Of a DNA stretch of 64,000 nt, positions 1 through 64,000 are shown piece after piece (positions within the stretch are counted from its first letter, which is position 1; each line of letters starts with the position of its first letter). Made by a program: the position numbers and the translations under genes. The notes beneath the pieces were generated by a model. It was not told the origin of the DNA and did no database searches. It saw only the letters and a program-made list of their open reading frames with translations. Source of the DNA: an uncultured Bacteroidota bacterium (GTDB taxonomy: Bacteria > CLD3 > SB21). The stretch covers positions 24,485 through 88,484 of the forward strand of contig CAYPYN010000002.1 in assembly GCA_964415295.1 (NCBI GenBank). Reading direction: 5' to 3'.

Positions 1-1685
1 ACGGCAAAAAAGTCATTCCTCTCAACCAATTTAAGGAAACCGCAGGGGATTATGACGAAACCGAATTTAACAATTACAAATCGCTGTACGAAAAAACCCT
101 GACCACCATCTCGCAAGGCGAGATTGTTAAGGGCAAAATCCTGAGCATCAGCGAAAAAGAAGTCAAGGTCGATATCGGATTCAAGAGCGAAGGTATTATT
201 CCTACGACGGAATTCGGCACGAGCCTTGAGCGCTTTAAGATCGGCGATGAAATCGAAGTATTCCTTGACAATATCGAAGATAAAGAAGGACAGATCATAC
301 TTTCGCACAAGAAGGCCGACTTCATGCGTGTATGGGAACGTATTACCAAGATCCACGAGACGGGCGAAGTGGTCACCGGCACGATCACCAAACGCATCAA
401 AGGCGGTATGGTGGTCAACGTCATGGGTATCGACTGTTTCCTCCCGGGTTCCCAGATCGATGTCAAACCCATTCGGGATTTTGACGCTTTCGTAAACCGT
501 GAAATGCAATTCAAAGTAGTCAAGCTCAATAACCTTCGCAAAAATGTCGTGGTCAGCAGCCGTGCGTTGATCGAAGAATCCACCAAGGGTCAGCGCGAGC
601 GGATCCTTTCTGAACTTCAGAAAGGACAGATCCTCGAAGGAACGGTCAAGAACATCACCGATTTCGGCGCCTTCATTGATCTTGGCGGCGTAGACGGTCT
701 GCTCCACATCACCGATATGTCGTGGGGACGAGTCAAACATCCTTCCGAGATCGTGAAGCTGGACGAAAAAGTCAAGGTCATGGTCATTGATTTCAATGAA
801 CAGAAGGACCGCATTTCGCTCGGTATGAAACAAATGCAGGCAGAACCGTGGGTCGAAGCAGCCAAGAAATATCCGGTGAACACCCTGGTCAAAGGCAAGA
901 TCGTCTCGATCACCGACTACGGCGCCTTCATCGAACTTGAGAAGGGTATCGAAGGCCTGATCCATATATCGGAAATGTCTTGGAATCAGACCATCAAACA
1001 TCCGTCCCAGGTATTCAATATTGGCGATGAAGTGGAAGCGGAAGTCGTCAGCATCGTTGCTGAAGAACGCAAAGTATCTCTGTCCATCAAAAAACTGCAG
1101 AACGATCCTTGGGAAAATGTAGAGACCAAGTATCCTCTCGGAAGCAAGCACACCGGAAAAGTACGCAATCTGACCAACTTCGGCGTCTTCGTGGAACTCG
1201 AGCCGGGCATCGACGGTCTGGTGCACATTTCCGACCTGTCCTGGACCCGCAAGGTTCGCAATCCTAACGAGATCGTCAAGAAAGGCGACGATATCGATGT
1301 GGTGATCATGGGCATTGATAAAGAGAACCGCCGCATTTCCATGAGCCACAAACATATCGGTGAGAATCCGTGGGACAGTTTCATCGAAGCGTACTCTCCC
1401 GGAACGGAGACAACCGGCAAAGTAAGCCGCACGATCGAGAAGGGATTAATCGTCGAATTGCCTTTGGGCGTCGAAGGTTTTGTTCCTACTTCTCATCTTC
1501 CCAAATCCGACAGAAAAGACTCTTTCTCCGAAGGCACCGAACTGAACCTGGTGGTCATCGAATTCGATAAAGACAATAAGAAGATCGTACTTTCTTCAAC
1601 CGAATTTGAAAAAGCCAAGGAAGCCAAACTGGTTGAGGAATACAACGCCCGCCAGCAATCCGGAACGGAAGAAGCCAAGAGCTAA
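1..1685 (+). CDS. rpsA: 30S ribosomal protein S1 (5' end truncated by window edge)
   Basis: Frame open from window start to TAA at 1683-1685; translation contains repeated S1 OB-fold motifs (GTVKNITDFGAFIDLGGVDGLLHITDMSW, KGKIVSITDYGAFIEL, GKVRNLTNFGVFVELEPGIDGLVHISD). N-terminus lies upstream of the window. Confidence 0.9.
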   Translation, partial: GKKVIPLNQFKETAGDYDETEFNNYKSLYEKTLTTISQGEIVKGKILSISEKEVKVDIGFKSEGIIPTTEFGTSLERFKIGDEIEVFLDNIEDKEGQIILSHKKADFMRVWERITKIHETGEVVTGTITKRIKGGMVVNVMGIDCFLPGSQIDVKPIRDFDAFVNREMQFKVVKLNNLRKNVVVSSRALIEESTKGQRERILSELQKGQILEGTVKNITDFGAFIDLGGVDGLLHITDMSWGRVKHPSEIVKLDEKVKVMVIDFNEQKDRISLGMKQMQAEPWVEAAKKYPVNTLVKGKIVSITDYGAFIELEKGIEGLIHISEMSWNQTIKHPSQVFNIGDEVEAEVVSIVAEERKVSLSIKKLQNDPWENVETKYPLGSKHTGKVRNLTNFGVFVELEPGIDGLVHISDLSWTRKVRNPNEIVKKGDDIDVVIMGIDKENRRISMSHKHIGENPWDSFIEAYSPGTETTGKVSRTIEKGLIVELPLGVEGFVPTSHLPKSDRKDSFSEGTELNLVVIEFDKDNKKIVLSSTEFEKAKEAKLVEEYNARQQSGTEEAKS

Positions 1686-1709
1686 GAAAGGCTATCGCGA
1701 ACATCATTC

Positions 1710-1747
1710 AGGGTTGAATAGCCTCCGCTATTCAACCCTTTTTATTT
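1710..1747 (+). terminator. Rho-independent terminator after rpsA
   Basis: Perfect 13-bp inverted repeat AGGGTTGAATAGC / GCTATTCAACCCT with 4-nt loop, followed by TTTTATTT. Confidence 0.7.
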
Positions 1748-1758
1748 ACAGGCCGATC

Positions 1759-2400
1759 ATGACCCATGAACTATTGAAATATGAAACCGAGTGTTGGGAA
1801 CATCATCACCGGTACGTCGCCGGTACCGATGAAGCGGGCCGAGGACCTTTGGCGGGACCTGTAGTAGCGGCGGCCGTGATATTTGAAAGAGGTTTTATCA
1901 TCGAAGGTGTCACCGATTCCAAACAACTGACGGAAGCGCAAAGGGAGGAATACTTCGATCGCATTCAGCAAAACGCACTGGCCTTCCATGTCGCCATCAT
2001 CGATCATGAACAAATTGATAAAATCAATATATTGCAGGCGTCATTGAAGGGTATGCGAGAATGTATCGAATCCATGCCTGTCAAAGCGGACTACGTGCTG
2101 ATCGACGGTAATGCAGAAGCATTCCCGAAAAACCACTTCTACGGAACAAGGCAAAAAGCGATCGTTAAAGGGGATGCTAAGAGTTTTTCCATTGCCGCCG
2201 CCTCGATTCTGGCTAAGGTCACCCGCGACCGCCTCATGATTGAGTACGACAAGATATTCCCACAATATCAGTTTGCCCAGCACAAAGGTTATCCGACACC
2301 GGTTCACATCGAAGCCATAAAGAAACACGGACTTTCTACGATCCACCGAAAAACCTTCTGTTCCGGGATTTTACATGAACAACTGGGATTGGGAATTTAA
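1759..2400 (+). CDS. rnhB: Ribonuclease HII
   Basis: ATG at 1759 just downstream of the rpsA terminator; product carries the RNase HII signature GTDEAGRGPLAGPVVAAAV. The six-frame ORF start at 1606 is an upstream extension across the terminator. Confidence 0.85.
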   Translation: MTHELLKYETECWEHHHRYVAGTDEAGRGPLAGPVVAAAVIFERGFIIEGVTDSKQLTEAQREEYFDRIQQNALAFHVAIIDHEQIDKINILQASLKGMRECIESMPVKADYVLIDGNAEAFPKNHFYGTRQKAIVKGDAKSFSIAAASILAKVTRDRLMIEYDKIFPQYQFAQHKGYPTPVHIEAIKKHGLSTIHRKTFCSGILHEQLGLGI

Positions 2401-2429
2401 TTGGGCAGGAAAATGATCAGTAATTGACA

Positions 2430-3200
2430 TCACTTGATCGATTCAAGGAAGCTTGTCAAAGAGGCATTAAACGCGCTGGGATCCTCCATCATCGCCATGT
2501 GACCGCATTGGGCAAAGGATTGGTAAGTCGGTCTTCTGCAGACCTCCGCCATCCGAACGGATTTTTCGGAGGCAATCAATACATCATCACTTCCCGCCGC
2601 AACAAAAACAGGGACATCCAGCTTTCTTAAAGTTTCAAACTGATCCGGGCGCCCGGCCATCGCTTTTAGAGCGGAAATGACCCCTTCGCTTGAAGAATCT
2701 TTCATGATCATTCTCAGTTGCGCAACCAGTTCCGGTCTGGCTTTTTTATTAGCCGGCGCCAATAGTTTTTCGATCATCGCTTCGATAATAAATTCGGTAC
2801 CCTCTTTACCGACACGTTCTGCATTCTTGATTCGTCCCTCCTTTACTTCGGGCGTGTCGGCGGCCGCTTGTGAACAAACTAATCCCAATCCGGATAACCT
2901 TTCGGGATGGCGTTCGGCAAACGCTAAAGAAATGTATCCGCCCATAGAGTGTCCGATAAGAATCGCCCTATCGATCTTTCTTTCGACCAACAAGACCGCC
3001 ATGAGGTCGGCGTAATCGTACATCGACATCATGTTGTTTAAAGAAGACTTTCCAAAACCCGGAAGATCCGCAGCGATGACTCGAAAACGCTTGGCGAGGG
3101 AAAATTGGTTATGCCAAATGGTGTGATTAAGGGGATATCCGTGAATGAATAGAAGCGGAAGACCCTGACCTTCATCGCGAATAAAGAGGTCGCGCAACAT
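2430..3200 (-). CDS. Alpha/beta-fold hydrolase
   Basis: Nucleophile elbow GHSMGG and HGYP motif; start set to the ATG at 3200 (MLRDLF...) because the upstream ORF start at 3263 would overlap the proS 3' end by about 58 bp. Confidence 0.6.
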   Translation of the reverse strand: MLRDLFIRDEGQGLPLLFIHGYPLNHTIWHNQFSLAKRFRVIAADLPGFGKSSLNNMMSMYDYADLMAVLLVERKIDRAILIGHSMGGYISLAFAERHPERLSGLGLVCSQAAADTPEVKEGRIKNAERVGKEGTEFIIEAMIEKLLAPANKKARPELVAQLRMIMKDSSSEGVISALKAMAGRPDQFETLRKLDVPVFVAAGSDDVLIASEKSVRMAEVCRRPTYQSFAQCGHMAMMEDPSAFNASLTSFLESIK

Positions 3201-3205
3201 AAGCG

Positions 3206-4648
3206 CTAATAGGCCTTGGCAAATATGACCTGAACATCGGTTTCTTTTCCAGTAAAGACGCACTTGCCTTTGTCACCGTTCTGGTCCATCGGAACACAGC
3301 GGATCGTCGCTTTGGTTTCTTCCTTGATCCGGGCTTCGTCTTCGCGGCTGCCGGCCCAGAAACATCGGGCAAAACCCGCGTCTTCGTCCATGAGTTTTTT
3401 CAAGTGCGTATAATCCGATGCAAAAAAGGTATTGTCGTCTCGGAATTTCCTGGCACGCTGGAACAGATTGTTCTGAATATCCTCAAGTAAGGCCGGTATC
3501 TTTGAAGCAATTTCATCCGTTTTCATCGTGACCTTATCCGTCTTCTCCGTTTTGTCCCGACGCGCACAAACGACCTGACCGGCCGCCAAATCCTTTGGAC
3601 CGAGTTCCATTCGGATCGGTACACCTTTGATCTCCCACTCGTTGAATTTCCATCCCGGGCGATACTGGTCGCGATCGTCGATCTGAACCCGAACGCCGAG
3701 CCCTTTAAGGGCCGTTTTGATCTTTTGAGCAGCCTCCACCGTTCTGGCCTTTTCTTCATCATCCTTGAAAATCGGTATAATCACGACCTGAGTCGGGGCC
3801 AGTTTCGGCGGCAAAACAAGACCGTTGTCGTCGCTGTGCGCCATAATGAGCGCACCAACCAGCCGTGTAGAAACACCCCAACTGGTTGCCCATACGTATT
3901 GCAGCTGGGTTTTCTCATCCTGGAATTTAACATCAAATGCTTTGGCAAAATTTTGCCCGAGATTATGGGATGTTCCTGCCTGCAACGCTTTCTTATCCTG
4001 CATCATGGCTTCAATACAATACGTATGCAGCGCACCTGCGAACTTCTCCGAATCTGTCTTCTTTCCGTGGATCACCGGCAGGGCCATAAATTCTTCCGCA
4101 AACCGGCGATACACATGGAGCATCTGAACGGCTTCGGCTTCGGCATCTTCGTAAGTAGCGTGCGCAGTGTGTCCCTCCTGCCACAGGAACTCGGTCGTTC
4201 GCAGAAATAATCTCGTACGCATTTCCCACCGTACCACATTGGCCCATTGATTAATCAGGATCGGAAGGTCCCGGTAGGATTGGATCCACTTCTGGTACAT
4301 ACTCCATATAATTGTTTCGGAGGTCGGGCGGATGTACAGATTTTCCTCCAATTCCTTTCCCCCGCCATGCGTTACAACCGCGCATTCCGGCGAGAAACCC
4401 TCCACATGTTCCTTCTCTTTATTCATAAAACTTTCCGGTATGAATAGAGGGAAATAGGCATTCACATGACCCGTCTCTTTGAACATGGCATCGAGGGCCT
4501 GCTGTATATGTTCCCAAATTGCGTAGCCGTTGGGACGAATGATCATACAGCCTTTGACGGGCGCGTAGTCCGCCAATTGTGCCTGCTGAATGATGTCAAT
4601 ATACCATTGGGAATAATCCTGAGAACGTTTTGTGATCTTTTCAGCCAT
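3206..4648 (-). CDS. proS: Proline--tRNA ligase, archaeal/eukaryotic-type
   Basis: 480-aa class II aaRS with ProRS motifs; short form without the bacterial editing insertion and ending in a C-terminal Tyr (...VIFAKAY), as in archaeal-type ProRS. Confidence 0.85.
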
Positions 4649-4677
4649 CTGAGAACTCCGTCATGTTAATATCCAAT

Positions 4678-4754
4678 TGGTACGCCCGGCGGGGGTCGAA
4701 CCCACAACCTTTGGCTCCGGAGGCCAACACTCTATCCAATTGAGCTACGGGCGC
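4678..4754 (-). tRNA. tRNA-Arg (anticodon CCG)
   Basis: Minus-strand sequence GCGCCCGTAGCTCAATTGGATAGAGTGTTGGCCTCCGGAGCCAAAGGTTGTGGGTTCGACCCCCGCCGGGCGTACCA: 7-bp acceptor stem, D-loop with GG, anticodon loop CTCCGGA (anticodon CCG), T-loop GGTTCGA, encoded CCA. Confidence 0.85.
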
Positions 4755-5004
4755 AAAACAAGCGGCCAAAAGTATCAAATCTTTTATACAATTTCAAGGT
4801 GTAACTAAAAAGAAAGCGATATTTTTGCAGCAAAACTTTTTGAAAAATACCTTGCGGAATTGTTTACAATTCGATAATATTTCCGCAACACTTCCCGCGT
4901 AAATTACTCATATTTTACGCATCAAAGAAACCTTTCAGTATTTTTTCATGCATACCATAAATAACTACCCTATCTTTCACTCTAACTTTGAAGGAGAACT
5001 CAGA

Positions 5005-8000
5005 ATGTCAAAGAAGTTACCCTCTTTGCTCACGGGCAAACCCGCCTTCTTGCTGTTCGCAGGACTTCTGGCGTTTGTTTGCATCTTTTCTGCGCAATCC
5101 GTGTCCGCCCAGGGCGTAACGACCGCCGCCGTCAACGGTGTCGTTACCGACAATAATGGGCAACCGGTCTATGGCGCCAATGTGATCGCGATGCACGTAC
5201 CGTCGGGAACACGATTTGGTGCGGCGACGCGTGCCGATGGCCGCTATAACATTCCGGCTATGCGAGTCGGCGGTCCCTATACGATTTTCGTTACCTACAT
5301 CGGCTACAAGGAAGACCGGCGTGAAGGCATCACCTTGACCCTCGGTGAAAACCGCCGCATTGATTTCAAGCTGGTGGAAGAAGCGATCGAAGGCGAAGCC
5401 ATCGTGGTTGTCTCGGAGCGCAATCCTATCATCAGCGAATCAAGAACGGGAGCTGCCAAAACCGTTTCCAATCTTGAAATTCAATCCATGCCGACCCTCA
5501 GCCGCGATTTCGGCGACTTTACGCGACTGACACCCCAATTCTCCGGCAACAGTGCTGCCGGCCGTAATAACCGTTTCAACAACATCCAGATTGACGGTGC
5601 TGTCAATAACGACCTTTTCGGTTTGGCCTCCAGCGGTACACCGGGCGGACAAGCCGGAACCTCACCTATCAGTTTGGACGCTATTCAGGAATTCCAGGTC
5701 GTGATCGCTCCTTTTGACGTTCGTCAGGGCGGTTTCACCGGAGCCGGTATCAACGCTATTACCCGTTCGGGCAGCAATAATATTGAAGCGTCGGCTTATT
5801 ACCTCTTTAAGAATCAAGATTTGGTCCGTGAAAAACTTAAAGGCGTAACCATCACCGATTTCAGTGAGAAAACGGCCGGTTTCCGTGTTGGCGGTCCGAT
5901 CATCAAAGATAAGCTATTCTTCTTCGTGAACGGCGAAGTTACGCGCCGCACCGACCCGACCGAATACGGTATCAAAGGTGATAGCAATGCTACAGACTTT
6001 GTAGCTATTCCCGTTGATACGGCTCAGGCTTTGCGGGACTTCTTGATCAACAAATATGGTTATGATCCCGGCGGATTCGACATGCGTAACGTACCGATTC
6101 GCAGCAACAAAGTGTTTGCCCGCTTGGATTACAACATCACGGATAAACATCGGTTAACGCTGCGTCATAATTACGTGGGCGCCGATCAGGAAATCCTCCG
6201 CCGAGTCACCGGACAAAGCGCTACCAGCAGCAGCACGGGATTCCGTTTCGGCGATGCCGGTTATATCTTCAAGAACACGACCAATTCGACAGTCATGCAG
6301 TTGAACAGCACGCTCGGCAAATCGCTGTACAACGAGTTGACGATAGGTTATTCCTATATCGATGACCATCGCGCTGATCCGGGTAACAAACGTTTCCCGA
6401 CGGTCATTATCAACAACGGCGGCTCCCAGATGGTGGTCGGCACGGAACAGTTCTCCCAGAATAACTTCCTGAAACAAAGCATTCTGGAACTGACCGACAA
6501 CGTAACTTACTTCATGGGCGATCATACGTTCACAGTGGGCACGCACAATGAGTTCTTCTCATTTGAAAACTCGTTCTTACCCCAGTACAACGGCCGTTAT
6601 CAATACAACGGATTAACTCAGTTCATCCGCTCCGCCAACGGCGACACGAACATGATCAACGGCTACTTCCTGACATATCCGATTGATCCCGAAACGTATC
6701 AGCGTTCGACCGGCAAAGATCCTCAAGCTTCCTTCAGCGTTTCCCAGTTGGGCTTCTACGCTCAGGATGCATGGTCTGTCATGCCGAACTTAAAATTGAC
6801 CTTGGGTCTCCGTATTGATGTGCCCATCATCAGTGATAAGCCGTCGGCCAATGACACGTTTGCATTGGCATCCGACCTGGCAACGTACGGACACAAACGT
6901 ACGGACGAAGTCGCAAGCGGTAATCTGCTTTTCTCACCACGTATGGGATTCAACTGGGACGTCTTCAACGATAACCAAACACAGGTTCGCGGCGGTCTTG
7001 GTATCTTCTCTGGCCGCAGTCCTTATGTATGGATCTCGAATCAGTATTCCAACACCGGCGCCGATTTTGGAACCGTTTCATTCAATGCTACTCAGGCCCG
7101 TCCTTTGACGTTTAATGACGACCCGCTTAATCAGCCTATCGAGAACAGACCGGGCTTAGGACAGGGATACAACTCGACGATCAACCTGATGGATCCGGAC
7201 TTTAAATATCCTCAAGTGGTTCGCGGAAACTTCGCAGTCGACCAGGAATTACCGGGCGGCTGGATAGGAACCATTGAGCTTGTCGCATCGGATGCTCTCT
7301 ATGACGCTATGTTCCAGGATATCAGCTTGGTTGGACCACAAAGTTGGTCACCAAATGACGGCCGCCCACGCTACGGTACTATCAGTACCACAGCCACACC
7401 CAGCGCAACCATGGGTAGCCCGACAATCCGGCCAACCCGTCAGGATACTTTGACTTTCACGAAGACCTACGGGAATGTCATGTATCTGACCAATTCGAAG
7501 AATGGTTACCAGTATAACTTCACGGTCCAGTTACAGAAGACCTTTGCGACCGGATTTGGCGGCAAATACGACAAAGGCCTTTATGCAATGGCGGCTTACA
7601 CGCTGGGTAGATCCACAGACGTGACCAGCGCGACCAGCAGTATCGCTTTCTCAAACTGGCAGTTCAACCCGACACAGGGCGATCCCAATAACACGAAGAT
7701 CACGGCTAGGTCCAATTATGAACAGCGCCATGCTATTATTGCTTCGATATCCCAAAGCCTGGAACTGTACAAGAAGTGGAAAACCACGGTATCCTTATTC
7801 TATTCGGGCCGTTCGGGTCAGCCTTTTTCGACGACGTATAACGGAGACGTAAATGCGGACGGTGCTACTTCCAATGACCTTATCTATGTTCCGAAAGACA
7901 AAACCGATATCATTCTGGTAGGCAACAACGCAACCGACACCCGTACGGCCGATCAGATCTGGGTGGAACTGGATGACTGGATCAGCGATGATCCCGCTTT

Positions 8001-8349
8001 GGACAAGGCCCGTGGCGAGATCATTAAGCGAAATGCCAGCACAGCTCCTTGGGTCAATCGTGTGGACTTCAAACTGGCCCAGGAAATCCCGGTAACGGAT
8101 CGCTACGGCAAATTCGAACTGACCATGGATATTTTCAACCTTATGAACTTACTCAATAAGGATTGGGGAGAATCATTGTTCGTCAGTAATCAGAACCTGT
8201 CGGCCATTCGTTTCCGCGGTGTCCGCACTTCGGACAATAAGCCTGTATTCTCTTTCTCCAAAGATCCGAACCTCATTAAGGGACGTTATTCCAGAGCCAA
8301 TGTCGGCTCCCGCTGGCAGATGCAGCTCGGCGTCCGATATACATTCTAA
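5005..8349 (+). CDS. TonB-dependent-receptor-like outer-membrane protein with N-terminal carboxypeptidase-regulatory-like domain
   Basis: ATG at 5005 preceded by AAGGAGAA; signal peptide then a carboxypeptidase-regulatory-like N-terminal segment (GVVTDNNGQPVYGANV), a long beta-rich body and a C-terminal ...QLGVRYTF (terminal aromatic typical of OM beta-barrels). Confidence 0.7.
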   Translation: MSKKLPSLLTGKPAFLLFAGLLAFVCIFSAQSVSAQGVTTAAVNGVVTDNNGQPVYGANVIAMHVPSGTRFGAATRADGRYNIPAMRVGGPYTIFVTYIGYKEDRREGITLTLGENRRIDFKLVEEAIEGEAIVVVSERNPIISESRTGAAKTVSNLEIQSMPTLSRDFGDFTRLTPQFSGNSAAGRNNRFNNIQIDGAVNNDLFGLASSGTPGGQAGTSPISLDAIQEFQVVIAPFDVRQGGFTGAGINAITRSGSNNIEASAYYLFKNQDLVREKLKGVTITDFSEKTAGFRVGGPIIKDKLFFFVNGEVTRRTDPTEYGIKGDSNATDFVAIPVDTAQALRDFLINKYGYDPGGFDMRNVPIRSNKVFARLDYNITDKHRLTLRHNYVGADQEILRRVTGQSATSSSTGFRFGDAGYIFKNTTNSTVMQLNSTLGKSLYNELTIGYSYIDDHRADPGNKRFPTVIINNGGSQMVVGTEQFSQNNFLKQSILELTDNVTYFMGDHTFTVGTHNEFFSFENSFLPQYNGRYQYNGLTQFIRSANGDTNMINGYFLTYPIDPETYQRSTGKDPQASFSVSQLGFYAQDAWSVMPNLKLTLGLRIDVPIISDKPSANDTFALASDLATYGHKRTDEVASGNLLFSPRMGFNWDVFNDNQTQVRGGLGIFSGRSPYVWISNQYSNTGADFGTVSFNATQARPLTFNDDPLNQPIENRPGLGQGYNSTINLMDPDFKYPQVVRGNFAVDQELPGGWIGTIELVASDALYDAMFQDISLVGPQSWSPNDGRPRYGTISTTATPSATMGSPTIRPTRQDTLTFTKTYGNVMYLTNSKNGYQYNFTVQLQKTFATGFGGKYDKGLYAMAAYTLGRSTDVTSATSSIAFSNWQFNPTQGDPNNTKITARSNYEQRHAIIASISQSLELYKKWKTTVSLFYSGRSGQPFSTTYNGDVNADGATSNDLIYVPKDKTDIILVGNNATDTRTADQIWVELDDWISDDPALDKARGEIIKRNASTAPWVNRVDFKLAQEIPVTDRYGKFELTMDIFNLMNLLNKDWGESLFVSNQNLSAIRFRGVRTSDNKPVFSFSKDPNLIKGRYSRANVGSRWQMQLGVRYTF

Positions 8350-8370
8350 TCTTGTTTGAGACCAAACAAA

Positions 8371-8406
8371 AAGCCGTTCCGCAATATGCGGAACGGCTTT
8401 TTTGTT
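8371..8406 (+). terminator. Rho-independent terminator
   Basis: 13-bp perfect stem AAGCCGTTCCGCA / TGCGGAACGGCTT, 3-nt loop, followed by TTTTGTT; an A-tract upstream could also let it act on the opposite strand. Confidence 0.75.
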
Positions 8407-8543
8407 ATACTATTAATGGATAGTCCGATTTCGACTTAAGTATACCCTGTTCTGATGTATTGCTTTCAGAATAAACAACAAAGAGGGGTTCTCAGAAAGA
8501 AAGGCTCTCTGGGGAAAGAAGAGGACAATAAATGACGGTGCGC

Positions 8544-9845
8544 CTAGCGCAGAACGGTCTTAATATTGAGAGCGAATGAGAAGCGTCTTAAAGTAATCAG
8601 GCCTTCCAGATTATTTGTCGCGATGTCGATCGTCGTCCTGCCCCAAAGGAATCCGGCGCCGCCGGACACATTAAATCCCCGGTTATCTCCACCTAAGGAC
8701 ATACCCCCGCGAAGTAAGACATAGTCCGACGTCTTGTATTCGGCGCCTACGGCCATTCTCGGCACGGTTGAACCGCTGACGTCATTGAGGTAATGCTCAA
8801 TGTCTCCTGTAAGCAACAGCTTTTTGTTGTACTGATAACCGGCGCCGATACGGAGAATCATTGGAAGCTTTCTTGAATAAGAACCAACATGATACGTGGT
8901 GTCAAATTTGTCGGAGTTATAGTTGGCGTCCAGGCTGTCCTTGTGATCACGGAATTTTACGTCAAATACGTCGCTGGCACGGATCGAATAATACCCCCGC
9001 CGGACCGTGTCTTGTTTGGTCCAGCTGACCTGGCTGACAATATTCATCACGCTGATCCCCACCGTCCAATGCCGGTTAACACGGGCCACCGTACCCAGAT
9101 CGATACCAAAACCATTCCCACCTCTCGACTCTCTCGTCAAGAAACTTCCCCGTGTAATGATAGAATCGCTTTTTTGGATAATACCGCTCATGTCGCTAAC
9201 CGTTACTTGACCAAATCCCATGATGTACTTCAGCGTCATGCCGGCCGACATTTCTTTGACCAGGTTGGGCAGAAAATTCTTGATCGGGTAACCCGCCGAC
9301 ATACTGATATCAAGATAAGCGTCTCCGCCGGCTTTCCCTTTGGCGTTCATCCTCTTAGCCCCTACGTCGTAATTACTCAGGGCCAGATCAAATATATCCT
9401 TGGGGATCTGAGAATACCCGTTTCCATTTAGTCTGACATTCAAGGCATAGTTGCGATACTGAAATCCCAGGATGCGAGCCTCACCGTCTCCGTTGGCCCT
9501 AAGGGATTTGTCGCCTCCAAAAAGATCGAGGAAATTGTTCTTATCTTTTTCACTCAGGGCCTTGCCGTTGTATTTGTTATAATTTGGAATACTGAGTACA
9601 TTATTTCCTATTCTGAAACCGGCCGCAAAGACCTGTAACATCATACGATCGTTATTGCGATTCGTTAATCCCAAATTGGCCGGGTTCCAGAGAAAAGCTT
9701 CCGTGTTTTCGGCGACAGCTGTATTGGCTCGTCCCATGGCCACGGCCCTCGCGTCCGATTCTCCGCCGCCGCCCGCAAAAAGCGTACGGACGGAACCAAG
9801 AATAGCAATAATAAATAATGTTACAATAAATGCAGTTTTAGTCAT
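8544..9845 (-). CDS. Putative outer-membrane beta-barrel protein (FadL/PorV-like N-terminal motif)
   Basis: Signal peptide (MTKTAFIVTLFIIAILGSVRTLFA), then ARAVAMGRANTAVAENTEAFLWNPANLG resembling the N-terminal motif of FadL/PorV-type barrels; alternating beta pattern. Start set to the ATG at 9845; the ORF-track start at 9860 is TTG. Confidence 0.45.
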   Translation of the reverse strand: MTKTAFIVTLFIIAILGSVRTLFAGGGGESDARAVAMGRANTAVAENTEAFLWNPANLGLTNRNNDRMMLQVFAAGFRIGNNVLSIPNYNKYNGKALSEKDKNNFLDLFGGDKSLRANGDGEARILGFQYRNYALNVRLNGNGYSQIPKDIFDLALSNYDVGAKRMNAKGKAGGDAYLDISMSAGYPIKNFLPNLVKEMSAGMTLKYIMGFGQVTVSDMSGIIQKSDSIITRGSFLTRESRGGNGFGIDLGTVARVNRHWTVGISVMNIVSQVSWTKQDTVRRGYYSIRASDVFDVKFRDHKDSLDANYNSDKFDTTYHVGSYSRKLPMILRIGAGYQYNKKLLLTGDIEHYLNDVSGSTVPRMAVGAEYKTSDYVLLRGGMSLGGDNRGFNVSGGAGFLWGRTTIDIATNNLEGLITLRRFSFALNIKTVLR

Positions 9846-11886
9846 TGATATGCTCGTCAATAAAGTATTCGAATTCGACCGAGGCGTTTATGTCGATGAA
9901 ATCATCGGAAGATACCTGCACAAAGCCATCCGTTCCCAAAAGTTTAACTCTGAGCCCTCGGTAAATATTGAATGATGGATCGAAGATACGCCGGTATTCC
10001 GATGAATCCAATTGGTAATTGATATCAACTTCTTCGGCCGCCGTCACGATACCGCCGGTATTGGTCACGCCTTTATTGATCAAGAGCGGCGTGTATGGAT
10101 ATTTGAATTTCACGGCCGATGTCGAATCATAAAAACGAATCTCCGCAGGAGGATCTACGCTGCTGCTGTCCATGAAGAACTGGACGGAGATTGGTACCGG
10201 AAAATGATTCCTGATTTTTCCGGAGATCGAAACGCTGCTGAGGCGGTCACGCAGACGTTGTTTTTGCTTGTCGCTCAAATCCACAAGGGACGGTTCAACC
10301 GTGACCGTATTACGCGTCGAATCGCTGGGAAGGCTGAAGACCAGAGGCGCGCGTAGATTAATCTTGGCATTGATAAAATCTTCGCGGTTAACCGAGCCCG
10401 AAGCCGCGTTATCGCCCACCAACACGATGCCGCTGACTATGATCGAATCAGGCACGAGGCTGAGCAAGTCCGCTACCTCCGAATAATTGGTTGTCAGCGT
10501 CGTATCCTTTCTCGACGGACCTGACGAATACGCCGGTATATTGGCGACAACATGGGTCGTTTTAATAGTATTGGGAAGGCGTTTCCCCGTGATGGTGATA
10601 TCGAGCGATATCGGGAACGGCACACGATGATCCGTGATGATCTCAAAGAACGCGCGTTTGATTGCCACGCTGTCGAGATGTTTGATATCTACCAATTGGC
10701 TGGTCGGTTTGATGTCTACCTGCTCTTGTGCCAACGTCGCATGCAGGCGCGAGAATTTCATCGTATCCAAAGCGGCTTTGACCTTGATGCCCTGACCATT
10801 GGAAATGGTAGCCGGCGTACCTCCGGCAGGAATAGAGTCCGTAGTAAAAGTATACTGGTAATTGATGTATTGATTGCCTATGGAAGCTTCATCCGGGATG
10901 ATCCTCCATTTATCCAACCGGATCACGACCGGCGCCGTAGTGTTCGTTATTCTTATCGACCGGTTGAGCGGGCTTCCGGCAGAATCGAAATCCGATGAAA
11001 AAAAGACGAGATTCGCATTTACGGGCAGAGTTTTTGTGAAATTGAGCGTGATCTTACCCGAACTAATGTATCCGGTGTCAATGACCGAATTGCTGGACGA
11101 TTTGACCGAATCAAAGCGGGAGATCGTCTGGGACGGAAACCGTCCGGTAATGCTCGAAGCTGTAACGTCGGCCACCAGTTTGACTGATAATAAACGCGTG
11201 CTGTCCACTAACACGCTGGTGCCCGATCCCGTGGAATGACCATAGACACGGACGGTTAACGGAGTCGTAACCGTCAAGGATGAAGCGAACGTAGTCAATC
11301 TTGTAAAAGAGCCATTCACAGCTGCATTGGCCACAAAGCTGTCGACCCGCGCACTATTTTGCGCAATAACAACGACCGTCAGAGAATCGAAACCGGCTTG
11401 CGTGTTATTGGTCAAAGTGGTTCTTAAGGTGGATCCGCTCAGGAAAGTGGCTGATGTAAATTTGCCGAAACTTACCGACCGGGTTCTCTGAGTAAAATTA
11501 AAGGCAGGGATGACAGCGTTGGTACCGGCCAGCGCATCAATGGAAGCAGGTCCGATCACTCCGAGCGAATACGTTGTCGTAGCGGAATCCTTCAGCCTCA
11601 GATCGTTAGAAATCAATCCGTCGGCGGAATCTACCGTAGGATCGGCGTCCAGATGATCCCCGACCTGTACACGTTCGTCATGTTTGATGGTTAAGAGTAC
11701 GGAGTCACCGACAATAGCCAGTTCCAGAGAATCCTTTTTGTTCTCCAAATCCTTTTTCAGCCGGTAAATGTCATAAAACTCATTGGTCAGAGGAACGGTA
11801 AGACGGGCGTTGACCGATGGCATCTGGGGCATTTCACAGCTTGCCAGAATCAAGGCCGCCGCGCCAACACATAATGACTTAAACAA
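9838..11886 (-). CDS. Hypothetical large lipoprotein, Ser/Thr-rich beta-rich
   Basis: Probable TTG start at 11886 preceded by GAGGA, giving signal peptide MFKSLCVGAAALILASC with lipobox LASC; stop overlaps the start of the downstream barrel gene by 8 bp. No recognised domain. Confidence 0.45.
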   Translation of the reverse strand: MFKSLCVGAAALILASCEMPQMPSVNARLTVPLTNEFYDIYRLKKDLENKKDSLELAIVGDSVLLTIKHDERVQVGDHLDADPTVDSADGLISNDLRLKDSATTTYSLGVIGPASIDALAGTNAVIPAFNFTQRTRSVSFGKFTSATFLSGSTLRTTLTNNTQAGFDSLTVVVIAQNSARVDSFVANAAVNGSFTRLTTFASSLTVTTPLTVRVYGHSTGSGTSVLVDSTRLLSVKLVADVTASSITGRFPSQTISRFDSVKSSSNSVIDTGYISSGKITLNFTKTLPVNANLVFFSSDFDSAGSPLNRSIRITNTTAPVVIRLDKWRIIPDEASIGNQYINYQYTFTTDSIPAGGTPATISNGQGIKVKAALDTMKFSRLHATLAQEQVDIKPTSQLVDIKHLDSVAIKRAFFEIITDHRVPFPISLDITITGKRLPNTIKTTHVVANIPAYSSGPSRKDTTLTTNYSEVADLLSLVPDSIIVSGIVLVGDNAASGSVNREDFINAKINLRAPLVFSLPSDSTRNTVTVEPSLVDLSDKQKQRLRDRLSSVSISGKIRNHFPVPISVQFFMDSSSVDPPAEIRFYDSTSAVKFKYPYTPLLINKGVTNTGGIVTAAEEVDINYQLDSSEYRRIFDPSFNIYRGLRVKLLGTDGFVQVSSDDFIDINASVEFEYFIDEHIND

Positions 11887-11991
11887 AGAATGTCCTCGAT
11901 GTTTTATATTGTGGAACTTTTTCCAAATGAATGCGGTAATGGTGTTAATGTATCCAAAAGGGTGCGGCAAGGCAAGAATATTATTTAGCCG

Positions 11992-13086
11992 TCAATTTAT
12001 GCGTTCCGCTGACCGCTGTTTCATATCCTCCAGAACGGACAAAAAGGCCTCAACCACGATAGGATTATACTTGGTACCGGCACAGCGAGAGAATTCATCC
12101 ATCACTTCGTCGATGGTCATAACTTTATTATAACCGCGCTGCGTGGTCATGGCGTCGTAGCTGTCGGCCACGGCAACGATACTGGCAAGAAAATCGATCT
12201 CATCGCCCTTAAGACCCTGCGGGTATCCTTTGCCGTCCCAACGCTCGTGATGCTGGTGGACCATGTTGACGATACCGGAAAGGAATTTCATAGGCTTGAG
12301 TATCTTATATCCGATCTCGGGATGTTTTTTCATTTCTTCCCACTCCGATTCGGTCAGACCGGTTACATTTTTAAGGCTGGAAATCTCCACAACCAGCTTC
12401 CCGATGTCGTGAAGCAGGGCCCCTTGTGCAAGGTTTTCCATCTGATCCATATCGAGCTGCAATTTCTCGCCAATTTTGAGGCAATACGACCGCACCCGCG
12501 CTGAATGGCCGGCGGTATAGGAATGTTTTTCTTCCACCGCTCGAACGAAGGATAAGATAATGCCGAGATACGCCTCACGCATCTCTTTGGACTGCTGTTC
12601 GATCTTCTGATTCTTTTCCTCCAGTTCCTCAATGTGTTTCTGGAGTTTGTTGACCAGTTTTGCGCTGTATTCCTTATAAAAAAGCTGTTCGTCCTCTTCT
12701 TCGACCTTTTCGCGCTTTCCGCGCAGATAACCTTCCACCTGTGCCGGAAATTCATCCACGTCGATCGGTTTCTTTATATAGCCGTCGCAGCCGGCCACCA
12801 GGGATCTTTCGCGATCGCCTTCCAATACGTTGGAAGTAAGAGCGATGATAGGTATGTGGCTGAGGCGCTGAATACTTTTGATGCGCGTGGTGGCGGCGTG
12901 GCCGTCCAGAAGTGGAAGATTGATATCCATGAGAATCAGGTCCGGCTCGACTTCCTCCGCCATCTTAACCCCGCTGATACCGTCGTTGGCTTCCACGAGT
13001 TGAAAACCGCGCGCCTCGAGCAGGCGCCTCACGAGCAGGCGGTTCATCTCATTATCTTCAACATATAGAATCGTCGGTTTTTTCAT
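11992..13086 (-). CDS. Response regulator with HD-GYP phosphodiesterase output domain
   Basis: N-terminal receiver domain (ILYVEDNEMNRLL...DLILMDINLP...K) and C-terminal HD-GYP motifs (HDIGK, HHERWDGKGYP); ATG preceded by AGGAGGG. Confidence 0.8.
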   Translation of the reverse strand: MKKPTILYVEDNEMNRLLVRRLLEARGFQLVEANDGISGVKMAEEVEPDLILMDINLPLLDGHAATTRIKSIQRLSHIPIIALTSNVLEGDRERSLVAGCDGYIKKPIDVDEFPAQVEGYLRGKREKVEEEDEQLFYKEYSAKLVNKLQKHIEELEEKNQKIEQQSKEMREAYLGIILSFVRAVEEKHSYTAGHSARVRSYCLKIGEKLQLDMDQMENLAQGALLHDIGKLVVEISSLKNVTGLTESEWEEMKKHPEIGYKILKPMKFLSGIVNMVHQHHERWDGKGYPQGLKGDEIDFLASIVAVADSYDAMTTQRGYNKVMTIDEVMDEFSRCAGTKYNPIVVEAFLSVLEDMKQRSAERIN

Positions 13087-13094
13087 ATTCCCTC

Positions 13095-14795
13095 CTACTC
13101 GCTCTTCGGTTCCGGCGGCCTGTGTTTGATCGGAATGATCATGGTAAACACGGAACCTTTGCCCAGCTTACTATCTACGCGGAGTTCACCGCCGTGCATC
13201 TCCACAAATCGTTTGGCAATGCTCAGACCCAAACCGGTACCGCCGGCTTTGCGGGTCGTGGAACCGTCGACCTGCCGGAATCTTTCAAATATCGCATCGA
13301 TATGATCCTTATCAATGCCGATACCGGTGTCCACCACACTGACCGCCACACGTGTCACGTCGGCGCGAAGCCGGATCGTGATGGATCCTTGCTCCGTGAA
13401 CTTTGCCGCGTTGGACACGAGGTTAAAAATGATCTGCCGAATCTTGGTGACATCGGCTTCAATGACGGGAATCGTGCCGTCGAATCGGCTTTCGATCTTG
13501 ACATTTTTTCCCATCACCAGCGTCTGACTGGCGGTGACGATCTCGTTGACAATAGGAACCAGATCGAAAGTCGTGATATGAAGTTCCATTTTGCCCGCTT
13601 CGATCTTGGATAATTCGAGTATGCTGTTGATGATCTCCAGAAGGTGACGGCCGCTGTTGTAAATGGCCGAGAGATCGACGCGTTGGGTATCCGTGATCTC
13701 TCCATCGATCCCGCTCATGAGCACTTTTGAGAAGCCGATGATCGAGTTGAGCGGCGTCCTCAGTTCGTGACTCACATTGGCTATGAATTCTGACTTGAGA
13801 CGGTCCGCCTCCTGTGCTTTTTTGACCGCCTCACGCAGAGCCACGTTACTTTTGCGAAGCTCTTCCGTACGTTCGGCGATCTTTTCTTCAAGTTCCTTGT
13901 TGCTGCGCTCAAGTTCCGACGTCAGGGCCTGCAGCTGCAGATAGGCCGCACCGAGCTGTTCCGTCAGGATCTTGTGCTGATCCATGACCTCTTTTTCCTT
14001 TTGCGGATCGAGCGTTACATTCTTCTTGGTGATATTGACCAGTTCCCCCAGCAGCTGCTGTTCGAACAATGTCTCATCCATCACCGCAATATGTTCCTGC
14101 TTGTGGATCACCTGCGTCTGATGAAGCCGGTCCTTCAGTTCTTTGACATCCCGCTCGAAGGCTCTCAGCCGTTCCGTTCTGTTCCTGACAAGCCCAAGCA
14201 CATAAAACACGGTCTCACGGATCTTAGTGACCGGTTCTTTGGTGGCCATTTGAAATACCTGGCAATCGTAGCAGGAAGGAATTCCGAGATGAGTTCGGCA
14301 GCCGCAGTTTTCACCCGCAACAAACCAGCACCGCGGATTAACCGCTTGGTAAGCGATACAGGCATGATCCGGACATTCGCGAACATTGAAACATTGATTG
14401 GCCACTTCCTGATTACGGCCGACGATGAGTTTCTGATTTTCGATCTGATGCGCGAGATCGGTCAATTCGTCTGAAACGTTGCGCATAAAATTGACCGAAT
14501 ACGCCTGGATAACCTCAGGAACAAGTTTCGGATTGGTTCCGGCCTCCTCCAACAGACGTTCGCGCTCCTGTTCGAAGGATTTTTTTTGCTTTCTGAAGGT
14601 AGTCTCTTTATTGACGTCTTCGATCAGCGACATGGTGTCGAGAAAGAGTCCGTCCATAGAAAAGTCTTCGATACTGGGTTTTTGCTTTTTGGTGACTTTT
14701 TTGGTGGTCAGTTCATACTCAACGATCTCCACTTCCTGCGAGAAGGAACCGTTGGTTTGATCCGTTGTGTTAGATGTTTTTTCCGTGTCAGCCAT
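13095..14795 (-). CDS. Sensor histidine kinase with Cys-rich N-terminal module, no predicted TM segments
   Basis: HisKA (SHELRTPLNSI) and HATPase_c (GGTGLGLSI) motifs; coiled-coil linker; N-terminal region has eight Cys in about 50 aa (CFNVRECPDHACIAYQAVNPRCWFVAGENCGCRTHLGIPSCYDCQ). Start set to the ATG at 14795; the ORF-track start at 14810 is TTG. Confidence 0.75.
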   Translation of the reverse strand: MADTEKTSNTTDQTNGSFSQEVEIVEYELTTKKVTKKQKPSIEDFSMDGLFLDTMSLIEDVNKETTFRKQKKSFEQERERLLEEAGTNPKLVPEVIQAYSVNFMRNVSDELTDLAHQIENQKLIVGRNQEVANQCFNVRECPDHACIAYQAVNPRCWFVAGENCGCRTHLGIPSCYDCQVFQMATKEPVTKIRETVFYVLGLVRNRTERLRAFERDVKELKDRLHQTQVIHKQEHIAVMDETLFEQQLLGELVNITKKNVTLDPQKEKEVMDQHKILTEQLGAAYLQLQALTSELERSNKELEEKIAERTEELRKSNVALREAVKKAQEADRLKSEFIANVSHELRTPLNSIIGFSKVLMSGIDGEITDTQRVDLSAIYNSGRHLLEIINSILELSKIEAGKMELHITTFDLVPIVNEIVTASQTLVMGKNVKIESRFDGTIPVIEADVTKIRQIIFNLVSNAAKFTEQGSITIRLRADVTRVAVSVVDTGIGIDKDHIDAIFERFRQVDGSTTRKAGGTGLGLSIAKRFVEMHGGELRVDSKLGKGSVFTMIIPIKHRPPEPKSE

Positions 14796-14806
14796 AAACT
14801 GTCCCG

Positions 14807-15739
14807 TCAATCCTTTGCGTGGCCGTGGATGACATTCAGAACCGATGGAATCATTTTGAGTTTGATCTCATGCGCATCAAGGGACACCACTTCTCCGTCC
14901 GCATGAATCGGCAGGGCTTCATCGGACCGGATGTGTACCTCCACCGAGCGGCGAAGTTCGACTCCCGGAATGTTCAAATGCGTACCCTTCATGACCTTGA
15001 GCAGACTTGCCAGCATTCTTCTCTTCCCCATGGCGTCGATGGAGCACACGTCAAAAAGACCATCGTCCACCCTGGCATCGGGCGTAATGTAAAACCCTCC
15101 GCCGGAACAGCGGCCGTTGCCGATCGTGAGCATAAGGATCTGCCGGCTGAATTTCTCTCCATTGACAGTCACATGCATGAAGGGCGGTTTGTATTTAAAA
15201 ATGGATTTGATGACGGCCGTCAGATAGATCGCCACGCCGCGCAGATGTTTGATCTTAATGCTTTCATAGTTCACATACGCATCAAAACCGATCCCGATAT
15301 TATTATTGAAGAATCTGGTATGGTTGCCGTCGACGCTGATCTGGCCGACATCTACCGGCATGGTTTTCATTTGCTGAAGTATGTGTAGGGCTTTATGGAG
15401 GTGAACAGGCACGTTGAGCATTTTGACAAAATCGTTTCCCGATCCAATCGGCAATACGCCCAGTGCGGCCATACGCTCGTTGCTGCCGTTCTTCATCCGC
15501 GCCTGCATCATGCCGTTGATCACTTCATGTACCGTGCCGTCCCCGCCTGCCGCGACAATCACGTCATGATCAAAGGTTCGCTCAACCACGTATGGCAAAG
15601 CCTCGCTGGATTGCGTGGTGACCAGCACGTCGTATTCAATCTTTTGCCGGTCCAGCCAGTGGCGGATCTCGGGTTCGCATTTGGCGCCTTCACCGCGATT
15701 GGAAGCAGGATTGATCACGACAAACCATTTTCGGCTCAT
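14807..15739 (-). CDS. Diacylglycerol/lipid kinase family protein (YegS-like)
   Basis: DAGK catalytic-domain motifs (VIVAAGGDGTVHEV, LPIGSGNDF); first gene of an apparent kinase / HK / RR operon. Confidence 0.65.
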   Translation of the reverse strand: MSRKWFVVINPASNRGEGAKCEPEIRHWLDRQKIEYDVLVTTQSSEALPYVVERTFDHDVIVAAGGDGTVHEVINGMMQARMKNGSNERMAALGVLPIGSGNDFVKMLNVPVHLHKALHILQQMKTMPVDVGQISVDGNHTRFFNNNIGIGFDAYVNYESIKIKHLRGVAIYLTAVIKSIFKYKPPFMHVTVNGEKFSRQILMLTIGNGRCSGGGFYITPDARVDDGLFDVCSIDAMGKRRMLASLLKVMKGTHLNIPGVELRRSVEVHIRSDEALPIHADGEVVSLDAHEIKLKMIPSVLNVIHGHAKD

Positions 15740-15765
15740 GGGACGTTCCGTTCTTTTTCAGAATA

Positions 15766-16152
15766 TTATTCGACTAAAGCAATGCAGTCGATCTCAACCA
15801 GGACATCTTTGGGGAGACGGGCGACTTCTACCGTAGAACGGGCCGGTGCACTTTCCGAGAGGAATTCCGCATACACTTCATTCATGGCCGTAAAGTCGCC
15901 GATATTCTTCAGGTAAACCGTCGTCTTAATGACATTTCTTAGACTCGTACCGCCGGCCTGTAAAATGGCCTGCATATTCTGTAAAACCAAGCGTGTCTGT
16001 CCTTTGATATCCAATGGCGCGATCTGATTTGTATTCGGATCGATGGCGATCTGACCGGAAGTAAATATCATTTTTCCGGAAGCCACGATACCTTGATTGT
16101 ACGGCCCAATAGGAGCGGGCGCCTTCTCCGTTTTAACAATTTGTCTGATCAT
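15766..16152 (-). CDS. ridA: RidA/YjgF family reactive-intermediate deaminase
   Basis: 128-aa product with YjgF/RidA pattern (APAPIGPYNQG..., ...ARSTVEVARLP). Confidence 0.75.
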   Translation of the reverse strand: MIRQIVKTEKAPAPIGPYNQGIVASGKMIFTSGQIAIDPNTNQIAPLDIKGQTRLVLQNMQAILQAGGTSLRNVIKTTVYLKNIGDFTAMNEVYAEFLSESAPARSTVEVARLPKDVLVEIDCIALVE

Positions 16153-16244
16153 GACAAGACCTTCTCCTGAAATGAATTGTAATGGCTTTAACCTCTGTCA
16201 CTATCTATTGTCACCTGTCACAAACGATCACAGATAAGTAGATT

Positions 16245-16454
16245 CTACTTAATATCCTTGAAATTTGCGTCCTGAACATCTTCACTCTTGTAAGAAGCAT
16301 TCCTTACTTCCTTGGACGGATCGGGGCTTTGTCCTGACCTTCCGCCCGTTTGCCGGTAACGGTTAGCCTCGGTCAGGTGAGAAATATAGCGAATCGCCTT
16401 CCACACGGCAAAAAATAAGATACCCAAAAGCACAAAACGGATAATAGAAAACAT
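16245..16454 (-). CDS. Hypothetical small membrane protein
   Basis: 69-aa ORF with one hydrophobic helix (IIRFVLLGILFFAVW) and a charged tail; no recognised family. Confidence 0.3.
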   Translation of the reverse strand: MFSIIRFVLLGILFFAVWKAIRYISHLTEANRYRQTGGRSGQSPDPSKEVRNASYKSEDVQDANFKDIK

Positions 16455-16499
16455 TCAACAACCTTTCTTGATTCATGCCAAATTAATTACTGCTTTGTA

Positions 16500-17510
16500 T
16501 CAGAACTGTTTCAGAAAACGTACATCGTTTTCAAGAAACAATCTCAGATCGTTCACATCGTACGCCAGCATTGCTATCCGTTCCACGCCCATACCGAAGG
16601 CATAACCGCTATAACGTCCCTTTTCATAACCGGCGTATTCATATAATTTCGGATTGACCATGCCCGATCCCATGATCTCGATCCAGCCGGAATTCTTGCA
16701 CACACGGCATCCTTTTCCTTTGCAAAAGATACAACTCATATCGACTTCCGCGCTGGGTTCTGTAAAGGAAAAAAAAGACGGACGGAACCGTGTGCCGATC
16801 TCTTTGCCGAACATGCGGTGTACAAAGGTTCCGATCGTACCTTTCAAATCGGCAAACGTCACATGTTCATCGACCACCAAACCTTCGACCTGATTGAACA
16901 CAGGCAGATGTGTGGCATCCGGCGTATCCTTGCGGTATACGCGTCCGGGACAAATGATACGGATCGGCGGTTTGTGTTTTTCCATCATACGCGCCTGCAC
17001 GGGTGTCGTGTGCGTTCGCAAAACCACATTATCACTAATAAAGAACGTGTCCTGCATATCGCGCGCCGGATGATCTTTCGGGATATTCACGGCTTCAAAA
17101 TTGTAATAGTCCAGTTCCACTTCCGGACCATCGGCTACCGAAAAACCCATGCCGTAGAAAATGGATTTGATCTCATCCAGAACCTGTGTCAAAGGATGCG
17201 TGTGTCCGGTGAATCTCTTCCGTGCCGGGAGCGTGTGGTCAAAATGGTCCTGACGGGCGTCTTCCGCTTTGATCAATTCTTCCTTAATCTCGTGTAATCG
17301 ATTCTCAATAAACGTTTTCACTTCGTTGAGAACTTTACCGAATTGAGGCTTTTGATCCTTCGGCAGGTCTTTCAGACGAATGGTCGCTTCGGTGACCAGA
17401 CCTTTGCGGCCGACGTATTTTGTATGAACGGACTCCCATTCCGGACGGCTCAGCTTTTTCCCGTCTATTTCAGAGATGAATTGTTCTTTGATCTTTTCCA
17501 GTTCAAGCAT
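16500..17510 (-). CDS. pheS: Phenylalanine--tRNA ligase alpha subunit
   Basis: Class II aaRS motifs of PheS (HPLTQVLDEI, DHPARDMQDTFF, GMGFS...); last gene of the thrS-infC-rpmI-rplT-pheS block. Confidence 0.9.
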   Translation of the reverse strand: MLELEKIKEQFISEIDGKKLSRPEWESVHTKYVGRKGLVTEATIRLKDLPKDQKPQFGKVLNEVKTFIENRLHEIKEELIKAEDARQDHFDHTLPARKRFTGHTHPLTQVLDEIKSIFYGMGFSVADGPEVELDYYNFEAVNIPKDHPARDMQDTFFISDNVVLRTHTTPVQARMMEKHKPPIRIICPGRVYRKDTPDATHLPVFNQVEGLVVDEHVTFADLKGTIGTFVHRMFGKEIGTRFRPSFFSFTEPSAEVDMSCIFCKGKGCRVCKNSGWIEIMGSGMVNPKLYEYAGYEKGRYSGYAFGMGVERIAMLAYDVNDLRLFLENDVRFLKQF

Positions 17511-17570
17511 AGCGCTTACTCAATCTAAAATACACTATTGGTGTCAGCTGTTTAACTTATTGATTAATAT

Positions 17571-17618
17571 ACAAAAAAATAAGAGCATTTAGCAATATGG
17601 AAATCGCTAAATGCTCTT
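17571..17618 (-). terminator. Intergenic terminator between rplT and pheS
   Basis: On the minus strand, 13-bp stem AAGAGCATTTAGC / GCTAAATGCTCTT with 12-nt loop followed by ATTTTTTTGTAT. Confidence 0.7.
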
Positions 17619-17645
17619 CAAAACAGGCATTTTCGGCGGCTTGGC

Positions 17646-17996
17646 TTACGCCTGCTTGGCCGTTTCGATCAGTTTGTTAAATGCCGCGGCATCGTTCATC
17701 GCAATATCCGCGAGAACTTTTCGATTGATGTCGATGTTATGTTTTTTCAGCGAGCTGATGAACTTAGAATAGCTCATTCCGTGGGCGCGGACGGCGGCGT
17801 TGATACGCACGATCCAGAGAGAGCGAAAGTTACGTTTCTTCAGTTTGCGGTCGCGTGTCGCATAGGTCATACCCTTCTCGACGGTCTCGATCGCCGTGCG
17901 CAGCACATTTTTGCGGTTTCCCCAGTTACCCTTCGCCTGATTGAATATCTTCTTGCGGCGGGCCTTGGATGCCGGGTTATTGGTTGAACGTGGCAT
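17646..17996 (-). CDS. rplT: 50S ribosomal protein L20
   Basis: 116-aa basic protein with the L20 N-terminal pattern (MPRSTNNPASKARRKKIF...). Confidence 0.9.
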   Translation of the reverse strand: MPRSTNNPASKARRKKIFNQAKGNWGNRKNVLRTAIETVEKGMTYATRDRKLKKRNFRSLWIVRINAAVRAHGMSYSKFISSLKKHNIDINRKVLADIAMNDAAAFNKLIETAKQA

Positions 17997-18037
17997 GGTT
18001 TTCTCCTAATAAATGATTAAAAATTTTCAAAGATCGG

Positions 18038-18235
18038 TTACTTCTTACCCAGCATGGTCAAAACGCGGTTCACATCGGTATCGTCCACAAGGTGTTTCCC
18101 GCCCAGATCGCGTTTGCGGCGATTGGACTTGCTGCTTAAAAGATGGCGCGCGGTCGATTTTTTGCGCATAAGTTTGCCTTTACCCGTTTGCTGAAATCGT
18201 TTTTTGGCGCCGCTGTTGGTTTTTACTTTCGGCAT
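18038..18235 (-). CDS. rpmI: 50S ribosomal protein L35
   Basis: 65-aa product MPKVKTNSGAKKRF... typical of L35. Confidence 0.9.
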   Translation of the reverse strand: MPKVKTNSGAKKRFQQTGKGKLMRKKSTARHLLSSKSNRRKRDLGGKHLVDDTDVNRVLTMLGKK

Positions 18236-18339
18236 ATTTTATTCTCCTTTTAGTTAATTTTCTTTCGTTGGCAACTATCTGAACCAAAGTCATCAAGACA
18301 CAAAGTTTTTCTCTTTAATATGTCTGAAGACGTTGTTAT

Positions 18340-18831
18340 TTATTTTTTGACAAAAACCATTACCATGTTGCGTCCTTCAAATTTCATCTGGTCGTCGAGC
18401 TTACCGACGTTCTCCAATTCCTTAACCATGCGTTCCGCCAGTTCGATACCGAACTCTTTATTGGCTATCTCACGGCCTTTGTAGACGATGACCAATTTGA
18501 CCTTGTATCCATCCTTAAGGAAATTGACGGCGTGTTTCATCTTGAACTGGTAGTCGTGTTCGTCGGTCGCCGGACGAAAACGGAGTTCTTTTACCTCGCC
18601 CTGGTGCGTATGTTTCTTCCGCGCATCCTTTTCCCTTTTCTGGATCTCATAGCGGTACTTGCCATAGTCGATGATCTTACAGACCGGCGGCTCCGCGTTG
18701 GGAACGATCTCCAACAGGTCAAGGTTTTCTTCGCGTGCGCGGCGCAGCGCATCGGGCGTATCTACGATGCCCACCTGCTCGCCGTTGGATCCGATGAGGC
18801 GGACTTTTGCCACACGGATATGCTCGTTCAT
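18340..18831 (-). CDS. infC: Translation initiation factor IF-3
   Basis: IF-3 N- and C-domain pattern (IRVAKVRLIGSNGEQVGIV..., ...MVFVKK). The ORF-track start is the ATG at 18831, but an in-frame ATC at 18855 with AAGGAGAG 5-7 nt upstream is a candidate non-AUG start. Confidence 0.85.
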   Translation of the reverse strand: MNEHIRVAKVRLIGSNGEQVGIVDTPDALRRAREENLDLLEIVPNAEPPVCKIIDYGKYRYEIQKREKDARKKHTHQGEVKELRFRPATDEHDYQFKMKHAVNFLKDGYKVKLVIVYKGREIANKEFGIELAERMVKELENVGKLDDQMKFEGRNMVMVFVKK

Positions 18832-18907
18832 CCTGATCTTATCTTCTTTACTGATGGCGTCTCTCCTTCTTAATAATGAGTAATGAACAATGAATAAAAT
18901 TAGATAA

Positions 18908-20845
18908 TTACTCAGATACCTTCTGGTCTACTTCTTGTTTAATCTTAGCCAAAAATTCTTCGAATGGACTTGAACCCTGGTCGCCCTTGCCGTGACGGCG
19001 GACGGACACCGAACGCCCCTGAACTTCCTTGTCACCGATCACCAGTATGTAAGGGATCTTCTTCATTTCCGCCTCGCGGATCTTGTAACCGATCTTTTCG
19101 TTCCTCGTATCGATATCGGCGCGAATACCGGCTTCATTGAATTTTTCTTTGAGTTCCGCCGCATACCCGTTATGTGAATCACTAATCGGCAGTAAGATCG
19201 ATTGCACCGGAGCAAGCCAGACGGGGAAATTGCCGGCATACTGCTCGATCAGAATTCCGATGAAGCGCTCCAGAGATCCGAAAGGTGCGCGATGGATCAT
19301 GATCGGCCGGTGTTTCTGTCCGTCCGTACCGGTATATTCGATCTTGAATCTCTCCGGCAGTACGTAATCCAGCTGAACGGTGCCCAACTGCCAAGTTCTT
19401 CCCAGCACATCTTTGATCATAAAGTCGATCTTCGGACCGTAGAAAGCCGCTTCGCCGATACCGACGAAGTAATCCAGTTTCATTTCATCCGCCGCTTCCT
19501 GGATATCTTTCTGGGCTTTTTCCCACAGTTCTATCTCACCGCCGTATTTCTCGTTGCGGTCGTCACGGAATGATAAGCGTGTTCTGAAATCTTTGAATCC
19601 GAGTGTTTTAAAAACGTATTGGATCAACGCAATGACCCGGCACATCTCCTCTTTCACCTGATCCGGACGAACGAATAAATGCGAATCGTCCACCGTGAAC
19701 CCGCGCACGCGCGTGAGGCCGTTGAGTTCCCCGGACTGTTCGTACCGATAGACCGTGCCGAATTCCGCCAACCGTATCGGCAGATCGCGGTAGCTGCGCG
19801 GTTTGGAAGCGTAGATCTGGATGTGATGCGGACAATTCATCGGCTTCAGCAGGAATTGCTCCCCGTCCTCCATCGTGATCGGAGCAAACTGCGAATCTTT
19901 GTAATACGGATAGTGTCCGGACGTCTTATAGAGTTCTATATTCCCGATATGCGGCGTCACCACGGGCAGATAACCTTGCTTTTTTTGCTCGTCGCGGAGG
20001 AAGTCAACCAGAGTCTCGCGTAAGGTGGTGCCGTTGGGCAGCCAGAGCGGCAATCCGCCGCCGACCTTAGGCGAAAGATAGAAGAGTTCCAGTTCCTGAC
20101 CAACTTTGCGGTGATCGCGTTTCTTCGCTTCCTCCAGCATGTGCAGGTATTCGTCAAGTTTTTTTTTCGACGGAAAACTGACACCGCGCAGACGCTGCAG
20201 TTGGATACTATTCTCATCGCCTTTATAAAAAGCGCCGGCCACGGACATGATCTTGAAGGCCTTGACCATGCCAACGTTGGGAATATGCGGGCCGCGGCAG
20301 AGATCGGTGAATTCACCCTGCGTATACGTACTGATCGTATCCCCTTCGGGAACGCTTTCGATAATGGGGATCTTAAAATCTTCGTTCTTGGATTTGAAAA
20401 GCTCAACCGCTTCTTCTTTGGATAATTCTTTCCGAGCGGTAGGATATTTTTCTTTCACGATATTTGCCATCTCCGCTTCGATCTTCGCAAAATCCTCCTG
20501 GCTGATCGGTTCCGGGAAAAGGATATCGTAGAAGAATCCGGCTTCTGTCGGAGGCCCGTCTTCCAATTTGGCCGCCGGCCAAAGGCGTTTCACGGCCTGC
20601 GCCATGACATGCGTCGAGGAATGCCAGAAAACCTGCATACCTTCGGGTGTATCGTAGGTCAGCAATTTGACCGCCGCATCCGTATTGATCGGATAAGTCA
20701 TATCCACGGTCTTACCATTGACTTCCGCAGCCACACATTTCTCTGCCAATCCACGGCTTATGGACGACGCGATAAATTGCGGCGTCACACCGGGATCAAA
20801 TGGTTTAACCGTCTTGTCGGGAAAAGTGATACTAATTTGTGCCAA
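18908..20845 (-). CDS. thrS: Threonine--tRNA ligase
   Basis: 645-aa product with TGS-like N-terminus (ISITFPDKTVKPF), second-site and class II catalytic motifs; TTG start codon at 20845 preceded by AAGGA. Confidence 0.9.
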   Translation of the reverse strand: MAQISITFPDKTVKPFDPGVTPQFIASSISRGLAEKCVAAEVNGKTVDMTYPINTDAAVKLLTYDTPEGMQVFWHSSTHVMAQAVKRLWPAAKLEDGPPTEAGFFYDILFPEPISQEDFAKIEAEMANIVKEKYPTARKELSKEEAVELFKSKNEDFKIPIIESVPEGDTISTYTQGEFTDLCRGPHIPNVGMVKAFKIMSVAGAFYKGDENSIQLQRLRGVSFPSKKKLDEYLHMLEEAKKRDHRKVGQELELFYLSPKVGGGLPLWLPNGTTLRETLVDFLRDEQKKQGYLPVVTPHIGNIELYKTSGHYPYYKDSQFAPITMEDGEQFLLKPMNCPHHIQIYASKPRSYRDLPIRLAEFGTVYRYEQSGELNGLTRVRGFTVDDSHLFVRPDQVKEEMCRVIALIQYVFKTLGFKDFRTRLSFRDDRNEKYGGEIELWEKAQKDIQEAADEMKLDYFVGIGEAAFYGPKIDFMIKDVLGRTWQLGTVQLDYVLPERFKIEYTGTDGQKHRPIMIHRAPFGSLERFIGILIEQYAGNFPVWLAPVQSILLPISDSHNGYAAELKEKFNEAGIRADIDTRNEKIGYKIREAEMKKIPYILVIGDKEVQGRSVSVRRHGKGDQGSSPFEEFLAKIKQEVDQKVSE

Positions 20846-21069
20846 ACTCTTTTATCCTTAAACCTTAATTATTAGCGACCCAAGAACCAGAAGATAGCCT
20901 TGGGTTAATTGAGGTAGCCCGCCTAAGGCGAACATTTTATTTAGCTTAAATACCGATTTAAGCGCGAAAGTATAAAGGATTTGCCCATTAAAGTCAAATG
21001 GAAAATTTACTTTTTATCGTCTCGGGTTATCGTTATCTTTTGACCAATTGCTGTTTCCACGGTGGCTTG

Positions 21070-21756
21070 ATGAATTACCTGACCCATTTCTATTTCAATA
21101 CGCTTCGCCCGGAATACTCGTCCGTATCGCCGGATTTTCATTTCGGCGTGGCTTTACCCGATATCCTGAGCGTGTACGACCGTTCGCTCCGTTTTCATGC
21201 GGGTCCGTCGGATAATTTTCCTGCCGATATGTGGATGGGAATTCAGAACCACCTTCAGATGGACGCTTTTTTTCACAAGTCTGAGTTCTTCAAAGTATCT
21301 TATGAACAGATCCGGCAGCATCTCGCGGTTTCAATCCCGGCGCATCTGGACATACGTCCATTCTTCCTCGCGCATGTATTGGTGGAGATCTTGCTCGATC
21401 ACTACATTCTGAATAGGGAGCCGGAGCTGGCGCGTAAGTTCTATACCCAACTTCATCAGCCTGATGCAAAGCGTTTGGTGAAGGCTATGGAAGAACATTT
21501 CGGAAAAAATCTCGGCGGTCTGTCCGACCTGATCAACAAATTTCTTGTTACTCGCTTCTTGGAGGGCTATATTGAACTCGATCATCTGATCTATCCGGTC
21601 AACCGCATGTTGATGCGGACGCGTCAACAGGTCTTCGAATTGAACGACCCGGTATTGACAGCAAATATCCTAAGTCCGTCATTAAAGATCGTTACACACA
21701 ATTTTCCAAGGCTTATACAGCAATTCAACAAGGAGTTTCTTAACTCTTTGTATTGA
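21070..21756 (+). CDS. Acyl-carrier-protein phosphodiesterase-like protein (AcpH/DUF479-like)
   Basis: ATG at 21070 (MNYLTHFYF...); N-terminus and ...HVLVEILLDHY resemble AcpH (MNFLAHLHLA..., ...DVMWDHF). Assignment from remembered similarity only. Confidence 0.45.
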   Translation: MNYLTHFYFNTLRPEYSSVSPDFHFGVALPDILSVYDRSLRFHAGPSDNFPADMWMGIQNHLQMDAFFHKSEFFKVSYEQIRQHLAVSIPAHLDIRPFFLAHVLVEILLDHYILNREPELARKFYTQLHQPDAKRLVKAMEEHFGKNLGGLSDLINKFLVTRFLEGYIELDHLIYPVNRMLMRTRQQVFELNDPVLTANILSPSLKIVTHNFPRLIQQFNKEFLNSLY

Positions 21757-21830
21757 AAGAGCCTGAACATGATCGAGCGCATAAAAAGTTTGTAAAGACC
21801 CATGAAATGGAATCTCTTATAACTCGAAAA

Positions 21831-22451
21831 ATGAACAATGTGCGAAAGAATATTTCCGTCGCCATCTGGAATTCACATCGCCGATCACTTTTGTGCTTTC
21901 TGTTCCTTTCGGCAGCCGCATGCAAAGCACCAGAGGACAATTTTTTCATGCGGTATAAAAGTCCGGATCCGGTGGAATTAGAAAATAAGATTGTCAGGCT
22001 GACAGATGATCTGAATCAAACGAAGGACGAGCATGACATCTTTTCCAAGTCGATTGATTTAAGCGAATATCTGACGGTATCTCGAAGAGAAAATGAAGCG
22101 ATCCGATTGCTTCAACCGTATGTCGATAATAATGATTTCAAAGCGTCCGACGAGGACATGGCATGGTTGTATTTGAACTATGCGACAGCGAACCAGTATG
22201 TCGGGAAAGCTGACATTGCTGAGACATACTTCCAAAAGGCGATTCATATCGTTGACCGAGGAACTGACGAAGGGGTGGCACATTACATCTACCATCACTA
22301 CGGTAGGTTTCTGGTGGAAAAAAAGGAATACGAACTCGCCAGAACCTATTTTAACCGGGCGCTTGCATTAAGACTGAAGCTAAACGACCAACGTGCTCTT
22401 TCCACTCAAAAAGCACTTGATACGCTGGAATCAATAATCAGGCGGCATTAG
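21831..22451 (+). CDS. TPR-like repeat lipoprotein
   Basis: ATG at 21831; signal peptide with lipobox (LFLSAAAC); TPR-like helical repeats (AWLYLNYATANQYVGKADIAETYFQKAI...). Confidence 0.45.
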   Translation: MNNVRKNISVAIWNSHRRSLLCFLFLSAAACKAPEDNFFMRYKSPDPVELENKIVRLTDDLNQTKDEHDIFSKSIDLSEYLTVSRRENEAIRLLQPYVDNNDFKASDEDMAWLYLNYATANQYVGKADIAETYFQKAIHIVDRGTDEGVAHYIYHHYGRFLVEKKEYELARTYFNRALALRLKLNDQRALSTQKALDTLESIIRRH

Positions 22452-22470
22452 TCGCGTATGATCATCAGAC

Positions 22471-22866
22471 ATGAATGATAAACCCATCATCTTTTTTGAC
22501 GGAATCTGCGGATTGTGCAACCGGGCAGTAGATTTTTTGATTCGTCGGGACAAAAAACGAGTGTTCTTGTTTGCTCCTTTGCAGGGAACAACGGCCCATG
22601 GTCAATTGCCGCCATCCTGTCTTGATAAGACCGACACTATTATTCTCAAAGAAAAGGAACGGATCGAGACTAAGTCAACGGCCATTCTGCTCATTCTTAG
22701 CCGGATCGGTGGCGTTTGGCATTTCGCCGTGATCTTTTATGTTTTTCCGAAGACGTTCCGCGATTGGCTGTACGATATTGTGGCGAATAACCGATACAGA
22801 GTTTTCGGCAAGAAAGAATCGTGCCGGATCCCGTCCAAAGATGAGCGTGAAGTGTTTCTGGACTAA
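22471..22866 (+). CDS. Thiol-disulfide oxidoreductase DCC (DUF393) family protein
   Basis: N-terminal FFDGICGLCN motif characteristic of DCC/DUF393 proteins. Confidence 0.6.
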   Translation: MNDKPIIFFDGICGLCNRAVDFLIRRDKKRVFLFAPLQGTTAHGQLPPSCLDKTDTIILKEKERIETKSTAILLILSRIGGVWHFAVIFYVFPKTFRDWLYDIVANNRYRVFGKKESCRIPSKDEREVFLD

Positions 22867-22898
22867 TTTAGTATGACATCTCATTCATAGGAAGCATC

Positions 22899-24548
22899 AT
22901 GAGCAAAGCCGGTAAACAAATTCTATTCAAAAAGCATCCTCACTCGGCCATTCTCGAACGCTTGAGCCGCATCGACATTCTTCGGGCACTCCCGGCGGAA
23001 GAGATGCTCACGCTCGTACCGCATGTGGAACAAATCCAATTCCCCGCCGGACAAGTGCTAATGCGGCAAGGCGATACAGGCGATGCTGTTTATTTTATTG
23101 AAAACGGTTTGGCTCGGGTCAACCGCAGCGAAGCGCCCGATTTCTGGCATGTCGGCGCCGGAAGTGTGGTCGGTGAAATCGCCTTGCTCACCGGAGACAA
23201 GCGGACAGCGACCGTCACGGCCGAAACGGATATGGTTGTCTGGAAGGTTGCAAAAGAGGCTTTTGATACGGTCGTAGCGCAGTCGGCTCAATTGAAAATG
23301 GCGCTGGAAGAACTCATGGTTCACCGACTCAAAGGCATTGCGGTTACTTTGCCAAAAAAAAAGGTCTGGCTATCCACAGCCATGCGCGCACTGGAAGCGC
23401 AATACCGCGGTATTACGGCTTGGCAGGGATTCATGGCTGTCGGTATAATCATGTGGTTCGCCGTCGCGGTCAATAAATTCGTGACCCTGGTCGATATAAG
23501 TCAATCCGAAATAGGTTATGCGACGTACCAGTTGATCGCCGGGATGCTGATCCTCCAGGGTTCCTGCGAAGGATTTATCATCGGCGTTGAAAGGATCGGC
23601 GCCCGATACAGATGGGACGGTTTCATTTCAGGAACTGTCGGTTCGATACTTAGTACGCTTCCGGAATTCGTCGTCATTGCCTTTCTTGTCATGGTCGATC
23701 CGATGGCAGCCTACGTTACGGCCATCGTGACCATCTTCAATAATTCACTCGCCTACTCGATCTATTCATTTTTCCTTCCAAAAGATAAGGAAGGCTGTTA
23801 TACGATGCCCCGCTCCATGACCCGGGCGGGCGGTGAGATCCTGATCGCCGGAAGCGCGATCACGCTGATCATCGGATTGGTCATGATGGTCATGCGCGTG
23901 GAATCGACCAGGACCCGGTTCGAGGGATTCGATCTTATTTTGATCGGCGTCATTCTGATGATCATTTACGGATACTATACGCTGATGCTGGTCCGCTATT
24001 ACGGCGAAGGCAAGGACGACGCGGAATCGGTTCCTCCGGACCCGGAAAACCTGGGACATGACACGAGCTGGAAAGGCATCGGGATCATGTTCACGCTTGG
24101 CATCGTCGGCGCGTATTGCGGCGGCGAGAGTATCGGCGGTTTCGCGGAAACAGCTCTCAACGGCCTCGGTCTGCCGACCATTCCCACGGCGGCTATGCTG
24201 GCCTTTTTTGCGGGTATCAGCGAATACATCATCGTTTATAAATCGCACAAACGCGGAGAGCTTGGAATAGCGCTCAGCAATGTTTTCGGAGGATTGACCC
24301 AGGTCATGTTCCTCTTACTCCCTTTTGCTATGATTGTGATCGGCCTGGCCGGTTTGATCACCGGCGATACGACGTATTCCGTTCCGATCAATATTTCAAC
24401 TTGTCTTCTGATGTTGCTGCTCTTTCCGCTGTTTCACACGCTGCACCAATATCTGGAACAGGAAAAATCGGTGAATAATCTCGACGCCGCGGCCATGACG
24501 GGAATTTATGTTCTGTTGCTTTATTTTCTGTTTACTTACACCCAGTAA
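22899..24548 (+). CDS. Cyclic-nucleotide-binding domain fused to CaCA-like (Na+/Ca2+ exchanger-type) membrane transporter
   Basis: N-terminal cNMP-binding domain with phosphate-binding cassette (GEIALLTGDKRTATVTA); about 10 TM segments with CaCA alpha-repeat-like motifs (GSILSTLPEF; GISEY...GIALSNVFGG). Confidence 0.55.
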   Translation: MSKAGKQILFKKHPHSAILERLSRIDILRALPAEEMLTLVPHVEQIQFPAGQVLMRQGDTGDAVYFIENGLARVNRSEAPDFWHVGAGSVVGEIALLTGDKRTATVTAETDMVVWKVAKEAFDTVVAQSAQLKMALEELMVHRLKGIAVTLPKKKVWLSTAMRALEAQYRGITAWQGFMAVGIIMWFAVAVNKFVTLVDISQSEIGYATYQLIAGMLILQGSCEGFIIGVERIGARYRWDGFISGTVGSILSTLPEFVVIAFLVMVDPMAAYVTAIVTIFNNSLAYSIYSFFLPKDKEGCYTMPRSMTRAGGEILIAGSAITLIIGLVMMVMRVESTRTRFEGFDLILIGVILMIIYGYYTLMLVRYYGEGKDDAESVPPDPENLGHDTSWKGIGIMFTLGIVGAYCGGESIGGFAETALNGLGLPTIPTAAMLAFFAGISEYIIVYKSHKRGELGIALSNVFGGLTQVMFLLLPFAMIVIGLAGLITGDTTYSVPINISTCLLMLLLFPLFHTLHQYLEQEKSVNNLDAAAMTGIYVLLLYFLFTYTQ

Positions 24549-24695
24549 TTATTATTTTTGCATTTAAAAATTAAATTTCTAATTTCCTGTGTGATAACTG
24601 ACCTAAACCTAATTTCAGGGAGTGCCTATGCTTGCCGTCTTATTCCGTTCAACTTTAGTTAACGCAGTTACGGAGTAAAGGAACCGGCTGACTTA

Positions 24696-24730
24696 CGGAA
24701 CGGATCTTTCGTTCCGGCGGATCTCTTTTT
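24696..24730 (+). terminator. Probable terminator after the cNMP/CaCA gene
   Basis: 7-bp stem CGGAACG / CGTTCCG with 7-nt loop, T-run (TCTCTTTTT) about 8 nt downstream; weaker than the other terminators. Confidence 0.4.
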
Positions 24731-24805
24731 CCAATGTACCTCAGTTCCGGCCTTTCTTTGCACAACTCCGTAACACATTTTGTCATGTAAACGGAGGACA
24801 CTGCC

Positions 24806-25873
24806 GTGTTTTTAGAATCCATCGGATGGAATTCATTTTTTGAAGAATCTTTTGAACCGTTCCGCACGCAGGGATTTGCTGTAGGCCGCGTAGCGGTGGA
24901 ACATAAAGAACGCTACCAACTTTATACGGAAACCGGCGAAGTCTGGGCCGAGGTCACGGGTAAATTCCGGTTTGAAGCCGAAAGGCGTGAGGATTTTCCC
25001 GCTGTAGGCGATTGGGTGGTCATTCAAGTGATCCCTGAAGATCACTTTGCTACGATACACGCCATTCTGCCCAGAAAGACCAAGTTCTCCCGCAAAGTCG
25101 CCGGCGTAAGAACGGAAGAACAGGTACTTGCCGCCAATGTGGACCTTGTTTTTATCGTTTCCGGTCTGGATGATGATTTTAACCTGCGGCGCATAGAACG
25201 TTATCTGCTTTTGACCCGGCAAAGCGGTGCGGTACCGGTGATCCTGCTTAATAAGTCCGACCTTTGCTGCGATTTGGATAGCAAGCTGGACGAACTCAAA
25301 AAGGCCGTATCCGACGTACGAATTAAAACGCTTTCCGCTTTGCATGGGGAAGGTATTGATGAACTGTCCTTTCTTATTTCGCGAGGTGAGACGGCTGCAT
25401 TATTGGGGTCGTCCGGTGTGGGAAAATCCACGATCATCAATGCCTTGCTCGGAAGCGAGATCCAATCTACGCGTGGAGTTCGCGATATCCTCAGTAAAGG
25501 CCGGCACACCACCACACGGCGGGAGCTTTTTATACTGCCTAACGGAGGGTTATTGATGGATACACCGGGCATGCGGGAACTTCAATTGTGGACCAATGAA
25601 GAGAACCTCGGGTCTGCTTTTGAGGATGTGGAATCGCTGGCACAGGAATGCCGATTCCGCGATTGCAGACACGAATCGGAACCGGGCTGTGCGGTCCGCG
25701 CCGCGCTGGAAGACGGACGTCTTGATCCGGGCCGTTTTCGTAATTATATCAAGATGCAGAAAGAGATACGTTACCTCGAGCTTCGTCAGGACGCCAATGC
25801 CGCACGGGCGGAAAAACTGCGTTGGAAAAAGATCACGATGCAGATCAAGAAATACTATAAGAATAAACCGTAA
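24806..25873 (+). CDS. rsgA: Ribosome small-subunit-dependent GTPase A
   Basis: GTG start at 24806 preceded by ACGGAGGA; circularly permuted GTPase motifs (LLNKSDL, GSSGVGKSTIINALLG) and C-terminal zinc-finger Cys/His (CRFRDCRHESEPGC). Confidence 0.75.
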   Translation: MFLESIGWNSFFEESFEPFRTQGFAVGRVAVEHKERYQLYTETGEVWAEVTGKFRFEAERREDFPAVGDWVVIQVIPEDHFATIHAILPRKTKFSRKVAGVRTEEQVLAANVDLVFIVSGLDDDFNLRRIERYLLLTRQSGAVPVILLNKSDLCCDLDSKLDELKKAVSDVRIKTLSALHGEGIDELSFLISRGETAALLGSSGVGKSTIINALLGSEIQSTRGVRDILSKGRHTTTRRELFILPNGGLLMDTPGMRELQLWTNEENLGSAFEDVESLAQECRFRDCRHESEPGCAVRAALEDGRLDPGRFRNYIKMQKEIRYLELRQDANAARAEKLRWKKITMQIKKYYKNKP

Positions 25874-25880
25874 GATACAG

Positions 25881-25919
25881 GTAAGTGCCCGGAATTACAT
25901 TCCGCGGCACTTACTTTTT
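25881..25919 (+). terminator. Rho-independent terminator after rsgA
   Basis: Long hairpin GTAAGTGCCCGGAAT-TAC-ATTCCGCGGCACTTAC followed by TTTTT. Confidence 0.7.
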
Positions 25920-25989
25920 GATTGAAAACTTTCCGGGTTTAAGTTAGTTTTTGTTAGCCCATCCACTCATCCTTTTTAAGGAAACCAAT

Positions 25990-27696
25990 ATGATCATGCG
26001 ATTCCACCGAATTTCAGCTTTGGCGTGTTTCTATATCCTGATCACAACGTGCGATCTGCATGGCCAATCGTCAATGTCCAATGCAGATCTGCAGAACTTC
26101 TCCAAGGAATTCTTCGCCTGGCGCGTGCAGACACAGCCCTGTTCCGGCGACGACATCATGCGCGTGGAAAGACCGGACGGCTGGGTTCCGGACGTCTCTC
26201 CCACGGCTCTCAAATCGCAAAAGGAACAATACAACAAATTTTCCCGCCGCCTTCAGGTTCTCAGATCCGGCCTAAAAAGTCGTACCGACAGTGTCGATTT
26301 CCTCCTGCTTCGATCTGCGGTGGAACGCGTACATTGGCAACTGGAGGTTTTGGAGGAACCTTATACCAATCCCGATTTTTATTGTCATCAGACGATCGGG
26401 GCTTTGTACGAACTGCTCCTGATCTCGTCGCCCACGACGGAAACGCGGATCAAGAATTTCATCACTCGCCTTAATTCGATCCCAATAACCCTCGGTCATG
26501 CCCAAGCTAATCTGAAAAAGCCTGTGCTGCCCTTTGCCGAGATCGCGCTGGATAATCTGAAAGATATCCGGAAAAAAATGAACGAAACGATGGAAGCGCT
26601 CAAGAAACAATGTGATCCGAAATTCCATAAAGAACTCGACCAAGCCAACATCAAAGCGATCCATGCGCTGGAAGGTTATTCGTCATGGCTCCTGGCCAAT
26701 AAGAATATTATGAAAAAAGATTTCAGTATTGGCCGCGAGGCGTACCTGTATTTCCTCAAGAATATCGCGCTCATTCCACATACACCCGAAGAACTGCTGT
26801 TGCAGGGCAGGCAGGAATGGGAGCGATCGGTCGCGTTCGAAGGGTTTGAAAATTCAAAGAATTCCCATCAGCCGCCGGATAAGATCTTCGCCGGTATTGA
26901 CGAACAGATACGTAAAGAAGCTGAAGACGAAAGATCCATCAGGGATTTCCTGGAAAAACATGATATCATGACCGTTCCGCCCGGCACGGGCCGCTATCTC
27001 AATCGCGCTATACCCGATCATCTGCGCCCATTTAAATACATGGGCGTTCCAAATGATCTGACCTCCGCAACGCGGCTTGATGAGAACGGCGTGCACTATA
27101 TACCGGAACCTTCGCCCGATTTGTCATTCTTCTATCTTGCTACGGCCAAAGATCCTCGTCCGATCATTGTTCACGAAGGCGTACCCGGTCATTATTTCCA
27201 GATGGTTCGCTCCTGGCAAAATCCGAACACGATCCGGCAGAATTATTTTGACTCGGACGCCAACGAAGGCATCGGATTTTATGTCGAGGAAATGCTGCTT
27301 CAGATGGGACTATTCGACGACAAGCCGCACTCGCGTGAAACGATCTACCGGTTCATGCGCCTGCGCGCATTACGCGTGGAAGTGGACATTCAACTGGCTT
27401 TAGGAAATTTCACCGTGAAGCAAGCCGGCGAATATTTAGCGCGAACGGTTCCTATGGATCAGGCTACCGCGGAAGCCGAAGCGAGTTTCTTTGCGTACAA
27501 TCCCGGACAAGCCATTACCTATCAGATCGGAAAACTGCAGATCCATCAATTTCTCTCCGACGCGCGTTTACAGATGAATGATCAATTCAATCTGCGGGCG
27601 TTCCACGATTTCCTCATGGTCAACGGCAACGTGCCGATCGCTTTGCAGCGCTACGAATACCTTGGGCTTGATGATCAGATCAAAAAGCTATGGTGA
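25990..27696 (+). CDS. DUF885 family protein (putative secreted metallopeptidase-like)
   Basis: ATG at 25990; signal peptide; conserved HEGVPGHYFQ motif typical of DUF885. Confidence 0.55.
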   Translation: MIMRFHRISALACFYILITTCDLHGQSSMSNADLQNFSKEFFAWRVQTQPCSGDDIMRVERPDGWVPDVSPTALKSQKEQYNKFSRRLQVLRSGLKSRTDSVDFLLLRSAVERVHWQLEVLEEPYTNPDFYCHQTIGALYELLLISSPTTETRIKNFITRLNSIPITLGHAQANLKKPVLPFAEIALDNLKDIRKKMNETMEALKKQCDPKFHKELDQANIKAIHALEGYSSWLLANKNIMKKDFSIGREAYLYFLKNIALIPHTPEELLLQGRQEWERSVAFEGFENSKNSHQPPDKIFAGIDEQIRKEAEDERSIRDFLEKHDIMTVPPGTGRYLNRAIPDHLRPFKYMGVPNDLTSATRLDENGVHYIPEPSPDLSFFYLATAKDPRPIIVHEGVPGHYFQMVRSWQNPNTIRQNYFDSDANEGIGFYVEEMLLQMGLFDDKPHSRETIYRFMRLRALRVEVDIQLALGNFTVKQAGEYLARTVPMDQATAEAEASFFAYNPGQAITYQIGKLQIHQFLSDARLQMNDQFNLRAFHDFLMVNGNVPIALQRYEYLGLDDQIKKLW

Positions 27697-27752
27697 AAAA
27701 CCGAACACGGATCAACACATATTTTTAGAATTAAAAACGGAGCGCCGATACT

Positions 27753-28130
27753 ATGAAACACCACTCCCCGGCTTTTCTGAAACTGATCGAAGAGACCAAA
27801 AAGAACATCCGCGAGGTTTCCACCTTAGAAGCGTTGGAAGCCTTTGAAGCCGGAGCGCCCCTCATTGACATTCGTGAAGAGAGCGAATTTGCCGCCGGAC
27901 ATGTCAAAGGCGCGGAACATCTCGGCAAAGGGATCATAGAACGCGATATTGAAAAAAGACACCCCGATATGGAAAAACCGCTGTACCTCTATTGCGGCGG
28001 CGGCTACCGTTCAGTTCTGGCAGCAGACAATCTCCGGAAAATGGGTTACCAAAAGGTCTACTCGGTCGCCGGCGGCTGGGGCGCTTTTAAAGAAATGAAT
28101 GTCGATATTGAAGAAGACAAATTTCAGTAG
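27753..28130 (+). CDS. Rhodanese-like sulfurtransferase domain protein
   Basis: Single rhodanese domain with active-site Cys loop (YLYCGGGYRS). Confidence 0.65.
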   Translation: MKHHSPAFLKLIEETKKNIREVSTLEALEAFEAGAPLIDIREESEFAAGHVKGAEHLGKGIIERDIEKRHPDMEKPLYLYCGGGYRSVLAADNLRKMGYQKVYSVAGGWGAFKEMNVDIEEDKFQ

Positions 28131-28241
28131 TAATAATTGGCCGTTTGCCACACAATAAATCGTTGCTATTGGCATACCACAGGGATTAAATTTACCCGTC
28201 ATTCAATTTCTCCGATTTCTGAATTCTATCCGGGAGATATC

Positions 28242-28676
28242 ATGAAAGAACAAAACTACTCTAACCACCGGCGCCTGGTTCCCCTTTATCACGTTTATAC
28301 GCTGATACTGCTTCTGATCCTTGGCGCAGGATCGATCGTTCATTTTTCGCATACGCTGTCTTACGGGCGCGGCCGCCTGGACGCCGCCATGATGGTGATC
28401 GCTTTTCTTTGCCTGTCGTCCGTTTATTTCTATGCACGTCTTTTCGCCTTGCGCGCGCAGGACCGTGCCGTCAGGGCGGAAGAGAATCTTCGCCATTTTG
28501 TATTGACCGGCAAGATGCTCGACCCGAGACTCAGTATGTCGCAGATCATTGCGCTTCGTTTCGCCAAGGACGAGGAGTTTATCGAACTGGCTAAACGCGC
28601 GGCGGATGAAAATATGGAGCGCGAGGATATCAAAAAGGCGATCAAGAACTGGCGCGCCGACCATTACCGGGTTTGA
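28242..28676 (+). CDS. Hypothetical membrane protein
   Basis: ATG at 28242 (MKEQNY...); two hydrophobic helices then a charged C-terminal region; no recognised family. Confidence 0.4.
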   Translation: MKEQNYSNHRRLVPLYHVYTLILLLILGAGSIVHFSHTLSYGRGRLDAAMMVIAFLCLSSVYFYARLFALRAQDRAVRAEENLRHFVLTGKMLDPRLSMSQIIALRFAKDEEFIELAKRAADENMEREDIKKAIKNWRADHYRV

Positions 28677-28756
28677 CATTTTCACCAAATATTGTAACTT
28701 CATCGCGTCTTAATTCGTAAGCATTGCATTCACCCTTCAATCAAACCAAGAGGGCC

Positions 28757-31255
28757 ATGAGAGTATTTTGTGTTTTGATCGCCGGAGGTCTGTTGCATCT
28801 CAGCCTCCTGCTGACGCCGCTTCATGCGCAGATCAGCTCCAATCCCAACGCCGCCGAGATCCAGGCCGCCATAAAAAGACTGAACGTGGTTGGAAACGTG
28901 CTTTATGTGGCCGCGCATCCCGACGATGAGAATACCGCCGTGCTGGCCTATTATGCCAACCACCGGTATTTCCGAACGGGTTATCTGGCGCTCACCCGCG
29001 GCGACGGCGGACAGAACCTGATCGGAAGCGAGCAAGGCGAATATCTGGGGGTCATCCGTACACAGGAATTGTTAGCGGCGCGCCGAATAGACGGTGCGGA
29101 GCAGTTTTTCTCCAGAGCTATAGATTTTGGGTATACGAAATCACCACAGGAGACATTCAACTTCTGGGACAGACAGAAGGTTCTATCCGACGTCGTTTGG
29201 GTCATAAGGAATTTCAAACCGGATGTGATCATCACACGTTTTCCATCAACCGGCGAAGGCGGCCACGGACAGCATACGGCCTCGGCGATACTGGCGCAGG
29301 AAGCTTTCTCCAAGGCCGGTGATTCGACCCAATTTCCCGAACAGCTTAAATACGTTAATAGCTGGCAGCCTAAAAGGATCTATTGGAACGCCTGGCTGCC
29401 AATCCTGCAGGAGCGCAAAGCGGATCTTTCCAAACTCGGCCGTATCGACGTCGGCGATTATGATCCGCTGCTTGGTAAATCCTACACGGAATTGGCCGCC
29501 GAAGGCCGCAGTATGCACAAAAGTCAGGGATTCGGTGTGAGCGGCCAGCGCGCAGAAAATATAAATTATTTCGATCTCACCAAGGGTGAACCGGCCGGGC
29601 AGGATCTTTTTGAAGGGATCGATGTGAGTTGGAATCGCATCAAAGGCGGCGAGCAGATCGGACCCATGATCGAAGATATTCATAAAACTTTTAATCCCGA
29701 AGATCCGTCCGCATCCATTCCAAAATTGCTCATCGTCTATAAGGAAATCAAGAAACGGCCTTCCAGCGTTTGGGTCGACCGAAAACTTGAAGAAGTTACA
29801 CACATTATCCGATGGTGCGCCGGATTGTGGATGGAGGCGATCACCGACGACCATTCCGCTTCGCCCGGAAGCGCCGTAAAATTAACAGCCGCGATGGTCA
29901 ACCGTTCTTCTTTCCCGCTCAAACTTGAAAGGATCCATTTACCATTTGGAACGAAAGACACCTTAGGTTCCGTAGAACTAAAGAAGGGCAAACTTGTGCG
30001 TTCGGCTGCCGCTATTAACATCCCCGATGACGCGCCGCTCTCTCAGCCTTATTGGCTCAATAAACAACCAGGCCGCGGCATGTTCGACGTTGACGACCAA
30101 AATCTGATTGGAATGCCTGAGAATAAGCCGGCTCTCAGCGCAGAGTTCGTGATAAAGATAAACGGAGAAACGATCACCTTCACGGTTCCGGCGCTTTATA
30201 GATGGACGGATCCCGTCAAGGGAGAATTGTATCGTCCTTTCTCGGTCATACCGACGGTGGCGATCAATCTGGACGAAAAAGTCTACCTTTTCCCGAACAA
30301 AAACCCCAAAACGATCACGCTGACCCTTAAGAGCGGGATAAATAACGCGGCTGGAGAGCTAAGACTTAAACTGCCCGACGGATGGCGTTCCTCTCCCGAA
30401 AAGAGCGTATTTAACCTTGCCAACAAATACGACGAATCAAAGATCACTTTTTCGATCGAGCCTCCCGCATCCGCATCCGAGGGTTTTTTCACGGTTGAAG
30501 CTTTGGTAAACGGCAGGACATACTCCCGCAGTTTACAGACCATTTCATACGACCATATTCCCACGCAGGTTCTGTTCCCGGAAACCAAAGCGAAATTAGT
30601 TCGCCTTGACATCACATCCCGCGCACAAAACATCGGATACATCATGGGTTCCGGAGACCTCATACCGGAGTATTTGACCCAGGCCGGATTGCGCGTTACC
30701 TTGCTGAGCGACGATGATCTGGAAAAAGGAGAGTTCGGCCAATACGACGCGATCATTGCCGGAATACGCGCGTACAATACGCGGAACCGTCTCAAGTTTG
30801 CTCAGGAAAAACTATTAAAATACATCGAAAATGGCGGTACGTTGATCGTACAGTACAATACAGCCCGCGGTCTTGTTACCGATAACATAGGGCCTTATCC
30901 GTTTAAGATATCCAGCGACCGCGTAACCGAAGAAGATGCGGCGGTAAAGGTTACGACGCCGGGCCATACCCTGGTAAGATTTCCCAATACGATCAGTGAA
31001 TCCGATTTCGCGGGATGGGTGCAGGAACGCGGATTGTACTTTGCGAATACCTGGGACCCGAAATATGAGACCGTCTTTGCATCGCACGACAACGGCGAAC
31101 AGGATATGATGGGCGGAACGCTCTTTGGACGCTATGGGAAAGGGGTCTTCATTTATACGGGATATTCATGGTTCCGCCAGTTACCGGCCGGAATCCCGGG
31201 GGCTTACAGGCTCTTCCTGAATATGATCTCGTCGGGCAGGAATACGAATAAGTAA
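28757..31255 (+). CDS. PIG-L/LmbE family deacetylase with C-terminal ThuA/GATase1-like domain
   Basis: ATG at 28757; signal peptide; LmbE-type motifs (AAHPDDE, GGHGQH); C-terminal region resembling ThuA-like domain (YDAIIAGIRAYNTR..., GGTLIVQYN). Confidence 0.55.
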   Translation: MRVFCVLIAGGLLHLSLLLTPLHAQISSNPNAAEIQAAIKRLNVVGNVLYVAAHPDDENTAVLAYYANHRYFRTGYLALTRGDGGQNLIGSEQGEYLGVIRTQELLAARRIDGAEQFFSRAIDFGYTKSPQETFNFWDRQKVLSDVVWVIRNFKPDVIITRFPSTGEGGHGQHTASAILAQEAFSKAGDSTQFPEQLKYVNSWQPKRIYWNAWLPILQERKADLSKLGRIDVGDYDPLLGKSYTELAAEGRSMHKSQGFGVSGQRAENINYFDLTKGEPAGQDLFEGIDVSWNRIKGGEQIGPMIEDIHKTFNPEDPSASIPKLLIVYKEIKKRPSSVWVDRKLEEVTHIIRWCAGLWMEAITDDHSASPGSAVKLTAAMVNRSSFPLKLERIHLPFGTKDTLGSVELKKGKLVRSAAAINIPDDAPLSQPYWLNKQPGRGMFDVDDQNLIGMPENKPALSAEFVIKINGETITFTVPALYRWTDPVKGELYRPFSVIPTVAINLDEKVYLFPNKNPKTITLTLKSGINNAAGELRLKLPDGWRSSPEKSVFNLANKYDESKITFSIEPPASASEGFFTVEALVNGRTYSRSLQTISYDHIPTQVLFPETKAKLVRLDITSRAQNIGYIMGSGDLIPEYLTQAGLRVTLLSDDDLEKGEFGQYDAIIAGIRAYNTRNRLKFAQEKLLKYIENGGTLIVQYNTARGLVTDNIGPYPFKISSDRVTEEDAAVKVTTPGHTLVRFPNTISESDFAGWVQERGLYFANTWDPKYETVFASHDNGEQDMMGGTLFGRYGKGVFIYTGYSWFRQLPAGIPGAYRLFLNMISSGRNTNK

Positions 31256-31262
31256 AAAAAAA

Positions 31263-31294
31263 AGAGCCTGTGAGGAAGGAATCTCACAGGCTCT
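31263..31294. terminator. Bidirectional terminator between convergent genes
   Basis: 12-bp perfect stem AGAGCCTGTGAG / CTCACAGGCTCT flanked by A-run upstream (AAAAAAAAAA) and T-rich run downstream (TCTTGTCTTTT). Confidence 0.7.
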
Positions 31295-31318
31295 TCTTGT
31301 CTTTTCCTAATACGGCCG

Positions 31319-32413
31319 TTATTTATTTTCATTCAGTTTCTTCAAAATATCTTCGATACGCTTCTTATTGGCATCATCTTTGACCATCTTCAGCGCTTTG
31401 TTATAATTGTCTATGCCGCCTTTTTTATCCCCGCTCTGAGCCAACGCTTCCCCCAAACTATCATACACGTTCCATGACTCCGGATGTTTTTTGACATTCA
31501 GTTTGAAAACATCGATCGCTTCTTTGATCTTGTTTTGTGCGATCAGATTGTAACCGTAGGTATTCAGGTCGGCTTCGTTAGCATTGTCGATCGCGGTCTT
31601 TCGCAGGGCTTCCGCTTCCTGAGCCTTACCTTGTTTTTCAAGAATAGCCGCTTTGGTAAATTGCGCTTGTGCGCCACCGTTGTAGGTCACAGCGCGTTCC
31701 GCCCAATAGGCGGCCTGGTCCAGTGCGATGTTGTTTTGCAGGCAGTAATTGGCTCCTCGCAGAAGAGCCTGACCGTTGAATGCATTCCGGTTACGCAATT
31801 GTTTCTTCAGATTCTCTACAACGATCGCCGGCGTGTCGAAGGAAATAGTAAAGGGTACTTTCATTTTTTCCCAACGAAGATAAGCCGAGGTCTGTTTCAT
31901 ATTTGAGTTGTCGAATCCGTAGCTCAGGCGCTCCTGCAATTCACTTACCGTCACCGGTTTAACATTCACCCGCAAAACATCTTCCGATTCTTCGTAGAAG
32001 AAATGGCCCCAGGAAGTGGAGTTCTTGCTGAAAATGATCGTCCACTGATCGGGCTGAACCAGCATAAAAAGCCCGTACGTCCCGGCGGCAATCGGTTTAC
32101 CTTCCACCTGCGCATCGTGCGAAAAAGTAATGGTCGTATTCTCATTGGCTCCGGCGCGCCACGGTGTGGGTTTCCCGTTGCCAAAAGGGCCGGCCGGTTC
32201 CCAGCCGAACGGAACCAGTTTTCCCCAGACCTCGCGGCCGTTGATACCCGGACTGTGGTAACTGATGGTAACTTTGGAAATTCCGACTTCCTGCATGATC
32301 ATCGCGGCCGGACTCGCGTCAGGCATGATGAGAAGTTCCTGAGCATAAGCGGCTGAAAAATTCAGTAGGACCGCCAATAAGGCGGTAAAAGCTGATCGTT
32401 GTATGTTCTTCAT
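31319..32413 (-). CDS. DUF2911 domain protein with C-terminal TPR-like extension (paralog 1)
   Basis: ATG at 32413 preceded by GAAGGAG; signal peptide; core shared with the two neighbours (GREVWGKLVPF, WRAGANENTTITF, AAGTYGL); C-terminal helical TPR-like repeats. Confidence 0.55.
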   Translation of the reverse strand: MKNIQRSAFTALLAVLLNFSAAYAQELLIMPDASPAAMIMQEVGISKVTISYHSPGINGREVWGKLVPFGWEPAGPFGNGKPTPWRAGANENTTITFSHDAQVEGKPIAAGTYGLFMLVQPDQWTIIFSKNSTSWGHFFYEESEDVLRVNVKPVTVSELQERLSYGFDNSNMKQTSAYLRWEKMKVPFTISFDTPAIVVENLKKQLRNRNAFNGQALLRGANYCLQNNIALDQAAYWAERAVTYNGGAQAQFTKAAILEKQGKAQEAEALRKTAIDNANEADLNTYGYNLIAQNKIKEAIDVFKLNVKKHPESWNVYDSLGEALAQSGDKKGGIDNYNKALKMVKDDANKKRIEDILKKLNENK

Positions 32414-32478
32414 AGATCCTCCTTCAGGATAAATAATGGAATACGTTAATTCAATGGATGAGATGTTCCCCATAGAGA

Positions 32479-33021
32479 CTACTTTGCATTTTCGACCTGG
32501 AATCCTACTTTTAGTTTTTCCCAAGTCAACGCAACAGAGGCTTTATTGTCACCGGATTTTGATACGGCAAAGGATAGGCTTTCCTGGAATTCGTTCGGCT
32601 GCGGTTTGACCGTGATCCGAAGCGCGTCATTTTCCTGTTTATAGCTGAAACTGCCCCAGGCCTTAGAATCGTTGCTGAATATGATGATCCATTCGTTCTT
32701 AGACGGAATTGAATGCAGACCGTATGTGCCGGCCGCCAGTTTTTTTCCGTCGATCAAAACATCTTTGGAGAAGCTGACGGTGGTATTCTCGTTGGCCCCC
32801 GTGCGCCAGACCTTATTGTAAGGCACCAGTCCGCCCCAAATCTCACGGCCTTTGACCGATGGACTGGAATAGCTGACGGTGATCGTATTGCCGTCCAGCG
32901 ACAGCGAAGCCGTTGCCGGCGGACTGGGACGAGCGGATTTGTCCTGTCCGCGAACCTCAGGTGACAGAGAGACCAGGCAACAAACAAACATAAGCCAGGT
33001 TTTCAGTTCGGTGATTTTCAT
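32479..33021 (-). CDS. DUF2911 domain protein (paralog 2, core only)
   Basis: ATG at 33021 preceded by GGAGGA; signal peptide; same core motifs (GREIWGGLVPYNKVWRTGANENTTVSF, AAGTYGL). Confidence 0.55.
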   Translation of the reverse strand: MKITELKTWLMFVCCLVSLSPEVRGQDKSARPSPPATASLSLDGNTITVSYSSPSVKGREIWGGLVPYNKVWRTGANENTTVSFSKDVLIDGKKLAAGTYGLHSIPSKNEWIIIFSNDSKAWGSFSYKQENDALRITVKPQPNEFQESLSFAVSKSGDNKASVALTWEKLKVGFQVENAK

Positions 33022-33178
33022 GATTCCTCCTCATGGTGTTAGTTCAAAACTAAGAATGGTCATAAGAATTGACTGGATATCGGACGGCAGAATCTACGCC
33101 TCGATGATTCAATTTGTTGCAAAAAAAAAGCATACATCCTCTCGAATGTATGCTTTTGACCCGTTTGGGTTATGAAAA

Positions 33179-34009
33179 TTACTTCTTTTTCTTCCACTCC
33201 GCGAGCGTTTCTTCGGTTTGTTTCAGGTTAAACGGCGGTTCCGGCTGAGCTTTACCGTATTGGACCGCTTTTTCCATCAGCTTGATCGCGTCCGGCATCT
33301 TGTTGAATTTGGCCAATAGAAGCGCCTTGACCCGCGTATTGCCATAGTTTTCCTTGATCGCTATGGAAATGTCGATCCATTTCATCGCTTCGTCCAGATT
33401 AATGTCATTTTCGAGGCAATAATTCGCAGCCTGCATGGCGGCTTGCGGGCCGATCGCAGAACGGGCTTTGGCCAGAACAAGCGCCTGTGTTTCTACCTCA
33501 ACTTTGAACGCAATTTTCAATTTTTCCCACTGAAGAACAACCATTGTCGAATTATCGGTTACGTCCGCAAACGAGAATTCCATACGTTCGGTCATTTCTG
33601 ACGACTGCGGTTTCACCTTGAACCGAAGCGCGTCGTTCTCGGGTTTATAATTGAAAGCGCCCCAGAGTTTAGCATCTTTACTCAGGATCACGGTCCATTC
33701 GTCTGTTCCGGGAATTGTCTGAAATCCATAGACGCCGGGTGCCAGTTTAGTCCCTTCCACTTTCACCGTGTCTCCGAAGGTAATGGTCGTATTTTCATTG
33801 GCGCCCGTCCGCCAGACTTCGTTGAACGGCACCAGTTTGCCCCAGATCTCACGGCCTTTGACACCGGGCCGGGAATAGGCGATCGATATGTCTGTGATAC
33901 CCACCGTCTGGACAACTGTGGCCTTGGGGCTTGAACGCGGAATGGCTACCTGCGCCTCTAAAGATGAAACATAAAAAACAGCCAAAAGTAACATGAACAG
34001 GTTTTTCAT
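33179..34009 (-). CDS. DUF2911 domain protein with C-terminal helical extension (paralog 3)
   Basis: ATG at 34009; signal peptide (MKNLFMLLLAVFYVSSLEA); same core motifs (GREIWGKLVPFNEVWRTGANENTTITF). Confidence 0.55.
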   Translation of the reverse strand: MKNLFMLLLAVFYVSSLEAQVAIPRSSPKATVVQTVGITDISIAYSRPGVKGREIWGKLVPFNEVWRTGANENTTITFGDTVKVEGTKLAPGVYGFQTIPGTDEWTVILSKDAKLWGAFNYKPENDALRFKVKPQSSEMTERMEFSFADVTDNSTMVVLQWEKLKIAFKVEVETQALVLAKARSAIGPQAAMQAANYCLENDINLDEAMKWIDISIAIKENYGNTRVKALLLAKFNKMPDAIKLMEKAVQYGKAQPEPPFNLKQTEETLAEWKKKK

Positions 34010-34151
34010 GATACGTCTCCTTATGGTTATGTGAATGGCAATTGTGATCCGGGAATGGCTTATTGTAAGAAAACTTTTTCGAAAAGACAACTTTTTTGCT
34101 GTCTTTACTGAATAAATTGTAGTAAAATTTATTTGAATTAACTTCCACACA

Positions 34152-34850
34152 ATGACGGGTCGTATGCGGTCAGCTTTGGTTGTTGGTGCGAGCGGACTTA
34201 TTGGACGCCATCTCTTGGACGCTCTGCTAGGCGATGAGTCCTATTCCAGAATTACGGTTCTTGTAAGGAAGTCTTTGCCGCTTCAGCACACCAAACTTCA
34301 GCAACAAATCGTGGATTTTGAGCAACTCGAATATCACGCGCATACGATCAAAGCGGATGATGTCTTTTGCTGCCTTGGCACGACGATCAAACAGGCCGGT
34401 TCTCAGGATAAATTCTACCAAGTTGATTTCACTTACCCCTATACCATTGCCTCGATCGCTTCGCGGAACGGTTCGGGACAATTCCTCATAGTAACGGCAT
34501 TGGGAGCGTCGGCGAAGTCAGGGATCTTTTACAATCGTGTGAAAGGCACTATCGAAGAAGCCGTGGCGGGTTTGAAGTTTAGATCGATACACATGTTCCG
34601 TCCGTCGCTTTTGCTGGGTAACCGCGGCGAATTCCGGCTTGGAGAGAAGATCGGCATGGTACTTTTCCGGTCGCTCTCATTTATTATGATCGGACGGTGG
34701 AGAAAATACCGCGCCATTCAGGCTTCCGTGGTGGCGCAGGCCATGGTGACCATGGCGAAACTCGATCTGCAGGGCCATCGGACGTACGAATCCGATGTGA
34801 TCCAGGCGATCTATGATGAAAAAAAGAAGACCAACCGCAAAGAACACTAA
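34152..34850 (+). CDS. NAD(P)-binding Rossmann-fold oxidoreductase (HTATIP2/semialdehyde-dehydrogenase-like)
   Basis: N-terminal dinucleotide-binding motif VVGASGLIGRHL. Confidence 0.5.
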   Translation: MTGRMRSALVVGASGLIGRHLLDALLGDESYSRITVLVRKSLPLQHTKLQQQIVDFEQLEYHAHTIKADDVFCCLGTTIKQAGSQDKFYQVDFTYPYTIASIASRNGSGQFLIVTALGASAKSGIFYNRVKGTIEEAVAGLKFRSIHMFRPSLLLGNRGEFRLGEKIGMVLFRSLSFIMIGRWRKYRAIQASVVAQAMVTMAKLDLQGHRTYESDVIQAIYDEKKKTNRKEH

Positions 34851-34944
34851 GAAAATTACACAAAGCACACAAAAATAATAAAACTAAACTTTGAGAAATC
34901 TTTGTGAGCTTTGTGGTTAATATTTACCAAGTCAAGGCCAATAA

Positions 34945-36333
34945 ATGAAAATACAATTCTGCGGCGCGGCAAAAAGCGTAACGGGTTCACAGCATCTGCT
35001 TTCCATCAACGGCAAGAAGCTCTTGCTCGATTGCGGCCTGTTCCAGGGTCACCGTGATGAGGCATTCAACCGGAACCGTAATTTCCCTTTCGACCCTGCG
35101 GAGATCGATGCTATGGTTCTTTCCCATGCGCACATCGATCATAGCGGCAATATCCCGAATCTGGTGGAAAAAGGGTTCAAAGGCAGCATTCACTGCACGA
35201 CTCCAACCGTGGATCTGTGCAAGGTCATGTTACAGGATTCCGCTTTTATACAGGAGCGAGACGTTGAGTTCATGAATAAGCGTCTGGCAAAGAAAGGCGA
35301 AATGCTCCGCGAGCCTCTCTACACGGTCAAACAGGCGCAGGCGTCGCTGGCGCAATTCAAAGGCATCGATTACGGCAAGACGTTCGAACCGATCCCGAAT
35401 GTCAAGGTCACATTTTTCAACGCCGGACATATGTTCGGCTCTGCTATGCTCCTTCTGGAGATCGTAGACAAAGGCAAGACATGGCGTGCCGGATTCACCG
35501 GCGACCTTGGACGTAAAAACCTGCCGATCATACAGGATCCGGATCAGATCACCTATCTTGACATCCTGATATCGGAAAGCACCTATGGGAACAAACTGCA
35601 CGATCCGGCTAAAGAGATCCAGGGCGACCTTGTGAGGGTGATCAAGGAAACCGTGGCCAAGAAAGGCAAGATCATCATTCCGGCTTTCAGTGTGGAGCGA
35701 ACGCAGGAGATCGTGTATCATCTCAACAAGCTGTATGAGAATAAGCTGGTCCCATCCATCCCGGTATTTGTTGACAGCCCGCTTGCAGTTAATGTGACCG
35801 ACGTTTTTACAAAATATCCGCGCTATTACGATGCGGAAGCGCAGTATCTTTTATCGCGGGATGATAATCCGTTCGTATTCACAGGACTCCGTTATATTTC
35901 CAAAGCGGACGATTCCAAAAAACTCAACGAGCTGAAAGAACCTTGCATCATCATTTCTGCATCCGGCATGTGCGAGGCAGGCCGCATTTTGCACCACCTG
36001 GCTAATAATATCGAGAATGCCAATAACACCATACTCATCGTCGGTTTTATGGCGGAGCATACGCTTGGACGTAAACTGGTTGACAAGGTCAGCCCGGTGA
36101 AAATATTCGGCGAAGAATATCAGGTCAATGCCCAAGTGGTCAAACTCAATTCATTCAGCGGACATGCGGACAAGAACGATCTGATGAATTTTGCCAAGAA
36201 GGTCGGCAAACAGGCTTCGGTTTTCCTCGTTCACGGTGAGGAACCGCAAAGCCAACCCTTTGCCGAGGCCTTGCGCGCGGATGGTTTCAAGAACGTAACC
36301 GTGCCGGATCTGTTGCAGAAGTTTGAATTCTGA
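34945..36333 (+). CDS. MBL-fold metallo-hydrolase, beta-CASP RNA-metabolising type
   Basis: Metallo-beta-lactamase motif HAHIDHSGN plus downstream beta-CASP-like His/Asp motifs; 462 aa. Confidence 0.6.
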   Translation: MKIQFCGAAKSVTGSQHLLSINGKKLLLDCGLFQGHRDEAFNRNRNFPFDPAEIDAMVLSHAHIDHSGNIPNLVEKGFKGSIHCTTPTVDLCKVMLQDSAFIQERDVEFMNKRLAKKGEMLREPLYTVKQAQASLAQFKGIDYGKTFEPIPNVKVTFFNAGHMFGSAMLLLEIVDKGKTWRAGFTGDLGRKNLPIIQDPDQITYLDILISESTYGNKLHDPAKEIQGDLVRVIKETVAKKGKIIIPAFSVERTQEIVYHLNKLYENKLVPSIPVFVDSPLAVNVTDVFTKYPRYYDAEAQYLLSRDDNPFVFTGLRYISKADDSKKLNELKEPCIIISASGMCEAGRILHHLANNIENANNTILIVGFMAEHTLGRKLVDKVSPVKIFGEEYQVNAQVVKLNSFSGHADKNDLMNFAKKVGKQASVFLVHGEEPQSQPFAEALRADGFKNVTVPDLLQKFEF

Positions 36334-36344
36334 TTTGTAATATT

Positions 36345-36362
36345 CCCCCTTAGAAAAGGGGG
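36345..36362. repeat. G5/C5 palindromic hairpin repeat, locus A
   Basis: CCCCCTTAGAAAAGGGGG hairpin; related ATCCCCCT segment 50 nt downstream (36411-36418); same motif family as 38787-38868. Confidence 0.6.
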
Positions 36363-36466
36363 TTATGAACGAACAAGAACAAGTGAGCGGGAGATAAAAC
36401 GGGGAGTACCATCCCCCTGACCAACTTTGTTAAGGAAATAAAACAGAAATAACAGGAGTACATACC

Positions 36467-37261
36467 ATGAGACATCTTTTGATCCTATTCCTCTTCGCAT
36501 TCATTTCCTGTACGACGATACACACGCAGACGACGAAACCGCTCCATCAATCGAAAAATTCCATTGCCGTCAATGCCATGCTCTGGCATCAGACGTCCGG
36601 TGAATACCGCGCGCTTTGTTATCAGGCATTCAATCTCGCGCAGCAACGCATCGATGAAGCGCTGAAGAACAAGACGGATAAGAAAATGGCCGTGATCGTG
36701 GACATCGATGAAACGATGCTGGATAACAGCCCTTACAATGCGAATCTCATATTCACAGACGGATCCTTCTCTCAATCCACCTGGAAAGCATGGACGCAAG
36801 GCGCCAACGCCATCCCTGTTCCTGGCGCCCTGGAATTCATGAAGTATGCCGTTTCCAAAGGTGTGGACGTGTTCTACATTTCGAATCGTAAACTGGAAGA
36901 AATGCCCGGTACCCTGGCCAATCTCATCAAATACGATTTCCCGCAGGCTGACTCCGCGCATATCCTGCTTCGCACGGAGCCGGGCGGCAAAGAAAAACGC
37001 CGGCTGAAAGTGGCCGAAACGCATGAGGTTATCTTGCTTTGCGGCGACAACCTGAATGATTTCACCGATATTTTTGAAAAGAAGAATATCGCGGAACGTT
37101 TCGAAGGCGTTGAAAAGCTGAAGGACCAATGGGGCAGAAAACTCATCGTTCTCCCCAATCCCATCTATGGAGACTGGGAAGAAGCGATTTATGATTATAA
37201 GTATTCCCATCCGGATAGCGTTAAAGACGCCAAACGGAAAGAAAATTTGCGGATCAAGTGA
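36467..37261 (+). CDS. 5'-nucleotidase / acid phosphatase, lipoprotein e(P4) family (HAD superfamily)
   Basis: ATG preceded by AACAGGAG; lipoprotein signal (LFLFAFISC); HAD motifs DIDETMLDN and GDNLNDF. Confidence 0.65.
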   Translation: MRHLLILFLFAFISCTTIHTQTTKPLHQSKNSIAVNAMLWHQTSGEYRALCYQAFNLAQQRIDEALKNKTDKKMAVIVDIDETMLDNSPYNANLIFTDGSFSQSTWKAWTQGANAIPVPGALEFMKYAVSKGVDVFYISNRKLEEMPGTLANLIKYDFPQADSAHILLRTEPGGKEKRRLKVAETHEVILLCGDNLNDFTDIFEKKNIAERFEGVEKLKDQWGRKLIVLPNPIYGDWEEAIYDYKYSHPDSVKDAKRKENLRIK

Positions 37262-37275
37262 CTATTAGGAATTGA

Positions 37276-37947
37276 TCAGTTTACGTTCTTGATGAATTCG
37301 TCGGTTCGAATGAGTTTCACCTTTCTCTCGGTGAATTCCTTGAACATTTGGTTCCGCAGTTCTTCATCACTGCCAACGACCGCATCCGTCATGATCACCA
37401 CTTCATACCCACGGTTTTGCGCCGCTTTGATGGTGGTATTTACGCAATAGGCCGCATCAAGTCCGACTATCGTAAGACGGCTGATACGTTCCTCCGTCAG
37501 GAACCGATCCAATTCCGGATTGCAGAAAGAATCTTCCTTGTCTTTCGTAAATACCGGTCCTGCAACCACCTTAAGCCGCTTGTCCAGAGCCGCCCCTACG
37601 CTCCCCTTTGCCATCGAATTATTGAGTAAATTGATGATCGGATCGGTGATCTCGCTGCGGATGTAGATGACCGGCATGCTGTCTTTCACAGCCTGATCGA
37701 TGACGTTGTTGATCGTCCCAATGAGACCGTCCGACATTTTGGCCAGGTTCTCATATTGCGACACGGTGCCTGTGGTACTCTCCTGGATGTCAATGACCAC
37801 CAAGGCCGCCTTTGGCGTTTCGTATTTTTCGATCGGTTTGCCTTCGGAAACCGCCTTGCCCCTATTCTCAAACAGAATCAGGTAGACAAAAAGAAATACG
37901 ACGATCAATACCAAGACGCCGAGTGTACTGAAAAATATTTTTTTCAT
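37276..37947 (-). CDS. Isochorismatase-family cysteine hydrolase, membrane-anchored
   Basis: N-terminal TM helix; isochorismatase-like core (ALVVIDIQ..., ...TIVGLDAAYCVNTT...). Confidence 0.55.
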   Translation of the reverse strand: MKKIFFSTLGVLVLIVVFLFVYLILFENRGKAVSEGKPIEKYETPKAALVVIDIQESTTGTVSQYENLAKMSDGLIGTINNVIDQAVKDSMPVIYIRSEITDPIINLLNNSMAKGSVGAALDKRLKVVAGPVFTKDKEDSFCNPELDRFLTEERISRLTIVGLDAAYCVNTTIKAAQNRGYEVVIMTDAVVGSDEELRNQMFKEFTERKVKLIRTDEFIKNVN

Positions 37948-37976
37948 GATGAAATCTCCGGATAAGTAATGGATCT

Positions 37977-38786
37977 TTACTCTCTCAAAAACTCGCGTAT
38001 GGAGCGCCAGTAAAAATCCGGATAAACGAATTCCAGGTTATTATGTCCGCCGCCGGGGATGGAGACGAATTTCTTCACGCCGGAATATTTTTCATACAGT
38101 TCTATCCCCAATCTTTGCGGGATCACTTCGTCCGCATCGCCGTGAATGACGAGCAGAGGGCATTTGACCTTGCCGATCTTATCCATGGATGGAAAGGGTT
38201 CACCCACAAGAAACAGTAAACCGCCCAATCCGTGCGCTTTGGCATATTCCGTTCCTGATGAGAGCGGCGTGATCAGCACGAGCTTCGCAATGTCCTGATC
38301 CTGTGCGGCATCAACGGCGACGGTCGTACCGATGGAACGGCCGTAAAGGATCACGTCGTTCATCCGGTAGCCGAGCTCCTGCGTAACATAACGCAGCGCC
38401 GTCCTTCCGTCGATATAGATCCCTTCTTCCGAAGGGCTTCCTTCGCTTCCGGCATAGCCTCTATAACTCACCACCAGTACATCATATCCCATTTCGAACA
38501 GTTTCGCCGCGCCGCTGATACGGTGATACATGTTTCCCGCATTGCCGTGAAAATAAACGATGATCTTCGAGCGGACCGTATCTTTCTTATCGGCAAAATA
38601 CAGCCCCTGGATCGTCAGACTATCGGAAGTTCGGATGTTGACCAATCGAATGTATTCCGGCAGGTCTTGTTGGGGTATGATCGTGCTCCTATCCGGATGA
38701 AAAGACATCCAGTTGACGAGTCCGTTGCAGGAGGAAAGGCAAAGCAGCGCGATCATTAAAGGCAGGACTATTGGCCATTCGCGCAA
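37977..38786 (-). CDS. Alpha/beta hydrolase (S9/BEM46-like), probable lipoprotein
   Basis: GxSxG nucleophile elbow (GRSIGTT), HGDADEV; likely TTG start at 38786 giving signal peptide with lipobox LSSC. The ORF-track start at 38888 runs through the palindromic repeat and is probably not coding. Confidence 0.55.
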   Translation of the reverse strand: MREWPIVLPLMIALLCLSSCNGLVNWMSFHPDRSTIIPQQDLPEYIRLVNIRTSDSLTIQGLYFADKKDTVRSKIIVYFHGNAGNMYHRISGAAKLFEMGYDVLVVSYRGYAGSEGSPSEEGIYIDGRTALRYVTQELGYRMNDVILYGRSIGTTVAVDAAQDQDIAKLVLITPLSSGTEYAKAHGLGGLLFLVGEPFPSMDKIGKVKCPLLVIHGDADEVIPQRLGIELYEKYSGVKKFVSIPGGGHNNLEFVYPDFYWRSIREFLRE

Positions 38787-38868
38787 TCCCCCTAACCCCC
38801 TTTGAAAGGGGGAATGGTCAGTACCGTATTTGTATTTGCCCCCCTTGAAAAGGGGGATATAGGGGGAT
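38787..38868. repeat. G5/C5 palindromic hairpin repeat, locus B (nested, two hairpins with inverted termini)
   Basis: ATCCCCCTAA - CCCCCTTTGAAAGGGGG - 25-nt spacer - CCCCCCTTGAAAAGGGGG - ATATAGGGGGAT; termini ATCCCCCT / AGGGGGAT are inverted repeats. Confidence 0.6.
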
Positions 38869-38913
38869 TTTCTTTTTGGAAGATTCATAACAACTCAGAC
38901 TTAGAAAATATGA

Positions 38914-39576
38914 TTACTTCTTCTTAAGAACGATATGCGCCGCTTTTTCAGACGGCATATAGTCAACGGTCTCATATCCGAGTTGGGATAAATTGATACC
39001 GTGCCACAAACTCTCACCATTGCCAAGCAATACGGGCGATACCGCGATATGCATTTCGTCCACTAACTTTGCGCTCAGATATTGCCGGATAGTATTCACG
39101 CCGCCGCCTAAACGGATGTCCTTTCCTTTGGCGCCCGCCCTGGCCAACTTCAGAGCGGCTTCGATCCCGTCGGTGATAAAGTGAAATGTGGTTCCTCCCT
39201 CCATCTCAATGGACGGCCTCGCATGATGGGTCAATATATAAACGGGTGTATGGTAAGGCGGATTATTTCCCCACCACCCTTTCCACGATTCATCTTGCCA
39301 GGGGCCTCTTATCGGACCGAACATATTACGTCCCAGTATCCATGCTCCGATATTTTCAAATCCTTTCACTGCAAAATTATTATCAATGCCTGTGGAACCG
39401 CCCTGACTGCCGCTGCCGAGCATCTCGCCGTGCATAGCCTGGAATGTCTTCGTATGCAAGACCCACTCATGCAAGGCCATGCCGCCCACGCCCATGGGAT
39501 TTTCAAGGCTTTGATCGGGCCCGGCTCCAAATCCGTCAATGGAAACGCTATAACACAAAACTTTTAATTTGCTCAT
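38914..39576 (-). CDS. Dihydrofolate-reductase-family protein (RibD C-terminal-domain-like)
   Basis: 220-aa product with pattern typical of DHFR-like/YwjB proteins (VSIDGFGAGPDQS...). Confidence 0.5.
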   Translation of the reverse strand: MSKLKVLCYSVSIDGFGAGPDQSLENPMGVGGMALHEWVLHTKTFQAMHGEMLGSGSQGGSTGIDNNFAVKGFENIGAWILGRNMFGPIRGPWQDESWKGWWGNNPPYHTPVYILTHHARPSIEMEGGTTFHFITDGIEAALKLARAGAKGKDIRLGGGVNTIRQYLSAKLVDEMHIAVSPVLLGNGESLWHGINLSQLGYETVDYMPSEKAAHIVLKKK

Positions 39577-39631
39577 CGGTTTCTTTCTTTTGTCTGTGAA
39601 TTAATACTATTCAAACATCTTATCACAGATC

Positions 39632-40225
39632 TCATAGCCAGATCATCACAATACTCATGATCATCAGAACGAACAGGACCAATCCCAATGCACGATTCGC
39701 TTTTTCCGATCTCAGTATTTTCGATATCAGATCGCCAAAGAGGATCCATGAGATCATGCAGGGAACACCGACCAGTCCAAATGTAATGGCAAATAGGAAT
39801 ACACTCAAATGAATATTTTCAAGGTGTGGCAGAAATGCGCCCGCGCCGGTGATCGCCATGATCCATGCTTTCGGGTTTACGAACTGCAGGAACAGTCCCT
39901 GAAAAAAACCGATCTTCGCACGGGATTCTACCGAGATATCCGAGCTGAGTTTGCTCAAAACGAATGCGAGGTAGAACAGCCAGACCGAACTTATGATCTT
40001 CAGGGCCAAACCAATAGCAGCGCTTTTTGTGATGAGCTCGGCGATACCATAGCCGGAGGCATAAAGCAGAATAAAGAAGCCAAAAAAAATACCGGACATC
40101 AATTTGCTGGAATCTTTGAATCCATACGTCTTGCCATACGAAAAAAGCAAATAGTTATTCGGTCCCGGCGTAATGGAAGTTACAAAGGCAAATATCAGAT
40201 ATCCTGTAATGTTCAATTCCGGCAT
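39632..40225 (-). CDS. LysE/RhtB family amino-acid efflux translocator
   Basis: 197-aa protein with six hydrophobic segments and LysE-type N-terminal motif (ITPGPNN). Confidence 0.6.
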   Translation of the reverse strand: MPELNITGYLIFAFVTSITPGPNNYLLFSYGKTYGFKDSSKLMSGIFFGFFILLYASGYGIAELITKSAAIGLALKIISSVWLFYLAFVLSKLSSDISVESRAKIGFFQGLFLQFVNPKAWIMAITGAGAFLPHLENIHLSVFLFAITFGLVGVPCMISWILFGDLISKILRSEKANRALGLVLFVLMIMSIVMIWL

Positions 40226-40545
40226 GGGAATGGGTCTGAACGATGGAAGACTATGTTCATTTATCGTTTTGTGTCAATTGGTACTGATTGCGGTTAGTCC
40301 AATAGATCATAACCATGATTCCCGGAAACAAAAGAACCAGCTATGAATACTGAAAATGTAGTTATCCGATTACGATTAGTCAACTCTAATCCATATTTGC
40401 ATTTTGTGAATTCTTTCACTATATTTTATACACTCATTCACACCACCGTTTCTTAATTCAGAGACGCTCTCTGAAACACGGCATGATCTCCTCAGTTCAA
40501 AAAATACTCCCCCCATTACCACCTCACCTGCAGAAAGGAAGGACT

Positions 40546-42318
40546 ATGAAAAGACTATCGTTTCTCCTGCTGCTGATCGCCTGTTTTACCTTTGTTACCG
40601 CAGACACCTACGGACAGCTGGACCTGGGCAAAGGCAAAGACCTGATCAAGAAAAAAGACAAAAAGAAGGATGAGAAGAAAACCGAGAACAAAGAAACAAA
40701 GAAGACGGATGAAAGCTCCGCTCAAAAAGCCGAATCCGTAAACGCCAAATCCGGCGATACCGGATCCAACGACTGCGAAAAACTTTACAAGACCCTTGAG
40801 AATAATATCGATGCCATAGAAAAGGCCTATGAAAAAAAGAAGGACTATTCAAACTACTTCAATCAGGCGCAGGCCAACTTCGAGGAACTGGAGAAAAAAT
40901 GCCCAAAAACCGATGTCAGCGTTCTCGAACTGAGATTCCGTGCCGTTATGGGTAAAATCGATGAGGCCGAACAACCTGTCGTCGTAAACAAAGATGCGAT
41001 GTGGAAGGAACACGAGACCTTCATGCAGAAATTCCGGGAGGATGCGTACGCTTTGTACAACTCGAGCGTTAATCCCGATTACGCCGTTTCCAACGCCGAC
41101 GGATTCTACAAACAGGCTGTGGCCCTGAACTACGATACGCGCAAAGTACTCGCCGATTCGATCGTCTATAAAGTTTGGAAACCTAATGAACTGGAGCGCG
41201 GAACCATATGGAACAATTACGTCTGGGTTGCTAAGAATTTCTGGGAATTGTACAACGAAAAAGTGGACAAGGAAATAGAGCCTTTTATTAACGAATGTCT
41301 GCGTAATGCCCTGAATAGCAAAAATTCCGGGACCGATATTGCGGCGGGAAAGAATTGGGCGTACAGCGCCTCCATGATGGTCAAAGCCATGTATGCGATC
41401 AATCCCGAATCGCAGACGGCGGGCCGATACAAGAAGGATGCGGACAATCTCTATGCCGAATTGCGGGGCCGCATCGGCGCAAAATATTTTACCAGTAAAC
41501 TGCACGAAGAGAATGCCATGAAAGTGGTCTTTTCCAAAAAACCGATCACAATAAAAGCCGAGGATCCTGCAAGTTTTACCAATACTTTCAATGCAGGCGA
41601 TCCGATCTACGCCATGGGTTATTTTGAGACGGACCTGGCCACGTCATGTTCCAACCGTATGACCTACTGGCTCAACGTGTTCGTAGACATTCCGGCTTAT
41701 TATACAGGCACGGCCGATTTTTACGCTTCCTATCCGGTCACCGCGGTCAACGGAAAACAATCGTATGTCTTTGCGGAGATCGTGACGCCTATTGAAGCCA
41801 ATCATCAGCCGGAGTGTCTGGATCTCATGAAGGGATTCAAGAACCTCAAACCCGGAAAACATGTGATCCAGATCGATATCACGAACTACAGCGGCAACCC
41901 GATGGCCACGGGCAAATTCACGCTGGACTGCGCGTTCGACGGCATGGCAAAACTGGACGCCATGATCAAGCCGTATGAAGAAAAATTAATAGAATCGGTA
42001 CGTATGCCGAAAGCAGCAATCAGCAATCCCGCGCTGGAACAGAATATGAAGAATGTACTGAAGGAGATCTATCCCGACGAGACAGCCTTGCGCGTAGTGA
42101 TCACCGACAAGGACTGGACGTATGAGCGTAATGCGATAACAGGCATCATCGAATTCCGCTATATCGGAACGACCGTAGCGATCAAGAGAGCCAACGGCGA
42201 GTGCCTACTGTACGATATTTCCTTCAAGCAGGATTACAACGGGGCGACCTACGGCGATCTCTGGAAATACGGCGTTGGAGGTAATCAGCCGATCAAGTGT
42301 GAGAATGTAATGAAATGA
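40546..42318 (+). CDS. Hypothetical secreted protein with Lys-rich low-complexity region
   Basis: ATG at 40546 preceded by AAAGGAAGG; signal peptide MKRLSFLLLLIACFTFVTA; Lys-rich stretch (KKKDKKKDEKKTENKETKK); about 590 aa without recognised motifs. Confidence 0.5.
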   Translation: MKRLSFLLLLIACFTFVTADTYGQLDLGKGKDLIKKKDKKKDEKKTENKETKKTDESSAQKAESVNAKSGDTGSNDCEKLYKTLENNIDAIEKAYEKKKDYSNYFNQAQANFEELEKKCPKTDVSVLELRFRAVMGKIDEAEQPVVVNKDAMWKEHETFMQKFREDAYALYNSSVNPDYAVSNADGFYKQAVALNYDTRKVLADSIVYKVWKPNELERGTIWNNYVWVAKNFWELYNEKVDKEIEPFINECLRNALNSKNSGTDIAAGKNWAYSASMMVKAMYAINPESQTAGRYKKDADNLYAELRGRIGAKYFTSKLHEENAMKVVFSKKPITIKAEDPASFTNTFNAGDPIYAMGYFETDLATSCSNRMTYWLNVFVDIPAYYTGTADFYASYPVTAVNGKQSYVFAEIVTPIEANHQPECLDLMKGFKNLKPGKHVIQIDITNYSGNPMATGKFTLDCAFDGMAKLDAMIKPYEEKLIESVRMPKAAISNPALEQNMKNVLKEIYPDETALRVVITDKDWTYERNAITGIIEFRYIGTTVAIKRANGECLLYDISFKQDYNGATYGDLWKYGVGGNQPIKCENVMK

Positions 42319-42391
42319 TCCCTGCGGTGTGTTGTGGTTGGGTGCGCCGTTTAAATGAGGGTTAGACACGCATCCGAATGAATAGAGGCTG

Positions 42392-42424
42392 AAAGCCCCT
42401 AAAACGAACAGTTTTAGGGGCTTT
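42392..42424 (+). terminator. Rho-independent terminator
   Basis: Stem AAAGCCCCTAAAAC / GTTTTAGGGGCTTT with short loop followed by CTCTTT. Confidence 0.7.
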
Positions 42425-42475
42425 CTCTTTAATATTAGGCGGTAGTTGGGACGTTACATACAGAACAATACATGT

Positions 42476-42669
42476 TTATACTTTCTTTTGCTTAACGAAT
42501 ATCGAAACGACCATGGATACGCCGATTATAGACACGATTGTCATCAGAGACCAGCTGATCGGGAATTTTCCGCCAAACGCTTCATTTAACCAGGCCATCT
42601 TAAGTCCGACAAAAACAAGAACAATTCCCAGTCCATACTTCAGATAGCGGAACTTCTCTATTATTCCCG
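42476..42669 (-). pseudogene. Orphan C-terminal fragment resembling TerC-family membrane proteins
   Basis: Open frame bounded upstream by TAG encodes ...RYLKYGLGIVLVFVGLKMAWLNEAFGGKFPISWSLMTIVSIIGVSMVVSIFVKQKKV; only an internal ATG (42599) is available and there is no room for the rest of a TerC-sized protein before tspO. Confidence 0.3.
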
Positions 42670-42696
42670 CCTATCGGCGGTCAGTTCATACATGAC

Positions 42697-43179
42697 TTAA
42701 TTCAAGACATAATAACCGCTATTCAGAATTGCGGCAAAGCTGACCCAGAGCAAGTATGGGATGTTCAAGTACGCGGCCAACGGCCTTACTTTATGGAACA
42801 GATACATCATTGAGACAATGCTGATCCACAAAAGAAGGATCTCCAAAAGAGCAACGCCGATCAACTTGAAATAAAAGAATAGAAAACTCCATGCAAAGTT
42901 CAGCAGCATCTGGATTGAGAATACGGTGATAGCCAGTAGTCTTTCTTTTGATGCCTGCTCTTTCCAAATGAGAAACAATGAAATTCCCAGAAGTATGTAC
43001 AGAGAGGTCCATACCGGACCGAATACCCAATTAGGAGGACTAAAGGAGGGTTTGTTCAACGTTGCATACCATGTGGGGACTTCCTGAGAAGTGAACATTC
43101 CTGCTACAGCGCCAACCGACAAGGGTAACAACAACGAAACACTTAGTTTGATAATGTTCGGTATATTGGCCATAAACAT
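42697..43179 (-). CDS. tspO: TspO/MBR tryptophan-rich sensory protein
   Basis: 160-aa five-helix protein with conserved Trp/Pro pattern of TspO (WYATLNKPSFSPPNWVFGPVWTSLY...). Confidence 0.8.
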   Translation of the reverse strand: MFMANIPNIIKLSVSLLLPLSVGAVAGMFTSQEVPTWYATLNKPSFSPPNWVFGPVWTSLYILLGISLFLIWKEQASKERLLAITVFSIQMLLNFAWSFLFFYFKLIGVALLEILLLWISIVSMMYLFHKVRPLAAYLNIPYLLWVSFAAILNSGYYVLN

Positions 43180-43199
43180 TCCTATCTTTTCAGGCTATT

Positions 43200-43949
43200 C
43201 TAAAATGTATAGGATACCCCAACGGCCACGTAATGGAATAAGGAAAAAGTATATACTTCATCATTATCCGCGCCTCCTTCCAGTATACGATACCCGGCTT
43301 TGATCCCAAGCCGATCGGACAAGTCATAGGATGCAGCGCATAGCACATCTATGGCTCTTCCCTGCGGAGCCGCGAGCGCATCGCCTTCCAAGAGAAAACC
43401 AAGCTTTTCGTGTGAACGCCAGAATAATCTGAAATTGATGATCGGTACAAAACCAACATTGGATTTCTCACCGAAAACTCCCTGAGACGAAAGCGCAATT
43501 CTCGCATCTCTGATCTTTGCCGTAAATCCTAACCCGCATTCGAGGCCGGGATTCCGCACAAAATCGTAACGGTACGTTAACCTGTATGAATTGAATTTGT
43601 AGGAACCTCTCAGATCGCTATTTGCGAGAAATGTCTTTCCGGCAAATTCAACATCTTGGTCAATTCGCCCTTTGGATTTCACGGTCAATGGGGCGAGTAA
43701 TAAAGACAGAGTATGGGCCGAACCAAAAGTGTAATTGAGTTTCATCCTATAGAAAATACCGGAACTCGGCTTCAGATCATCTTTCAAGGAAATAAGAGTA
43801 CCCCCGTCACCCGGTATGCGTATATCATTGTAACCGGTGCTGACAAGGCCTGTTTCAATATCCATACTTGCCTGGGCATGCAATGGCGGCGTCAGACAAC
43901 CGCTTAGCCATACCATCACTACTGCAGCCAGTAAAATTCTTATTTTCAT
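43200..43949 (-). CDS. Hypothetical outer-membrane beta-barrel protein
   Basis: Signal peptide; alternating beta pattern; C-terminal ...VAVGVSYTF ending in Phe. Confidence 0.4.
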   Translation of the reverse strand: MKIRILLAAVVMVWLSGCLTPPLHAQASMDIETGLVSTGYNDIRIPGDGGTLISLKDDLKPSSGIFYRMKLNYTFGSAHTLSLLLAPLTVKSKGRIDQDVEFAGKTFLANSDLRGSYKFNSYRLTYRYDFVRNPGLECGLGFTAKIRDARIALSSQGVFGEKSNVGFVPIINFRLFWRSHEKLGFLLEGDALAAPQGRAIDVLCAASYDLSDRLGIKAGYRILEGGADNDEVYTFSLFHYVAVGVSYTF

Positions 43950-44033
43950 TGTTCCTGAATCCGCTTTAGTTTCTTAATGATCCTTAATGAGATCACAATT
44001 GATGTCCCTGAGCATAAAATGGAACGGGACTTT

Positions 44034-44846
44034 TCAATTCCCTCTTTTCGTCAGTTTCTCTTCCATCTTTATGATCTGCTCTTTCAGCCGTTGTATATCT
44101 TCTCTCAACTCATGGTTTTCATCCTGGATCAAATGTCCGATCTTTTCAACGCCCTCTTCGTTTGTCTTTTGCTGCACTTCGCTCATGGTATTGACCACGA
44201 TCGCAATGAAAATATTCAGCGTGGTATAAGAAGCGAGCAGAATGAATATGATGAAATATATATTGGCGAGAGGAAATTCCTTCATAATTTCCCTGGATAT
44301 CTCAGCCCATCCTTCAAGTGTCATTATCTGGAATAAGGAAAACATTGAGGCCCCAAGACTGCCGAACCATTCCGGAAAAGCGGCGCCAAAGAGTTTTGTG
44401 CCGATGACGGCAAATACATAGAACACAAGGGCCAGCAAGACAAAGATCCATCCAAGGCTGGGCAGCGAATGAAGAAGCGACTCAACTATGAAGCGCAGCT
44501 TCGGTACATTCTTGATAAGACGCAGAGACCTGAAAATCCTTAATGATCTTAATACAGCCAGCGTCCCGGACTCGGGAAGAAGAGCAATGGCTACGATTGA
44601 AAAATCGAACACGTTCCAGCCGCTTCTGAAAAATGAAAACCCATGAGCGTACAGCTTCAAAAGTATTTCCAGAACAAAAACGGTCAGAATTATGCTGTCA
44701 ATTAAGAGAAGCGTGTCCCCGATCGACGACATTACTTTATCGGAGGTCTCAAAGCCTATCGTAATTGAATTAAAAACGATCAATCCTATAATAGAATTCT
44801 GAACGTATTTACTTTCAACAAAAGTTTTGAGTCTTTCCCTGTTCAT
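44034..44846 (-). CDS. Voltage-gated cation channel, NaChBac/BacNaV family
   Basis: Single six-TM domain; S4 with Arg every third residue (LRSLRIFRSLRLIK); pore segment FQIMTLEGWAEI (compare NaChBac FQVVTLESWAS); C-terminal coiled coil. Confidence 0.7.
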   Translation of the reverse strand: MNRERLKTFVESKYVQNSIIGLIVFNSITIGFETSDKVMSSIGDTLLLIDSIILTVFVLEILLKLYAHGFSFFRSGWNVFDFSIVAIALLPESGTLAVLRSLRIFRSLRLIKNVPKLRFIVESLLHSLPSLGWIFVLLALVFYVFAVIGTKLFGAAFPEWFGSLGASMFSLFQIMTLEGWAEISREIMKEFPLANIYFIIFILLASYTTLNIFIAIVVNTMSEVQQKTNEEGVEKIGHLIQDENHELREDIQRLKEQIIKMEEKLTKRGN

Positions 44847-45086
44847 TTCTTCAATAGTTAGTATTTAAGGCATTCCGGTTGATTCATAAGAGTATAATAC
44901 AATCACTTTTTGATTCCAATACCCTATCCGGAGACATAAAGCAGAATAAAGAAACCAGATGATACCGGACATCAACTCTGCAGGAATCAGAGTTCATCCT
45001 GGTCTAGTAGTGGAAACCTTAATTCTAACTCTTTACTAATACAATTGAGTCGGGCCACCTTCTCAATTCTCATTGACCAGGTCGTT

Positions 45087-46001
45087 CTAGTCCTTAACGC
45101 ATCGCACATTAAAGCCGTGCAAAGCAACATGCCAGATTTGTGCCACATTGGCATAACTATAGCCCAAAGAAATGGTCCACGCTGCTACACCACCATCAGC
45201 TGACCACCACGTGCTGTAGAGTCTAACGTCATCAAAATTGCCTTGGTAACCTCGGAAACCACCCGGAAGCGCCGTAAAACCCGACTCATTAGTTGCTCCC
45301 ACATTAGGGCTCGTCCAGTGTCCTGATCCCTCCTCTTTAAGCTTTCCTCCAGCCACATCTGTCCCACCTAAGAACGTTATCAAAGTCTTCCACTCCTCTA
45401 AACTCGGAATATGCCAACCCGGAGGGGCGGATATCATCGCATTTTCCCAATTGTATAAACGTCCATAAACATTATAAGTTGAAGAGTCGTCATTGTAATA
45501 CCATGACCCACTTGCAGTCTGATATTCCAAATTCTCTGACATCCACGTCTGCGTTCCAATAGTCACTGTTTTATATAACCGGCCATCACGGGAATCGGTG
45601 AAAGTTCCAGTCTGATAGAATGCACTTGTCGTCAAGGCTACTTGCAAACCATAACTTGTCGCAACGCTGTTTGTCGCATACGCTCTGAAATAGTATGTCG
45701 TGTTTGGGATCAATCCCGTAATGTGACTAGTGAACGATCCAGTTCCCATGCCTTCAGTTGTTTTGTTATCTTCAATTGTGGGACTTGGAAACGTACTCCA
45801 ACATATTCCTCTTACTGTAACAGTATCACCGCCATCGTCGGTTACATTGCCTCCAACACTTGCCGACACGGGCCACGCGTGCATTATCGGATTTGTGTCA
45901 ACCGTTGGAGGAAGGTCCACAGTCACAAAGTCCGTACAAGCCACGCTGTTTGATAGAACCAAAATCACTGCAAGTTGAAAGAGGCTTCTGAATGCACCCA
46001 T
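45087..46001 (-). CDS. Fibrobacter succinogenes major paralogous domain (FISUMP) lipoprotein
   Basis: ATG at 46001; lipoprotein signal (LVLSNSVAC); FISUMP-type motifs (GRLYNWENAM, GWHIPSLEEWKTL). Confidence 0.6.
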   Translation of the reverse strand: MGAFRSLFQLAVILVLSNSVACTDFVTVDLPPTVDTNPIMHAWPVSASVGGNVTDDGGDTVTVRGICWSTFPSPTIEDNKTTEGMGTGSFTSHITGLIPNTTYYFRAYATNSVATSYGLQVALTTSAFYQTGTFTDSRDGRLYKTVTIGTQTWMSENLEYQTASGSWYYNDDSSTYNVYGRLYNWENAMISAPPGWHIPSLEEWKTLITFLGGTDVAGGKLKEEGSGHWTSPNVGATNESGFTALPGGFRGYQGNFDDVRLYSTWWSADGGVAAWTISLGYSYANVAQIWHVALHGFNVRCVKD

Positions 46002-46105
46002 GTCTTTACCTTTGTTGCTATGATGCTGACTAATACAGCGGTTCAGAAACAATTTGCACAGGGCACAATCAATCGTCTTAAAACCCTCTGCAATGCAATA
46101 GAGCC

Positions 46106-46843
46106 CTATTTCGATTCTGACCGCACTTTGGAATATATGCTTTTACTTTGGCTGACTTTCGATGTAAAAGTACCCCTGTTTCTAACCGTGATACCTCCAT
46201 TTTTCACATCGTAACTCTTCTTGGCAAGAATAGCATAGTTGATCAACCATGTCGCCAAAGCACCCGCCGCAAATATGTATGATTGCTTGCGCTGTGCAAC
46301 AGCTTTACTGTAATACTTTTCTTTAAGTTTCTTCCTATAATCACTGTAATTCTTCTCAGCTGAATACTCGTATACAATACTTGCTGCGAGTGAGGTATAG
46401 CCCAACGCTCCCCATAACAAGTTCAATTTTTCGCCTGTCAATTCATACGTACCATAGCCGGGATATTTGGTCGAATACCACATATTCTGACCAATGTCAT
46501 TTGGCAACAATCTCACGGCACTGACTTCAAATGCGATCTCCAGTTCCTTTGCGTAAGGAAAATCATCACGCCATTTCCAGATTATCTCTTTCTGACCCCC
46601 CCCTTTAACGTTACGAATGTCACCGCTCACACTCTTCAGATGGAATCTTTGCCTTCCTTTGTCTATTGCCACACATGTCACATAATAATCCTCCTGGAGC
46701 ATGCTGCCTGAGATGTCATATGTAATGCGAAGACTGTCATTCATATTGACGAAATCGACGTTAGTGATCAGGCCTCCTTTCAACTGGCCAAACAAACAAC
46801 ACGGCATAACCGTCAAGGCAAATAGCATGGTAAAAGTTCTCAT
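46106..46843 (-). CDS. Hypothetical protein (signal peptide, C-terminal hydrophobic segment)
   Basis: ATG at 46843 (MRTFTMLFALTV...); no recognised family. Confidence 0.35.
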   Translation of the reverse strand: MRTFTMLFALTVMPCCLFGQLKGGLITNVDFVNMNDSLRITYDISGSMLQEDYYVTCVAIDKGRQRFHLKSVSGDIRNVKGGGQKEIIWKWRDDFPYAKELEIAFEVSAVRLLPNDIGQNMWYSTKYPGYGTYELTGEKLNLLWGALGYTSLAASIVYEYSAEKNYSDYRKKLKEKYYSKAVAQRKQSYIFAAGALATWLINYAILAKKSYDVKNGGITVRNRGTFTSKVSQSKSIYSKVRSESK

Positions 46844-46984
46844 TCTGTCTCCATTTCGGATACAATAGTCAATGCAATAGGTTTTTGACCGCCATTCATT
46901 AATTCTAGTCAAAATAGCCGAACTTTGCTCTGTGTTCTGACAGTCAACTGTCAAATAGTCCATGATTACATAAGTCAACGTTCA

Positions 46985-48370
46985 TCACTTATGCACCTTC
47001 CTCACGAAATCCTCTACTTCAGGAACACCGCCCTGGAGAACGAGATAACCGTTGTAAGGCTCGCGTTCGGTGATGTCGTAACCGATCGGCGTAAGCATCA
47101 TCTTTTTTACTTCGACGGGATCTTCGGTCTGGCCGAGCACCCAGCCGAGCTTGATATAAGCCGTCTCGGGAAGCATATTGCCCAGCGGCACGACGCCTTT
47201 GGCCATCATGTCGCGCCCGGTGTCATAAACGAACATGTGCACGTAGCCCCAGATCGTCTGCACAACCATGAAGACCGACACGTCCTTGGCTTTGGCCTCT
47301 TCGATGGCAGGATAGAGTTCTTTATTTACATGTCCCAGCCCTGTGCCGACGATGACGATGCCTTTGTAGCCTTTTTCGATCATGGAGAACATCACGTCGG
47401 GTTTCATGCCCGGGTAATAATACAGCATCGTCGCTTTTTCGCTGAAGAACGGATAGATGTCCACATTCTTATCCTTTCGGCGGTGATTGTATTCCTTTTT
47501 GATCGGCGTGATCTTTTTTCTCGTGACCATCGCCACGGGCGTGTCACCGATCGTACGGAAAGTTGATCGATACGACGAATGCATCTTGCGCACGCGCGTG
47601 CCGCGGTGCAGTAAGCCGTATTCATCCGACGTCGGGCCGAACATACACACCATGACTTCCGCGATGTCGGCATTGCCGGCGGTATACATCGCGTGCATGA
47701 GATTCAGCGCCGCATCGGAACTCGGCCGGTCGGACGACCTTTGAGACCCAACCATGATGATGGGCACAGGCGAATTCTGCACCATGTACGTCAGGACGGC
47801 AGCGGTATGCTGGAGCGTGTCCGTGCCGTGGCCGATCACGATGCCGTCGATGCCGTGGCGTATCTCTTTGACAATGGCATGCGCCAGCGCGATGTATTGC
47901 TTCGGGCCCATATTCTCGCTGAATACGGCGAAGATCTTCTCCGTCTCCAGATTGCAGATCTCGGCGAGTTCGGGCACCGCGCCGTAGAGTTCCCCCGGCG
48001 AAAAGGCCGGGATCACGGCGCCCGTTCGGTAGTCGAGCCTCGATGCGATCGTGCCGCCCGTGCCGAATAGTTTCACGTACGGCAGGCCTTTGGTGGTCGG
48101 AAACTGTTTCTCCGGTATCTGGTAATTGGCTTTTTTGTAGCCGGTTTCGCGGATGGCGGTAATGGTCTTCACGTCCACGCCGATATTGTACCCCGACGCG
48201 ATCTTCAGAACGATGTGTTCGTCGTCGGTATTCTCCGCACGCGGGAGTATCGTTCCCTGAAAAAGTCCGCGCGTGGATTCGATATCCACCGACGCCCATA
48301 CGCGGGCCGTGTATTTTTTGAGGACCTCTAAGGCGCGTCCTTTGTAGCCCTGGAATATGTTGTCGCTCAT
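46985..48370 (-). CDS. gatD: Glutamyl-tRNA(Gln) amidotransferase subunit D-like (archaeal-type GatD)
   Basis: 461 aa; GatD-specific N-terminal domain (GYKGRALEVLKKY..., DEHIVLKIASGYNIGV) followed by asparaginase-type domain with GTGGTIAS. Confidence 0.75.
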   Translation of the reverse strand: MSDNIFQGYKGRALEVLKKYTARVWASVDIESTRGLFQGTILPRAENTDDEHIVLKIASGYNIGVDVKTITAIRETGYKKANYQIPEKQFPTTKGLPYVKLFGTGGTIASRLDYRTGAVIPAFSPGELYGAVPELAEICNLETEKIFAVFSENMGPKQYIALAHAIVKEIRHGIDGIVIGHGTDTLQHTAAVLTYMVQNSPVPIIMVGSQRSSDRPSSDAALNLMHAMYTAGNADIAEVMVCMFGPTSDEYGLLHRGTRVRKMHSSYRSTFRTIGDTPVAMVTRKKITPIKKEYNHRRKDKNVDIYPFFSEKATMLYYYPGMKPDVMFSMIEKGYKGIVIVGTGLGHVNKELYPAIEEAKAKDVSVFMVVQTIWGYVHMFVYDTGRDMMAKGVVPLGNMLPETAYIKLGWVLGQTEDPVEVKKMMLTPIGYDITEREPYNGYLVLQGGVPEVEDFVRKVHK

Positions 48371-48930
48371 GGGTAATTCACTTTCTGCATATTTTCAACC
48401 TGCCCGCCGGAAACCTGTTTTCGTATTCTCGGCCTTGATAAAAACGCCGGTGAAACCCGAGTTCGCAGACATGATTTGCGGAAAACGGCTTTCAGTAAAA
48501 GTCAAGTTTAACGTCTCTTCAAGATAGAGAATCGTTTTTAGCAGCCCGATCTGCGAACGAGGGTTAGGCATTTTTATCACAGCCGAAGTTTTCTTTGCCA
48601 CTTTCTTTTCTAAAAAGAAAGTGGATCCAATGACTAATATTTGAAAAACCATCCGGTTTAGAAAACCATTCTTCTTTCTTTTGCTGGCCCAAAGGAAAGA
48701 AGGAAAGAAAAGGGCCTTGGCTGTTGAAAAAACACCTAAAATCTCCGCTTCAGCCCTAAACAAAACAAACTCGCCCGCCGATACGGCGGACTCGGACATG
48801 TTTTGTTTTTAACGGGCTTTCGCTTCGATTTTTTGACGGCGTTTTTTCAAAGGCCCGAAAATTCACGTGATTTTTCTCATCACAATATGGTATCGAATAA
48901 TCTCTTTGCACCACCCTGGCCAGAATGGGG

Positions 48931-50952
48931 TTAAGATATCGACGCTTGAACCTTCCCGCTCAATTCCGTCAGATTCATATTCCCCAGCGCCATGCGGCTC
49001 AATTGGCCCATCACCCAGCGGGAACAGGCGCCGTCCAGACTGGAATTATCGATCTGCGAGAATTTTTTGATCATGAACGGGATCAGTTCCGTGATCTCGT
49101 TCTTGGTCGCGGCTTTGTAACGGATATTGAGCAATACGGAATCAAAATCCAGTTTGGGATGATGGTAATATTCCACCAGCATCATACCCGCAATATTCAG
49201 TTCCATCCCGCGGTCTTTGAGGAACTTGAACAGGTCGTAGATCCGGTCGTAACTGAAATCCTTGGCGGTGGTATAATGATTCTCAACATATTTCATCTGA
49301 TGCCCGAGGAAGATACCGGTGTGGCGGTGCGGGATGCCGAGTTCGTCATGGATCTTCTCCATCAGCCCTACGAGATTCTTTTTGAGAATGAATGTATACG
49401 TGTCTTCCGGAACATTCCACGAGCGGAGCTGTTGTATACGGTCAAAGACGTCCACAGGAATGGCGCGGCGGATCGCTTCGATCTTGTCGTCATCGAGCGG
49501 GATAGGTGCGGAATCGGTATCCGGGTACATGCGGTCTGCGCCGGGAAGAACGCGTTCGAATACCGTCGTACCGTCATGCGATGACTTACGCGTCTCATTG
49601 GGAACGCCTTTGAAGGCCATGCGGCAGCGTTCCTCCACCGTCTCGATCGCCGTGGGAATATCCTCTTTCGGCCCCCACAGAACGATCCATGCATCATCGC
49701 CGCTGCAATTAAGCAATTTAACGATTCTCTCCGACTCCTGTTCGGCAATGTGCGTACGCATATTCTCCGAATGGATCATATTGGGTTTCTCAATACACGC
49801 GATCACTTTGAGCCGCGATGATATCTCATCGGCGAACATCTGACCGGGCTGAGTAAAATGCGATAATATACTCTTGAAGCCCGGCAGTCGAACGGCTACG
49901 ATCTCGTGTTTGGCAACTTTCGCCGCGGCCATCGGTTCGTAACTGAACGTCCAATCGTCCGGTTCAAGTTTGACGGATTCTGTTTTCCACGAATCCGGAT
50001 TGCGGACCTTTTTTTTCAGAAGTTCCACGATGCGCAGGAGCGCGAACTGCCGGAATGCCTCGTTGTGCGTCAATTGGGGCATCCAGCGCGTGTGCGCAAC
50101 GCCTTTGATCTCGACGCGTGTGCCGCCGCGGCAGCTGACATTGACGTCGGCGCGGGTGGAACCGATACCGGTCCGGACTTTTCCAGTACTGCGGTTCAAA
50201 AAACGGATATAATCCGCGCCTTCTTTTACTTCATCGGGATTCACAAAATCCGCATGCGTCACCGTTTCGATCAGCGGCATGCCGAGACGGTCCGTCTTGT
50301 ACACGCGCACATGGCCGATGTCGGAAATTTCCCGGCAGGAATCCTCTTCGATGCTCAACTGGATGAGGTTGACCGTCTTGTGTTTCAGCTGGATCTTCCC
50401 GCCGACGCCGATGATGGCCGTTCTCTGGAATCCGGTCGGAATACTGCCGTCGAGGTACTGCTTGCGGGTGATGTGAACTTCTCCCACGATATTCATCTTA
50501 TTCAAGATCGAGATCTCCAGCGCGATATCGAGCGCTTCCGGATCCATGGCGAAAGGCGGCGTATCGTCCACCTCATACGTACACGCCGTTTTATTTTTGA
50601 TGCGGTAAATAATGTTCTTTCGGGTCTTGAATTCCATCAGCGCCGTACCGTCGTACTCGCCCAGTTCGCTCAGCGTCGGGCGCATGTGGCGAATGACCTC
50701 CGCGTCGTAATCGTCGTGGGCGTTGTATTTTCCGGCCGGACAGCGGCAGAAAAGTTTCCGCCGTGTCAGCAGCTGCTGGTGAACTTCCAGTCCGGACTTG
50801 AATCCGATCCGGTCGTAATCTTCCTGCGTGGCATCTTTCCGGCTGACGTATCCGATGGCTTGTTTGCTTTGTTCGTAATTCTGCTGGGGATCAAAAGGCT
50901 GGTTCATGAGGATTGTGCACCATGTGAAGCATCGATTGATGTTGTCTTGCAA
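48931..50952 (-). CDS. gatE: Glutamyl-tRNA(Gln) amidotransferase subunit E-like (archaeal-type GatE)
   Basis: 673 aa; GatB/E catalytic core with GatE-type signature DYDRIGFKSGLEVHQQL...RKLFCRCP and insertion-sized extra length versus GatB. TTG start at 50952; alternative ATG at 50907. Confidence 0.75.
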   Translation of the reverse strand: MQDNINRCFTWCTILMNQPFDPQQNYEQSKQAIGYVSRKDATQEDYDRIGFKSGLEVHQQLLTRRKLFCRCPAGKYNAHDDYDAEVIRHMRPTLSELGEYDGTALMEFKTRKNIIYRIKNKTACTYEVDDTPPFAMDPEALDIALEISILNKMNIVGEVHITRKQYLDGSIPTGFQRTAIIGVGGKIQLKHKTVNLIQLSIEEDSCREISDIGHVRVYKTDRLGMPLIETVTHADFVNPDEVKEGADYIRFLNRSTGKVRTGIGSTRADVNVSCRGGTRVEIKGVAHTRWMPQLTHNEAFRQFALLRIVELLKKKVRNPDSWKTESVKLEPDDWTFSYEPMAAAKVAKHEIVAVRLPGFKSILSHFTQPGQMFADEISSRLKVIACIEKPNMIHSENMRTHIAEQESERIVKLLNCSGDDAWIVLWGPKEDIPTAIETVEERCRMAFKGVPNETRKSSHDGTTVFERVLPGADRMYPDTDSAPIPLDDDKIEAIRRAIPVDVFDRIQQLRSWNVPEDTYTFILKKNLVGLMEKIHDELGIPHRHTGIFLGHQMKYVENHYTTAKDFSYDRIYDLFKFLKDRGMELNIAGMMLVEYYHHPKLDFDSVLLNIRYKAATKNEITELIPFMIKKFSQIDNSSLDGACSRWVMGQLSRMALGNMNLTELSGKVQASIS

Positions 50953-51116
50953 CCGCCCCTGTTGGGGCTGACTAACAAGTTTCCTTTGCCTTCATGGTGA
51001 GCCCCACTGAGCGGGATAAACTCCGTCGAACCATGAATTTCATCAACGTATCTTCCCTCGACTCCGCTCGGGATGAAGAGTTTCACTATTTTTTGGCCAG
51101 TCCTATGGTGAAGGTT

Positions 51117-51659
51117 CTACGCTCCATCCGCCTGATCGTCACCACGGCGTAAAGGATGCGGCGGAAGATTAAGCACTTCTTCCGAGAAATAACTGACGAT
51201 GTACTCGATCATGCCCTTAACGGACGTGTGTCCGATCGGCTCCATTTTATCGTTAACGATCGCGATATGGCGCGTTTCGTGCTTACGGAAAACCTTAACA
51301 GCCTCTTTGATCGGATCGGTCAGTTTGAGGCAAATGGGTTCTTTACGCATATAATCGTCAACCCTATCCTTAGCATAATCCGGACATTTGTCTGCGATCT
51401 TGTAAAGCAGATGGCGCTCGGTCAGTATTCCGATGAGTTTCATGTCCTTAACGACCATCACGCATCCCACGTTGTGGTCGCCCATCAACTTTACGGCATC
51501 CTTGAGCAGACTGCCGGATTGTACGATCAACGGAGCCGGCGGTTCTAAAAGACCGATCGGTTTGTTGAAATCCTCAATGTGGATCTCGTGTTTGTCCAGT
51601 TCACGTTCGAGTTCGTCCATGTGGACCAACTCGTCTTCCAATTCGTGTTGATTGGTCAT
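51117..51659 (-). CDS. CBS-domain pair protein
   Basis: Tandem CBS motifs (GCVMVVKDMKLIGILTERHLL, ...IAIVNDKMEPIGHTSVKGM); ATG at 51659. Confidence 0.6.
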   Translation of the reverse strand: MTNQHELEDELVHMDELERELDKHEIHIEDFNKPIGLLEPPAPLIVQSGSLLKDAVKLMGDHNVGCVMVVKDMKLIGILTERHLLYKIADKCPDYAKDRVDDYMRKEPICLKLTDPIKEAVKVFRKHETRHIAIVNDKMEPIGHTSVKGMIEYIVSYFSEEVLNLPPHPLRRGDDQADGA

Positions 51660-51670
51660 GGTCAAGTCTC

Positions 51671-52075
51671 CTAAAATTTCAGTTCGTCTATGATGTGATC
51701 AAGAATATGCTCGATGGTCAAAATACCGACCGGCTGACGATCTTTTCCAAGTACCACAAGACTTCGATATCCGCCCACCGACATTTCGTTGAGCGCATAC
51801 GCTGCCGAATCGTCGTTATAAAGGTACGTCGGATATTCATCCATCAACTGGCTGATCTTGAGGTTCTTCAGGTCGACGTTGCGTGACAGACTGCGCAGAA
51901 CATCCCGTTCGGTGAGGATCCCGGCCCATTTATCGCCGTCCTTGATAAGCACACAGCCCATCTGATGCTCTTTCATACTGATCACAGCGTCTTTGACCGA
52001 GGCGTCTTTGCTCAGGTAAAAAGGCTCCTTGGGATCTAACGTATTTACTTTGGATTTAACCAGACTTGCATTCAT
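51671..52075 (-). CDS. CBS-domain pair protein
   Basis: Tandem CBS motifs (GCVLIKDGDKWAGILTERDVL, ...LVVLGKDRQPVGILTIEHI). Confidence 0.6.
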   Translation of the reverse strand: MNASLVKSKVNTLDPKEPFYLSKDASVKDAVISMKEHQMGCVLIKDGDKWAGILTERDVLRSLSRNVDLKNLKISQLMDEYPTYLYNDDSAAYALNEMSVGGYRSLVVLGKDRQPVGILTIEHILDHIIDELKF

Positions 52076-52258
52076 GGCATCCTCGCGTTTTGTTGGTTGC
52101 CAGTTTAATTGATTACTTTTACGTAATATTTATAATTTAGCAGGAACTTTCGATAACTCCAAATCACAAACTGACAAATTCAGGTGACCGACATCCGTTT
52201 TGTATTTGTGTCACTGGTTGCTGTTTGTTTTTTTGACTTTTGAATCCTGGAATTTCAT

Positions 52259-53266
52259 CTACGCCCATTTTCCGAACCGTAGAAATTTGAAACCATCCGT
52301 ATGTTCATTCAATATTCTCTTCTTCTCATCATCCGAAACAAAGAATAATCCCGTTGCCAACGCATCGGTATCGCGGCAATTGTCGCCGATCACCGTTACG
52401 CTGGCAAATCCGGTGCGCTTTGGCATAGCCAGTTTCGGATTGATCAGATGGTGATACACATGACCTTCGGAAATGAAATACTGTTCATACGATCCCGAGG
52501 TAGCCACAGCCTGATCCTTCAGAGAAATCACTTCAATGATCTCCGAAGGGTTCTCCGGATCCTTTACTCCGACGCGCCAGGCTTTATCTTCGGAATTACC
52601 GCCAAGCGTTGCAATGTCGCCGCCAAGCCTTACCAGAGCCTGATCAATGCCTTCCTTCGCCAATACGGCTTTGGCGCGTTCCGATCCGTAACCTTTTCCA
52701 ATACCGCCAAGATCGATCTTAACGTCGGGCGTCAGCAGGCGAACCGTTGCGTGCGAGCCGTTTCTCGTCAGAAGGATCTTTTCCGAGAATTTAAGGTCGG
52801 CGAAACGAACCCATTGTTTTTCCGGCGGCGGTTCCGTCCGGTGCTTTATATCCCAGATGGAAGTGACTTTGCCCAAACCCGGTTCAAAGAATCCTTTCGT
52901 AGCATGCGACCAATGCAAAGCGCGTTCGATCAGGTCGGCCGTTTCATTGGAGATCCTGACATCCTGCGTATATCCCAGAAGATTGATCTGTCCTATTTCG
53001 CTGTTGTCCGAGAAATAGGTCAGCAATCGTTCCACACGGTTCAATTCCTCGTACGCGCTTTCGATGGCGCGAAACGCGAGACGTTCGTCGTCATGGACGA
53101 CCTGGATCTCGCCGATCGTTCCCATGAGCGGGCGCGTCATGCTGTACACGCGCCGGTTCCTGAATAGCACGGGACCAAGCCCTGCTCCCGCGATCAGGAA
53201 CAACGAACCTGCACCGATCTTTAAGAATTTTCTCCGGTCTATACCGGTCTTTGGGTTCTTCTCCAT
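52259..53266 (-). CDS. apbE: FAD:protein FMN transferase (ApbE family), Tat-signal
   Basis: Twin-arginine signal (DRRKFLKIGAG); ApbE-type motifs (GGIGKGY...); last gene of the Rnf cluster. Confidence 0.75.
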   Translation of the reverse strand: MEKNPKTGIDRRKFLKIGAGSLFLIAGAGLGPVLFRNRRVYSMTRPLMGTIGEIQVVHDDERLAFRAIESAYEELNRVERLLTYFSDNSEIGQINLLGYTQDVRISNETADLIERALHWSHATKGFFEPGLGKVTSIWDIKHRTEPPPEKQWVRFADLKFSEKILLTRNGSHATVRLLTPDVKIDLGGIGKGYGSERAKAVLAKEGIDQALVRLGGDIATLGGNSEDKAWRVGVKDPENPSEIIEVISLKDQAVATSGSYEQYFISEGHVYHHLINPKLAMPKRTGFASVTVIGDNCRDTDALATGLFFVSDDEKKRILNEHTDGFKFLRFGKWA

Positions 53267-53269
53267 ATG

Positions 53270-53455
53270 TTACCTTTCGCAAACTTTTTCGTCGTTGCAT
53301 CCATCGCATCGCCGTGCATGATCGGAACACGAAGAAGGAAGGTGTTCGAAATGATTCTTCGTTCGCATCTTACGGGCCAGGAACTGCACACCAAGCCAGC
53401 CCGTAGTCAGACAGGTTGCCGCTGTGATTCCGATGATGTATTGAGTAATTTCCAT
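53270..53455 (-). CDS. Small membrane protein with 4-Cys tail, NqrM/DUF539-like
   Basis: 61 aa: one TM helix (IIGITAATCLTTGWLGVQFL) then C-x6-C-x2-C-x5-C (CSDHARRCDGCNDEKVC); sits between rnfA and apbE. Confidence 0.4.
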   Translation of the reverse strand: MEITQYIIGITAATCLTTGWLGVQFLARKMRTKNHFEHLPSSCSDHARRCDGCNDEKVCER

Positions 53456-53463
53456 TCTAATAA

Positions 53464-54042
53464 TTAGTTTGAGCTGAATAAGCCGGCGAATCCCATGAAC
53501 GCCATGGAAAGCAATCCGGCGATGATAAGGCTCAGCGCCGTTCCTTGAATCAACTTGGGCACATCCATTACTTTCGTTTCTTCCCTAATGCCGGCCATCA
53601 GTACCAGCGCCAGCGTCATACCTCCTCCGCCTCCGATGGAATAGATCAGTCCCTGCACTAACCCGTATTCCTTCGTTGTCTGGAAAAGCGCCAGCGCCAG
53701 GATCGCGCAGTTGGTCGTGATCAGGGGAAGATAAATTCCAAGCGCCTTAAAAAGTTCCGGACTGAGTTTCTTTATGACCATTTCAACGAACTGCACCGTG
53801 CTGGCGATCACCACGATATAACTGATCAAACCCAGGTACGGGGCGAACGGCAGGATGTACGTATTCAACGCCCACGTGCACAGCGATGTAATGACCATAA
53901 CGAAGATATTGGCCAAACCCATGCGGAAAGCCGTCTGAACCCGGTCGGATACACCCAGGAACGGACAGATGCCGAGGAACGACGACAGCGTGAAGTTATT
54001 GATCACGAGCGCTGAAACGAATATCCAAAGCAGATCACCCAT
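53464..54042 (-). CDS. rnfA: Rnf electron-transport complex subunit A
   Basis: RnfA/NqrE pattern (LVINNFTLSSFLGICPFLGVS..., ...LPLITTNCAILA). Confidence 0.85.
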   Translation of the reverse strand: MGDLLWIFVSALVINNFTLSSFLGICPFLGVSDRVQTAFRMGLANIFVMVITSLCTWALNTYILPFAPYLGLISYIVVIASTVQFVEMVIKKLSPELFKALGIYLPLITTNCAILALALFQTTKEYGLVQGLIYSIGGGGGMTLALVLMAGIREETKVMDVPKLIQGTALSLIIAGLLSMAFMGFAGLFSSN

Positions 54043-54049
54043 CTTGCAC

Positions 54050-54697
54050 CTATGCTTTCTCCGCCAGTTTCATTTTCGCGCGTTCCGCCTGTTTACTCTT
54101 ATACCAGTTCACGAACAGCATCATAAAACCTAATAATAAAAATCCGCCCGGAGGCAGGATCATGATGACCCAAGGTTCGAAATGCGGACCGAAAAGGGAA
54201 ATACCAAACAGTGATCCGTTACCCAGAATTTCCCTGATTCCGCCCAGAGCCAACAACGCCAGAATGAACCCTACTCCCATTCCGAGCGCGTCCAATACAG
54301 AGAGCCACGCCGTATTCTTGTACGAAAAGGCTTCCTGTCTGCCCAGAATGATACAATTCACAACGATCAACGCGATAAATGCGCCGAGTTCTTTATGGAT
54401 CTTCGGAAATGCAGCCTGCAGTGAAAAATCAACGGCCGTCACAAAGGTTGCAATAATAACGACGAATGTCGTGATGCGGACCTGCTTGGGGATCCAGTTC
54501 CTCAAAACGGACACAAGCCAGCAGGATGCCACGAGAACAATCGTGGTCGCCAGTCCCATGGCTAAACCGTTGACCGCGGTATTGGTCACGGCCAGCGTGG
54601 GACACATGCCCAGTACGCTGACAAAGGTCGGGTTCTCTTTCCAGAGTCCTTTGATGAATTCCTGATATGCGCGTCCGTGTTCTTCCATCGAACTCAT
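54050..54697 (-). CDS. rnfE: Rnf electron-transport complex subunit E
   Basis: RnfE/NqrD pattern (VLGMCPTLAVTNTAVNGL, ...IALIVVNCIILGR); start overlaps the rnfG stop. Confidence 0.85.
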   Translation of the reverse strand: MSSMEEHGRAYQEFIKGLWKENPTFVSVLGMCPTLAVTNTAVNGLAMGLATTIVLVASCWLVSVLRNWIPKQVRITTFVVIIATFVTAVDFSLQAAFPKIHKELGAFIALIVVNCIILGRQEAFSYKNTAWLSVLDALGMGVGFILALLALGGIREILGNGSLFGISLFGPHFEPWVIMILPPGGFLLLGFMMLFVNWYKSKQAERAKMKLAEKA

Positions 54698-55380
54698 GGT
54701 TTTGTTCCGTAGGTTAATTGATTCTTCTGCACGTAGGCATCAATCGCCGTTCGCCATGTATCCAATGACTTCTGCATCGCACGCACGATCGCCTTGGACG
54801 AGATAGTGGCACCGGTGATCGTCTCTACCTGATTGGGCTGGGTTTTCTTGCCAGTTTTCACGGGTTCGATCTTGGGATCAACGGCCAGCGCGGTGAAATT
54901 GGATACAAAATGTTTATCCTTGTAGATCTTATCCCCTAAACCGGGTGTTTCCTTGCTGTCGAGTACTTCATAACCGATCACCATTTTTCCGACACCGTCA
55001 AAACCGTAGAGAATCCTAAGCATGTCGGCAAATCCCGGTTCGTTGCCGGGGATCGCAAAACCGATCACGGCGCCTTTTTCGTTGTACCCCAGAAAAATGC
55101 GAGGAACGGAACGATCGGACTGATTGACCTGCCTGACAAGCTGCCCGTTCTCGAGTATCATGGCCTCAAACTTGTTGCAACCCGGCAATACGCGGTATAC
55201 CGCTTCCTGCAAAGCTTCCTCTTTATTACGTTCAATGATGGGCAGCGTGAATACGTACGCACAAACCAGAACCAATCCTGAAAAGAATCCGGCTACCGCC
55301 AGCGTCGCGATCATCTGAAAGGAACTGGTTTCCTTCGTGGATAAGACAGGTATCTCTGTATGTATCTTCTGTTCTTCCAT
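54694..55380 (-). CDS. rnfG: Rnf electron-transport complex subunit G (FMN-binding)
   Basis: ATG at 55380 overlapping the rnfD stop by 1 nt; N-terminal TM helix; FMN-binding-domain motif (ITGATISSKAIV). The ORF-track 5' extension to 55536 overlaps rnfD. Confidence 0.75.
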   Translation of the reverse strand: MEEQKIHTEIPVLSTKETSSFQMIATLAVAGFFSGLVLVCAYVFTLPIIERNKEEALQEAVYRVLPGCNKFEAMILENGQLVRQVNQSDRSVPRIFLGYNEKGAVIGFAIPGNEPGFADMLRILYGFDGVGKMVIGYEVLDSKETPGLGDKIYKDKHFVSNFTALAVDPKIEPVKTGKKTQPNQVETITGATISSKAIVRAMQKSLDTWRTAIDAYVQKNQLTYGTKP

Positions 55381-56381
55381 TATTTCGTTCCGTAAACCCG
55401 GTATGGCGTAACCCTGTTGATCAGCGGCGTTACGGCATTCATCAGCAATATGGCATACATCACGCCTTCCGGCAATCCTCCGAAGATGCGGATCAGCACG
55501 ACCAGGAATCCTATACCCGCGCCGAATATCCAGCACCCTTTGATCGTAAAGGGCGAAGTCACCGGATCGGTTGCCATGAACACAGCACCCAACAAAAGTC
55601 CGCCGGAGAATATCATGTGCATCGGCGACGGGTAGATCGCGGGATTGACCAGATGCAGGATGCCCGATAGTAGTGCGGTTGCGGTCAAGATGGAAACCGG
55701 TATGTGCCAGTTGAATATCTTTCTCATAGCCAGATAAATGCCGACAAGGATGATGATCAGTCCGGAAGTTTCGCCGAGTGAACCGGCGGTATTCCCGATC
55801 ATCAGATTAAATAGGTCCGTAGCTTCGTGCTGGAATTTCATCGCTGAAAGCGGCGTGGCTCCCGTGAGGGCGTCCACTTTTTCTCCCTGGAAAAATGGAA
55901 TGGCCAGATTAGCACCGCGCGCCGATAAAAATTGACCGTCCGGAGCCGACCACGTGGTAATGGCTGTGGGAAAAGCCGCTTGCAGAAAGGCCCGGCCGAT
56001 CAGCGCCGGATTGAAAATGTTCTGTCCCAATCCGCCCCAGATCACTTTGCCCAGAACAACGGCGGCAATGCCTCCCAAGAACGCCATCCAGAGCGGAAAT
56101 CCCGGCGGCAGGGTCAGCGCGAATAAAAGCCCCGTGATCAAGGCGCTTCCGTCTTTCAGCGATTTGTAACGCGGTTTATCATTTGAGAAGAACCATTCTG
56201 TCGCAAAGCAGGACGCTACGCCGGTTGCGCACAGCAGGAAAGTGCTCAATCCGAAAAAATAATAAGCTGCGCCGATAACCGGGATGAGGGCGAAAACAAC
56301 CTGGTACATGATCCAAGGCGTGCTCACCTCATCATGCAGAAATGGAGACGTTGAAAGATTCAATTTAGACCGGTCTTCCAT
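55380..56381 (-). CDS. rnfD: Rnf electron-transport complex subunit D
   Basis: ATG at 56381 overlapping the rnfC stop by 1 nt; polytopic membrane protein with RnfD/NqrB pattern (...GATPLSAMKF..., FMATDPVTSP). Confidence 0.85.
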   Translation of the reverse strand: MEDRSKLNLSTSPFLHDEVSTPWIMYQVVFALIPVIGAAYYFFGLSTFLLCATGVASCFATEWFFSNDKPRYKSLKDGSALITGLLFALTLPPGFPLWMAFLGGIAAVVLGKVIWGGLGQNIFNPALIGRAFLQAAFPTAITTWSAPDGQFLSARGANLAIPFFQGEKVDALTGATPLSAMKFQHEATDLFNLMIGNTAGSLGETSGLIIILVGIYLAMRKIFNWHIPVSILTATALLSGILHLVNPAIYPSPMHMIFSGGLLLGAVFMATDPVTSPFTIKGCWIFGAGIGFLVVLIRIFGGLPEGVMYAILLMNAVTPLINRVTPYRVYGTK

Positions 56382-57724
56382 CAGTTCTTTGCCCTTCGTT
56401 CCCGAATAATACTTTTTGCCACGCGAAAACTCTGCACTAACGGAATGCCCGACGGGCAGACGAACGAGCATGACGCGCATTCAAAACAATCCATGATATG
56501 CAGCGGTTCCATATCCTCGTACAATCCTTTTCTCGCCAGAAGTCCCATTACGGAAGGATTGAGATACATCGGACAGACTTCCACGCAGCGCGCACAGCGG
56601 ATGCATTTGTATTCCGTCATATCCTGAACTTCATTATCCGTCAACACCAGAACGCCGGAAATACCTTTGGTCACCGGCACGTCGAGCGACTTCTGGGCAA
56701 TGCCCATCATCGGCCCGCCGAGCAGGATGCGAACGGCTTTGCTGGTCACTCCGCCGCAATAGTCGATCAGATGTTTGATAGGTGTTCCTACGGGAACCAT
56801 CAGATTCGCCGGACGCCGAATGGCCGTTCCCGTCACCGTCACCACGCGTTCGATCAGAGGAACCGACTGCGTGAAATACTGGGCCAGCGCCACCAGAGTT
56901 CCGACGTTGGAAACCAGCGTCTCAATATCAATAGGCAGTTTACCGGATGGAACTTCTTTGTCGAGCACCGCTTTGATCAGCATTTTTTCCGCACCTTGCG
57001 GGTATTTGACTTTCAGACCGATGACTTCATAGGTCACGTTCTGCTTTTTAACTTCTTCTTTCAGAACACGGATCGCATCGGGCTTATTATTCTCAATGCC
57101 TATATAAACTTTTTCCGCCGGTATGAAATGGCGCATGATCGTCAGGCCTTCGACCAGCTCTTTCGCAAATTCGACCATGATGCGGTGGTCGGCGGTCAGG
57201 AAAGGTTCGCATTCGCATCCGTTGGCGATGATGTAATTGCAGCGCTTGCCTTCGGGAATGGAGAATTTCACATGCGCCGGAAAACCCGCGCCGCCGAGGC
57301 CCACGAGTCCGGCCTGCTGAACGCCGTCTACAAATTCCTTGAACGAAAGATCCTGCCACGGACGCGGCTTCGGCATATCCACGGTCTGCGCAGAAAAAGG
57401 ATCGGCCTTGATCTTGATCGCCTGAACAAGCAATCCGTTGGGATGTTCACCGAGCTCGATCGCCGTAATCGTTCCGGTGACGGGAGCGTGCTGCGCCACA
57501 GACACAAAAGAAGCCGGTTTGGCGATCATCTGTCCGCGTTTCACGTGCTGGCCTTTTTGTACGATCGGGATCGAAGGCGCACCGGCGTGCTGGGAAAGCG
57601 GAACCACATACTCATCCACAAAGGGCATACGTTCCACGGCCAAAGTGCCGGTGAATTCTTTATACTCTTCCGGATGAACCCCGTGGTGAAAGGTCAAACG
57701 TTCTGTTGAATGATTATCTGTCAT
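56381..57724 (-). CDS. rnfC: Rnf electron-transport complex subunit C
   Basis: RnfC pattern with NADH-binding region (GLVGLGGAGFPAHVK) and two 4Fe-4S motifs (CIRCARCVEVCP, CFECASCSFVCP). Confidence 0.85.
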   Translation of the reverse strand: MTDNHSTERLTFHHGVHPEEYKEFTGTLAVERMPFVDEYVVPLSQHAGAPSIPIVQKGQHVKRGQMIAKPASFVSVAQHAPVTGTITAIELGEHPNGLLVQAIKIKADPFSAQTVDMPKPRPWQDLSFKEFVDGVQQAGLVGLGGAGFPAHVKFSIPEGKRCNYIIANGCECEPFLTADHRIMVEFAKELVEGLTIMRHFIPAEKVYIGIENNKPDAIRVLKEEVKKQNVTYEVIGLKVKYPQGAEKMLIKAVLDKEVPSGKLPIDIETLVSNVGTLVALAQYFTQSVPLIERVVTVTGTAIRRPANLMVPVGTPIKHLIDYCGGVTSKAVRILLGGPMMGIAQKSLDVPVTKGISGVLVLTDNEVQDMTEYKCIRCARCVEVCPMYLNPSVMGLLARKGLYEDMEPLHIMDCFECASCSFVCPSGIPLVQSFRVAKSIIRERRAKN

Positions 57725-57727
57725 AGT

Positions 57728-60700
57728 TCAATTCTTGTGACCGTAACCCGACAGTTCCATCAATTTATCCCGCAGTTTCGCTTTGACGGATTCCATCTGT
57801 GCGTTTTCCTGCGACCGAAGCTTTTCCTCGTATTCCGCCTTGATTTGTTCCAAAGCCGTATTCTGCTTGGCTGTCCATTCTTCGTCCAGGCGTTCTTTCA
57901 GTTTCTGCGGATACGGCGTGAGCATACCGGCGATCTCGCGGAGCGTTCTCCACGATAGATGCGCCGCTTCGGCGGCCCGCATGATTTCAGACGGAACTTC
58001 ATACTTCATTGTCCGATCCTGTTCCCCGATCCTGAGAACGCAGCACCGCTTGCCCGGACGATCATTTTCAGCAAGTGACAGATACTCGTTCATCGCCATG
58101 CCGTTTCTGTCATCGTCCGGTAATGCAGCGAAGGCATCACGGTATTCTTTCTGTTCGAACGCCCAATCGGCGAAGGTAACTATGTAATTACCGCCTGAAT
58201 AACTGACCGGCTTCGAAAAATCATCATACGATTCCGGGTTCGCGCCAAGATCCATGGACTCGGAATACAGCGGTTTCTTGTCGCTTGGTATAAAACGCAG
58301 CGCCGGGAAGGCTCGCGAACGAAGCGCCAATTGAAACATGGATGGATAATGCATGGCGATATCCGCCGGAGCATCCGGAGTCAGAACCCTGAAGAGCCCG
58401 GGATCGGCATGACGCAGGCCTTCGGTCAGCCCTTTGAAAAGATGTGCCGGATCGGCCAGCGAGGCCTGAAGGAAATAACATTTCTTAAGCGACAATATCG
58501 ATGTAGTAAGAGCCATTTGCTCTTGCCGGCTTTGGGCAGAACTCTTCACCGGATCGAACACAAATATTTTGACAGGCAGTTCCGAAGTCAGAAGTTCGAT
58601 CACCGATGGCACGTTCATTCCGGAGATCATAGCGGGATCGACAAAAAGCAGAACCGGAGGCACCATAGACTTTTCGGCCTCATTCAGATCGCTCCACGCA
58701 AGGCGCGCGATCTTAGCGTCATGCACATGCGGTTGATACTGATTTTGCGACTCGAGTTCCGCGCGGCGCAGTAATTTGATATTGTCCAACATTTGCCGCA
58801 CGTGACCTCTTACCAGGCCCAATATGAACGGCGCCGACGAAGGATCGTCCATTACGATGGCCGGTGAGGTGAATACGTTGAACGGCACCGATTTAGCCCA
58901 GTTCAATCCGTCGGAGCTGGACAGAACCGCGCCGAAACGGGATCGGCCTGTTCCTGCCGGACCTTTGGAGAGAACGAATGACAACTGCTTCAGATCTTTG
59001 ATCAGTCCGGCTACCCGTTCCACCCAGGCCGTTTCGATCACGCCGAATCGCTGGGTCTCGCTCAGTTTAGCCATGACATTATCTACAGTGACCCGTGCGG
59101 TTTCACCGGACAAACTGTTCAAAAGATTCTCGACATTGGCGATCGGCAGTGCGTCCTTCAGTTTGTTCTGGATCTTGTCGGTCAGGTTCTGAATGTATTG
59201 ATCGATCTCTTTCAATCTCTGATTGATCTCCGACTGCCGCATCGATTCCGTCACCGACGCGATCACATGCATCATGATCTTCTGCGAAACGCCGTCCTTT
59301 GAAGCGATGCCGCCGGCCATGGACATATAATAATTACGGCTCAGCATGATCGCCGCGATCGGATCATACGTGTCATCTTTGATAAGGGTTTGTATGATAT
59401 CTCCGCCGGTATCGGGCAGTTGTTCCCACACGCGGAAAGCGGATCGATGTGTATGCGATCGTTCCGCGCTTTGCGGCACCATCTCCAACGCGCCATCCGT
59501 GCATACATTGACGCACATTCCGCAGCCGGTACAGGCCTGAGGGTTGATCACGGCAGAATAAAGCAGACCGCTGCCTTTCATCTGGGACTCCGTCCGAGTG
59601 AAGAATCGATCCGTGGCCGAAACCGGCAGTTCGCGGACAAAATTTTCAACGGTCTTGATCTCTCCGGTTAAAGCCGTCAGTTTTTCGCCTTCGATCTTCA
59701 TTTGTGCAGCTAATTTTTCTGAAGAAGCCTGAAGAACGTCGGTGATCGAATATAGGTCTTTCACACCGGAAATCGCTTGGTTGATCAGTTTCGACAAATT
59801 TTTGATAACGGGCGGCGTCAGTTGATTCATGACAGTTCCCGCCGCCTGGGCCTTTTCAACCGCCGTTTTGATCATCGCTTCCGCGGAGATCACGATCGCC
59901 GGCATGGCCGATTCCGGGCAATACACGGAGCATTGTCCGCATCCGGTACACTTTTCCGGTGAGATAACGGGAATGAAAGAACGCGCCGCTCCTGCATCGG
60001 CAAAATTAGCCGTCGCCGCCGGCATGACAGGCACTGCTTGCAAAGGATCGGCCACTAATTCGCCCGTCTTCCCCTGCTCATAAAATATCCCCGTACGGTC
60101 GTAGAACTGGGAAACCTTGGAGTACGGCGGCCCGTGATCCTCATAGCGGCGCAGGGTCAGCGGTAATTCTTTGACCGCGGCCTGTTTTACAGACAACGCC
60201 GCTGATTCCAGTTTTTTTATTTCGGTCAGGCCTTTGGTAAAATGGTCTTTATTGCTATCCGATAAAACGATCCCTAATTCGTTCGTTACGAATTTTTCAA
60301 AATTCGCGGCTTCGGATTCGGCAACGGTTTCATTGAAGAACGGCGCGGTCGGCGTTAGCATAACTCCCTGCAGCCATTCGGGATCTTCAACGGCACCTAC
60401 AACGTGTTTTAAGTGCAATTTAAGTTCAGATACTTTCGATCGAACGGAATCTTCCAGTTCAATGACCTCTCCTTCATGACCGGATACGATCAAAACCGTT
60501 GCGCCGTTTTTCAAGCGGCCAAGACTGCCGGGACGATTGATAGAGACGGCATCCGTAATAAGGCAATCGATATCGTTCTCTTTTTCCAGAGTATACGGCC
60601 ACGGTTCTCGGGTTAAACTTAACTGTTTATCACCGGCCTTGACACGGGCCTTCAACCTGAATGCCAGCCATTCCGCGGCAGACTCTACAGAATCCATACT

Positions 60701-62059
60701 CTGTGGATGAGAGAAACCAATGGAAAACGTTTTATCAGAGGAGATTTCCGACTTTTCGGCGGCTTTCAACATGCGGCTTTCGAGCGCCGGGAAATCGCGA
60801 TTCAGATTTTGCAACAATATCTGCTGTTTGGGATACGAGGATGATTGGCGGGTAAGTTGCGAGCCAATAAAGAACCGCCTCTTACCTCCTTCAGCCATGT
60901 TCTCAAAAACAGAGACAAGATCGACATAATTCAGTTCTCCGTAGCGTCCGGCATATAACGTCGGCCGCTCACGTTCGCTGAGAGAAGGAAGTTCAGGATA
61001 AACCAGTGTTTTCTTATTGGAGGAATTCTGAACAGCTTTGTCCAGTGCAGACAGAACGTCCGTATACAACACGCTTTCGTTTTCAGCGCTCAGACTTTCA
61101 AGTATGGTCACGGCCTTCTTGCCGCGAAGTCGTTCACAGATCTCAGATTCAGGAAATGGCTTTGAAACATTCACATTCAAACAGCCGGCTTTGATCTTTT
61201 TTGATCTCAAATGATCCACAACCGCTGCGGCTTTTTGAAACGCGCTTCCTTGAACGATCAATATGTATTCCGCATCATTCATCTTATGTGAAGTGACGCC
61301 TGAGTAGTTTCGGCCCGTCAGTTTGCCGAATTCCGTACAAGCCTGCATCAGAATCGAGGAAGCGGAATCCCCGATGTAGATATCGTGTGCTGCCTTCTCC
61401 AGGGTCATGGCGCCGGGGTCTTTTGAAACGCCATTGATCGTCGGATAATCAAAATGGAACCAATTCGGAATGCGGCGGCGTGTCTTTCCGAAGATCATTT
61501 TTTGCGCCGTATTCGGACATTCGACGAAATCGTCAGCATCGCCCAGAAATCCGATCAGGGTTTTCGGATCAGGTATATGGACGTTTTCGAAGACGGCATT
61601 ATCGTAAGCCACTACGACGGGTATCATCGCCTGTTCGGCTGTTTTATGTGCAATAATGGTAAGATCCACAGTTTCCTGAACGCAGGACGAACGAAGAAGA
61701 ATACAGCCGGTTCCGGCAATCGCCTTCAGAAGTTCGGGATCGGAAACATCCGCATGAATAACATAAGGCACATGACGGCGAACGGCTTCCATCAAAGATG
61801 TGAGTTCACGGCCGGTATTCTTCGAATCCATTTGGCCTGAAGCCCTTAAGCCGGACATGGCCAGCCCCATGGCAAACGATGCACCGGCGTTTTGCACGCT
61901 GCTTCCGATCAGCGGCCGCCCAAAGATATTTTGACGGCTTGATGATACCGGATCCGTAAGACTTTCACTAACAGCCGATTCGATGATCCGAATCGCTTGC
62001 GATCCATTGGCTGTTATGCTTTTGCCCACGACCAGATCGCTATTTCTTTCTAACCTCAT
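57728..62059 (-). CDS. Pyruvate:ferredoxin-oxidoreductase-like giant protein with degenerate TPP-binding region
   Basis: 1443 aa; N-terminal PFOR domain I/II-like segments (RQNIFGRPL, LRSSCVQETVDLTIIAH, KLTGRNYSGV, AGRYGEL); two ferredoxin motifs (CTGCGQCSVYCP, CTGCGMCVNVCT); C-terminal about 560 aa without the PFOR C-x2-C, GDG or NTGGQ motifs. ATG overlaps rnfB stop (ATGA); stop 3 nt before rnfC ATG. Confidence 0.6.
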   Translation of the reverse strand: MRLERNSDLVVGKSITANGSQAIRIIESAVSESLTDPVSSSRQNIFGRPLIGSSVQNAGASFAMGLAMSGLRASGQMDSKNTGRELTSLMEAVRRHVPYVIHADVSDPELLKAIAGTGCILLRSSCVQETVDLTIIAHKTAEQAMIPVVVAYDNAVFENVHIPDPKTLIGFLGDADDFVECPNTAQKMIFGKTRRRIPNWFHFDYPTINGVSKDPGAMTLEKAAHDIYIGDSASSILMQACTEFGKLTGRNYSGVTSHKMNDAEYILIVQGSAFQKAAAVVDHLRSKKIKAGCLNVNVSKPFPESEICERLRGKKAVTILESLSAENESVLYTDVLSALDKAVQNSSNKKTLVYPELPSLSERERPTLYAGRYGELNYVDLVSVFENMAEGGKRRFFIGSQLTRQSSSYPKQQILLQNLNRDFPALESRMLKAAEKSEISSDKTFSIGFSHPQSMDSVESAAEWLAFRLKARVKAGDKQLSLTREPWPYTLEKENDIDCLITDAVSINRPGSLGRLKNGATVLIVSGHEGEVIELEDSVRSKVSELKLHLKHVVGAVEDPEWLQGVMLTPTAPFFNETVAESEAANFEKFVTNELGIVLSDSNKDHFTKGLTEIKKLESAALSVKQAAVKELPLTLRRYEDHGPPYSKVSQFYDRTGIFYEQGKTGELVADPLQAVPVMPAATANFADAGAARSFIPVISPEKCTGCGQCSVYCPESAMPAIVISAEAMIKTAVEKAQAAGTVMNQLTPPVIKNLSKLINQAISGVKDLYSITDVLQASSEKLAAQMKIEGEKLTALTGEIKTVENFVRELPVSATDRFFTRTESQMKGSGLLYSAVINPQACTGCGMCVNVCTDGALEMVPQSAERSHTHRSAFRVWEQLPDTGGDIIQTLIKDDTYDPIAAIMLSRNYYMSMAGGIASKDGVSQKIMMHVIASVTESMRQSEINQRLKEIDQYIQNLTDKIQNKLKDALPIANVENLLNSLSGETARVTVDNVMAKLSETQRFGVIETAWVERVAGLIKDLKQLSFVLSKGPAGTGRSRFGAVLSSSDGLNWAKSVPFNVFTSPAIVMDDPSSAPFILGLVRGHVRQMLDNIKLLRRAELESQNQYQPHVHDAKIARLAWSDLNEAEKSMVPPVLLFVDPAMISGMNVPSVIELLTSELPVKIFVFDPVKSSAQSRQEQMALTTSILSLKKCYFLQASLADPAHLFKGLTEGLRHADPGLFRVLTPDAPADIAMHYPSMFQLALRSRAFPALRFIPSDKKPLYSESMDLGANPESYDDFSKPVSYSGGNYIVTFADWAFEQKEYRDAFAALPDDDRNGMAMNEYLSLAENDRPGKRCCVLRIGEQDRTMKYEVPSEIMRAAEAAHLSWRTLREIAGMLTPYPQKLKERLDEEWTAKQNTALEQIKAEYEEKLRSQENAQMESVKAKLRDKLMELSGYGHKN

Positions 62060-62934
62060 CTTAATTCTTCCTCAGGTATGATTTCAACCCGGCCAACCGG
62101 CAATAAGGTGGTTGGTTTCTTATTGAATTGTTTTCCTTCGACCCATACGATCGCGTTCGTCGGGCAGCGCCGCGTGGCGTCGGGAGTTGCCAGTTCGTTC
62201 TTACTATAGTCAATGACCGGCAGATTGTTCTTCATTTGTATAAGTCCCGGCGCCGCATCGGATACGCAGCGGGTACACGCATTGCAGGCGACGGAACAAC
62301 GTTCCAGCGCATCGTCGCCCTCCAGAAGGGATTTGCACTGCACAATGAGCTTCTGGCTTACCGGCATGATGACAAAAAGATTCTTTGGACATATCTCGAC
62401 GCAGTCGTTGCAGCAGGTACATAATTCCGGCGTTACGACCGGCAGACCGTCCTCGTTCATCGTGATAGCTTTGAATTCGCAGACGTGTTCGCAGTCCGCA
62501 AGACCCAGGCAGCCCCAGACGCAATCTTTGGGACCGCCGGTCACCATCGCGGCGCTGCGGCAGGTTCTCTGCCCTAAGTAGTCGGCTTGATTGTGGCTTT
62601 CTTGCTTCCCGCCGGCGCATAATACCCGCGCCGTACGCTTTTCCTCATGTCCTGCGGCGACGCCGAGGAATGCGGCAATAGACTCCACTGCGGTTGGTGA
62701 ACTGACCGTACATTTTCCCGGGGCGGATTCTCCGACAACAAGGCTCTCCGCAAACGCATGACAGCCGGGCTTACCGCAGCCGCCGCAGTTCGTTCCGGGC
62801 AGCATGCCTTCCACCTGCTCAATGCGCGGATCTTCGTATACGCGGAGTTTCTTGTAGGCGACCGCAAGAAGGATCGCAAAGAATACCCCGAGTCCTACCA
62901 TGATGATGACGGCAACTATTATTTCTCCAACCAC
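62056..62934 (-). CDS. rnfB: Rnf electron-transport complex subunit B (Fe-S)
   Basis: N-terminal TM helix, LPGTNCGGCGKPGC motif and additional Cys clusters (CVWGC, CTCCNDCVEICP, CNACTRC); GTG start at 62934 (alternative ATG at 62901). Confidence 0.8.
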   Translation of the reverse strand: MVGEIIVAVIIMVGLGVFFAILLAVAYKKLRVYEDPRIEQVEGMLPGTNCGGCGKPGCHAFAESLVVGESAPGKCTVSSPTAVESIAAFLGVAAGHEEKRTARVLCAGGKQESHNQADYLGQRTCRSAAMVTGGPKDCVWGCLGLADCEHVCEFKAITMNEDGLPVVTPELCTCCNDCVEICPKNLFVIMPVSQKLIVQCKSLLEGDDALERCSVACNACTRCVSDAAPGLIQMKNNLPVIDYSKNELATPDATRRCPTNAIVWVEGKQFNKKPTTLLPVGRVEIIPEEELR

Positions 62935-62971
62935 GATCGATTCCTGACTTGAGGCCTGCAGGCCTGCAATC

Positions 62972-64000
62972 TTAGTTAAACGATGCCGCGCGTTTGATCA
63001 GATCATCCAGTCCCGCTTCTGATGAATTGAGCGGCATACCGGGATGAATACATTTGGCCGGACATTTTTCGGCGGCCTTGACCAACTGCGCATACGTACC
63101 GGCTTTGGCATCGGCTATGAATGCCTGCTTGGTCGAATTATATTTGAACATGTTCGGATTCACATTGATACACTCATTACAGCTCGTGCAGCGGAAAGAC
63201 TCCAGCCAAGGCTCGGAAGATACCACCGCTTCTTCCTGCGGTTCAGACTTCGGCGCCTCGGTCGTTGCTTCGGTCTTTTGCGTAACGGTTTCCTTCGCGA
63301 CAGCGGCCGCGGGTTTAGCGGAAGGCGTTACAGCCAGAGTATCCAGATCGAGCAGAATTCCCGAGAGCTTTTCCATGGCCTCGCGTGCGGTCGTCTTTCG
63401 GACTTCTTCCACATCCGCCGCATGTTTTTCCTCCAGAGCCTCTATTTCCTTCTTCTTTTCTTCCAGAAGATCCTGCGTGACCTTTTCAATCGCTTTTGCA
63501 ACATGATAACTGTTGATCCCTCCGAACTCCTGTATGAAATGCCAGAAATCCAGACGCTCCTGCGCCACGAGCGCCACGTAATGAGTGACCGCAACTTTGT
63601 GTAAGACGTTTTCCTTATCAACCATCCAAATAAATGGCACTTTGGCATACGCGTCGGTTGAAGGCATCTTCAGGTAATCGGCAAATAATACCAGGTCGTC
63701 CGACCAGAATTCAGAAGGAACCTCTTTAAGGTGTTCCACAAAATGCATGTCTTGTCCCGCAAAATCGGCAAAGCTAAACGGAATGGACCATGTATCTTTC
63801 TGACCTTCAGCCGATTCAATTTCAAATTCATACACCGGCCAATCCTGATCGGCCTGTGGATTCTTCTCAACATTAAAACGGCTTCCCCACTGCAAACCCT
63901 GCTTGTGATCGTAAGTGAATTCCGGGAACAACCGGCTTTCCAGCGCGGCTCCTGACCAAACGTAAGGAATGCTGTTTGAATTGTCCTTTGGCGACAGCAC
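62972..64000 (-). CDS. Hypothetical protein with C-terminal ferredoxin-like Cys motif (N-terminus beyond window)
   Basis: Frame open from the window end; C-terminus has CTSCNEC ... CPAKC (C-x2-C-x2-C ... C-P) single-cluster ferredoxin-like pattern; coiled-coil/acidic middle region; 37 bp upstream of rnfB on the same strand. Confidence 0.45.
   Translation of the reverse strand: MLSPKDNSNSIPYVWSGAALESRLFPEFTYDHKQGLQWGSRFNVEKNPQADQDWPVYEFEIESAEGQKDTWSIPFSFADFAGQDMHFVEHLKEVPSEFWSDDLVLFADYLKMPSTDAYAKVPFIWMVDKENVLHKVAVTHYVALVAQERLDFWHFIQEFGGINSYHVAKAIEKVTQDLLEEKKKEIEALEEKHAADVEEVRKTTAREAMEKLSGILLDLDTLAVTPSAKPAAAVAKETVTQKTEATTEAPKSEPQEEAVVSSEPWLESFRCTSCNECINVNPNMFKYNSTKQAFIADAKAGTYAQLVKAAEKCPAKCIHPGMPLNSSEAGLDDLIKRAASFN

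What the first reader, a model, noticed from the sequence alone, without database searches (positions are those of the whole stretch)
52259..64000. Extended Rnf operon: Fd-domain protein, rnfB, PFOR-like gene, rnfCDGEA, NqrM-like gene, apbE, all tightly coupled
Ten consecutive minus-strand genes have minimal spacing and several start/stop overlaps (rnfB/PFOR-like ATGA; rnfC/rnfD TGATG; rnfD/rnfG TAATG; rnfG/rnfE ATGA), which indicates one transcription unit with translational coupling. rnfB is separated from rnfC by the 4.3-kb PFOR-like gene, and the cluster ends with an NqrM-like Cys protein and the flavin transferase ApbE that would flavinylate RnfG/RnfD. The partial upstream gene adds another ferredoxin-like Cys motif. 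Together this looks like an Rnf complex with extra built-in electron-input and maturation modules.
Basis: partly seen in the sequence, partly recalled or inferred. Interest (0 to 1): 0.7.

Follow-up and report, generated by a model that had tools for sequence, protein, structure and literature searches.

The report
Rnf operon with dead PFOR subunits
This is a membrane Rnf redox-pump operon that also encodes two catalytically dead relatives of pyruvate:ferredoxin oxidoreductase, one of them ending in a ferredoxin on a flexible tether; the same layout recurs in at least 48 uncultured bacterial species, I found no description of it, and it may wire a 2-oxoacid oxidoreductase directly to the pump.

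Summary
There are ten tightly packed minus-strand genes: partial "Up", rnfB, a 1443-aa PFOR-like gene (PFL2), rnfCDGEA, a 61-aa Cys protein and apbE. The start/stop overlaps are exactly as described.

- **PFL2 is not an enzyme.** It keeps the full single-chain PFOR fold. Its whole family has lost the thiamine-pyrophosphate (TPP) motifs, the catalytic Glu segment and the proximal-cluster cysteines. Usually only two [4Fe-4S] motifs remain.
- **The cut upstream gene is a second dead PFOR fragment.** In relatives it is about 850 aa and ends in a flexible linker plus a single-cluster ferredoxin.
- **The 61-aa protein is not NqrM.** It belongs to a conserved, unannotated family that resembles NqrM only in layout.
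- **The unit extends past the window.** In 33 of 33 related loci with enough upstream sequence, intact KorA/KorB-type 2-oxoacid:ferredoxin oxidoreductase genes precede Up.

Gene order is colinear in 48 of 48 genome loci (Bacteroidota, SAR324, Competibacteraceae, all metagenome-assembled genomes).

The best reading, which is inferred, is a dedicated 2-oxoacid:NAD+ ion-translocating assembly with a built-in electron path. I found no description of it in the searched literature. I rate it a new variant of a known kind, interest about 0.75.

The parts
62972..64000 (-). C-terminal 342 residues of 'Up', a protein of about 850 aa cut by the window edge. It is a degenerate PFOR domain-VI/VII fragment that lacks the TPP and Cys motifs.
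   Evidence: Fer4_13, 8.6e-9; 74% identity to L003 Up. Up residues 293-850 align to long-PFOR P0022 residues 1071-1688; the GDG, CxxC and GCSS positions are all lost.
63215..63340 (-). Low-complexity Pro/Ala/Thr/Glu/Lys linker of Up (about 42 aa). Its sequence is not conserved and its length varies among homologues.
   Evidence: alignment of 40+ Up homologues shows a conserved helix 'TAREAMEKLSxILLDLD', then a variable linker of roughly 35-60 aa, then a conserved ferredoxin domain.
62975..63214 (-). Tethered single-cluster ferredoxin domain of Up (CTSCNEC...CP).
   Evidence: Fer4_13; the Cys motif is conserved in every full homologue.
62056..62934 (-). rnfB (292 aa, GTG start). It has an N-terminal membrane anchor, an FeS domain and polyferredoxin domains.
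   Evidence: PF04060. TIGR01944 scores 70.3 against a cut-off of 68.7. ATGA overlap with PFL2.
57728..62059 (-). PFL2, a 1443-aa single-chain PFOR-fold pseudoenzyme. It has domains I, II, III/IV, a ferredoxin domain V with a helical insert of about 125 aa, a degenerate domain VI, and a 54-residue C-terminal helix.
   Evidence: AlphaFold2 models have pLDDT 78-79. Foldseek matches PFOR 6cin at E 3e-37 (residues 1-900) and 7e-7 (residues 861-1443). Catalytic motifs are lost.
59918..59950 (-). First [4Fe-4S] motif of PFL2, CTGCGQCSVYC (Cys704-714).
   Evidence: all four Cys invariant in A4; retained in most loci.
59501..59533 (-). Second [4Fe-4S] motif of PFL2, CTGCGMCVNVC (Cys843-853).
56381..57724 (-). 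rnfC (447 aa).
   Evidence: TIGR01945 scores 527 against a cut-off of 246; junctions.
55380..56381 (-). rnfD (333 aa). The ATG sits in a TGATG overlap. It carries the flavinylation-type motif DALTGAT.
   Evidence: TIGR01946 scores 324 against a cut-off of 207..
54694..55380 (-). rnfG (228 aa). The ATG sits in a TAATG overlap. It has an FMN_bind domain and the motif ETITGAT.
   Evidence: TIGR01947 scores 104.5 against a cut-off of 102..
54050..54697 (-). rnfE (215 aa). It has the two Cys typical of the intramembrane Fe-S site (MCPTL and VNCII).
   Evidence: TIGR01948 scores 240 against a cut-off of 213..
53464..54042 (-). rnfA (192 aa). It has the two Cys typical of the intramembrane Fe-S site (ICPFL and TNCAI).
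   Evidence: TIGR01943 scores 231.3 against a cut-off of 229.3..
53270..53455 (-). 61-aa protein with one N-terminal transmembrane helix, the motif 'TKNH' and a Cys-rich tail. It belongs to a conserved, unannotated family that follows rnfA.
   Evidence: family alignment A2; an HMM finds it directly after rnfA in 21 loci; 141 homologues of 53-79 aa among those listed, with no Pfam domain; no NqrM match; the exact sequence is not in the protein collection.
52259..53266 (-). apbE, a flavin transferase (335 aa) with a twin-arginine-type signal (DRRKFLKIGAGSLFLIAGAG).
   Evidence: PF02424, 3.2e-69..
51117..52075 (-). Two CBS-pair proteins (134 and 182 aa) that follow apbE after a 183-nt gap. They are possible regulators. 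They are conserved downstream only in the closest relatives.
   Evidence: the same pair follows apbE in L001, L037 and L054.

Best explanation
The window holds the distal ten genes of a conserved cluster of about 13 genes: korA-like, korB-like, Up, rnfB, PFL2, rnfC, rnfD, rnfG, rnfE, rnfA, a small Cys protein, apbE, and in close relatives two CBS genes.

Shown:
- The Rnf core is complete and ordinary.
- PFL2 and Up are paralogous derivatives of a 'long PFOR'. They keep the PFOR fold but have lost every residue set needed for TPP catalysis.
- PFL2 usually keeps the two [4Fe-4S] sites of the PFOR ferredoxin domain.
- Up keeps a single-cluster ferredoxin domain hung on a non-conserved flexible linker.
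- The upstream KorAB-type 2-oxoacid:ferredoxin oxidoreductase keeps its catalytic motifs.

Inferred:
- PFL2 and Up are accessory subunits, a scaffold plus a built-in electron path. They dock on the cytoplasmic RnfB/RnfC side and connect KorAB to Rnf. The tethered ferredoxin would act as a swinging carrier in place of the free ferredoxin pool.
- The assembly would then act as a membrane-bound, ion-translocating 2-oxoacid:NAD+ oxidoreductase. In one direction, 2-oxoglutarate or pyruvate plus CoA and NAD+ give acyl-CoA, CO2, NADH and an ion gradient. In the reverse direction, NADH and the ion gradient drive reductive carboxylation.
- ApbE, apparently exported by a Tat signal, flavinylates RnfG and RnfD.
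- By analogy with NqrM, the small Cys protein helps load the intramembrane Fe-S centre of RnfA/RnfE.
For: - **Synteny.** The order is colinear in 48 of 48 loci. KorA, KorB, Up and RnfB are present in 33 of 33 loci with at least 7.5 kb upstream. RnfCDGEA is present in 27 of 27 loci with at least 6.5 kb downstream. The loci span Bacteroidota families, SAR324 and Competibacteraceae, so the cluster is inherited or moves as a unit.
- **PFL2 is a PFOR by fold.** The profile aligns colinearly with solved PFORs. Foldseek gives E 3e-37 with TMq 0.59 for residues 1-900 and E 7e-7 for residues 861-1443.
- **PFL2 and Up are catalytically dead.** Searches show the motif losses. All 118 full-length representatives among the best 150 library hits lack YSNTGGQ and PITP[ST].
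- **KorB-like orthologues are intact.** All 35 keep GDG..N and CxxC. The KorA-like protein passes TIGR03710 (519 against a cut-off of 482.75), and its best solved relative is Magnetococcus OGOR 6N2N at 3.5e-79.
- **Up carries a tethered ferredoxin in all homologues**.
- **A sister cluster variant exists.** Loci L050 and L052 have a motif-intact 1688-1695-aa long PFOR, carrying the tethered ferredoxin itself, in the same slot between rnfB and rnfC. This shows that the position is an electron-input site.
- **Another long PFOR sits next to a soluble Nfn/GltD-like NAD(P)H oxidoreductase**, which is the same logic with a soluble partner.
- **Tight spacing and overlaps**.
Against: - No direct evidence of physical association or co-transcription exists. 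Everything about complex formation and electron routing is inferred from gene order and motifs.
- PFL2 has lost one or both Fe-S motifs in several loci: L016, L037, L038, L043 and L045 (L038 is cut at the contig end). In 17 of 118 library representatives one or both are missing, and 14 have none. PFL2 therefore cannot be an obligatory wire everywhere.
- PFL2 keeps strongly conserved motifs of unknown role (RRIPNWF..D.P and GPxGxGRSR). These could mean a new ligand or function rather than pure scaffolding.
- KorAB and the N-terminal part of Up are not visible in this window. Their presence here is extrapolated from relatives with 74-86% identity.
- The substrate and the direction of electron flow are unknown.
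- The role of the small Cys protein rests only on position and architecture.
Confidence: 0.6

Rival explanations
1. There is loose functional coupling only. The genes are co-expressed because they serve one pathway, but PFL2 and Up are soluble, oversized ferredoxin-like carriers. They shuttle electrons between KorAB (or other enzymes) and an otherwise ordinary Rnf, without forming a stable supercomplex.
For: - Neither PFL2 nor Up has a predicted membrane segment.
- Both carry ferredoxin-type clusters.
- Long PFOR relatives occur away from rnf genes.
- Operon membership alone does not prove a complex.
Against: - A 1443-aa dead enzyme is an expensive ferredoxin.
- The fixed slot of PFL2 between rnfB and rnfC, with a 4-nt overlap, is typical of subunits.
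- Some PFL2 proteins have no clusters at all yet are retained.
- The tether on Up's ferredoxin only makes sense if the body of the protein is anchored somewhere.
Confidence: 0.25
2. PFL2 and/or Up are neofunctionalised. They could be a sensor or regulator that binds 2-oxoacids, CoA or nucleotides and gates Rnf. They could be an assembly chaperone for Rnf Fe-S clusters. They could be an enzyme with chemistry that does not use TPP.
For: - Invariant non-catalytic motifs exist in PFL2 (R194, R196, W200, D204; G1033-R1041).
- Fe-S motifs are lost in some lineages without loss of the gene.
- CBS-domain proteins lie downstream in close relatives.
Against: - No known ligand-binding signature was detected.
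- The two ferredoxin motifs are kept in 101 of 118 representatives, which argues for electron transfer as the usual role.
- The sister variant has a motif-intact PFOR in the same slot.
Confidence: 0.12
3. PFL2 is a decaying pseudogene, or the rnfB-PFL2-rnfC order is an assembly or binning artefact.
For: The only points in favour are the loss of catalytic motifs and the fact that all carriers are metagenome-assembled genomes.
Against: - The reading frame is intact over 1443 codons.
- The mean column identity is 47% and there are many invariant residues across 19 family members.
- There are 375 library representatives at E<=1e-30.
- The order is identical in 48 independent assemblies, including contigs of up to 3 Mb.
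Confidence: 0.01

Closest known systems
Canonical Rnf complexes (RnfABCDGE of Acetobacterium woodii, Clostridium tetanomorphum and Azotobacter vinelandii; E. coli Rsx)
   Same: All six core subunits are present and pass the family cut-offs. RnfD and RnfG carry flavinylation motifs, and RnfA and RnfE carry the paired Cys. The B-C-D-G-E-A order is, from my own knowledge, the usual one in Bacteroidota.
   Different: Two large PFOR-derived, TPP-less proteins are encoded inside or next to the operon, one of them between rnfB and rnfC. A 2-oxoacid oxidoreductase lies directly upstream. A 2025 Rnf/Nqr review in the library does not mention PFOR or oxoglutarate at all.
Single-chain pyruvate:ferredoxin oxidoreductase (Desulfovibrio africanus 1B0P, Moorella thermoacetica 6CIN) and the 'long PFOR' subgroup (P0022-P0034)
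   Same: The domain order and fold are the same over the whole length. The ferredoxin domain has the same two [4Fe-4S] motifs. The helical insert in that domain and the C-terminal tethered ferredoxin are shared with long PFORs.
   Different: PFL2 and Up lack the TPP-Mg motif, the proximal-cluster Cys, the YPITPS loop, the catalytic Glu and the substrate Arg. They cannot be PFOR enzymes.
Vibrio nqrABCDEF-apbE-nqrM operon (Na+-NQR with its maturation genes)
   Same: A flavin transferase and a small single-helix, Cys-rich protein are encoded at the 3' end of the pump operon (PMC12174285 and PMC6209661 for the Vibrio case).
   Different: The order is reversed here (small protein, then apbE). The small protein has no detectable sequence relation to NqrM/DUF539. 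Its motif is GW..VQ..A+K..TKNH...C..C.CGG..C.
KorAB-type two-subunit 2-oxoglutarate:ferredoxin oxidoreductase (Magnetococcus marinus OGOR, 6N2N)
   Same: The upstream genes in relatives have the same fused gamma-alpha subunit plus a beta subunit, with intact TPP and Cys motifs.
   Different: Here the genes are fixed next to rnf genes and dead PFOR paralogues. The substrate has not been determined. They lie outside this window.
2-oxoacid dehydrogenase complexes and PFOR-reductase fusions such as pyruvate:NADP+ oxidoreductase of Euglena (comparison from general knowledge)
   Same: The proposed net reaction is the same: 2-oxoacid plus CoA plus NAD(P)+ gives acyl-CoA, CO2 and NAD(P)H. They also use a carrier domain on a flexible tether or direct fusion of PFOR to its reductase.
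   Different: The protein families are unrelated (E1/E2/E3) or the reductase is a soluble flavoprotein. Here the reductase would be the ion-translocating Rnf, so the step would conserve or consume membrane energy.

Membership tests
Rnf complex (RnfABCDGE) | Six subunits, each matching its family model at or above the curated cut-off. | tested here: met
   score against cut-off: RnfA 231.3/229.3, RnfE 240.3/213.4, RnfG 104.5/102, RnfD 324.2/207, RnfC 527.1/246, RnfB 70.3/68.7.
Rnf complex (RnfABCDGE) | Flavinylation threonine motif ([ST]GAT) in RnfG and RnfD, and paired Cys in RnfA and RnfE for the intramembrane Fe-S centre. | tested here: met
   Read from the translations. RnfG has ETITGATIS and RnfD has DALTGATPL. 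RnfA has ICPFL and TNCAI, and RnfE has MCPTL and VNCII.
Rnf complex (RnfABCDGE) | Ferredoxin:NAD+ oxidoreductase activity coupled to Na+/H+ translocation. | not testable with these tools
   This needs biochemistry.
Pyruvate:ferredoxin oxidoreductase (single-chain PFOR, TIGR02176) | Whole-protein score at or above the equivalog cut-off. | tested here: not met
   120 bits against a cut-off of 911.35.
Pyruvate:ferredoxin oxidoreductase (single-chain PFOR, TIGR02176) | TPP-Mg binding motif GDG...(D/N)T.YSNTGGQ in domain VI. | tested here: not met
   the motif is replaced in all PFL2 and Up sequences; 0 of 118 representatives have it; no PF02775 hit.
Pyruvate:ferredoxin oxidoreductase (single-chain PFOR, TIGR02176) | Cysteine ligands of the proximal [4Fe-4S] cluster (CxxC and the GCSS Cys; a fourth ligand Cys lies further on in canonical PFOR and was not aligned here). 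| tested here: not met
   there is no Cys at the three aligned positions in PFL2 or Up. The family alignment shows no conserved Cys downstream of the ferredoxin domain.
Pyruvate:ferredoxin oxidoreductase (single-chain PFOR, TIGR02176) | Domain I YPITPS loop, catalytic Glu (E-x-x-S/G-E) and substrate Arg. | tested here: not met
   the family has a 15-residue deletion of the loop, and the Glu and Arg are absent.
Pyruvate:ferredoxin oxidoreductase (single-chain PFOR, TIGR02176) | PFOR fold and domain order, and two [4Fe-4S] motifs in domain V. | tested here: met
   (fold). (eight Cys present in the window protein and in most relatives).
NqrM (DUF539, PF04400) | Sequence match to the family model. 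| tested here: not met
   no match for any of 17 family members even at E<=10; none of the 120 listed homologues (of 141 hits) carries any Pfam domain.
NqrM (DUF539, PF04400) | Single N-terminal transmembrane helix plus a cytoplasmic Cys cluster, encoded at the end of the pump operon next to apbE. | tested here: met
   This is an architectural and positional resemblance only.
NqrM (DUF539, PF04400) | Required for maturation (Fe delivery) of the pump. | not testable with these tools
   This needs genetics or biochemistry.
ApbE flavin transferase (PF02424) | Match to the family model above the gathering score. | tested here: met
   233.8 bits against a cut-off of 25.6. The E. coli-type equivalog NF007774 is not reached (117 against 498).
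KorAB-type 2-oxoacid:acceptor oxidoreductase (outside the window, in relatives) | Alpha subunit at or above the TIGR03710 cut-off; beta subunit with the TPP motif and Cys. | tested here: met
   the alpha subunit scores 519.3 against 482.75. The beta subunit scores 243.3 on TIGR02177, just under the cut-off of 261.9. GDG..N and CxxC are present in 35 of 35. Presence in this genome itself was not testable because the window ends.

The most novel reading that the evidence does not exclude
KorAB, Up, PFL2 and RnfABCDGE form one membrane supercomplex, an ion-translocating 2-oxoacid:NAD+ oxidoreductase. A PFOR-derived pseudoenzyme scaffold and a ferredoxin on a flexible tether would replace the diffusible ferredoxin pool. 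This would let mostly aerobic or microaerobic lineages (Saprospiraceae, Lewinellaceae, Cyclobacteriaceae, SAR324, Competibacteraceae) use the complex in either of two ways. They could conserve extra energy from 2-oxoglutarate or pyruvate oxidation. Alternatively, they could drive reductive carboxylation with NADH and the membrane potential, while shielding low-potential electrons from oxygen.
Probability: 0.4. Interest if true: 0.88.

Novelty: new variant of a known kind. Interest (0 to 1): 0.75.

Why it matters
Rnf is regarded as a six-subunit (sometimes seven-subunit) pump that exchanges electrons with free ferredoxin.

A widespread variant with its own dedicated oxidoreductase, a dead-enzyme scaffold and a tethered ferredoxin would change that picture. 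It would show how low-potential electrons can be channelled without a soluble pool. It would add a clear case of a pseudoenzyme recruited into a respiratory machine. It would also define a new energy-conserving, or energy-driven and CO2-fixing, 2-oxoacid step in abundant uncultured Bacteroidota and SAR324.

The finding also flags two unannotated protein families (Up/PFL2 and the roughly 60-aa Cys protein). These are currently labelled 'hypothetical', 'ferredoxin' or, misleadingly, 'pyruvate-ferredoxin oxidoreductase'.

Tried and rejected
- **First genome scan found nothing.** The single-protein genome scan for PFL2 found no relatives. It was repeated with a family alignment and succeeded.
- **The source contig could not be retrieved.** The exact look-up of PFL2 failed. 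The RnfC look-up gave only a 2.3-kb contig. KorAB in this genome is therefore extrapolated from relatives.
- **Consensus scans were uninformative.** The sigma-70 promoter and intrinsic-terminator scans gave 13 and 16 sites, against 12.6 and 15.7 expected. The sigma-70 consensus may also not suit this lineage.
- **Rfam found only one tRNA in the window**.
- **NqrM membership was rejected**. Weak RseC_MucC hits (E 0.23-3) were dismissed as matches to a transmembrane helix.
- **The search with the partial Up protein returned mainly fragments**, so no full-length Up could be modelled.
- **The pseudogene or artefact reading was rejected**.
- **The idea that PFL2 supplies the missing catalytic half of a split PFOR together with Up was rejected.** Both have lost the motifs.
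- **Eight literature searches found nothing**. No description of a PFOR-like gene inside an rnf operon turned up. The 2014 rnf/nqr evolution paper contains none of the relevant terms.
- **The original NqrM paper is not held**.

Full report
**1. Observation**

The ORF list and translations show ten consecutive minus-strand reading frames between 52259 and 64000.

Pfam and NCBIfam identify the following.
- ApbE: 52259-53266, PF02424, 3e-69.
- RnfA: 53464-54042.
- RnfE: 54050-54697.
- RnfG: its real ATG is at 55380.
- RnfD: its real ATG is at 56381.
- RnfC: 56381-57724.
- RnfB: 62056-62934.

All six Rnf subunits reach their curated NCBIfam cut-offs. Between rnfB and rnfC lies a 1443-codon gene (57728-62059, here called PFL2). 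It matches only parts of PFOR: POR_N partially, PFOR_II, and two separated 4Fe-4S motifs. A 61-codon ORF (53270-53455) lies between rnfA and apbE. The truncated ORF at 62972-64000 ends in a Fer4_13 domain.

The remaining gaps inside the cluster are 3-8 nt, except for 37 nt between the upstream ORF and rnfB.

Consensus promoter and terminator scans gave no more hits than shuffled sequence. They say nothing either way.

**2. Conservation of the gene order**

A scan of species-representative genomes with a PFL2 family alignment returned 48 loci. All are metagenome-assembled genomes. Most are Bacteroidota (Saprospiraceae, Lewinellaceae/Phaeodactylibacter, Haliscomenobacter, Cyclobacteriaceae, Cytophagales, Flavobacteriales, Chitinophagales). 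SAR324, 'Deltaproteobacteria', Pseudomonadota and Competibacteraceae are also represented.

I searched the window's proteins with BLASTP against six-frame ORFs of these loci.
- All 48 loci are colinear with the window.
- All 27 loci with at least 6.5 kb downstream of PFL2 have rnfC-D-G-E-A.
- All 33 loci with at least 7.5 kb upstream have, in order, a 620-635-aa protein, a 317-aa protein, an approximately 850-aa homologue of the window's truncated ORF ('Up'), and rnfB.

Pfam and NCBIfam on loci L037 and L003 identify the first two proteins. The 620-635-aa protein is a fused gamma-alpha subunit: POR + POR_N + PFOR_II, scoring 519 bits on TIGR03710 against a cut-off of 482.75. The 317-aa protein is a beta subunit (TPP_enzyme_C, PFO_beta_C). 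Together they form a two-subunit 2-oxoacid:ferredoxin oxidoreductase. The closest solved structure is the Magnetococcus 2-oxoglutarate enzyme 6N2N (3.5e-79).

The closest relatives of the window are L003 (Up 74% identity, RnfB 82%), L037/L035, and L054. L054 carries RnfB-PFL2-RnfCDGEA, a 66-aa ORF, ApbE and two CBS genes. The unit also extends beyond the window edge.

**3. What PFL2 is**

A family profile aligns colinearly with solved single-chain PFORs across domains I, II, III/IV, the ferredoxin domain and the end of domain VI.

AlphaFold2 models of residues 1-900 and 861-1443 have mean pLDDT 78.8 and 78.0. Foldseek matches them to Moorella PFOR 6CIN at E 3e-37 (TMq 0.59 over about 950 columns) and at E 7e-7 for the TPP-binding domain fold.

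PFL2 aligns end to end (27.5% identity) with a subgroup I call 'long PFOR' (P0022-P0034, 1550-1695 aa). Long PFORs share an insert of about 125 aa, predicted to be helical in PFL2, between the two cluster motifs. Several of them, including P0022 and P0024, also have a C-terminal extension ending in a Fer4_13 ferredoxin.

Motif alignments separate the groups clearly. Canonical and long PFORs keep all of the following, and every PFL2 sequence has lost them:
- the YPITPS loop;
- the catalytic Glu;
- the substrate Arg;
- the CxxC and GCSS ligands of the proximal cluster;
- the GGDG...DT.YSNTGGQ TPP-Mg motif.

The YPITPS loss is a 15-residue deletion.

An exhaustive search of 1.84 billion cluster representatives with the C-terminal half found 1515 relatives at E<=1e-3 and 375 at E<=1e-30. 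Among the best 150, all 118 full-length proteins lack YSNTGGQ and PITP[ST]. Of these, 101 keep both CxxCxxCxxxC motifs, 3 keep one and 14 keep none.

PFL2 is therefore an old, selected pseudoenzyme family, not a decaying gene. Mean column identity is 47% with many invariant residues. It is certainly not a working PFOR: it scores 120 bits against a cut-off of 911 on TIGR02176.

**4. What the upstream ORF (Up) is**

Residues about 293-850 of full-length Up align with residues 1071-1688 of long PFOR P0022. Residues 327-539 align with the degenerate domain VI of PFL2 (28% identity, E 5e-18). The same catalytic positions are lost.

Every homologue ends in the same three elements:
- a conserved helix (TAREAMEKLSxILLDLD);
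- a non-conserved Pro/Ala/Thr/Glu/Lys-rich stretch of variable length, roughly 35-60 residues;
- a well-conserved ferredoxin domain of about 80 residues (CTSCNEC...CP).

This looks like a ferredoxin on a flexible tether. The window contains this part, with the linker at 63215-63340 and the ferredoxin domain at 62975-63214.

**5. A sister arrangement**

Two metagenomic contigs (L050 and L052) carry korA-korB (duplicated in L050), then a degenerate protein of about 335 aa that is weakly related to Up, then rnfB. Next comes a 1688/1695-aa long PFOR with intact motifs and its own tethered ferredoxin, followed by rnfCDGEA, a 48-58-aa ORF and apbE.

The slot between rnfB and rnfC is therefore occupied by an apparently active PFOR in one lineage and by its dead paralogue in the lineage of the window. 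Other long PFORs stand alone or sit next to a 958-aa Nfn/GltD-like NAD(P)H oxidoreductase. The latter suggests a general theme of pairing this PFOR type with a ferredoxin:NAD(P) oxidoreductase.

A simple history, which is inferred, would run as follows. A long PFOR was integrated with Rnf. It was then partly duplicated into Up and PFL2, and catalysis was handed to KorAB. All 35 KorB-like orthologues keep GDG..N and CxxC.

**6. The small protein and ApbE**

The 61-aa ORF has one N-terminal hydrophobic helix and a Cys-rich tail. Homologues follow rnfA in 21 loci. They share the motif GW..VQ..A(K/R)K..TKNH...C..C.CGG..C.

A profile search found 141 proteins. The 120 listed are 53-79 aa, have no Pfam domain, and where a source names them are called 'hypothetical'. 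No member matches NqrM/DUF539 even at E<=10. The exact window sequence is not in the 15-billion protein collection, so it was probably never called as a gene.

'NqrM-like' is therefore an analogy of size, topology, Cys content and position next to apbE, as described for Vibrio nqr operons in PMC12174285 and PMC6209661. It is not family membership.

RnfA and RnfE carry the paired Cys expected for an intramembrane Fe-S centre, so an analogous maturation role is reasonable but untested. ApbE has a twin-arginine-type N-terminus (DRRKFLK...). RnfG and RnfD carry [ST]GAT-type flavinylation motifs. ApbE is adjacent in only 5 of the 27 loci with enough downstream sequence.

**7. Mechanism**

The following points are shown:
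- a complete Rnf core;
- two PFOR-fold proteins without catalytic residues;
- two ferredoxin-type clusters in PFL2 (usually) and one tethered cluster domain in Up;
- an intact KorAB-type enzyme upstream in relatives;
- strict synteny across phyla.

The rest is inferred.
- PFL2 and Up would be accessory subunits that dock on the cytoplasmic RnfB/RnfC arm and link KorAB to Rnf. Up's ferredoxin would swing between donor and acceptor clusters.
- The whole assembly would catalyse 2-oxoacid + CoA + NAD+ <-> acyl-CoA + CO2 + NADH, coupled to ion translocation.
- From general bioenergetics, the gap of roughly 180-200 mV between the 2-oxoacid couple and NAD+ would be conserved in the oxidative direction. 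In the reductive direction it would be paid by the membrane potential, as in Azotobacter Rnf.
- An enclosed electron path would also protect low-potential electrons in oxygen-exposed lineages.

The main caveat is that several PFL2 proteins have lost one or both cluster motifs. The scaffold role may therefore be primary, and the wire role dispensable. Conserved motifs of unknown purpose also leave room for a new ligand-binding function.

I put 0.6 on the accessory-subunit model, 0.25 on loose coupling through soluble carriers, about 0.12 on a regulatory, assembly or other neofunctionalised role, and about 0.01 on artefact or pseudogene.

**8. Comparison with known systems and novelty**

The core is a member of the Rnf family. 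PFL2 and Up fail the defining tests for PFOR. The small protein fails the sequence test for NqrM.

Eight full-text searches found no description of a PFOR-like gene within an rnf operon or of an Rnf-OFOR assembly. Targeted reading of a 2025 Rnf/Nqr review and a 2014 rnf/nqr evolution paper also found nothing. All carriers found are uncultured, which may explain the gap.

I classify this as a new variant of a known kind and score interest at 0.75. It would surprise a bioenergeticist and is directly testable, but the key claim of physical and electronic coupling is still inference.

**9. Context**

The window is ordinary chromosomal DNA of an FCB-type bacterium. It encodes ThrRS, ProRS, ribosomal protein S1, a CarboxypepD_reg/OMP beta-barrel protein and a histidine kinase. 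GC content is uniform at 0.44-0.53, so there is no sign of a mobile island around the cluster.

Noticed in passing
window 46985-50952 (minus strand): Just downstream of the CBS pair there are two notable genes. One is a 673-aa GatB_N protein with a large insert (GatE-like, 48931-50952). The other is a 461-aa protein with GatD_N and asparaginase domains (GatD-like, 46985-48370). From general knowledge, GatDE is the archaeal-type Glu-tRNA(Gln) amidotransferase and is unexpected in a bacterial FCB-type contig.
   Followed up: no
window 53270-53455: The exact 61-aa product is absent from the 15-billion-protein collection, although its neighbours RnfC, ApbE and PFL2 are present. The small gene was probably not called in the source record.
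   Followed up: partly
window 62953-62967: The 37-nt spacer between Up and rnfB contains the near-tandem palindromic element GCAGGCCTGCAGGCC. It has no T-run, so it is not terminator-like.
   Followed up: no
L016, L037, L038, L043, L045 (PFL2 orthologues): Several orthologues, including three Flavobacteriales MAGs, have lost one or both 4Fe-4S motifs of PFL2 yet keep the gene in place. L038 is cut at the contig end. In the library, 14 of 118 representatives have no motif.
   Followed up: partly
L050 155-18501; L052 3317-18488: This is the sister cluster variant. A motif-intact 1688/1695-aa long PFOR with its own tethered ferredoxin sits between rnfB and rnfC. It is preceded by korAB (duplicated in L050) and a degenerate Up-like protein of about 335 aa.
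   Followed up: partly
L053 5442-13380: A Magnetococcales long PFOR (1680 aa) is followed directly by a 958-aa Nfn/GltD-like protein (Fer4_20, Pyr_redox_2, NAD_binding_1, DHODB_Fe-S_bind). This may be a soluble 2-oxoacid:NAD(P)+ module.
   Followed up: no
L037 882-5556; L035 (same region); L003 47-5764: In the closest relatives, the genes upstream of korAB encode multihaem cytochromes c and a NapC/NirT-type cytochrome. L037 and L035 also have a Rieske protein and cytochrome b, and L003 has a 936-aa multihaem/cytochrome b561 fusion. This neighbourhood is not conserved in more distant loci.
   Followed up: no
L039 7968-10775; L043 17822-20156: Insertions of 2.3-2.8 kb lie between rnfC and rnfD. 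L039 has a DNA methylase and an unknown ORF, and L043 has a 618-aa ORF with no Pfam hit. The operon therefore tolerates interruptions in some genomes.
   Followed up: partly
window 51117-52075: Two CBS-pair proteins follow apbE after a 183-nt gap. The same pair follows apbE in L001, L037 and L054 but not in distant loci. They may be lineage-specific regulators of the cluster.
   Followed up: partly

What the first reader, a model, noticed from the sequence alone, without database searches (positions are those of the whole stretch)
53270..53455. NqrM-like 4-Cys single-TM protein in an Rnf rather than Nqr cluster
The 61-aa protein (one TM helix plus C-x6-C-x2-C-x5-C) matches the general description of NqrM/DUF539 (single helix, four conserved Cys, encoded beside apbE), a factor known from Na+-NQR maturation. 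Here it is wedged between rnfA and apbE (8 bp after the rnfA stop, 4 bp before the apbE start), which would imply a maturation role for an Rnf complex.
Basis: partly seen in the sequence, partly recalled or inferred. Interest (0 to 1): 0.45.

Follow-up and report, generated by a model that had tools for sequence, protein, structure and literature searches.

The report
Small Cys-rich membrane protein after rnfA
A real, conserved 61-residue membrane protein with a cysteine-rich tail sits at the end of one special type of Rnf ion-pump operon; it is not a member of the NqrM family, looks faintly like the membrane anchor of subunit RnfB, and probably helps build or feed the pump's buried iron-sulfur centre.

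Summary
The ORF at 53270-53455 (-) is real. It encodes one confident TM helix plus a four-Cys cytoplasmic tail, and it is under purifying selection (pN 0.17-0.38, synonymous sites saturated).

A small TM+Cys ORF lies directly after rnfA in the window and 38 other loci. Wherever the upstream region is visible, the cluster is rnfB / PFOR-like gene / rnfCDGEA / X. apbE follows X in only 10 of 39 cases, so X is tied to rnfA, not to apbE.

The NqrM assignment fails:
- No PF04400 or NCBIfam hit for 53 members, even at E<=10.
- The NqrM Cys motif is absent.
- Profile-profile similarity to true NqrM is marginal (z 1.8-3.3).

Similarity to the RnfB N-terminus (anchor helix plus CxxCxxxxC) is better supported, at z 3.8-5.8 with 0 of 120 block permutations reaching the observed score. 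A full rnfB is nevertheless present at 62056-62934.

X is therefore an unannotated, clade-specific Rnf accessory protein. My best guess is that it docks on the RnfA/E core and presents a Cys-bound Fe or Fe-S site, acting like NqrM in function but not in family. An extra small subunit is nearly as likely. Function is untested.

The parts
53270..53455 (-). Small ORF 'X': 61 aa, with a TM helix (about residues 2-29), the juxtamembrane motif RKMRTKNHFE, and the Cys tail C43-x6-C50-x2-C53-x5-C59
   Evidence: sequence; homologues; purifying selection; AlphaFold2 helix 2-29; conservation of L16, G19, W20, V23, Q24, A27, T32, K33, N34, H35, C43, C50, C53
53464..54042 (-). rnfA (192 aa). It carries the conserved Cys26 and Cys112 of the half-helices that bind the intramembrane [2Fe-2S]
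   Evidence: TIGR01943, 231.3 >= 229.3; C26 and C112 invariant; PMC12174285 for the role of these Cys
54050..54697 (-). rnfE (215 aa)
   Evidence: TIGR01948, 240.3 >= 213.4; RsxE NF009070, 257.9
54694..55380 (-). rnfG. The probable start is the ATG at 55380, giving 228 aa as in L001; the longest ORF runs to 55536
   Evidence: (TIGR01947, 104.5 >= 102; FMN_bind)
55380..56381 (-). rnfD. The probable start is the ATG at 56381, overlapping the rnfC stop; the longest ORF runs to 56480
   Evidence: (TIGR01946, 324.2 >= 207)
56381..57724 (-). rnfC (447 aa) with intact Nuo51-type FMN/NADH domain and 2x[4Fe-4S] motifs. This marks a true Rnf, not Nqr
   Evidence: TIGR01945, 527.1 >= 246
57728..62059 (-). 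1443-aa PFOR-like protein inserted between rnfB and rnfC. It has partial POR_N, PFOR_II and two Fer4 motifs, with no TPP_enzyme_C hit. It co-occurs with X in every locus where the upstream region is visible
62056..62934 (-). rnfB (292 aa): TM helix, FeS domain (CGGCGKPGC...C) and ferredoxin domains
   Evidence: PF04060, 46.5 bits; TIGR01944, 70.3 >= 68.7
52259..53266 (-). apbE (335 aa), an FAD:protein FMN transferase with a twin-arginine-like N-terminus (RRKFLK)
   Evidence: PF02424, 233.8 bits

Best explanation
X is a clade-specific accessory protein of one Rnf subtype (rnfB / PFOR-like / rnfCDGEA / X).

Shown:
- It is a real protein under purifying selection and is always encoded directly after rnfA.
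- It has one TM helix.
- By the positive-inside rule, the tail that follows the helix is cytoplasmic. That tail almost always carries four Cys, but with variable spacing.

Inferred:
- The helix docks through one conserved face (L16, G19/W20, V23/Q24, A27) and the TKNH.D collar onto the Rnf membrane core, most likely on the RnfA/RnfE side.
- The tail binds Fe or a small Fe-S centre at the cytoplasmic mouth of the RnfA/E dimer.
- It serves the intramembrane [2Fe-2S] cluster held by RnfA/RnfE Cys residues, most likely by loading or repairing it.

That is the job proposed for NqrM in Na+-NQR. X therefore works like NqrM without belonging to DUF539. It may derive from the N-terminal anchor plus CxxCxxxxC part of RnfB.
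For: Architecture and topology:
- Helix 2-29.
- 3-5 Lys/Arg in the 12 residues after the helix against 0-1 before it.
- Four or more tail Cys in most of 54 members.

Genomic linkage:
- X or an X-like TM+Cys ORF follows rnfA in the window and 38 other loci.
- It never occurs where rnfB follows rnfA (38 loci) or in the six rnfBCDGEA loci without the PFOR-like gene.
- The 8-nt and 3-nt intergenic gaps indicate one operon.
- apbE, a known Rnf/Nqr maturation gene, follows directly in 10 of 39 loci.

The target cofactor exists: RnfA C26 and C112 are invariant and RnfE has the matching GMCP and VNC motifs. [quoted passage not shown]

Variable Cys spacing with a constant Cys count fits a flexible metal-transfer site better than a fixed redox cluster.

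Docking: the most conserved residues lie on one helix face plus the juxtamembrane collar. There is also remote similarity to the RnfB anchor and first Cys motif:
- Diverse X set: hhalign score 47.5, probability 96%, null 19.5 +/- 4.8, 0 of 120 permutations reaching it.
- Narrow family: score 33.0 against null 16.4 +/- 4.3, 0 of 120.
- The session's protein comparison gave probability 66% against RnfB sequences taken from PDB entries.
Against: - There is no experimental data of any kind.
- No sequence homology to NqrM could be shown.
- Most Rnf operon types lack X, so Rnf in general does not need it.
- The helix is more conserved than the Cys tail, which suits a stably bound subunit at least as well as a transient chaperone.
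- A few members have only 1-3 tail Cys (P0029, P0037, L004, P0005).
- One PFOR-type cluster (L026) has no X.
- The tail is predicted only at low confidence.
Confidence: 0.4

Rival explanations
1. X is a genuine seventh, stoichiometric subunit of this Rnf subtype. It would be a 'micro-RnfB': an anchor helix plus a tethered mini Fe-S or metal site. It either stabilises the RnfA/E/B membrane assembly or gives a second electron entry to the RnfA/E [2Fe-2S], for example from the co-inherited PFOR-like protein or from the FNR-type reductase that follows X in some clusters.
For: - Similarity to the RnfB N-terminus exceeds block-permuted controls.
- The helix face and TKNH.D collar are the best conserved parts.
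- X sits in the slot held by rnfB in rnfCDGEAB operons and by nqrF in nqr operons (PMC4014512).
- It co-occurs strictly with the PFOR-like gene (17 loci plus the window).
- A 285-aa FNR-type reductase follows X in L013, L014 and L034.
- RnfB's own FdI is a mobile, tethered cluster domain, and T. maritima RnfB is only anchor plus FdI (PMC9588780).
Against: - A full RnfB with its own anchor helix and FeS domain is present, so the docking site may already be taken.
- The fourth Cys of the RnfB motif (x17-C) is missing.
- Cys spacing varies widely, and some members have fewer than three Cys. That is unusual for an obligatory redox cluster.
- The Pfam FeS model PF04060 gives no hit.
Confidence: 0.3
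2. X is a true but extremely diverged homologue of NqrM (DUF539), carried over from or shared with the Nqr lineage that arose in Bacteroidota.
For: - Same architecture and same operon-end niche beside apbE.
- The diverse X set scores 32.0 against an NqrM profile, with null 18.8 +/- 4.0 and 0 of 120 permutations reaching it.
- NQR is thought to have evolved from Rnf in Bacteroidota (PMC4014512, PMC12174285).
Against: - No PF04400 hit in 53 members at E<=10.
- The narrow family and the pooled set are not clearly above controls (5 of 120 and 4 of 120).
- After realignment only a 17-column C-terminal stretch (C...C plus following residues) pairs, or only the TM helix.
- The NqrM motif is absent (against 58).
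- The NqrM profile used here is drawn only from Gammaproteobacteria.
Confidence: 0.1
3. X is one more generic small TM+Cys-rich membrane peptide of the 'FeoB-associated Cys-rich membrane protein' kind. It would have a general metal-handling or unknown role not specific to Rnf.
For: Sub-threshold PF12669 hits in 6 of 31 and 3 of 22 members. The best is 19.8 bits (gathering cutoff 27), E 9.8e-4, covering nearly the whole 44-position model.
Against: - All hits are below the gathering cutoff.
- Every context examined is rnfA, never feoB.
- The conserved GW..VQ..A...TKNH.D signature is specific to the family.
Confidence: 0.12
4. The ORF is spurious or non-coding.
For: It is short, has no database annotation, and an antisense 66-aa ORF overlaps it.
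Against: Conserved across dozens of loci at the same position, with strong purifying selection at the protein level.
Confidence: 0.01

Closest known systems
NqrM (DUF539, PF04400), maturation factor of Na+-NQR
   Same: - About 60-75 aa, with a single N-terminal TM helix, basic residues after it and four Cys in the tail.
- Encoded at the end of the operon of an Rnf/Nqr-type pump, next to apbE (in 10 of 39 X loci).
- The presumed target, the [2Fe-2S] between RnfA/E or NqrE/D, is conserved.
   Different: - No HMM hit, and profile-profile similarity is marginal.
- NqrM motif is GSCGG-x9-C-x-C-PEP-C (C-x11-C-x-C-x3-C). X has C-x2-C-x-C-x3-6-C, CC-x2-C-x3-7-C, or in the window C-x6-C-x2-C-x5-C.
- In X the helix and TKNH.D collar are the most conserved parts.
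- X precedes apbE and directly follows rnfA. It occurs in Rnf clusters, not Nqr clusters.
N-terminal anchor helix plus start of the FdI / FeS domain (PF04060) of RnfB
   Same: - TM helix followed by a basic 'A(R/K)(R/K)F' stretch, a short linker and C-G-x-C-x4-C.
- End-to-end hhalign match of 58-61 columns that exceeds block-permuted controls.
- X occupies the gene slot that rnfB has in rnfCDGEAB operons.
   Different: - X stops after 20-35 tail residues.
- It lacks the x17-C fourth ligand and the FdI fold.
- It has no PF04060 hit and no ferredoxin domains.
- A complete rnfB coexists in the same cluster.
FeoB-associated Cys-rich membrane protein (PF12669)
   Same: A tiny single-TM protein with a CGxC/GC-rich tail. 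It gives the best sub-threshold Pfam similarity.
   Different: - All hits are below the gathering score.
- The context is rnfA, not feoB.
- X has its own conserved helix and collar signature.
RseC/MucC (PF04246), Cys-rich membrane protein acting with E. coli Rsx (Rnf homologue)
   Same: - A Cys-rich membrane protein functionally tied to an Rnf-type complex.
- E. coli RseC has C-x5-C-x2-C-x5-C, close to the window protein's C-x6-C-x2-C-x5-C.
- Weak hits of 10 X members (8 of 31 and 2 of 22) to the last RseC TM helix.
   Different: - In RseC the Cys motif is N-terminal and is followed by two TM helices, which is the opposite order.
- hhalign probability is 0.5%.
- Pfam E-values are 0.1 or worse.

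Membership tests
NqrM / DUF539 (PF04400) | Match to the Pfam PF04400 profile, or to any NCBIfam model | tested here: not met
   No hit at E<=10 for the window protein, 31 family representatives or 22 divergent relatives. The authentic NqrM proteins retrieved all carry PF04400.
NqrM / DUF539 (PF04400) | Conserved motif GSCGG ... C-x-C-P-E-P-C-D (four invariant Cys, C-x11-C-x-C-x3-C) | tested here: not met
   The motif comes from 15 true NqrM proteins. X members have other spacings and no GSCGG or CPEPC.
NqrM / DUF539 (PF04400) | Profile-profile similarity beyond the TM helix | tested here: inconclusive
   only the helix aligned, probability 50%; z 3.3 (0 of 120) for the diverse set, but 2.3 (5 of 120) and 1.8 (4 of 120) for the narrow and pooled sets. 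The NqrM profile is gammaproteobacterial only.
NqrM / DUF539 (PF04400) | Single N-terminal TM helix with a cytoplasmic tail carrying four Cys | tested here: met
NqrM / DUF539 (PF04400) | Encoded with apbE downstream of the nqr structural genes | tested here: not met
   The cluster is Rnf. X lies between rnfA and apbE, and apbE is adjacent in only 10 of 39 loci.
NqrM / DUF539 (PF04400) | Required for maturation (Fe centre of the D/E-type subunits) and not part of the mature complex | not testable with these tools
   Needs genetics and biochemistry.
RnfB N-terminal module (anchor helix + FeS domain PF04060) | Match to PF04060 or to the rnfB models | tested here: not met
   No hit. The true RnfB of the window scores 46.5 bits on PF04060.
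RnfB N-terminal module (anchor helix + FeS domain PF04060) | Profile-profile similarity over helix, linker and Cys motif | tested here: met
   Scores 47.5, 33.0 and 37.1 against permutation nulls of 19.5, 16.4 and 17.7 (sd about 4.5), with 0 of 120 reaching the observed score in each case. One search gave probability 66%, and only 2.6% when using 4 RnfB sequences and the narrow family. The support is moderate, not proof of homology.
RnfB N-terminal module (anchor helix + FeS domain PF04060) | C-x2-C-x4/5-C-x17-C ligand set for a [4Fe-4S] | tested here: not met
   The fourth Cys at x17 is absent in all members. The window protein has C-x6-C-x2-C-x5-C. The motif is taken from PMC9588780.
FeoB-associated Cys-rich membrane protein (PF12669) | Score at or above the Pfam gathering cutoff (27 bits) | tested here: not met
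   Best score 19.8 bits (P0018). The window protein has no hit.
RseC/MucC (PF04246) | Pfam match; N-terminal Cys motif followed by two TM helices | tested here: not met
   Best E 0.1, to the last TM helix only. hhalign probability 0.5%. The domain order is opposite.

The most novel reading that the evidence does not exclude
X is a free-standing copy of the RnfB-type anchor helix with a minimal Cys4 iron site, sitting in the gene slot that nqrF occupies in nqr operons. In some clusters an FNR-type FAD/NAD(P)H reductase gene follows it directly (L013, L014, L034).

X, alone or with that reductase or the PFOR-like protein, would then form a second, previously unseen electron-entry module of a Bacteroidota-type Rnf. 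It would also be a living analogue of the intermediate proposed for the Rnf-to-Nqr transition, in which a reductase recruited the RnfB helix (PMC4014512).
Probability: 0.15. Interest if true: 0.75.

Novelty: new variant of a known kind. Interest (0 to 1): 0.5.

Why it matters
How the unusual [2Fe-2S] cluster buried in the membrane between RnfA and RnfE is inserted is unknown for Rnf. For the sister enzyme Na+-NQR, only NqrM has been implicated.

X is a conserved, unannotated, operon-linked Cys-rich membrane protein specific to one Rnf subtype. It gives a concrete candidate to test by deletion, co-purification and metal analysis.

It also marks a distinct Rnf gene-cluster type (rnfB / PFOR-like / rnfCDGEA / X). 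Where the source organism is named, the carriers are Bacteroidota MAGs. This is the phylum in which NQR is thought to have arisen from Rnf, so X may bear on how new input modules were grafted onto the Rnf/Nqr core.

If X is only a minor accessory peptide, the finding is a modest annotation gain.

Tried and rejected
1. 'X replaces a missing RnfB'. I held this view until, when tblastn with RnfB N-termini found a full rnfB at 62056-62934, upstream of the PFOR-like gene. Rejected.

2. Membership of DUF539/NqrM. Pfam and NCBIfam scans of 53 members and hhalign against authentic NqrM proteins all failed. Rejected as a family assignment.

3. Homology to RseC. hhalign probability 0.5%, with only weak Pfam hits to the TM helix. 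Rejected.

4. Solved structures. A profile search of the PDB found nothing at E<=10.

5. AlphaFold2 of X with a 31-sequence alignment gave only the helix. No fold search was run because the tail is low confidence and too short.

6. The primary NqrM papers (PMC4751810, PMC6964743) are not held. Statements about NqrM rest on reviews (PMC12174285, PMC6209661) and, where marked, on my memory.

7. Literature searches for a prior description of X or of the PFOR-like Rnf cluster found nothing relevant.

8. The first hhalign against only four RnfB sequences gave probability 2.6%. The relation became visible only with 43 RnfB N-termini and more divergent X sequences.

Full report
**The observation**

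The minus strand of 53270-53455 holds a 61-codon ORF (ATG to TAA). It encodes MEITQYIIGITAATCLTTGWLGVQFLARKMRTKNHFEHLPSSCSDHARRCDGCNDEKVCER. The Cys pattern C-x6-C-x2-C-x5-C is as described.

Family scans confirm the neighbours. rnfA scores 231.3 bits on TIGR01943 (cutoff 229.3). rnfE, rnfG, rnfD and rnfC all pass their Rnf cutoffs and score far lower on the Nqr models. RnfC keeps its FMN/NADH domain and two 4Fe-4S motifs. ApbE scores 233.8 bits on PF02424. The cluster is therefore Rnf, not Nqr.

**It is a real gene**

- A word-index search found 3 and then 13 homologues of 50-79 aa.
- An exhaustive profile search of 1.84 billion representatives found 30 clusters, all 57-89 aa.
- Against orthologues, the non-synonymous difference is 0.17-0.38 while synonymous sites are saturated at 0.62-1.1.
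- AlphaFold2 with a 31-sequence alignment predicts helix 2-29 at block-mean pLDDT 85-96 and an unstructured tail at 54-66.
- Members have 3-5 Lys/Arg just after the helix and 0-1 before it. The positive-inside rule therefore places the Cys tail in the cytoplasm.

**Conservation pattern**

The best conserved positions are:
- L16, G19, W20, V23, Q24 and A27, which fall on one face of the helix;
- T32, K33, N34, H35 and D37 at the membrane surface;
- three Cys (C43, C50, C53 in window numbering).

Most of 54 distinct members have four tail Cys, but the spacing varies. It is C-x2-C-x-C-x3-6-C in most, CC-x2-C-x3-7-C in others, C-x6-C-x-C-x4-C in the window's close relatives, and C-x6-C-x2-C-x5-C in the window itself. 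A few members have only 1-3.

**Genomic context**

I corrected my own reading here. I first thought the cluster lacked rnfB. A tblastn with RnfB N-termini then found a complete rnfB at 62056-62934 (PF04060 46.5 bits; TIGR01944 70.3 >= 68.7). A 1443-aa PFOR-like gene separates it from rnfC. The order on the minus strand is rnfB, PFOR-like, rnfC, D, G, E, A, X, apbE, CBS, CBS.

I then examined 97 loci that carry an rnfA relative:
- 12 came from genome and contig look-ups with X itself.
- 5 came from look-ups of divergent family members.
- 80 came from a metagenome scan with an RnfA alignment.

The census of what follows rnfA gave:
- rnfB in 38 loci;
- a small TM+Cys ORF in 36, plus L017 and L018, whose family members have fewer than three Cys, making 38;
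- neither in 15;
- sequence too short to tell in 6.

Every X-bearing locus whose upstream region is visible (17 plus the window) has the PFOR-like gene before rnfC. The six rnfBCDGEA loci without the PFOR-like gene have no X. One PFOR-type locus (L026) lacks X. apbE directly follows X in 10 of 39 cases (the window, L001-L004, L017, L018, L020, L028, L029).

X is thus a hallmark of one Rnf cluster type and is tied to rnfA, not to apbE. The named genome loci are all Bacteroidota MAGs: Cyclobacteriaceae, Flavobacteriales, Chitinophagales and Saprospiraceae.

**Test of the NqrM idea**

- PF04400 gave no hit at E<=10 for the window protein, 31 representatives or 22 divergent relatives.
- NCBIfam gave nothing relevant, and the PDB gave nothing.
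- I retrieved authentic NqrM proteins, all carrying PF04400 and many named '(Na+)-NQR maturation NqrM'. Fifteen of them share GSCGG-x9-C-x-C-PEP-C, a motif that X lacks.
- hhalign of the family against them aligned only the TM helix, at probability 50%.

As a control I permuted alignment columns within the helix, linker, Cys and tail blocks, which keeps the composition of each region. Against that null, similarity to NqrM is marginal: z 3.3 (0 of 120) for the divergent set, 2.3 (5 of 120) for the narrow family and 1.8 (4 of 120) for the pooled set. X is not a demonstrable DUF539 member.

**Other candidates**

- RseC: hhalign probability 0.5%. Pfam hits to its last helix have E>=0.1.
- FeoB-associated Cys-rich membrane protein (PF12669): best 19.8 bits against a cutoff of 27.
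- RnfB N-terminus: with four PDB-derived sequences the narrow family gave only 2.6%. With 43 RnfB N-termini taken from the loci, the divergent X set gave score 47.5, probability 96%, over 58-61 columns. The alignment pairs helix with helix, 'RRFA..HPE' with 'KKF.VEEDP', and 'GCGxC..C' with 'NCGACGxxGC'.

The block-permutation nulls were 19.5 +/- 4.8 (maximum 30.4; 0 of 120) for the divergent set, 16.4 +/- 4.3 for the narrow family (observed 33.0; 0 of 120), and 17.7 +/- 4.6 for the pooled set (observed 37.1; 0 of 120). The protein comparison gave probability 66% for the divergent set against the PDB-derived RnfB alignment.

This is moderate evidence that X is related to the RnfB anchor helix plus the first three Cys of its FdI motif. 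It is not proof. X lacks the fourth ligand of the motif, which PMC9588780 gives as CxxCxxxxxCx17C, and it has no PF04060 hit.

**How it most likely works**

Established knowledge: RnfA and RnfE each give two Cys to an intramembrane [2Fe-2S]. That cluster is reached from the cytoplasm by the tethered, mobile FdI domain of RnfB. In NQR, insertion of the equivalent cluster seems to need the small membrane-bound NqrM, which is co-transcribed with apbE (PMC12174285; PMC6209661). The window's RnfA and RnfE keep these Cys.

My best explanation (confidence 0.4) is that X docks by its conserved helix face on the RnfA/E side of the core. It would hold Fe or a small Fe-S centre on its flexible Cys tail at the cytoplasmic mouth and load or repair the buried cluster. 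That is an NqrM-like function without NqrM ancestry.

Almost as likely (0.3) is that X is a stoichiometric mini-subunit, either structural or a second electron entry. This rival is favoured by three points: the helix is better conserved than the tail, X resembles RnfB, and X co-occurs with the PFOR-like gene. The coexisting full RnfB and the loose Cys pattern count against it.

A very diverged NqrM homologue (0.1), a generic FeoB-associated-type peptide (0.12) and a spurious ORF (0.01) are less likely.

**Novelty and verdict**

No source names the family; those that give a name say 'hypothetical protein'. No paper found describes it.

The family assignment is wrong, the apbE link is secondary, and the maturation role is plausible but untested.

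I rate this a new variant of a known kind, namely small Cys-rich membrane accessory proteins of Rnf/Nqr-type pumps. Interest is 0.5.

Noticed in passing
window 57728-62059 (-); also L001-L013, L025, L026, L031, L032, L034, L039, L042, L057: A 1443-aa PFOR-like protein is inserted between rnfB and rnfC. It has partial POR_N, PFOR_II and two 4Fe-4S motifs, with no TPP_enzyme_C hit, and scores only 120 bits on TIGR02176 against a cutoff of 911. It defines a distinct Rnf cluster type and co-occurs with X. Its function is unknown.
   Followed up: partly
window 46985-48370 (-) and 48931-50952 (-): An archaeal-type Glu-tRNA(Gln) amidotransferase pair. GatD scores 490.8 bits on NF003217 and 486.6 on TIGR02153. 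GatE scores 382.2 bits on TIGR00134 (cutoff 319.55). This is unexpected in what looks like a Bacteroidota-related bacterial genome.
   Followed up: no
L013 7286-8146, L014 759-1616, L034 10003-10860: In three loci X is followed directly by a 285-286-aa FNR-type reductase (NAD_binding_1, plus FAD_binding_6 in L013). rnfB comes next in L014 and L034, and a DHO_dh gene in L013. TM+Cys4 followed by an FAD/NAD(P)H reductase recalls a split NqrF.
   Followed up: partly
window 62972-64000 (-), runs off the window end: The gene upstream of rnfB encodes a protein of more than 342 aa. Its only recognisable part is a C-terminal single-cluster ferredoxin domain (Fer4_13, 36.4 bits). There is no NCBIfam hit.
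   Followed up: no
window 52259-53266 (-): ApbE begins MEKNPKTGIDRRKFLKIGAGSLFLIAG, a twin-arginine-like signal. That is consistent with export to flavinylate the periplasmic FMN sites of RnfG and RnfD.
   Followed up: no
window 51117-52075 (-); L001-L004, L018: Two CBS-pair proteins (134 and 182 aa) follow apbE. They are conserved in the same place in the closest relatives.
   Followed up: no
window 55380 and 56381: The longest ORFs for rnfG (280 aa) and rnfD (366 aa) overlap the upstream genes by 100-157 nt. Comparison with L001 (228 and 333 aa) suggests the true starts are ATGs that overlap the preceding stop codon by 1 nt, which is typical translational coupling.
   Followed up: partly
L041, L049, L053: A further Rnf cluster layout, rnfCDGEA then apbE then rnfB. 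In L041 apbE starts about 74 nt after rnfA, and in L049 and L053 about 0.9-1 kb after it. None of the three has an X-like ORF after rnfA.
   Followed up: no

What the first reader, a model, noticed from the sequence alone, without database searches (positions are those of the whole stretch)
57728..62059. PFOR-like giant protein lacking TPP-site motifs, embedded between rnfB and rnfC
The 1443-aa product aligns by eye to pyruvate:ferredoxin oxidoreductase in its N-terminal domains (RQNIFGRPL vs KNIFGQTL; SSCVQETVDLTIIAH vs SSSVQEAHDMALVAH; KLTGRNY vs SLTGRSY; AGRYGEL vs AGRYGLG) and keeps two CxxCxxCxxxCP ferredoxin motifs, here about 115 residues apart rather than about 55. After the second ferredoxin motif there is no C-x2-C proximal-cluster motif, no GDG Mg/TPP-diphosphate motif and no NTGGQ; the region that aligns with the PFOR GDG segment reads FVDPAMISG, and the position of the TPP-activating Glu in domain I appears to be Asn (SVQNAG vs QSEAG). 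The C-terminal about 150 aa is coiled-coil-like. The gene is translationally coupled on both sides (ATGA overlap with rnfB stop, 3-nt gap to rnfC ATG). This suggests a catalytically dead PFOR paralog retained as a [4Fe-4S] electron-transfer or scaffold subunit of an Rnf-type complex; I do not recognise this arrangement from described Rnf operons.
Basis: partly seen in the sequence, partly recalled or inferred. Interest (0 to 1): 0.85.

Follow-up and report, generated by a model that had tools for sequence, protein, structure and literature searches.

The report
Dead PFOR subunit inside Rnf operon
A 1443-residue protein encoded between rnfB and rnfC keeps the whole fold of pyruvate:ferredoxin oxidoreductase but has lost every catalytic ligand, and it belongs to a widespread, apparently undescribed Rnf variant that always travels with an intact two-subunit 2-oxoacid oxidoreductase and a second dead paralog carrying a tethered ferredoxin.

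Summary
A 1443-aa ORF on the minus strand (57728-62059) overlaps the rnfB stop (ATGA) and ends 3 nt before the rnfC ATG. It has the full PFOR fold (domains I-VI) and eight ferredoxin-domain cysteines. It lacks YPITP, the activating Glu, the Arg114 segment, all four proximal-cluster cysteines, GDG and NTGGQ.

It is not a one-off. The dead form is a monophyletic clade of at least 140 clusters at 50% identity, under purifying selection (dN/dS about 0.1-0.2, including the dead TPP domain). It is sister to an intact "long-form" PFOR that also sits between rnfB and rnfC in many phyla.

Dead copies nearly always have two things upstream:
- an intact two-subunit OFOR (alpha/beta);
- an ~850-aa protein, also a dead PFOR paralog (domains IV-VI), ending in a flexible linker and a single-cluster ferredoxin. 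The window holds its last 342 aa.

Best reading: a pseudoenzyme scaffold and Fe-S relay that wires the OFOR and tethered ferredoxin to RnfB. Physical association and direction of electron flow are untested. I found only one passing mention in the literature, of a PFOR between rnfB2 and rnfC2.

The parts
57728..62059 (-). Giant pseudo-PFOR, 1443 aa. It keeps the full PFOR fold (domains I-VI) without TPP, substrate or proximal-cluster ligands.
   Evidence: ORF and translation; Pfam/NCBIfam; motif table; AF2 halves with pLDDT 88.4 and 85.5; fold matches to PFOR; dN/dS 0.13-0.14 overall
60860..62059 (-). Domains I-II (aa 1-400). This is the PYR-like domain with YPITPS, the activating Glu and the Arg114 segment lost.
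60110..60859 (-). Domain III-like region (aa 401-650). The fold is retained but there is no Pfam hit. It is the least conserved region and is deleted in about half of the clade.
59450..59974 (-). Ferredoxin domain V (aa 696-870). It has two Cys4 motifs, C704/707/710/714 (nt 59918-59950) and C843/846/849/853 (nt 59501-59533), split by an ~82-aa helical insert specific to long-form PFORs.
57920..59449 (-). Dead TPP-binding (PP) domain VI (aa 871-1380). GDG is replaced by VDP, NTGGQ is lost and four cluster cysteines are lost. 15.7% of columns are at least 90% conserved.
57731..57919 (-). C-terminal tail (aa 1381-1443), including one long amphipathic helix (aa 1383-1436). It is shared with intact long-form PFORs and with the ~850-aa paralog.
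62056..62934 (-). RnfB, long polyferredoxin type with an N-terminal membrane helix.
   Evidence: (9eri_B E 4e-59)
62972..64000 (-). C-terminal 342 aa of an ~850-aa protein cut by the window end. It is a second dead PFOR paralog (domains IV-VI plus C helix), followed by an Ala/Pro/Glu-rich linker and a single-cluster ferredoxin domain (about nt 63044-63193).
   Evidence: 68% id to L001 850-aa protein; E 8e-72 to intact P0022 C half; hhalign E 2.4e-68, 675 columns
56381..57724 (-). RnfC
   Evidence: TIGR01945, 527 bits
55380..56480 (-). RnfD. This is the longest ORF; the true start is probably near 56381.
54694..55536 (-). RnfG (FMN_bind). This is the longest ORF.
54050..54697 (-). RnfE
53464..54042 (-). 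RnfA
53270..53455 (-). 61-aa ORF with one membrane helix and a C-terminal 4-Cys cluster. It is conserved directly after rnfA in both dead and intact systems.
52259..53266 (-). ApbE flavin transferase
51117..52075 (-). Two CBS-pair proteins (134 and 182 aa). The same pair follows ApbE in L001 and L090.

Best explanation
The gene encodes a pseudoenzyme. It descends from a 'long-form' single-chain PFOR that was already encoded between rnfB and rnfC. It keeps the whole PFOR fold and, in this lineage, the two [4Fe-4S] sites of the ferredoxin domain, but it can no longer bind TPP, substrate or the proximal cluster.

It belongs to a conserved module: OFOR-alpha, OFOR-beta, an ~850-aa dead paralog with a linker-tethered ferredoxin, RnfB, the giant, RnfCDGEA, a small Cys4 membrane protein, and ApbE.

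Proposed mechanism (inferred):
- The giant and the ~850-aa paralog form a cytoplasmic platform on RnfB/RnfC. This platform docks the catalytically intact, ferredoxin-domain-less OFOR alpha/beta.
- The platform passes electrons between the OFOR's single cluster and RnfB. The carriers are the tethered ferredoxin and, where retained, the giant's two clusters.
- This would make a hard-wired, ion-coupled 2-oxoacid:NAD+ oxidoreductase. Run in reverse, it would be an NADH- and ion-gradient-driven 2-oxoacid synthase. Neither direction would need soluble ferredoxin.

Shown: homology, fold, loss of ligands, selection, gene order, co-occurrence. Inferred: physical association, electron path, substrate, direction.
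For: Dead but folded:
- All catalytic motifs are lost.
- The fold is retained.

Functional, not decaying:
- dN/dS is 0.10-0.21 in every region, and 0.10-0.12 in the dead TPP domain.
- 15.7% of domain-VI columns are at least 90% conserved across 27-76% identical sequences.
- At least 140 of 143 new 50%-identity cluster representatives are dead forms, and 535 proteins match at E<=1e-30.

Single origin:
- Dead forms are monophyletic and sister to intact long-form PFORs.

Rnf linkage:
- rnfB is adjacent in 30/39 dead and 28/35 intact loci; rnfC is adjacent in 25/32 and 28/32.
- The start and stop codons are coupled in the window.

Partner swap:
- The ~850-aa protein lies upstream of 25/28 dead giants and 0/31 intact ones.
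- OFOR alpha/beta lies upstream of 23/26 dead giants and 4/21 intact ones.
- The OFOR is intact: GDG, CxxC and NxxYGxT in 32/33 beta subunits, YPITP in 33/33 alpha subunits, and TIGR03710 scores above its cut-off.

The ~850-aa protein:
- It is a PFOR paralog.
- 27/27 full-length copies end in a 40-50-aa A/P/E/T-rich linker plus a CxxCxxC...CP ferredoxin.

Solubility:
- The giant and the ~850-aa protein have no predicted membrane helix. RnfB has one.
Against: - No physical evidence exists that the giant binds Rnf or the OFOR. Gene order is the only link.
- Three full-length dead giants (L003, L004, L035) lack both ferredoxin Cys motifs. An electron-relay role therefore cannot be universal.
- Dead giants of Thiomargarita/Beggiatoa (L013, L017, L024) lack the OFOR, the ~850-aa protein or rnfC nearby.
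- The window ends before the predicted OFOR genes, so their presence in this genome is inferred from relatives.
- AF2 models were made in two halves without cofactors or partners.
- The GTDB survey was seeded with dead-clade patterns and kept only 80 of 146 hits, so the proportions are biased.
Confidence: 0.55

Rival explanations
1. Pure scaffold. The giant has no electron-transfer role at all. It only positions the OFOR and the tethered ferredoxin of the ~850-aa protein at RnfB. The Fe-S sites kept in most lineages are structural leftovers.
For: A Flavobacteriales-like subclade lost both Cys motifs but keeps the gene, its position and the partners. The tethered ferredoxin is invariant, 27/27. 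The proximal cluster that would link the giant's own clusters to anything inside the protein is gone.
Against: 41 of 44 full-length dead giants in the genome loci, and 123 of 142 cluster representatives (some of them fragments), keep all eight cysteines. The ferredoxin domain has dN/dS of 0.10-0.15.
Confidence: 0.25
2. Co-transcribed but not complexed. The giant is a soluble, free-standing 'giant ferredoxin' or regulator that merely shares the operon with rnf.
For: It has no membrane helix. Related intact long-form PFORs exist outside rnf operons, in Pelagicoccus (L006) and in Magnetococcales next to an NfnB/GltD-like protein (L009).
Against: The strict rnfB-giant-rnfC order holds across Bacteroidota, SAR324, Gammaproteobacteria, Calditrichota and others. 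Overlapping or near-abutting codons suggest stoichiometric co-production with the two cytoplasmic Rnf subunits.
Confidence: 0.12
3. Still an enzyme. The giant binds TPP, or another cofactor, in a non-canonical way and keeps 2-oxoacid chemistry.
For: The PP- and PYR-domain folds are retained. The dead domain is strongly conserved, including an invariant GPxGxGRSR motif.
Against: All independent ligand sets are lost together: YPITP, Glu, the Arg114 segment, four Cys, GDG and NTGGQ. Domain III is deleted in half of the clade. TIGR02176 scores 120 bits against a cut-off of 911.
Confidence: 0.04
4. Decaying relic. It is a pseudogene-like remnant with no function.
For: Branches are long in the dead clade. 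The domain-III region is poorly conserved.
Against: The 1200-1600-aa ORFs are uninterrupted in at least 140 clusters. dN/dS is about 0.1-0.2. Many residues are invariant.
Confidence: 0.02

Closest known systems
Classical homodimeric PFOR (D. africanus 1B0P, M. thermoacetica 6CIN; NifJ, TIGR02176)
   Same: Same domain order and fold (I, II, III, IV, V, VI) and the same ferredoxin-domain cysteines.
   Different: It has no TPP, Mg, substrate or proximal-cluster ligands. It has extra helical inserts at aa 734-825 and 937-1039 and a C-terminal helix. It is encoded inside an rnf operon.
Intact 'long-form' PFOR (~1550-1700 aa, annotated only as '2-oxoacid:acceptor oxidoreductase family protein'), also encoded between rnfB and rnfC (e.g. 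Ca. Thiodiazotropha, Ectothiorhodospira, Sulfuritalea). This is probably what was noted as 'PFOR genes between rnfB2 and rnfC2' in the Solemya velum symbiont (PMC4287430).
   Same: It is the sister clade. It has the same inserts, the same C-terminal helix and the same position in the operon.
   Different: Those keep every catalytic motif and usually lack the upstream OFOR and ~850-aa protein. That the 2014 note refers to this family is my inference.
Two-subunit OFORs lacking a ferredoxin domain (Sulfolobus StOFOR 5B46-5B48; Magnetococcus OGOR 6N2N)
   Same: The upstream partner in related loci is of this type: gamma-alpha fusion plus beta, TIGR03710.
   Different: Those enzymes use soluble ferredoxin. 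Here the ferredoxin appears to be tethered to a dead PFOR paralog in the same operon.
Rnf complexes with extra subunits (A. vinelandii Rnf1 has an additional cytoplasmic subunit, per review PMC12174285; the cytochrome-associated Rnf of Methanosarcina and Desulfovibrio is from my own knowledge)
   Same: An accessory protein is encoded within the rnf operon.
   Different: None of the described accessories is PFOR-derived. The 2025 RNF/NQR review mentions neither PFOR nor oxoglutarate.
Swinging-arm carriers of 2-oxoacid dehydrogenase complexes, and PFOR-reductase fusions (pyruvate:NADP+ oxidoreductase of Euglena/Cryptosporidium). Both are from my own knowledge.
   Same: Both use a tethered carrier, or a direct fusion, that couples 2-oxoacid oxidation to NAD(P)+ reduction without a free carrier.
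   Different: Here the carrier is a ferredoxin on an Ala/Pro-rich linker, and the acceptor is a membrane ion pump. This is an analogy only.

Membership tests
Pyruvate:ferredoxin oxidoreductase (catalytic member; TIGR02176 / NifJ) | Whole-protein score above the curated cut-off | tested here: not met
   120 bits against a cut-off of 911
Pyruvate:ferredoxin oxidoreductase (catalytic member; TIGR02176 / NifJ) | TPP diphosphate/Mg site: GDG...NTGGQ in domain VI | tested here: not met
   FVDPAMISG and VFDPVKSSAQSRQE occupy those columns. There is no PF02775 hit.
Pyruvate:ferredoxin oxidoreductase (catalytic member; TIGR02176 / NifJ) | Domain I activating Glu, YPITP(S) and the substrate Arg segment | tested here: not met
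   YPITPS is deleted, there is no acidic residue at the Glu column, and the Arg114 segment is deleted.
Pyruvate:ferredoxin oxidoreductase (catalytic member; TIGR02176 / NifJ) | Proximal [4Fe-4S] ligated by CxxC, TGC and PC cysteines | tested here: not met
   All four cysteines are absent.
Pyruvate:ferredoxin oxidoreductase (catalytic member; TIGR02176 / NifJ) | Ferredoxin domain with 2 x Cys4 | tested here: met
PFOR structural superfamily (fold only) | Domains I-II-III-IV and V-VI superpose on solved PFOR | tested here: met
Long-form, Rnf-embedded PFOR lineage (unnamed) | ~115-120 aa between the ferredoxin motifs, an enlarged domain VI, a C-terminal helix, and a gene placed between rnfB and rnfC | tested here: met
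Pseudoenzyme | Homologue of an enzyme family, catalytic residues lost, sequence under purifying selection | tested here: met
Rnf complex subunit | Physically assembled with RnfABCDGE | not testable with these tools
   There is only conserved gene order and codon coupling.

The most novel reading that the evidence does not exclude
The module is a previously unrecognised respiratory machine. It would be a ferredoxin-free, ion-translocating 2-oxoacid:NAD+ oxidoreductase supercomplex made of OFOR alpha/beta, two PFOR-derived pseudoenzymes, a swinging tethered ferredoxin, and Rnf. It would have evolved from an Rnf-bound active PFOR by subunit duplication, catalytic death and recruitment of a different OFOR. 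It is widespread in marine Bacteroidota, SAR324 and sulfur-oxidising Gammaproteobacteria. There it would either conserve the ~200 mV that 2-oxoacid dehydrogenases waste, or drive reductive carboxylation from NADH.
Probability: 0.4. Interest if true: 0.88.

Novelty: new variant of a known kind. Interest (0 to 1): 0.8.

Why it matters
Rnf is normally described as a six-subunit pump that exchanges electrons with free ferredoxin. This work points to a large, phylogenetically broad class of rnf operons that carry a PFOR-type protein between rnfB and rnfC. It also identifies a derived class in which that protein has become a conserved pseudoenzyme, paired with a second dead paralog bearing a tethered ferredoxin and with a separate, intact OFOR.

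If these proteins assemble, three things follow:
- A 2-oxoacid enzyme would be wired directly to an ion pump.
- It would be a clear prokaryotic case of a metabolic enzyme turned into a structural adaptor after duplication.
- It would explain how largely aerobic or microaerobic bacteria could use oxygen-tolerant OFORs without a soluble low-potential ferredoxin pool.

The idea is directly testable, because cultured hosts of the intact form exist (Ectothiorhodospira, Sulfuritalea).

Tried and rejected
- Reading the + strand at the given coordinates gave only stop-ridden frames. The gene is on the minus strand.
I used two halves and a C-half phmmer search instead.
- The word-indexed protein search found only ~21 dead relatives, even with a profile. 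That wrongly suggested a rare family. The exhaustive search and the genome scan showed hundreds.
- An exact look-up of the window's own protein found no contig record.
- The afdb50 fold library was unavailable.
- The Ignavibacterium and Melioribacter rnf papers describe a different operon, rnfCDGEAB plus two unrelated genes.
- The Riftia/Escarpia, Thiomargarita and Kentron papers mention Rnf near rTCA genes but not this protein.
- Searches for Rnf with pseudoenzyme, supercomplex or Thiodiazotropha+PFOR returned nothing.
- The Biegel 2011 review was not held.
- Horizontal-transfer-island idea: rejected. GC is uniform at 0.45-0.53 across the window.
- Frameshift or fusion artefact: rejected by the full-length homologues.

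Full report
**Observation**

The reported ORF is real and lies on the minus strand: 57728-62059, 1443 aa, ATG start. The + strand is full of stops.

The gene's ATG overlaps the TGA of the upstream gene (ATGA). Its own TGA is followed by ACT and then the ATG of the next gene.

By Pfam and NCBIfam, the flanking genes on the minus strand are RnfB (292 aa) upstream, then RnfC, RnfD, RnfG, RnfE, RnfA and ApbE downstream, followed by two CBS-pair proteins. RnfB is the long polyferredoxin type with one N-terminal membrane helix. It matches A. woodii RnfB (9eri_B) at E 4e-59.

**What the protein is**

Pfam recognises only part of POR_N (aa 83-166), PFOR_II (263-342) and two Fer4 domains. There is no hit to domain III (PF01558), TPP_enzyme_C (PF02775) or PF10371. 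The PFOR equivalog TIGR02176 scores 120 bits against a cut-off of 911. Solved PFORs match only at aa 28-340 and the ferredoxin motifs.

I aligned the protein with relatives and three genuine PFORs (A1). The window protein lacks each of the following:
- YPITPS;
- any acidic residue at the TPP-activating Glu;
- the segment holding the substrate Arg, which is deleted;
- the CxxC, TGC and PC cysteines of the proximal cluster;
- NTGGQ.

The eight cysteines of the ferredoxin domain are present. The second motif ends C-T rather than C-P. The motifs are 139 residues apart start to start, against 57 in classical PFOR.

The fold is intact. AF2 models were built in two halves.

| Half | pLDDT | pTM | Best structural matches |
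|---|---|---|---|
| aa 1-690 | 88.4 | 0.88 | PFOR 6cin, Foldseek E 3e-34, TMq 0.69, ~740 columns |

The N-half match covers ~740 columns, so domain III is retained even though Pfam does not see it. The 'coiled-coil-like' tail is one long helix of about 55 residues (1383-1436), not ~150 residues.

**Relatives and evolution**

The word-indexed protein search suggested a rare family of ~21 clusters. Exhaustive methods disagree:
- phmmer with the C half against 1.84 billion cluster representatives gave 535 proteins at E<=1e-30. Of 143 new top representatives, 140-142 lack GDG, NTGGQ and TGC.
- A scan of one genome per GTDB species found 146 relatives. The best 80 were fetched.

My annotation of 89 loci shows rnfB-giant-rnfC(DGEA) in nearly all of them. 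The taxa named in the record titles include:
- Bacteroidota: Saprospiraceae, Cyclobacteriaceae, Cytophagales, Flavobacteriales, Lewinellaceae;
- SAR324;
- Thiomargarita, Beggiatoa and Thioploca;
- Woeseiaceae, Sedimenticola and Ca. Thiodiazotropha;
- Ectothiorhodospira, Sulfuritalea and other Rhodocyclales;
- Acidobacteriota, Planctomycetota, Hydrogenedentota, Calditrichota and others.

Motif classification gives 47 'dead' and 41 'intact' giants. All long forms, dead or intact, share three features absent from classical PFOR: an ~82-aa insert between the ferredoxin motifs, an enlarged domain VI, and the C-terminal helix.

In an NJ tree the dead forms are monophyletic and sister to the intact long forms, with classical PFOR as outgroup. 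Catalytic death therefore happened once, in a protein already encoded inside an rnf operon.

The dead clade is under purifying selection:
- Against the two closest relatives (L090, L091), dN/dS is 0.13-0.14 overall and 0.10-0.12 in the dead TPP domain. dS is about 1-1.5, so these ratios are approximate.
- 15.7% of domain-VI columns are at least 90% conserved, as many as in domains I and V.

Domain III is the least constrained region. It is deleted in roughly half of the clade, which gives length classes of ~1220-1300 and ~1400-1600 aa.

In every well-covered dead locus the order is: OFOR-alpha (gamma-alpha fusion, ~630 aa), OFOR-beta (317 aa), an ~850-aa protein, RnfB, the giant, RnfCDGEA, a small ORF, and ApbE.

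| Upstream feature | Dead giants | Intact giants |
|---|---|---|
| ~850-aa protein | 25/28 | 0/31 |
| OFOR alpha/beta | 23/26 | 4/21 |

The OFOR is catalytically intact. Beta subunits carry GDG, CxxC and NxxYGxT in 32/33 cases, alpha subunits carry YPITP in 33/33, and TIGR03710 scores above its cut-off. It is the two-subunit type without a ferredoxin domain.

The ORF cut by the window end (62972-64000) is the last 342 aa of the ~850-aa protein, 68% identical to the L001 copy. That protein has no Pfam or NCBIfam family apart from its C-terminal Fer4_13 domain. It is nevertheless a PFOR paralog:
- BLASTP gives E 8e-72 against the C-terminal 550 aa of an intact Rnf-embedded PFOR.
- hhalign gives E 2.4e-68 over 675 columns, from domain IV to the C-terminal helix.
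- It too lacks GDG and NTGGQ, and it lacks the domain-V cysteines.

All 27 full-length copies end in a 40-50-aa Ala/Pro/Glu/Thr-rich linker followed by a CxxCxxC...CP single-cluster ferredoxin.

In the few intact giants that do have an OFOR upstream (L005, L008, L042), this ferredoxin domain sits at the giant's own C terminus. A shorter ~333-aa relative replaces the ~850-aa protein there.

**Mechanism**

Shown:
- The giant is a folded, selected, catalytically dead PFOR.
- It lies between the two cytoplasmic Rnf subunits.
- It is coupled in evolution to an intact, ferredoxin-less OFOR and to a dead paralog with a tethered ferredoxin.

Inferred:
- The two pseudoenzymes form a cytoplasmic platform on RnfB/RnfC that docks the OFOR.
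- Electrons pass between the OFOR cluster and RnfB through the swinging ferredoxin and, where present, the giant's two clusters.
- The result would be an ion-coupled 2-oxoacid:NAD+ oxidoreductase, or its reverse, without soluble ferredoxin.

From general knowledge, the 2-oxoacid/acyl-CoA couples lie near -500 mV and NAD+/NADH at -320 mV. That is the span Rnf normally exploits.

One subclade (L003, L004, L035) has lost both ferredoxin motifs of the giant but keeps everything else. For that reason I rank 'scaffold' as the conserved core role and 'relay' as an addition in most lineages, including this one.

Weak hints on substrate and regulation: OGDH E1/E2 genes lie next to the OFOR in L004, and two CBS proteins are conserved downstream.

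Exceptions: Thiomargarita/Beggiatoa loci lack the partners nearby.

**Literature**

[quoted passage not shown] This is presumably the intact form.

The 2025 RNF/NQR review does not mention PFOR or oxoglutarate. Other Rnf and genome papers I checked describe other arrangements. Subscription literature was not searchable.

**Organism**

The window comes from an uncultured FCB-group lineage:
- The closest named ThrRS hits are 'bacterium', Bacteroidota, KSB1 and Ignavibacteriaceae at 62-84% identity.
- The rest of the window is ordinary housekeeping.
- GC is uniform.

**Verdict**

The thing found is larger than reported: a conserved, widespread Rnf variant with two PFOR-derived pseudoenzymes and a tethered ferredoxin. 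I rate it a new variant of a known kind, of high interest. Physical assembly and direction of electron flow remain unproven.

Noticed in passing
window 62972-64000 (minus; ORF continues beyond the window end): This is the C-terminal 342 aa of an ~850-aa protein with no family annotation. It proves to be a second dead PFOR paralog (domains IV-VI plus C helix), ending in an Ala/Pro/Glu-rich linker and a single-cluster ferredoxin. It is present upstream of 25/28 dead giants and 0/31 intact ones.
   Followed up: yes
window 53270-53455 (minus): A 61-aa ORF with one membrane helix and a C-terminal four-cysteine cluster. An equivalent ORF follows rnfA in about 35 related loci, in both dead and intact systems. 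It has no Pfam hit and may be a seventh small Rnf subunit.
   Followed up: partly
window 51117-52075 (minus); also L001 19589-20547 and L090 11174-12133: Two adjacent CBS-pair proteins (134 and 182 aa) are conserved directly after ApbE in the closest relatives. They may be nucleotide-sensing regulators of the module.
   Followed up: partly
L025 (Pseudomonadales MAG JASMJM010000112.1): A single contig carries a complete dead-type module (OFORab, ~850-aa protein, RnfB, dead giant, RnfCDGEA). It is immediately followed by a second rnfB and an intact long-form PFOR, so both systems coexist side by side.
   Followed up: partly
L009 5442-13380 (Magnetococcales GCA_002753595.1): An intact long-form PFOR lies outside any rnf operon, next to a 958-aa protein with Fer4_20, Pyr_redox_2 and DHODB_Fe-S_bind domains (NfnB/GltD-like). 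This may be a soluble pyruvate:NAD(P)+ oxidoreductase pair.
   Followed up: no
L003, L004, L035 (Flavobacteriales-like; giants of 1225-1229 aa): This subclade has lost both ferredoxin cysteine motifs and domain III of the giant. The giant is left with no predicted cofactor, yet the operon position and partners are unchanged.
   Followed up: partly
L004 13717-14082, 15867-17723, 20454-20810: In one relative the rnf operon is interrupted by two PF05635 (23S_rRNA_IVP four-helix-bundle) genes and a 618-aa protein without any family, between giant/rnfC, rnfC/rnfD and rnfE/rnfA.
   Followed up: no
L013, L014, L017, L024 (Thiomargarita, Parabeggiatoa and related): Dead giants of large sulfur bacteria have rnfB upstream but no rnfC, OFOR or same-strand ~850-aa gene nearby. 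In L024 the ~850-aa gene is on the opposite strand. The module appears scattered in these genomes.
   Followed up: no
window 22899-24548 (+): A 549-aa protein combines an N-terminal cyclic-nucleotide-binding domain with a Na/Ca-exchanger membrane domain.
   Followed up: no
window 9838-11970 (minus), 40483-42318 (+) and 43200-43949 (minus): Three sizeable ORFs (710, 611 and 249 aa) have no Pfam family at E<=1e-5.
   Followed up: no
giant aa 1033-1041 (window about nt 58937-58963, minus): The motif GPxGxGRSR is invariant in the dead clade and similar in intact long forms (GPSGKGRA). It ends the long-form-specific insert of domain VI and has no counterpart in classical PFOR. It may be a docking or ligand site.
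   Followed up: no
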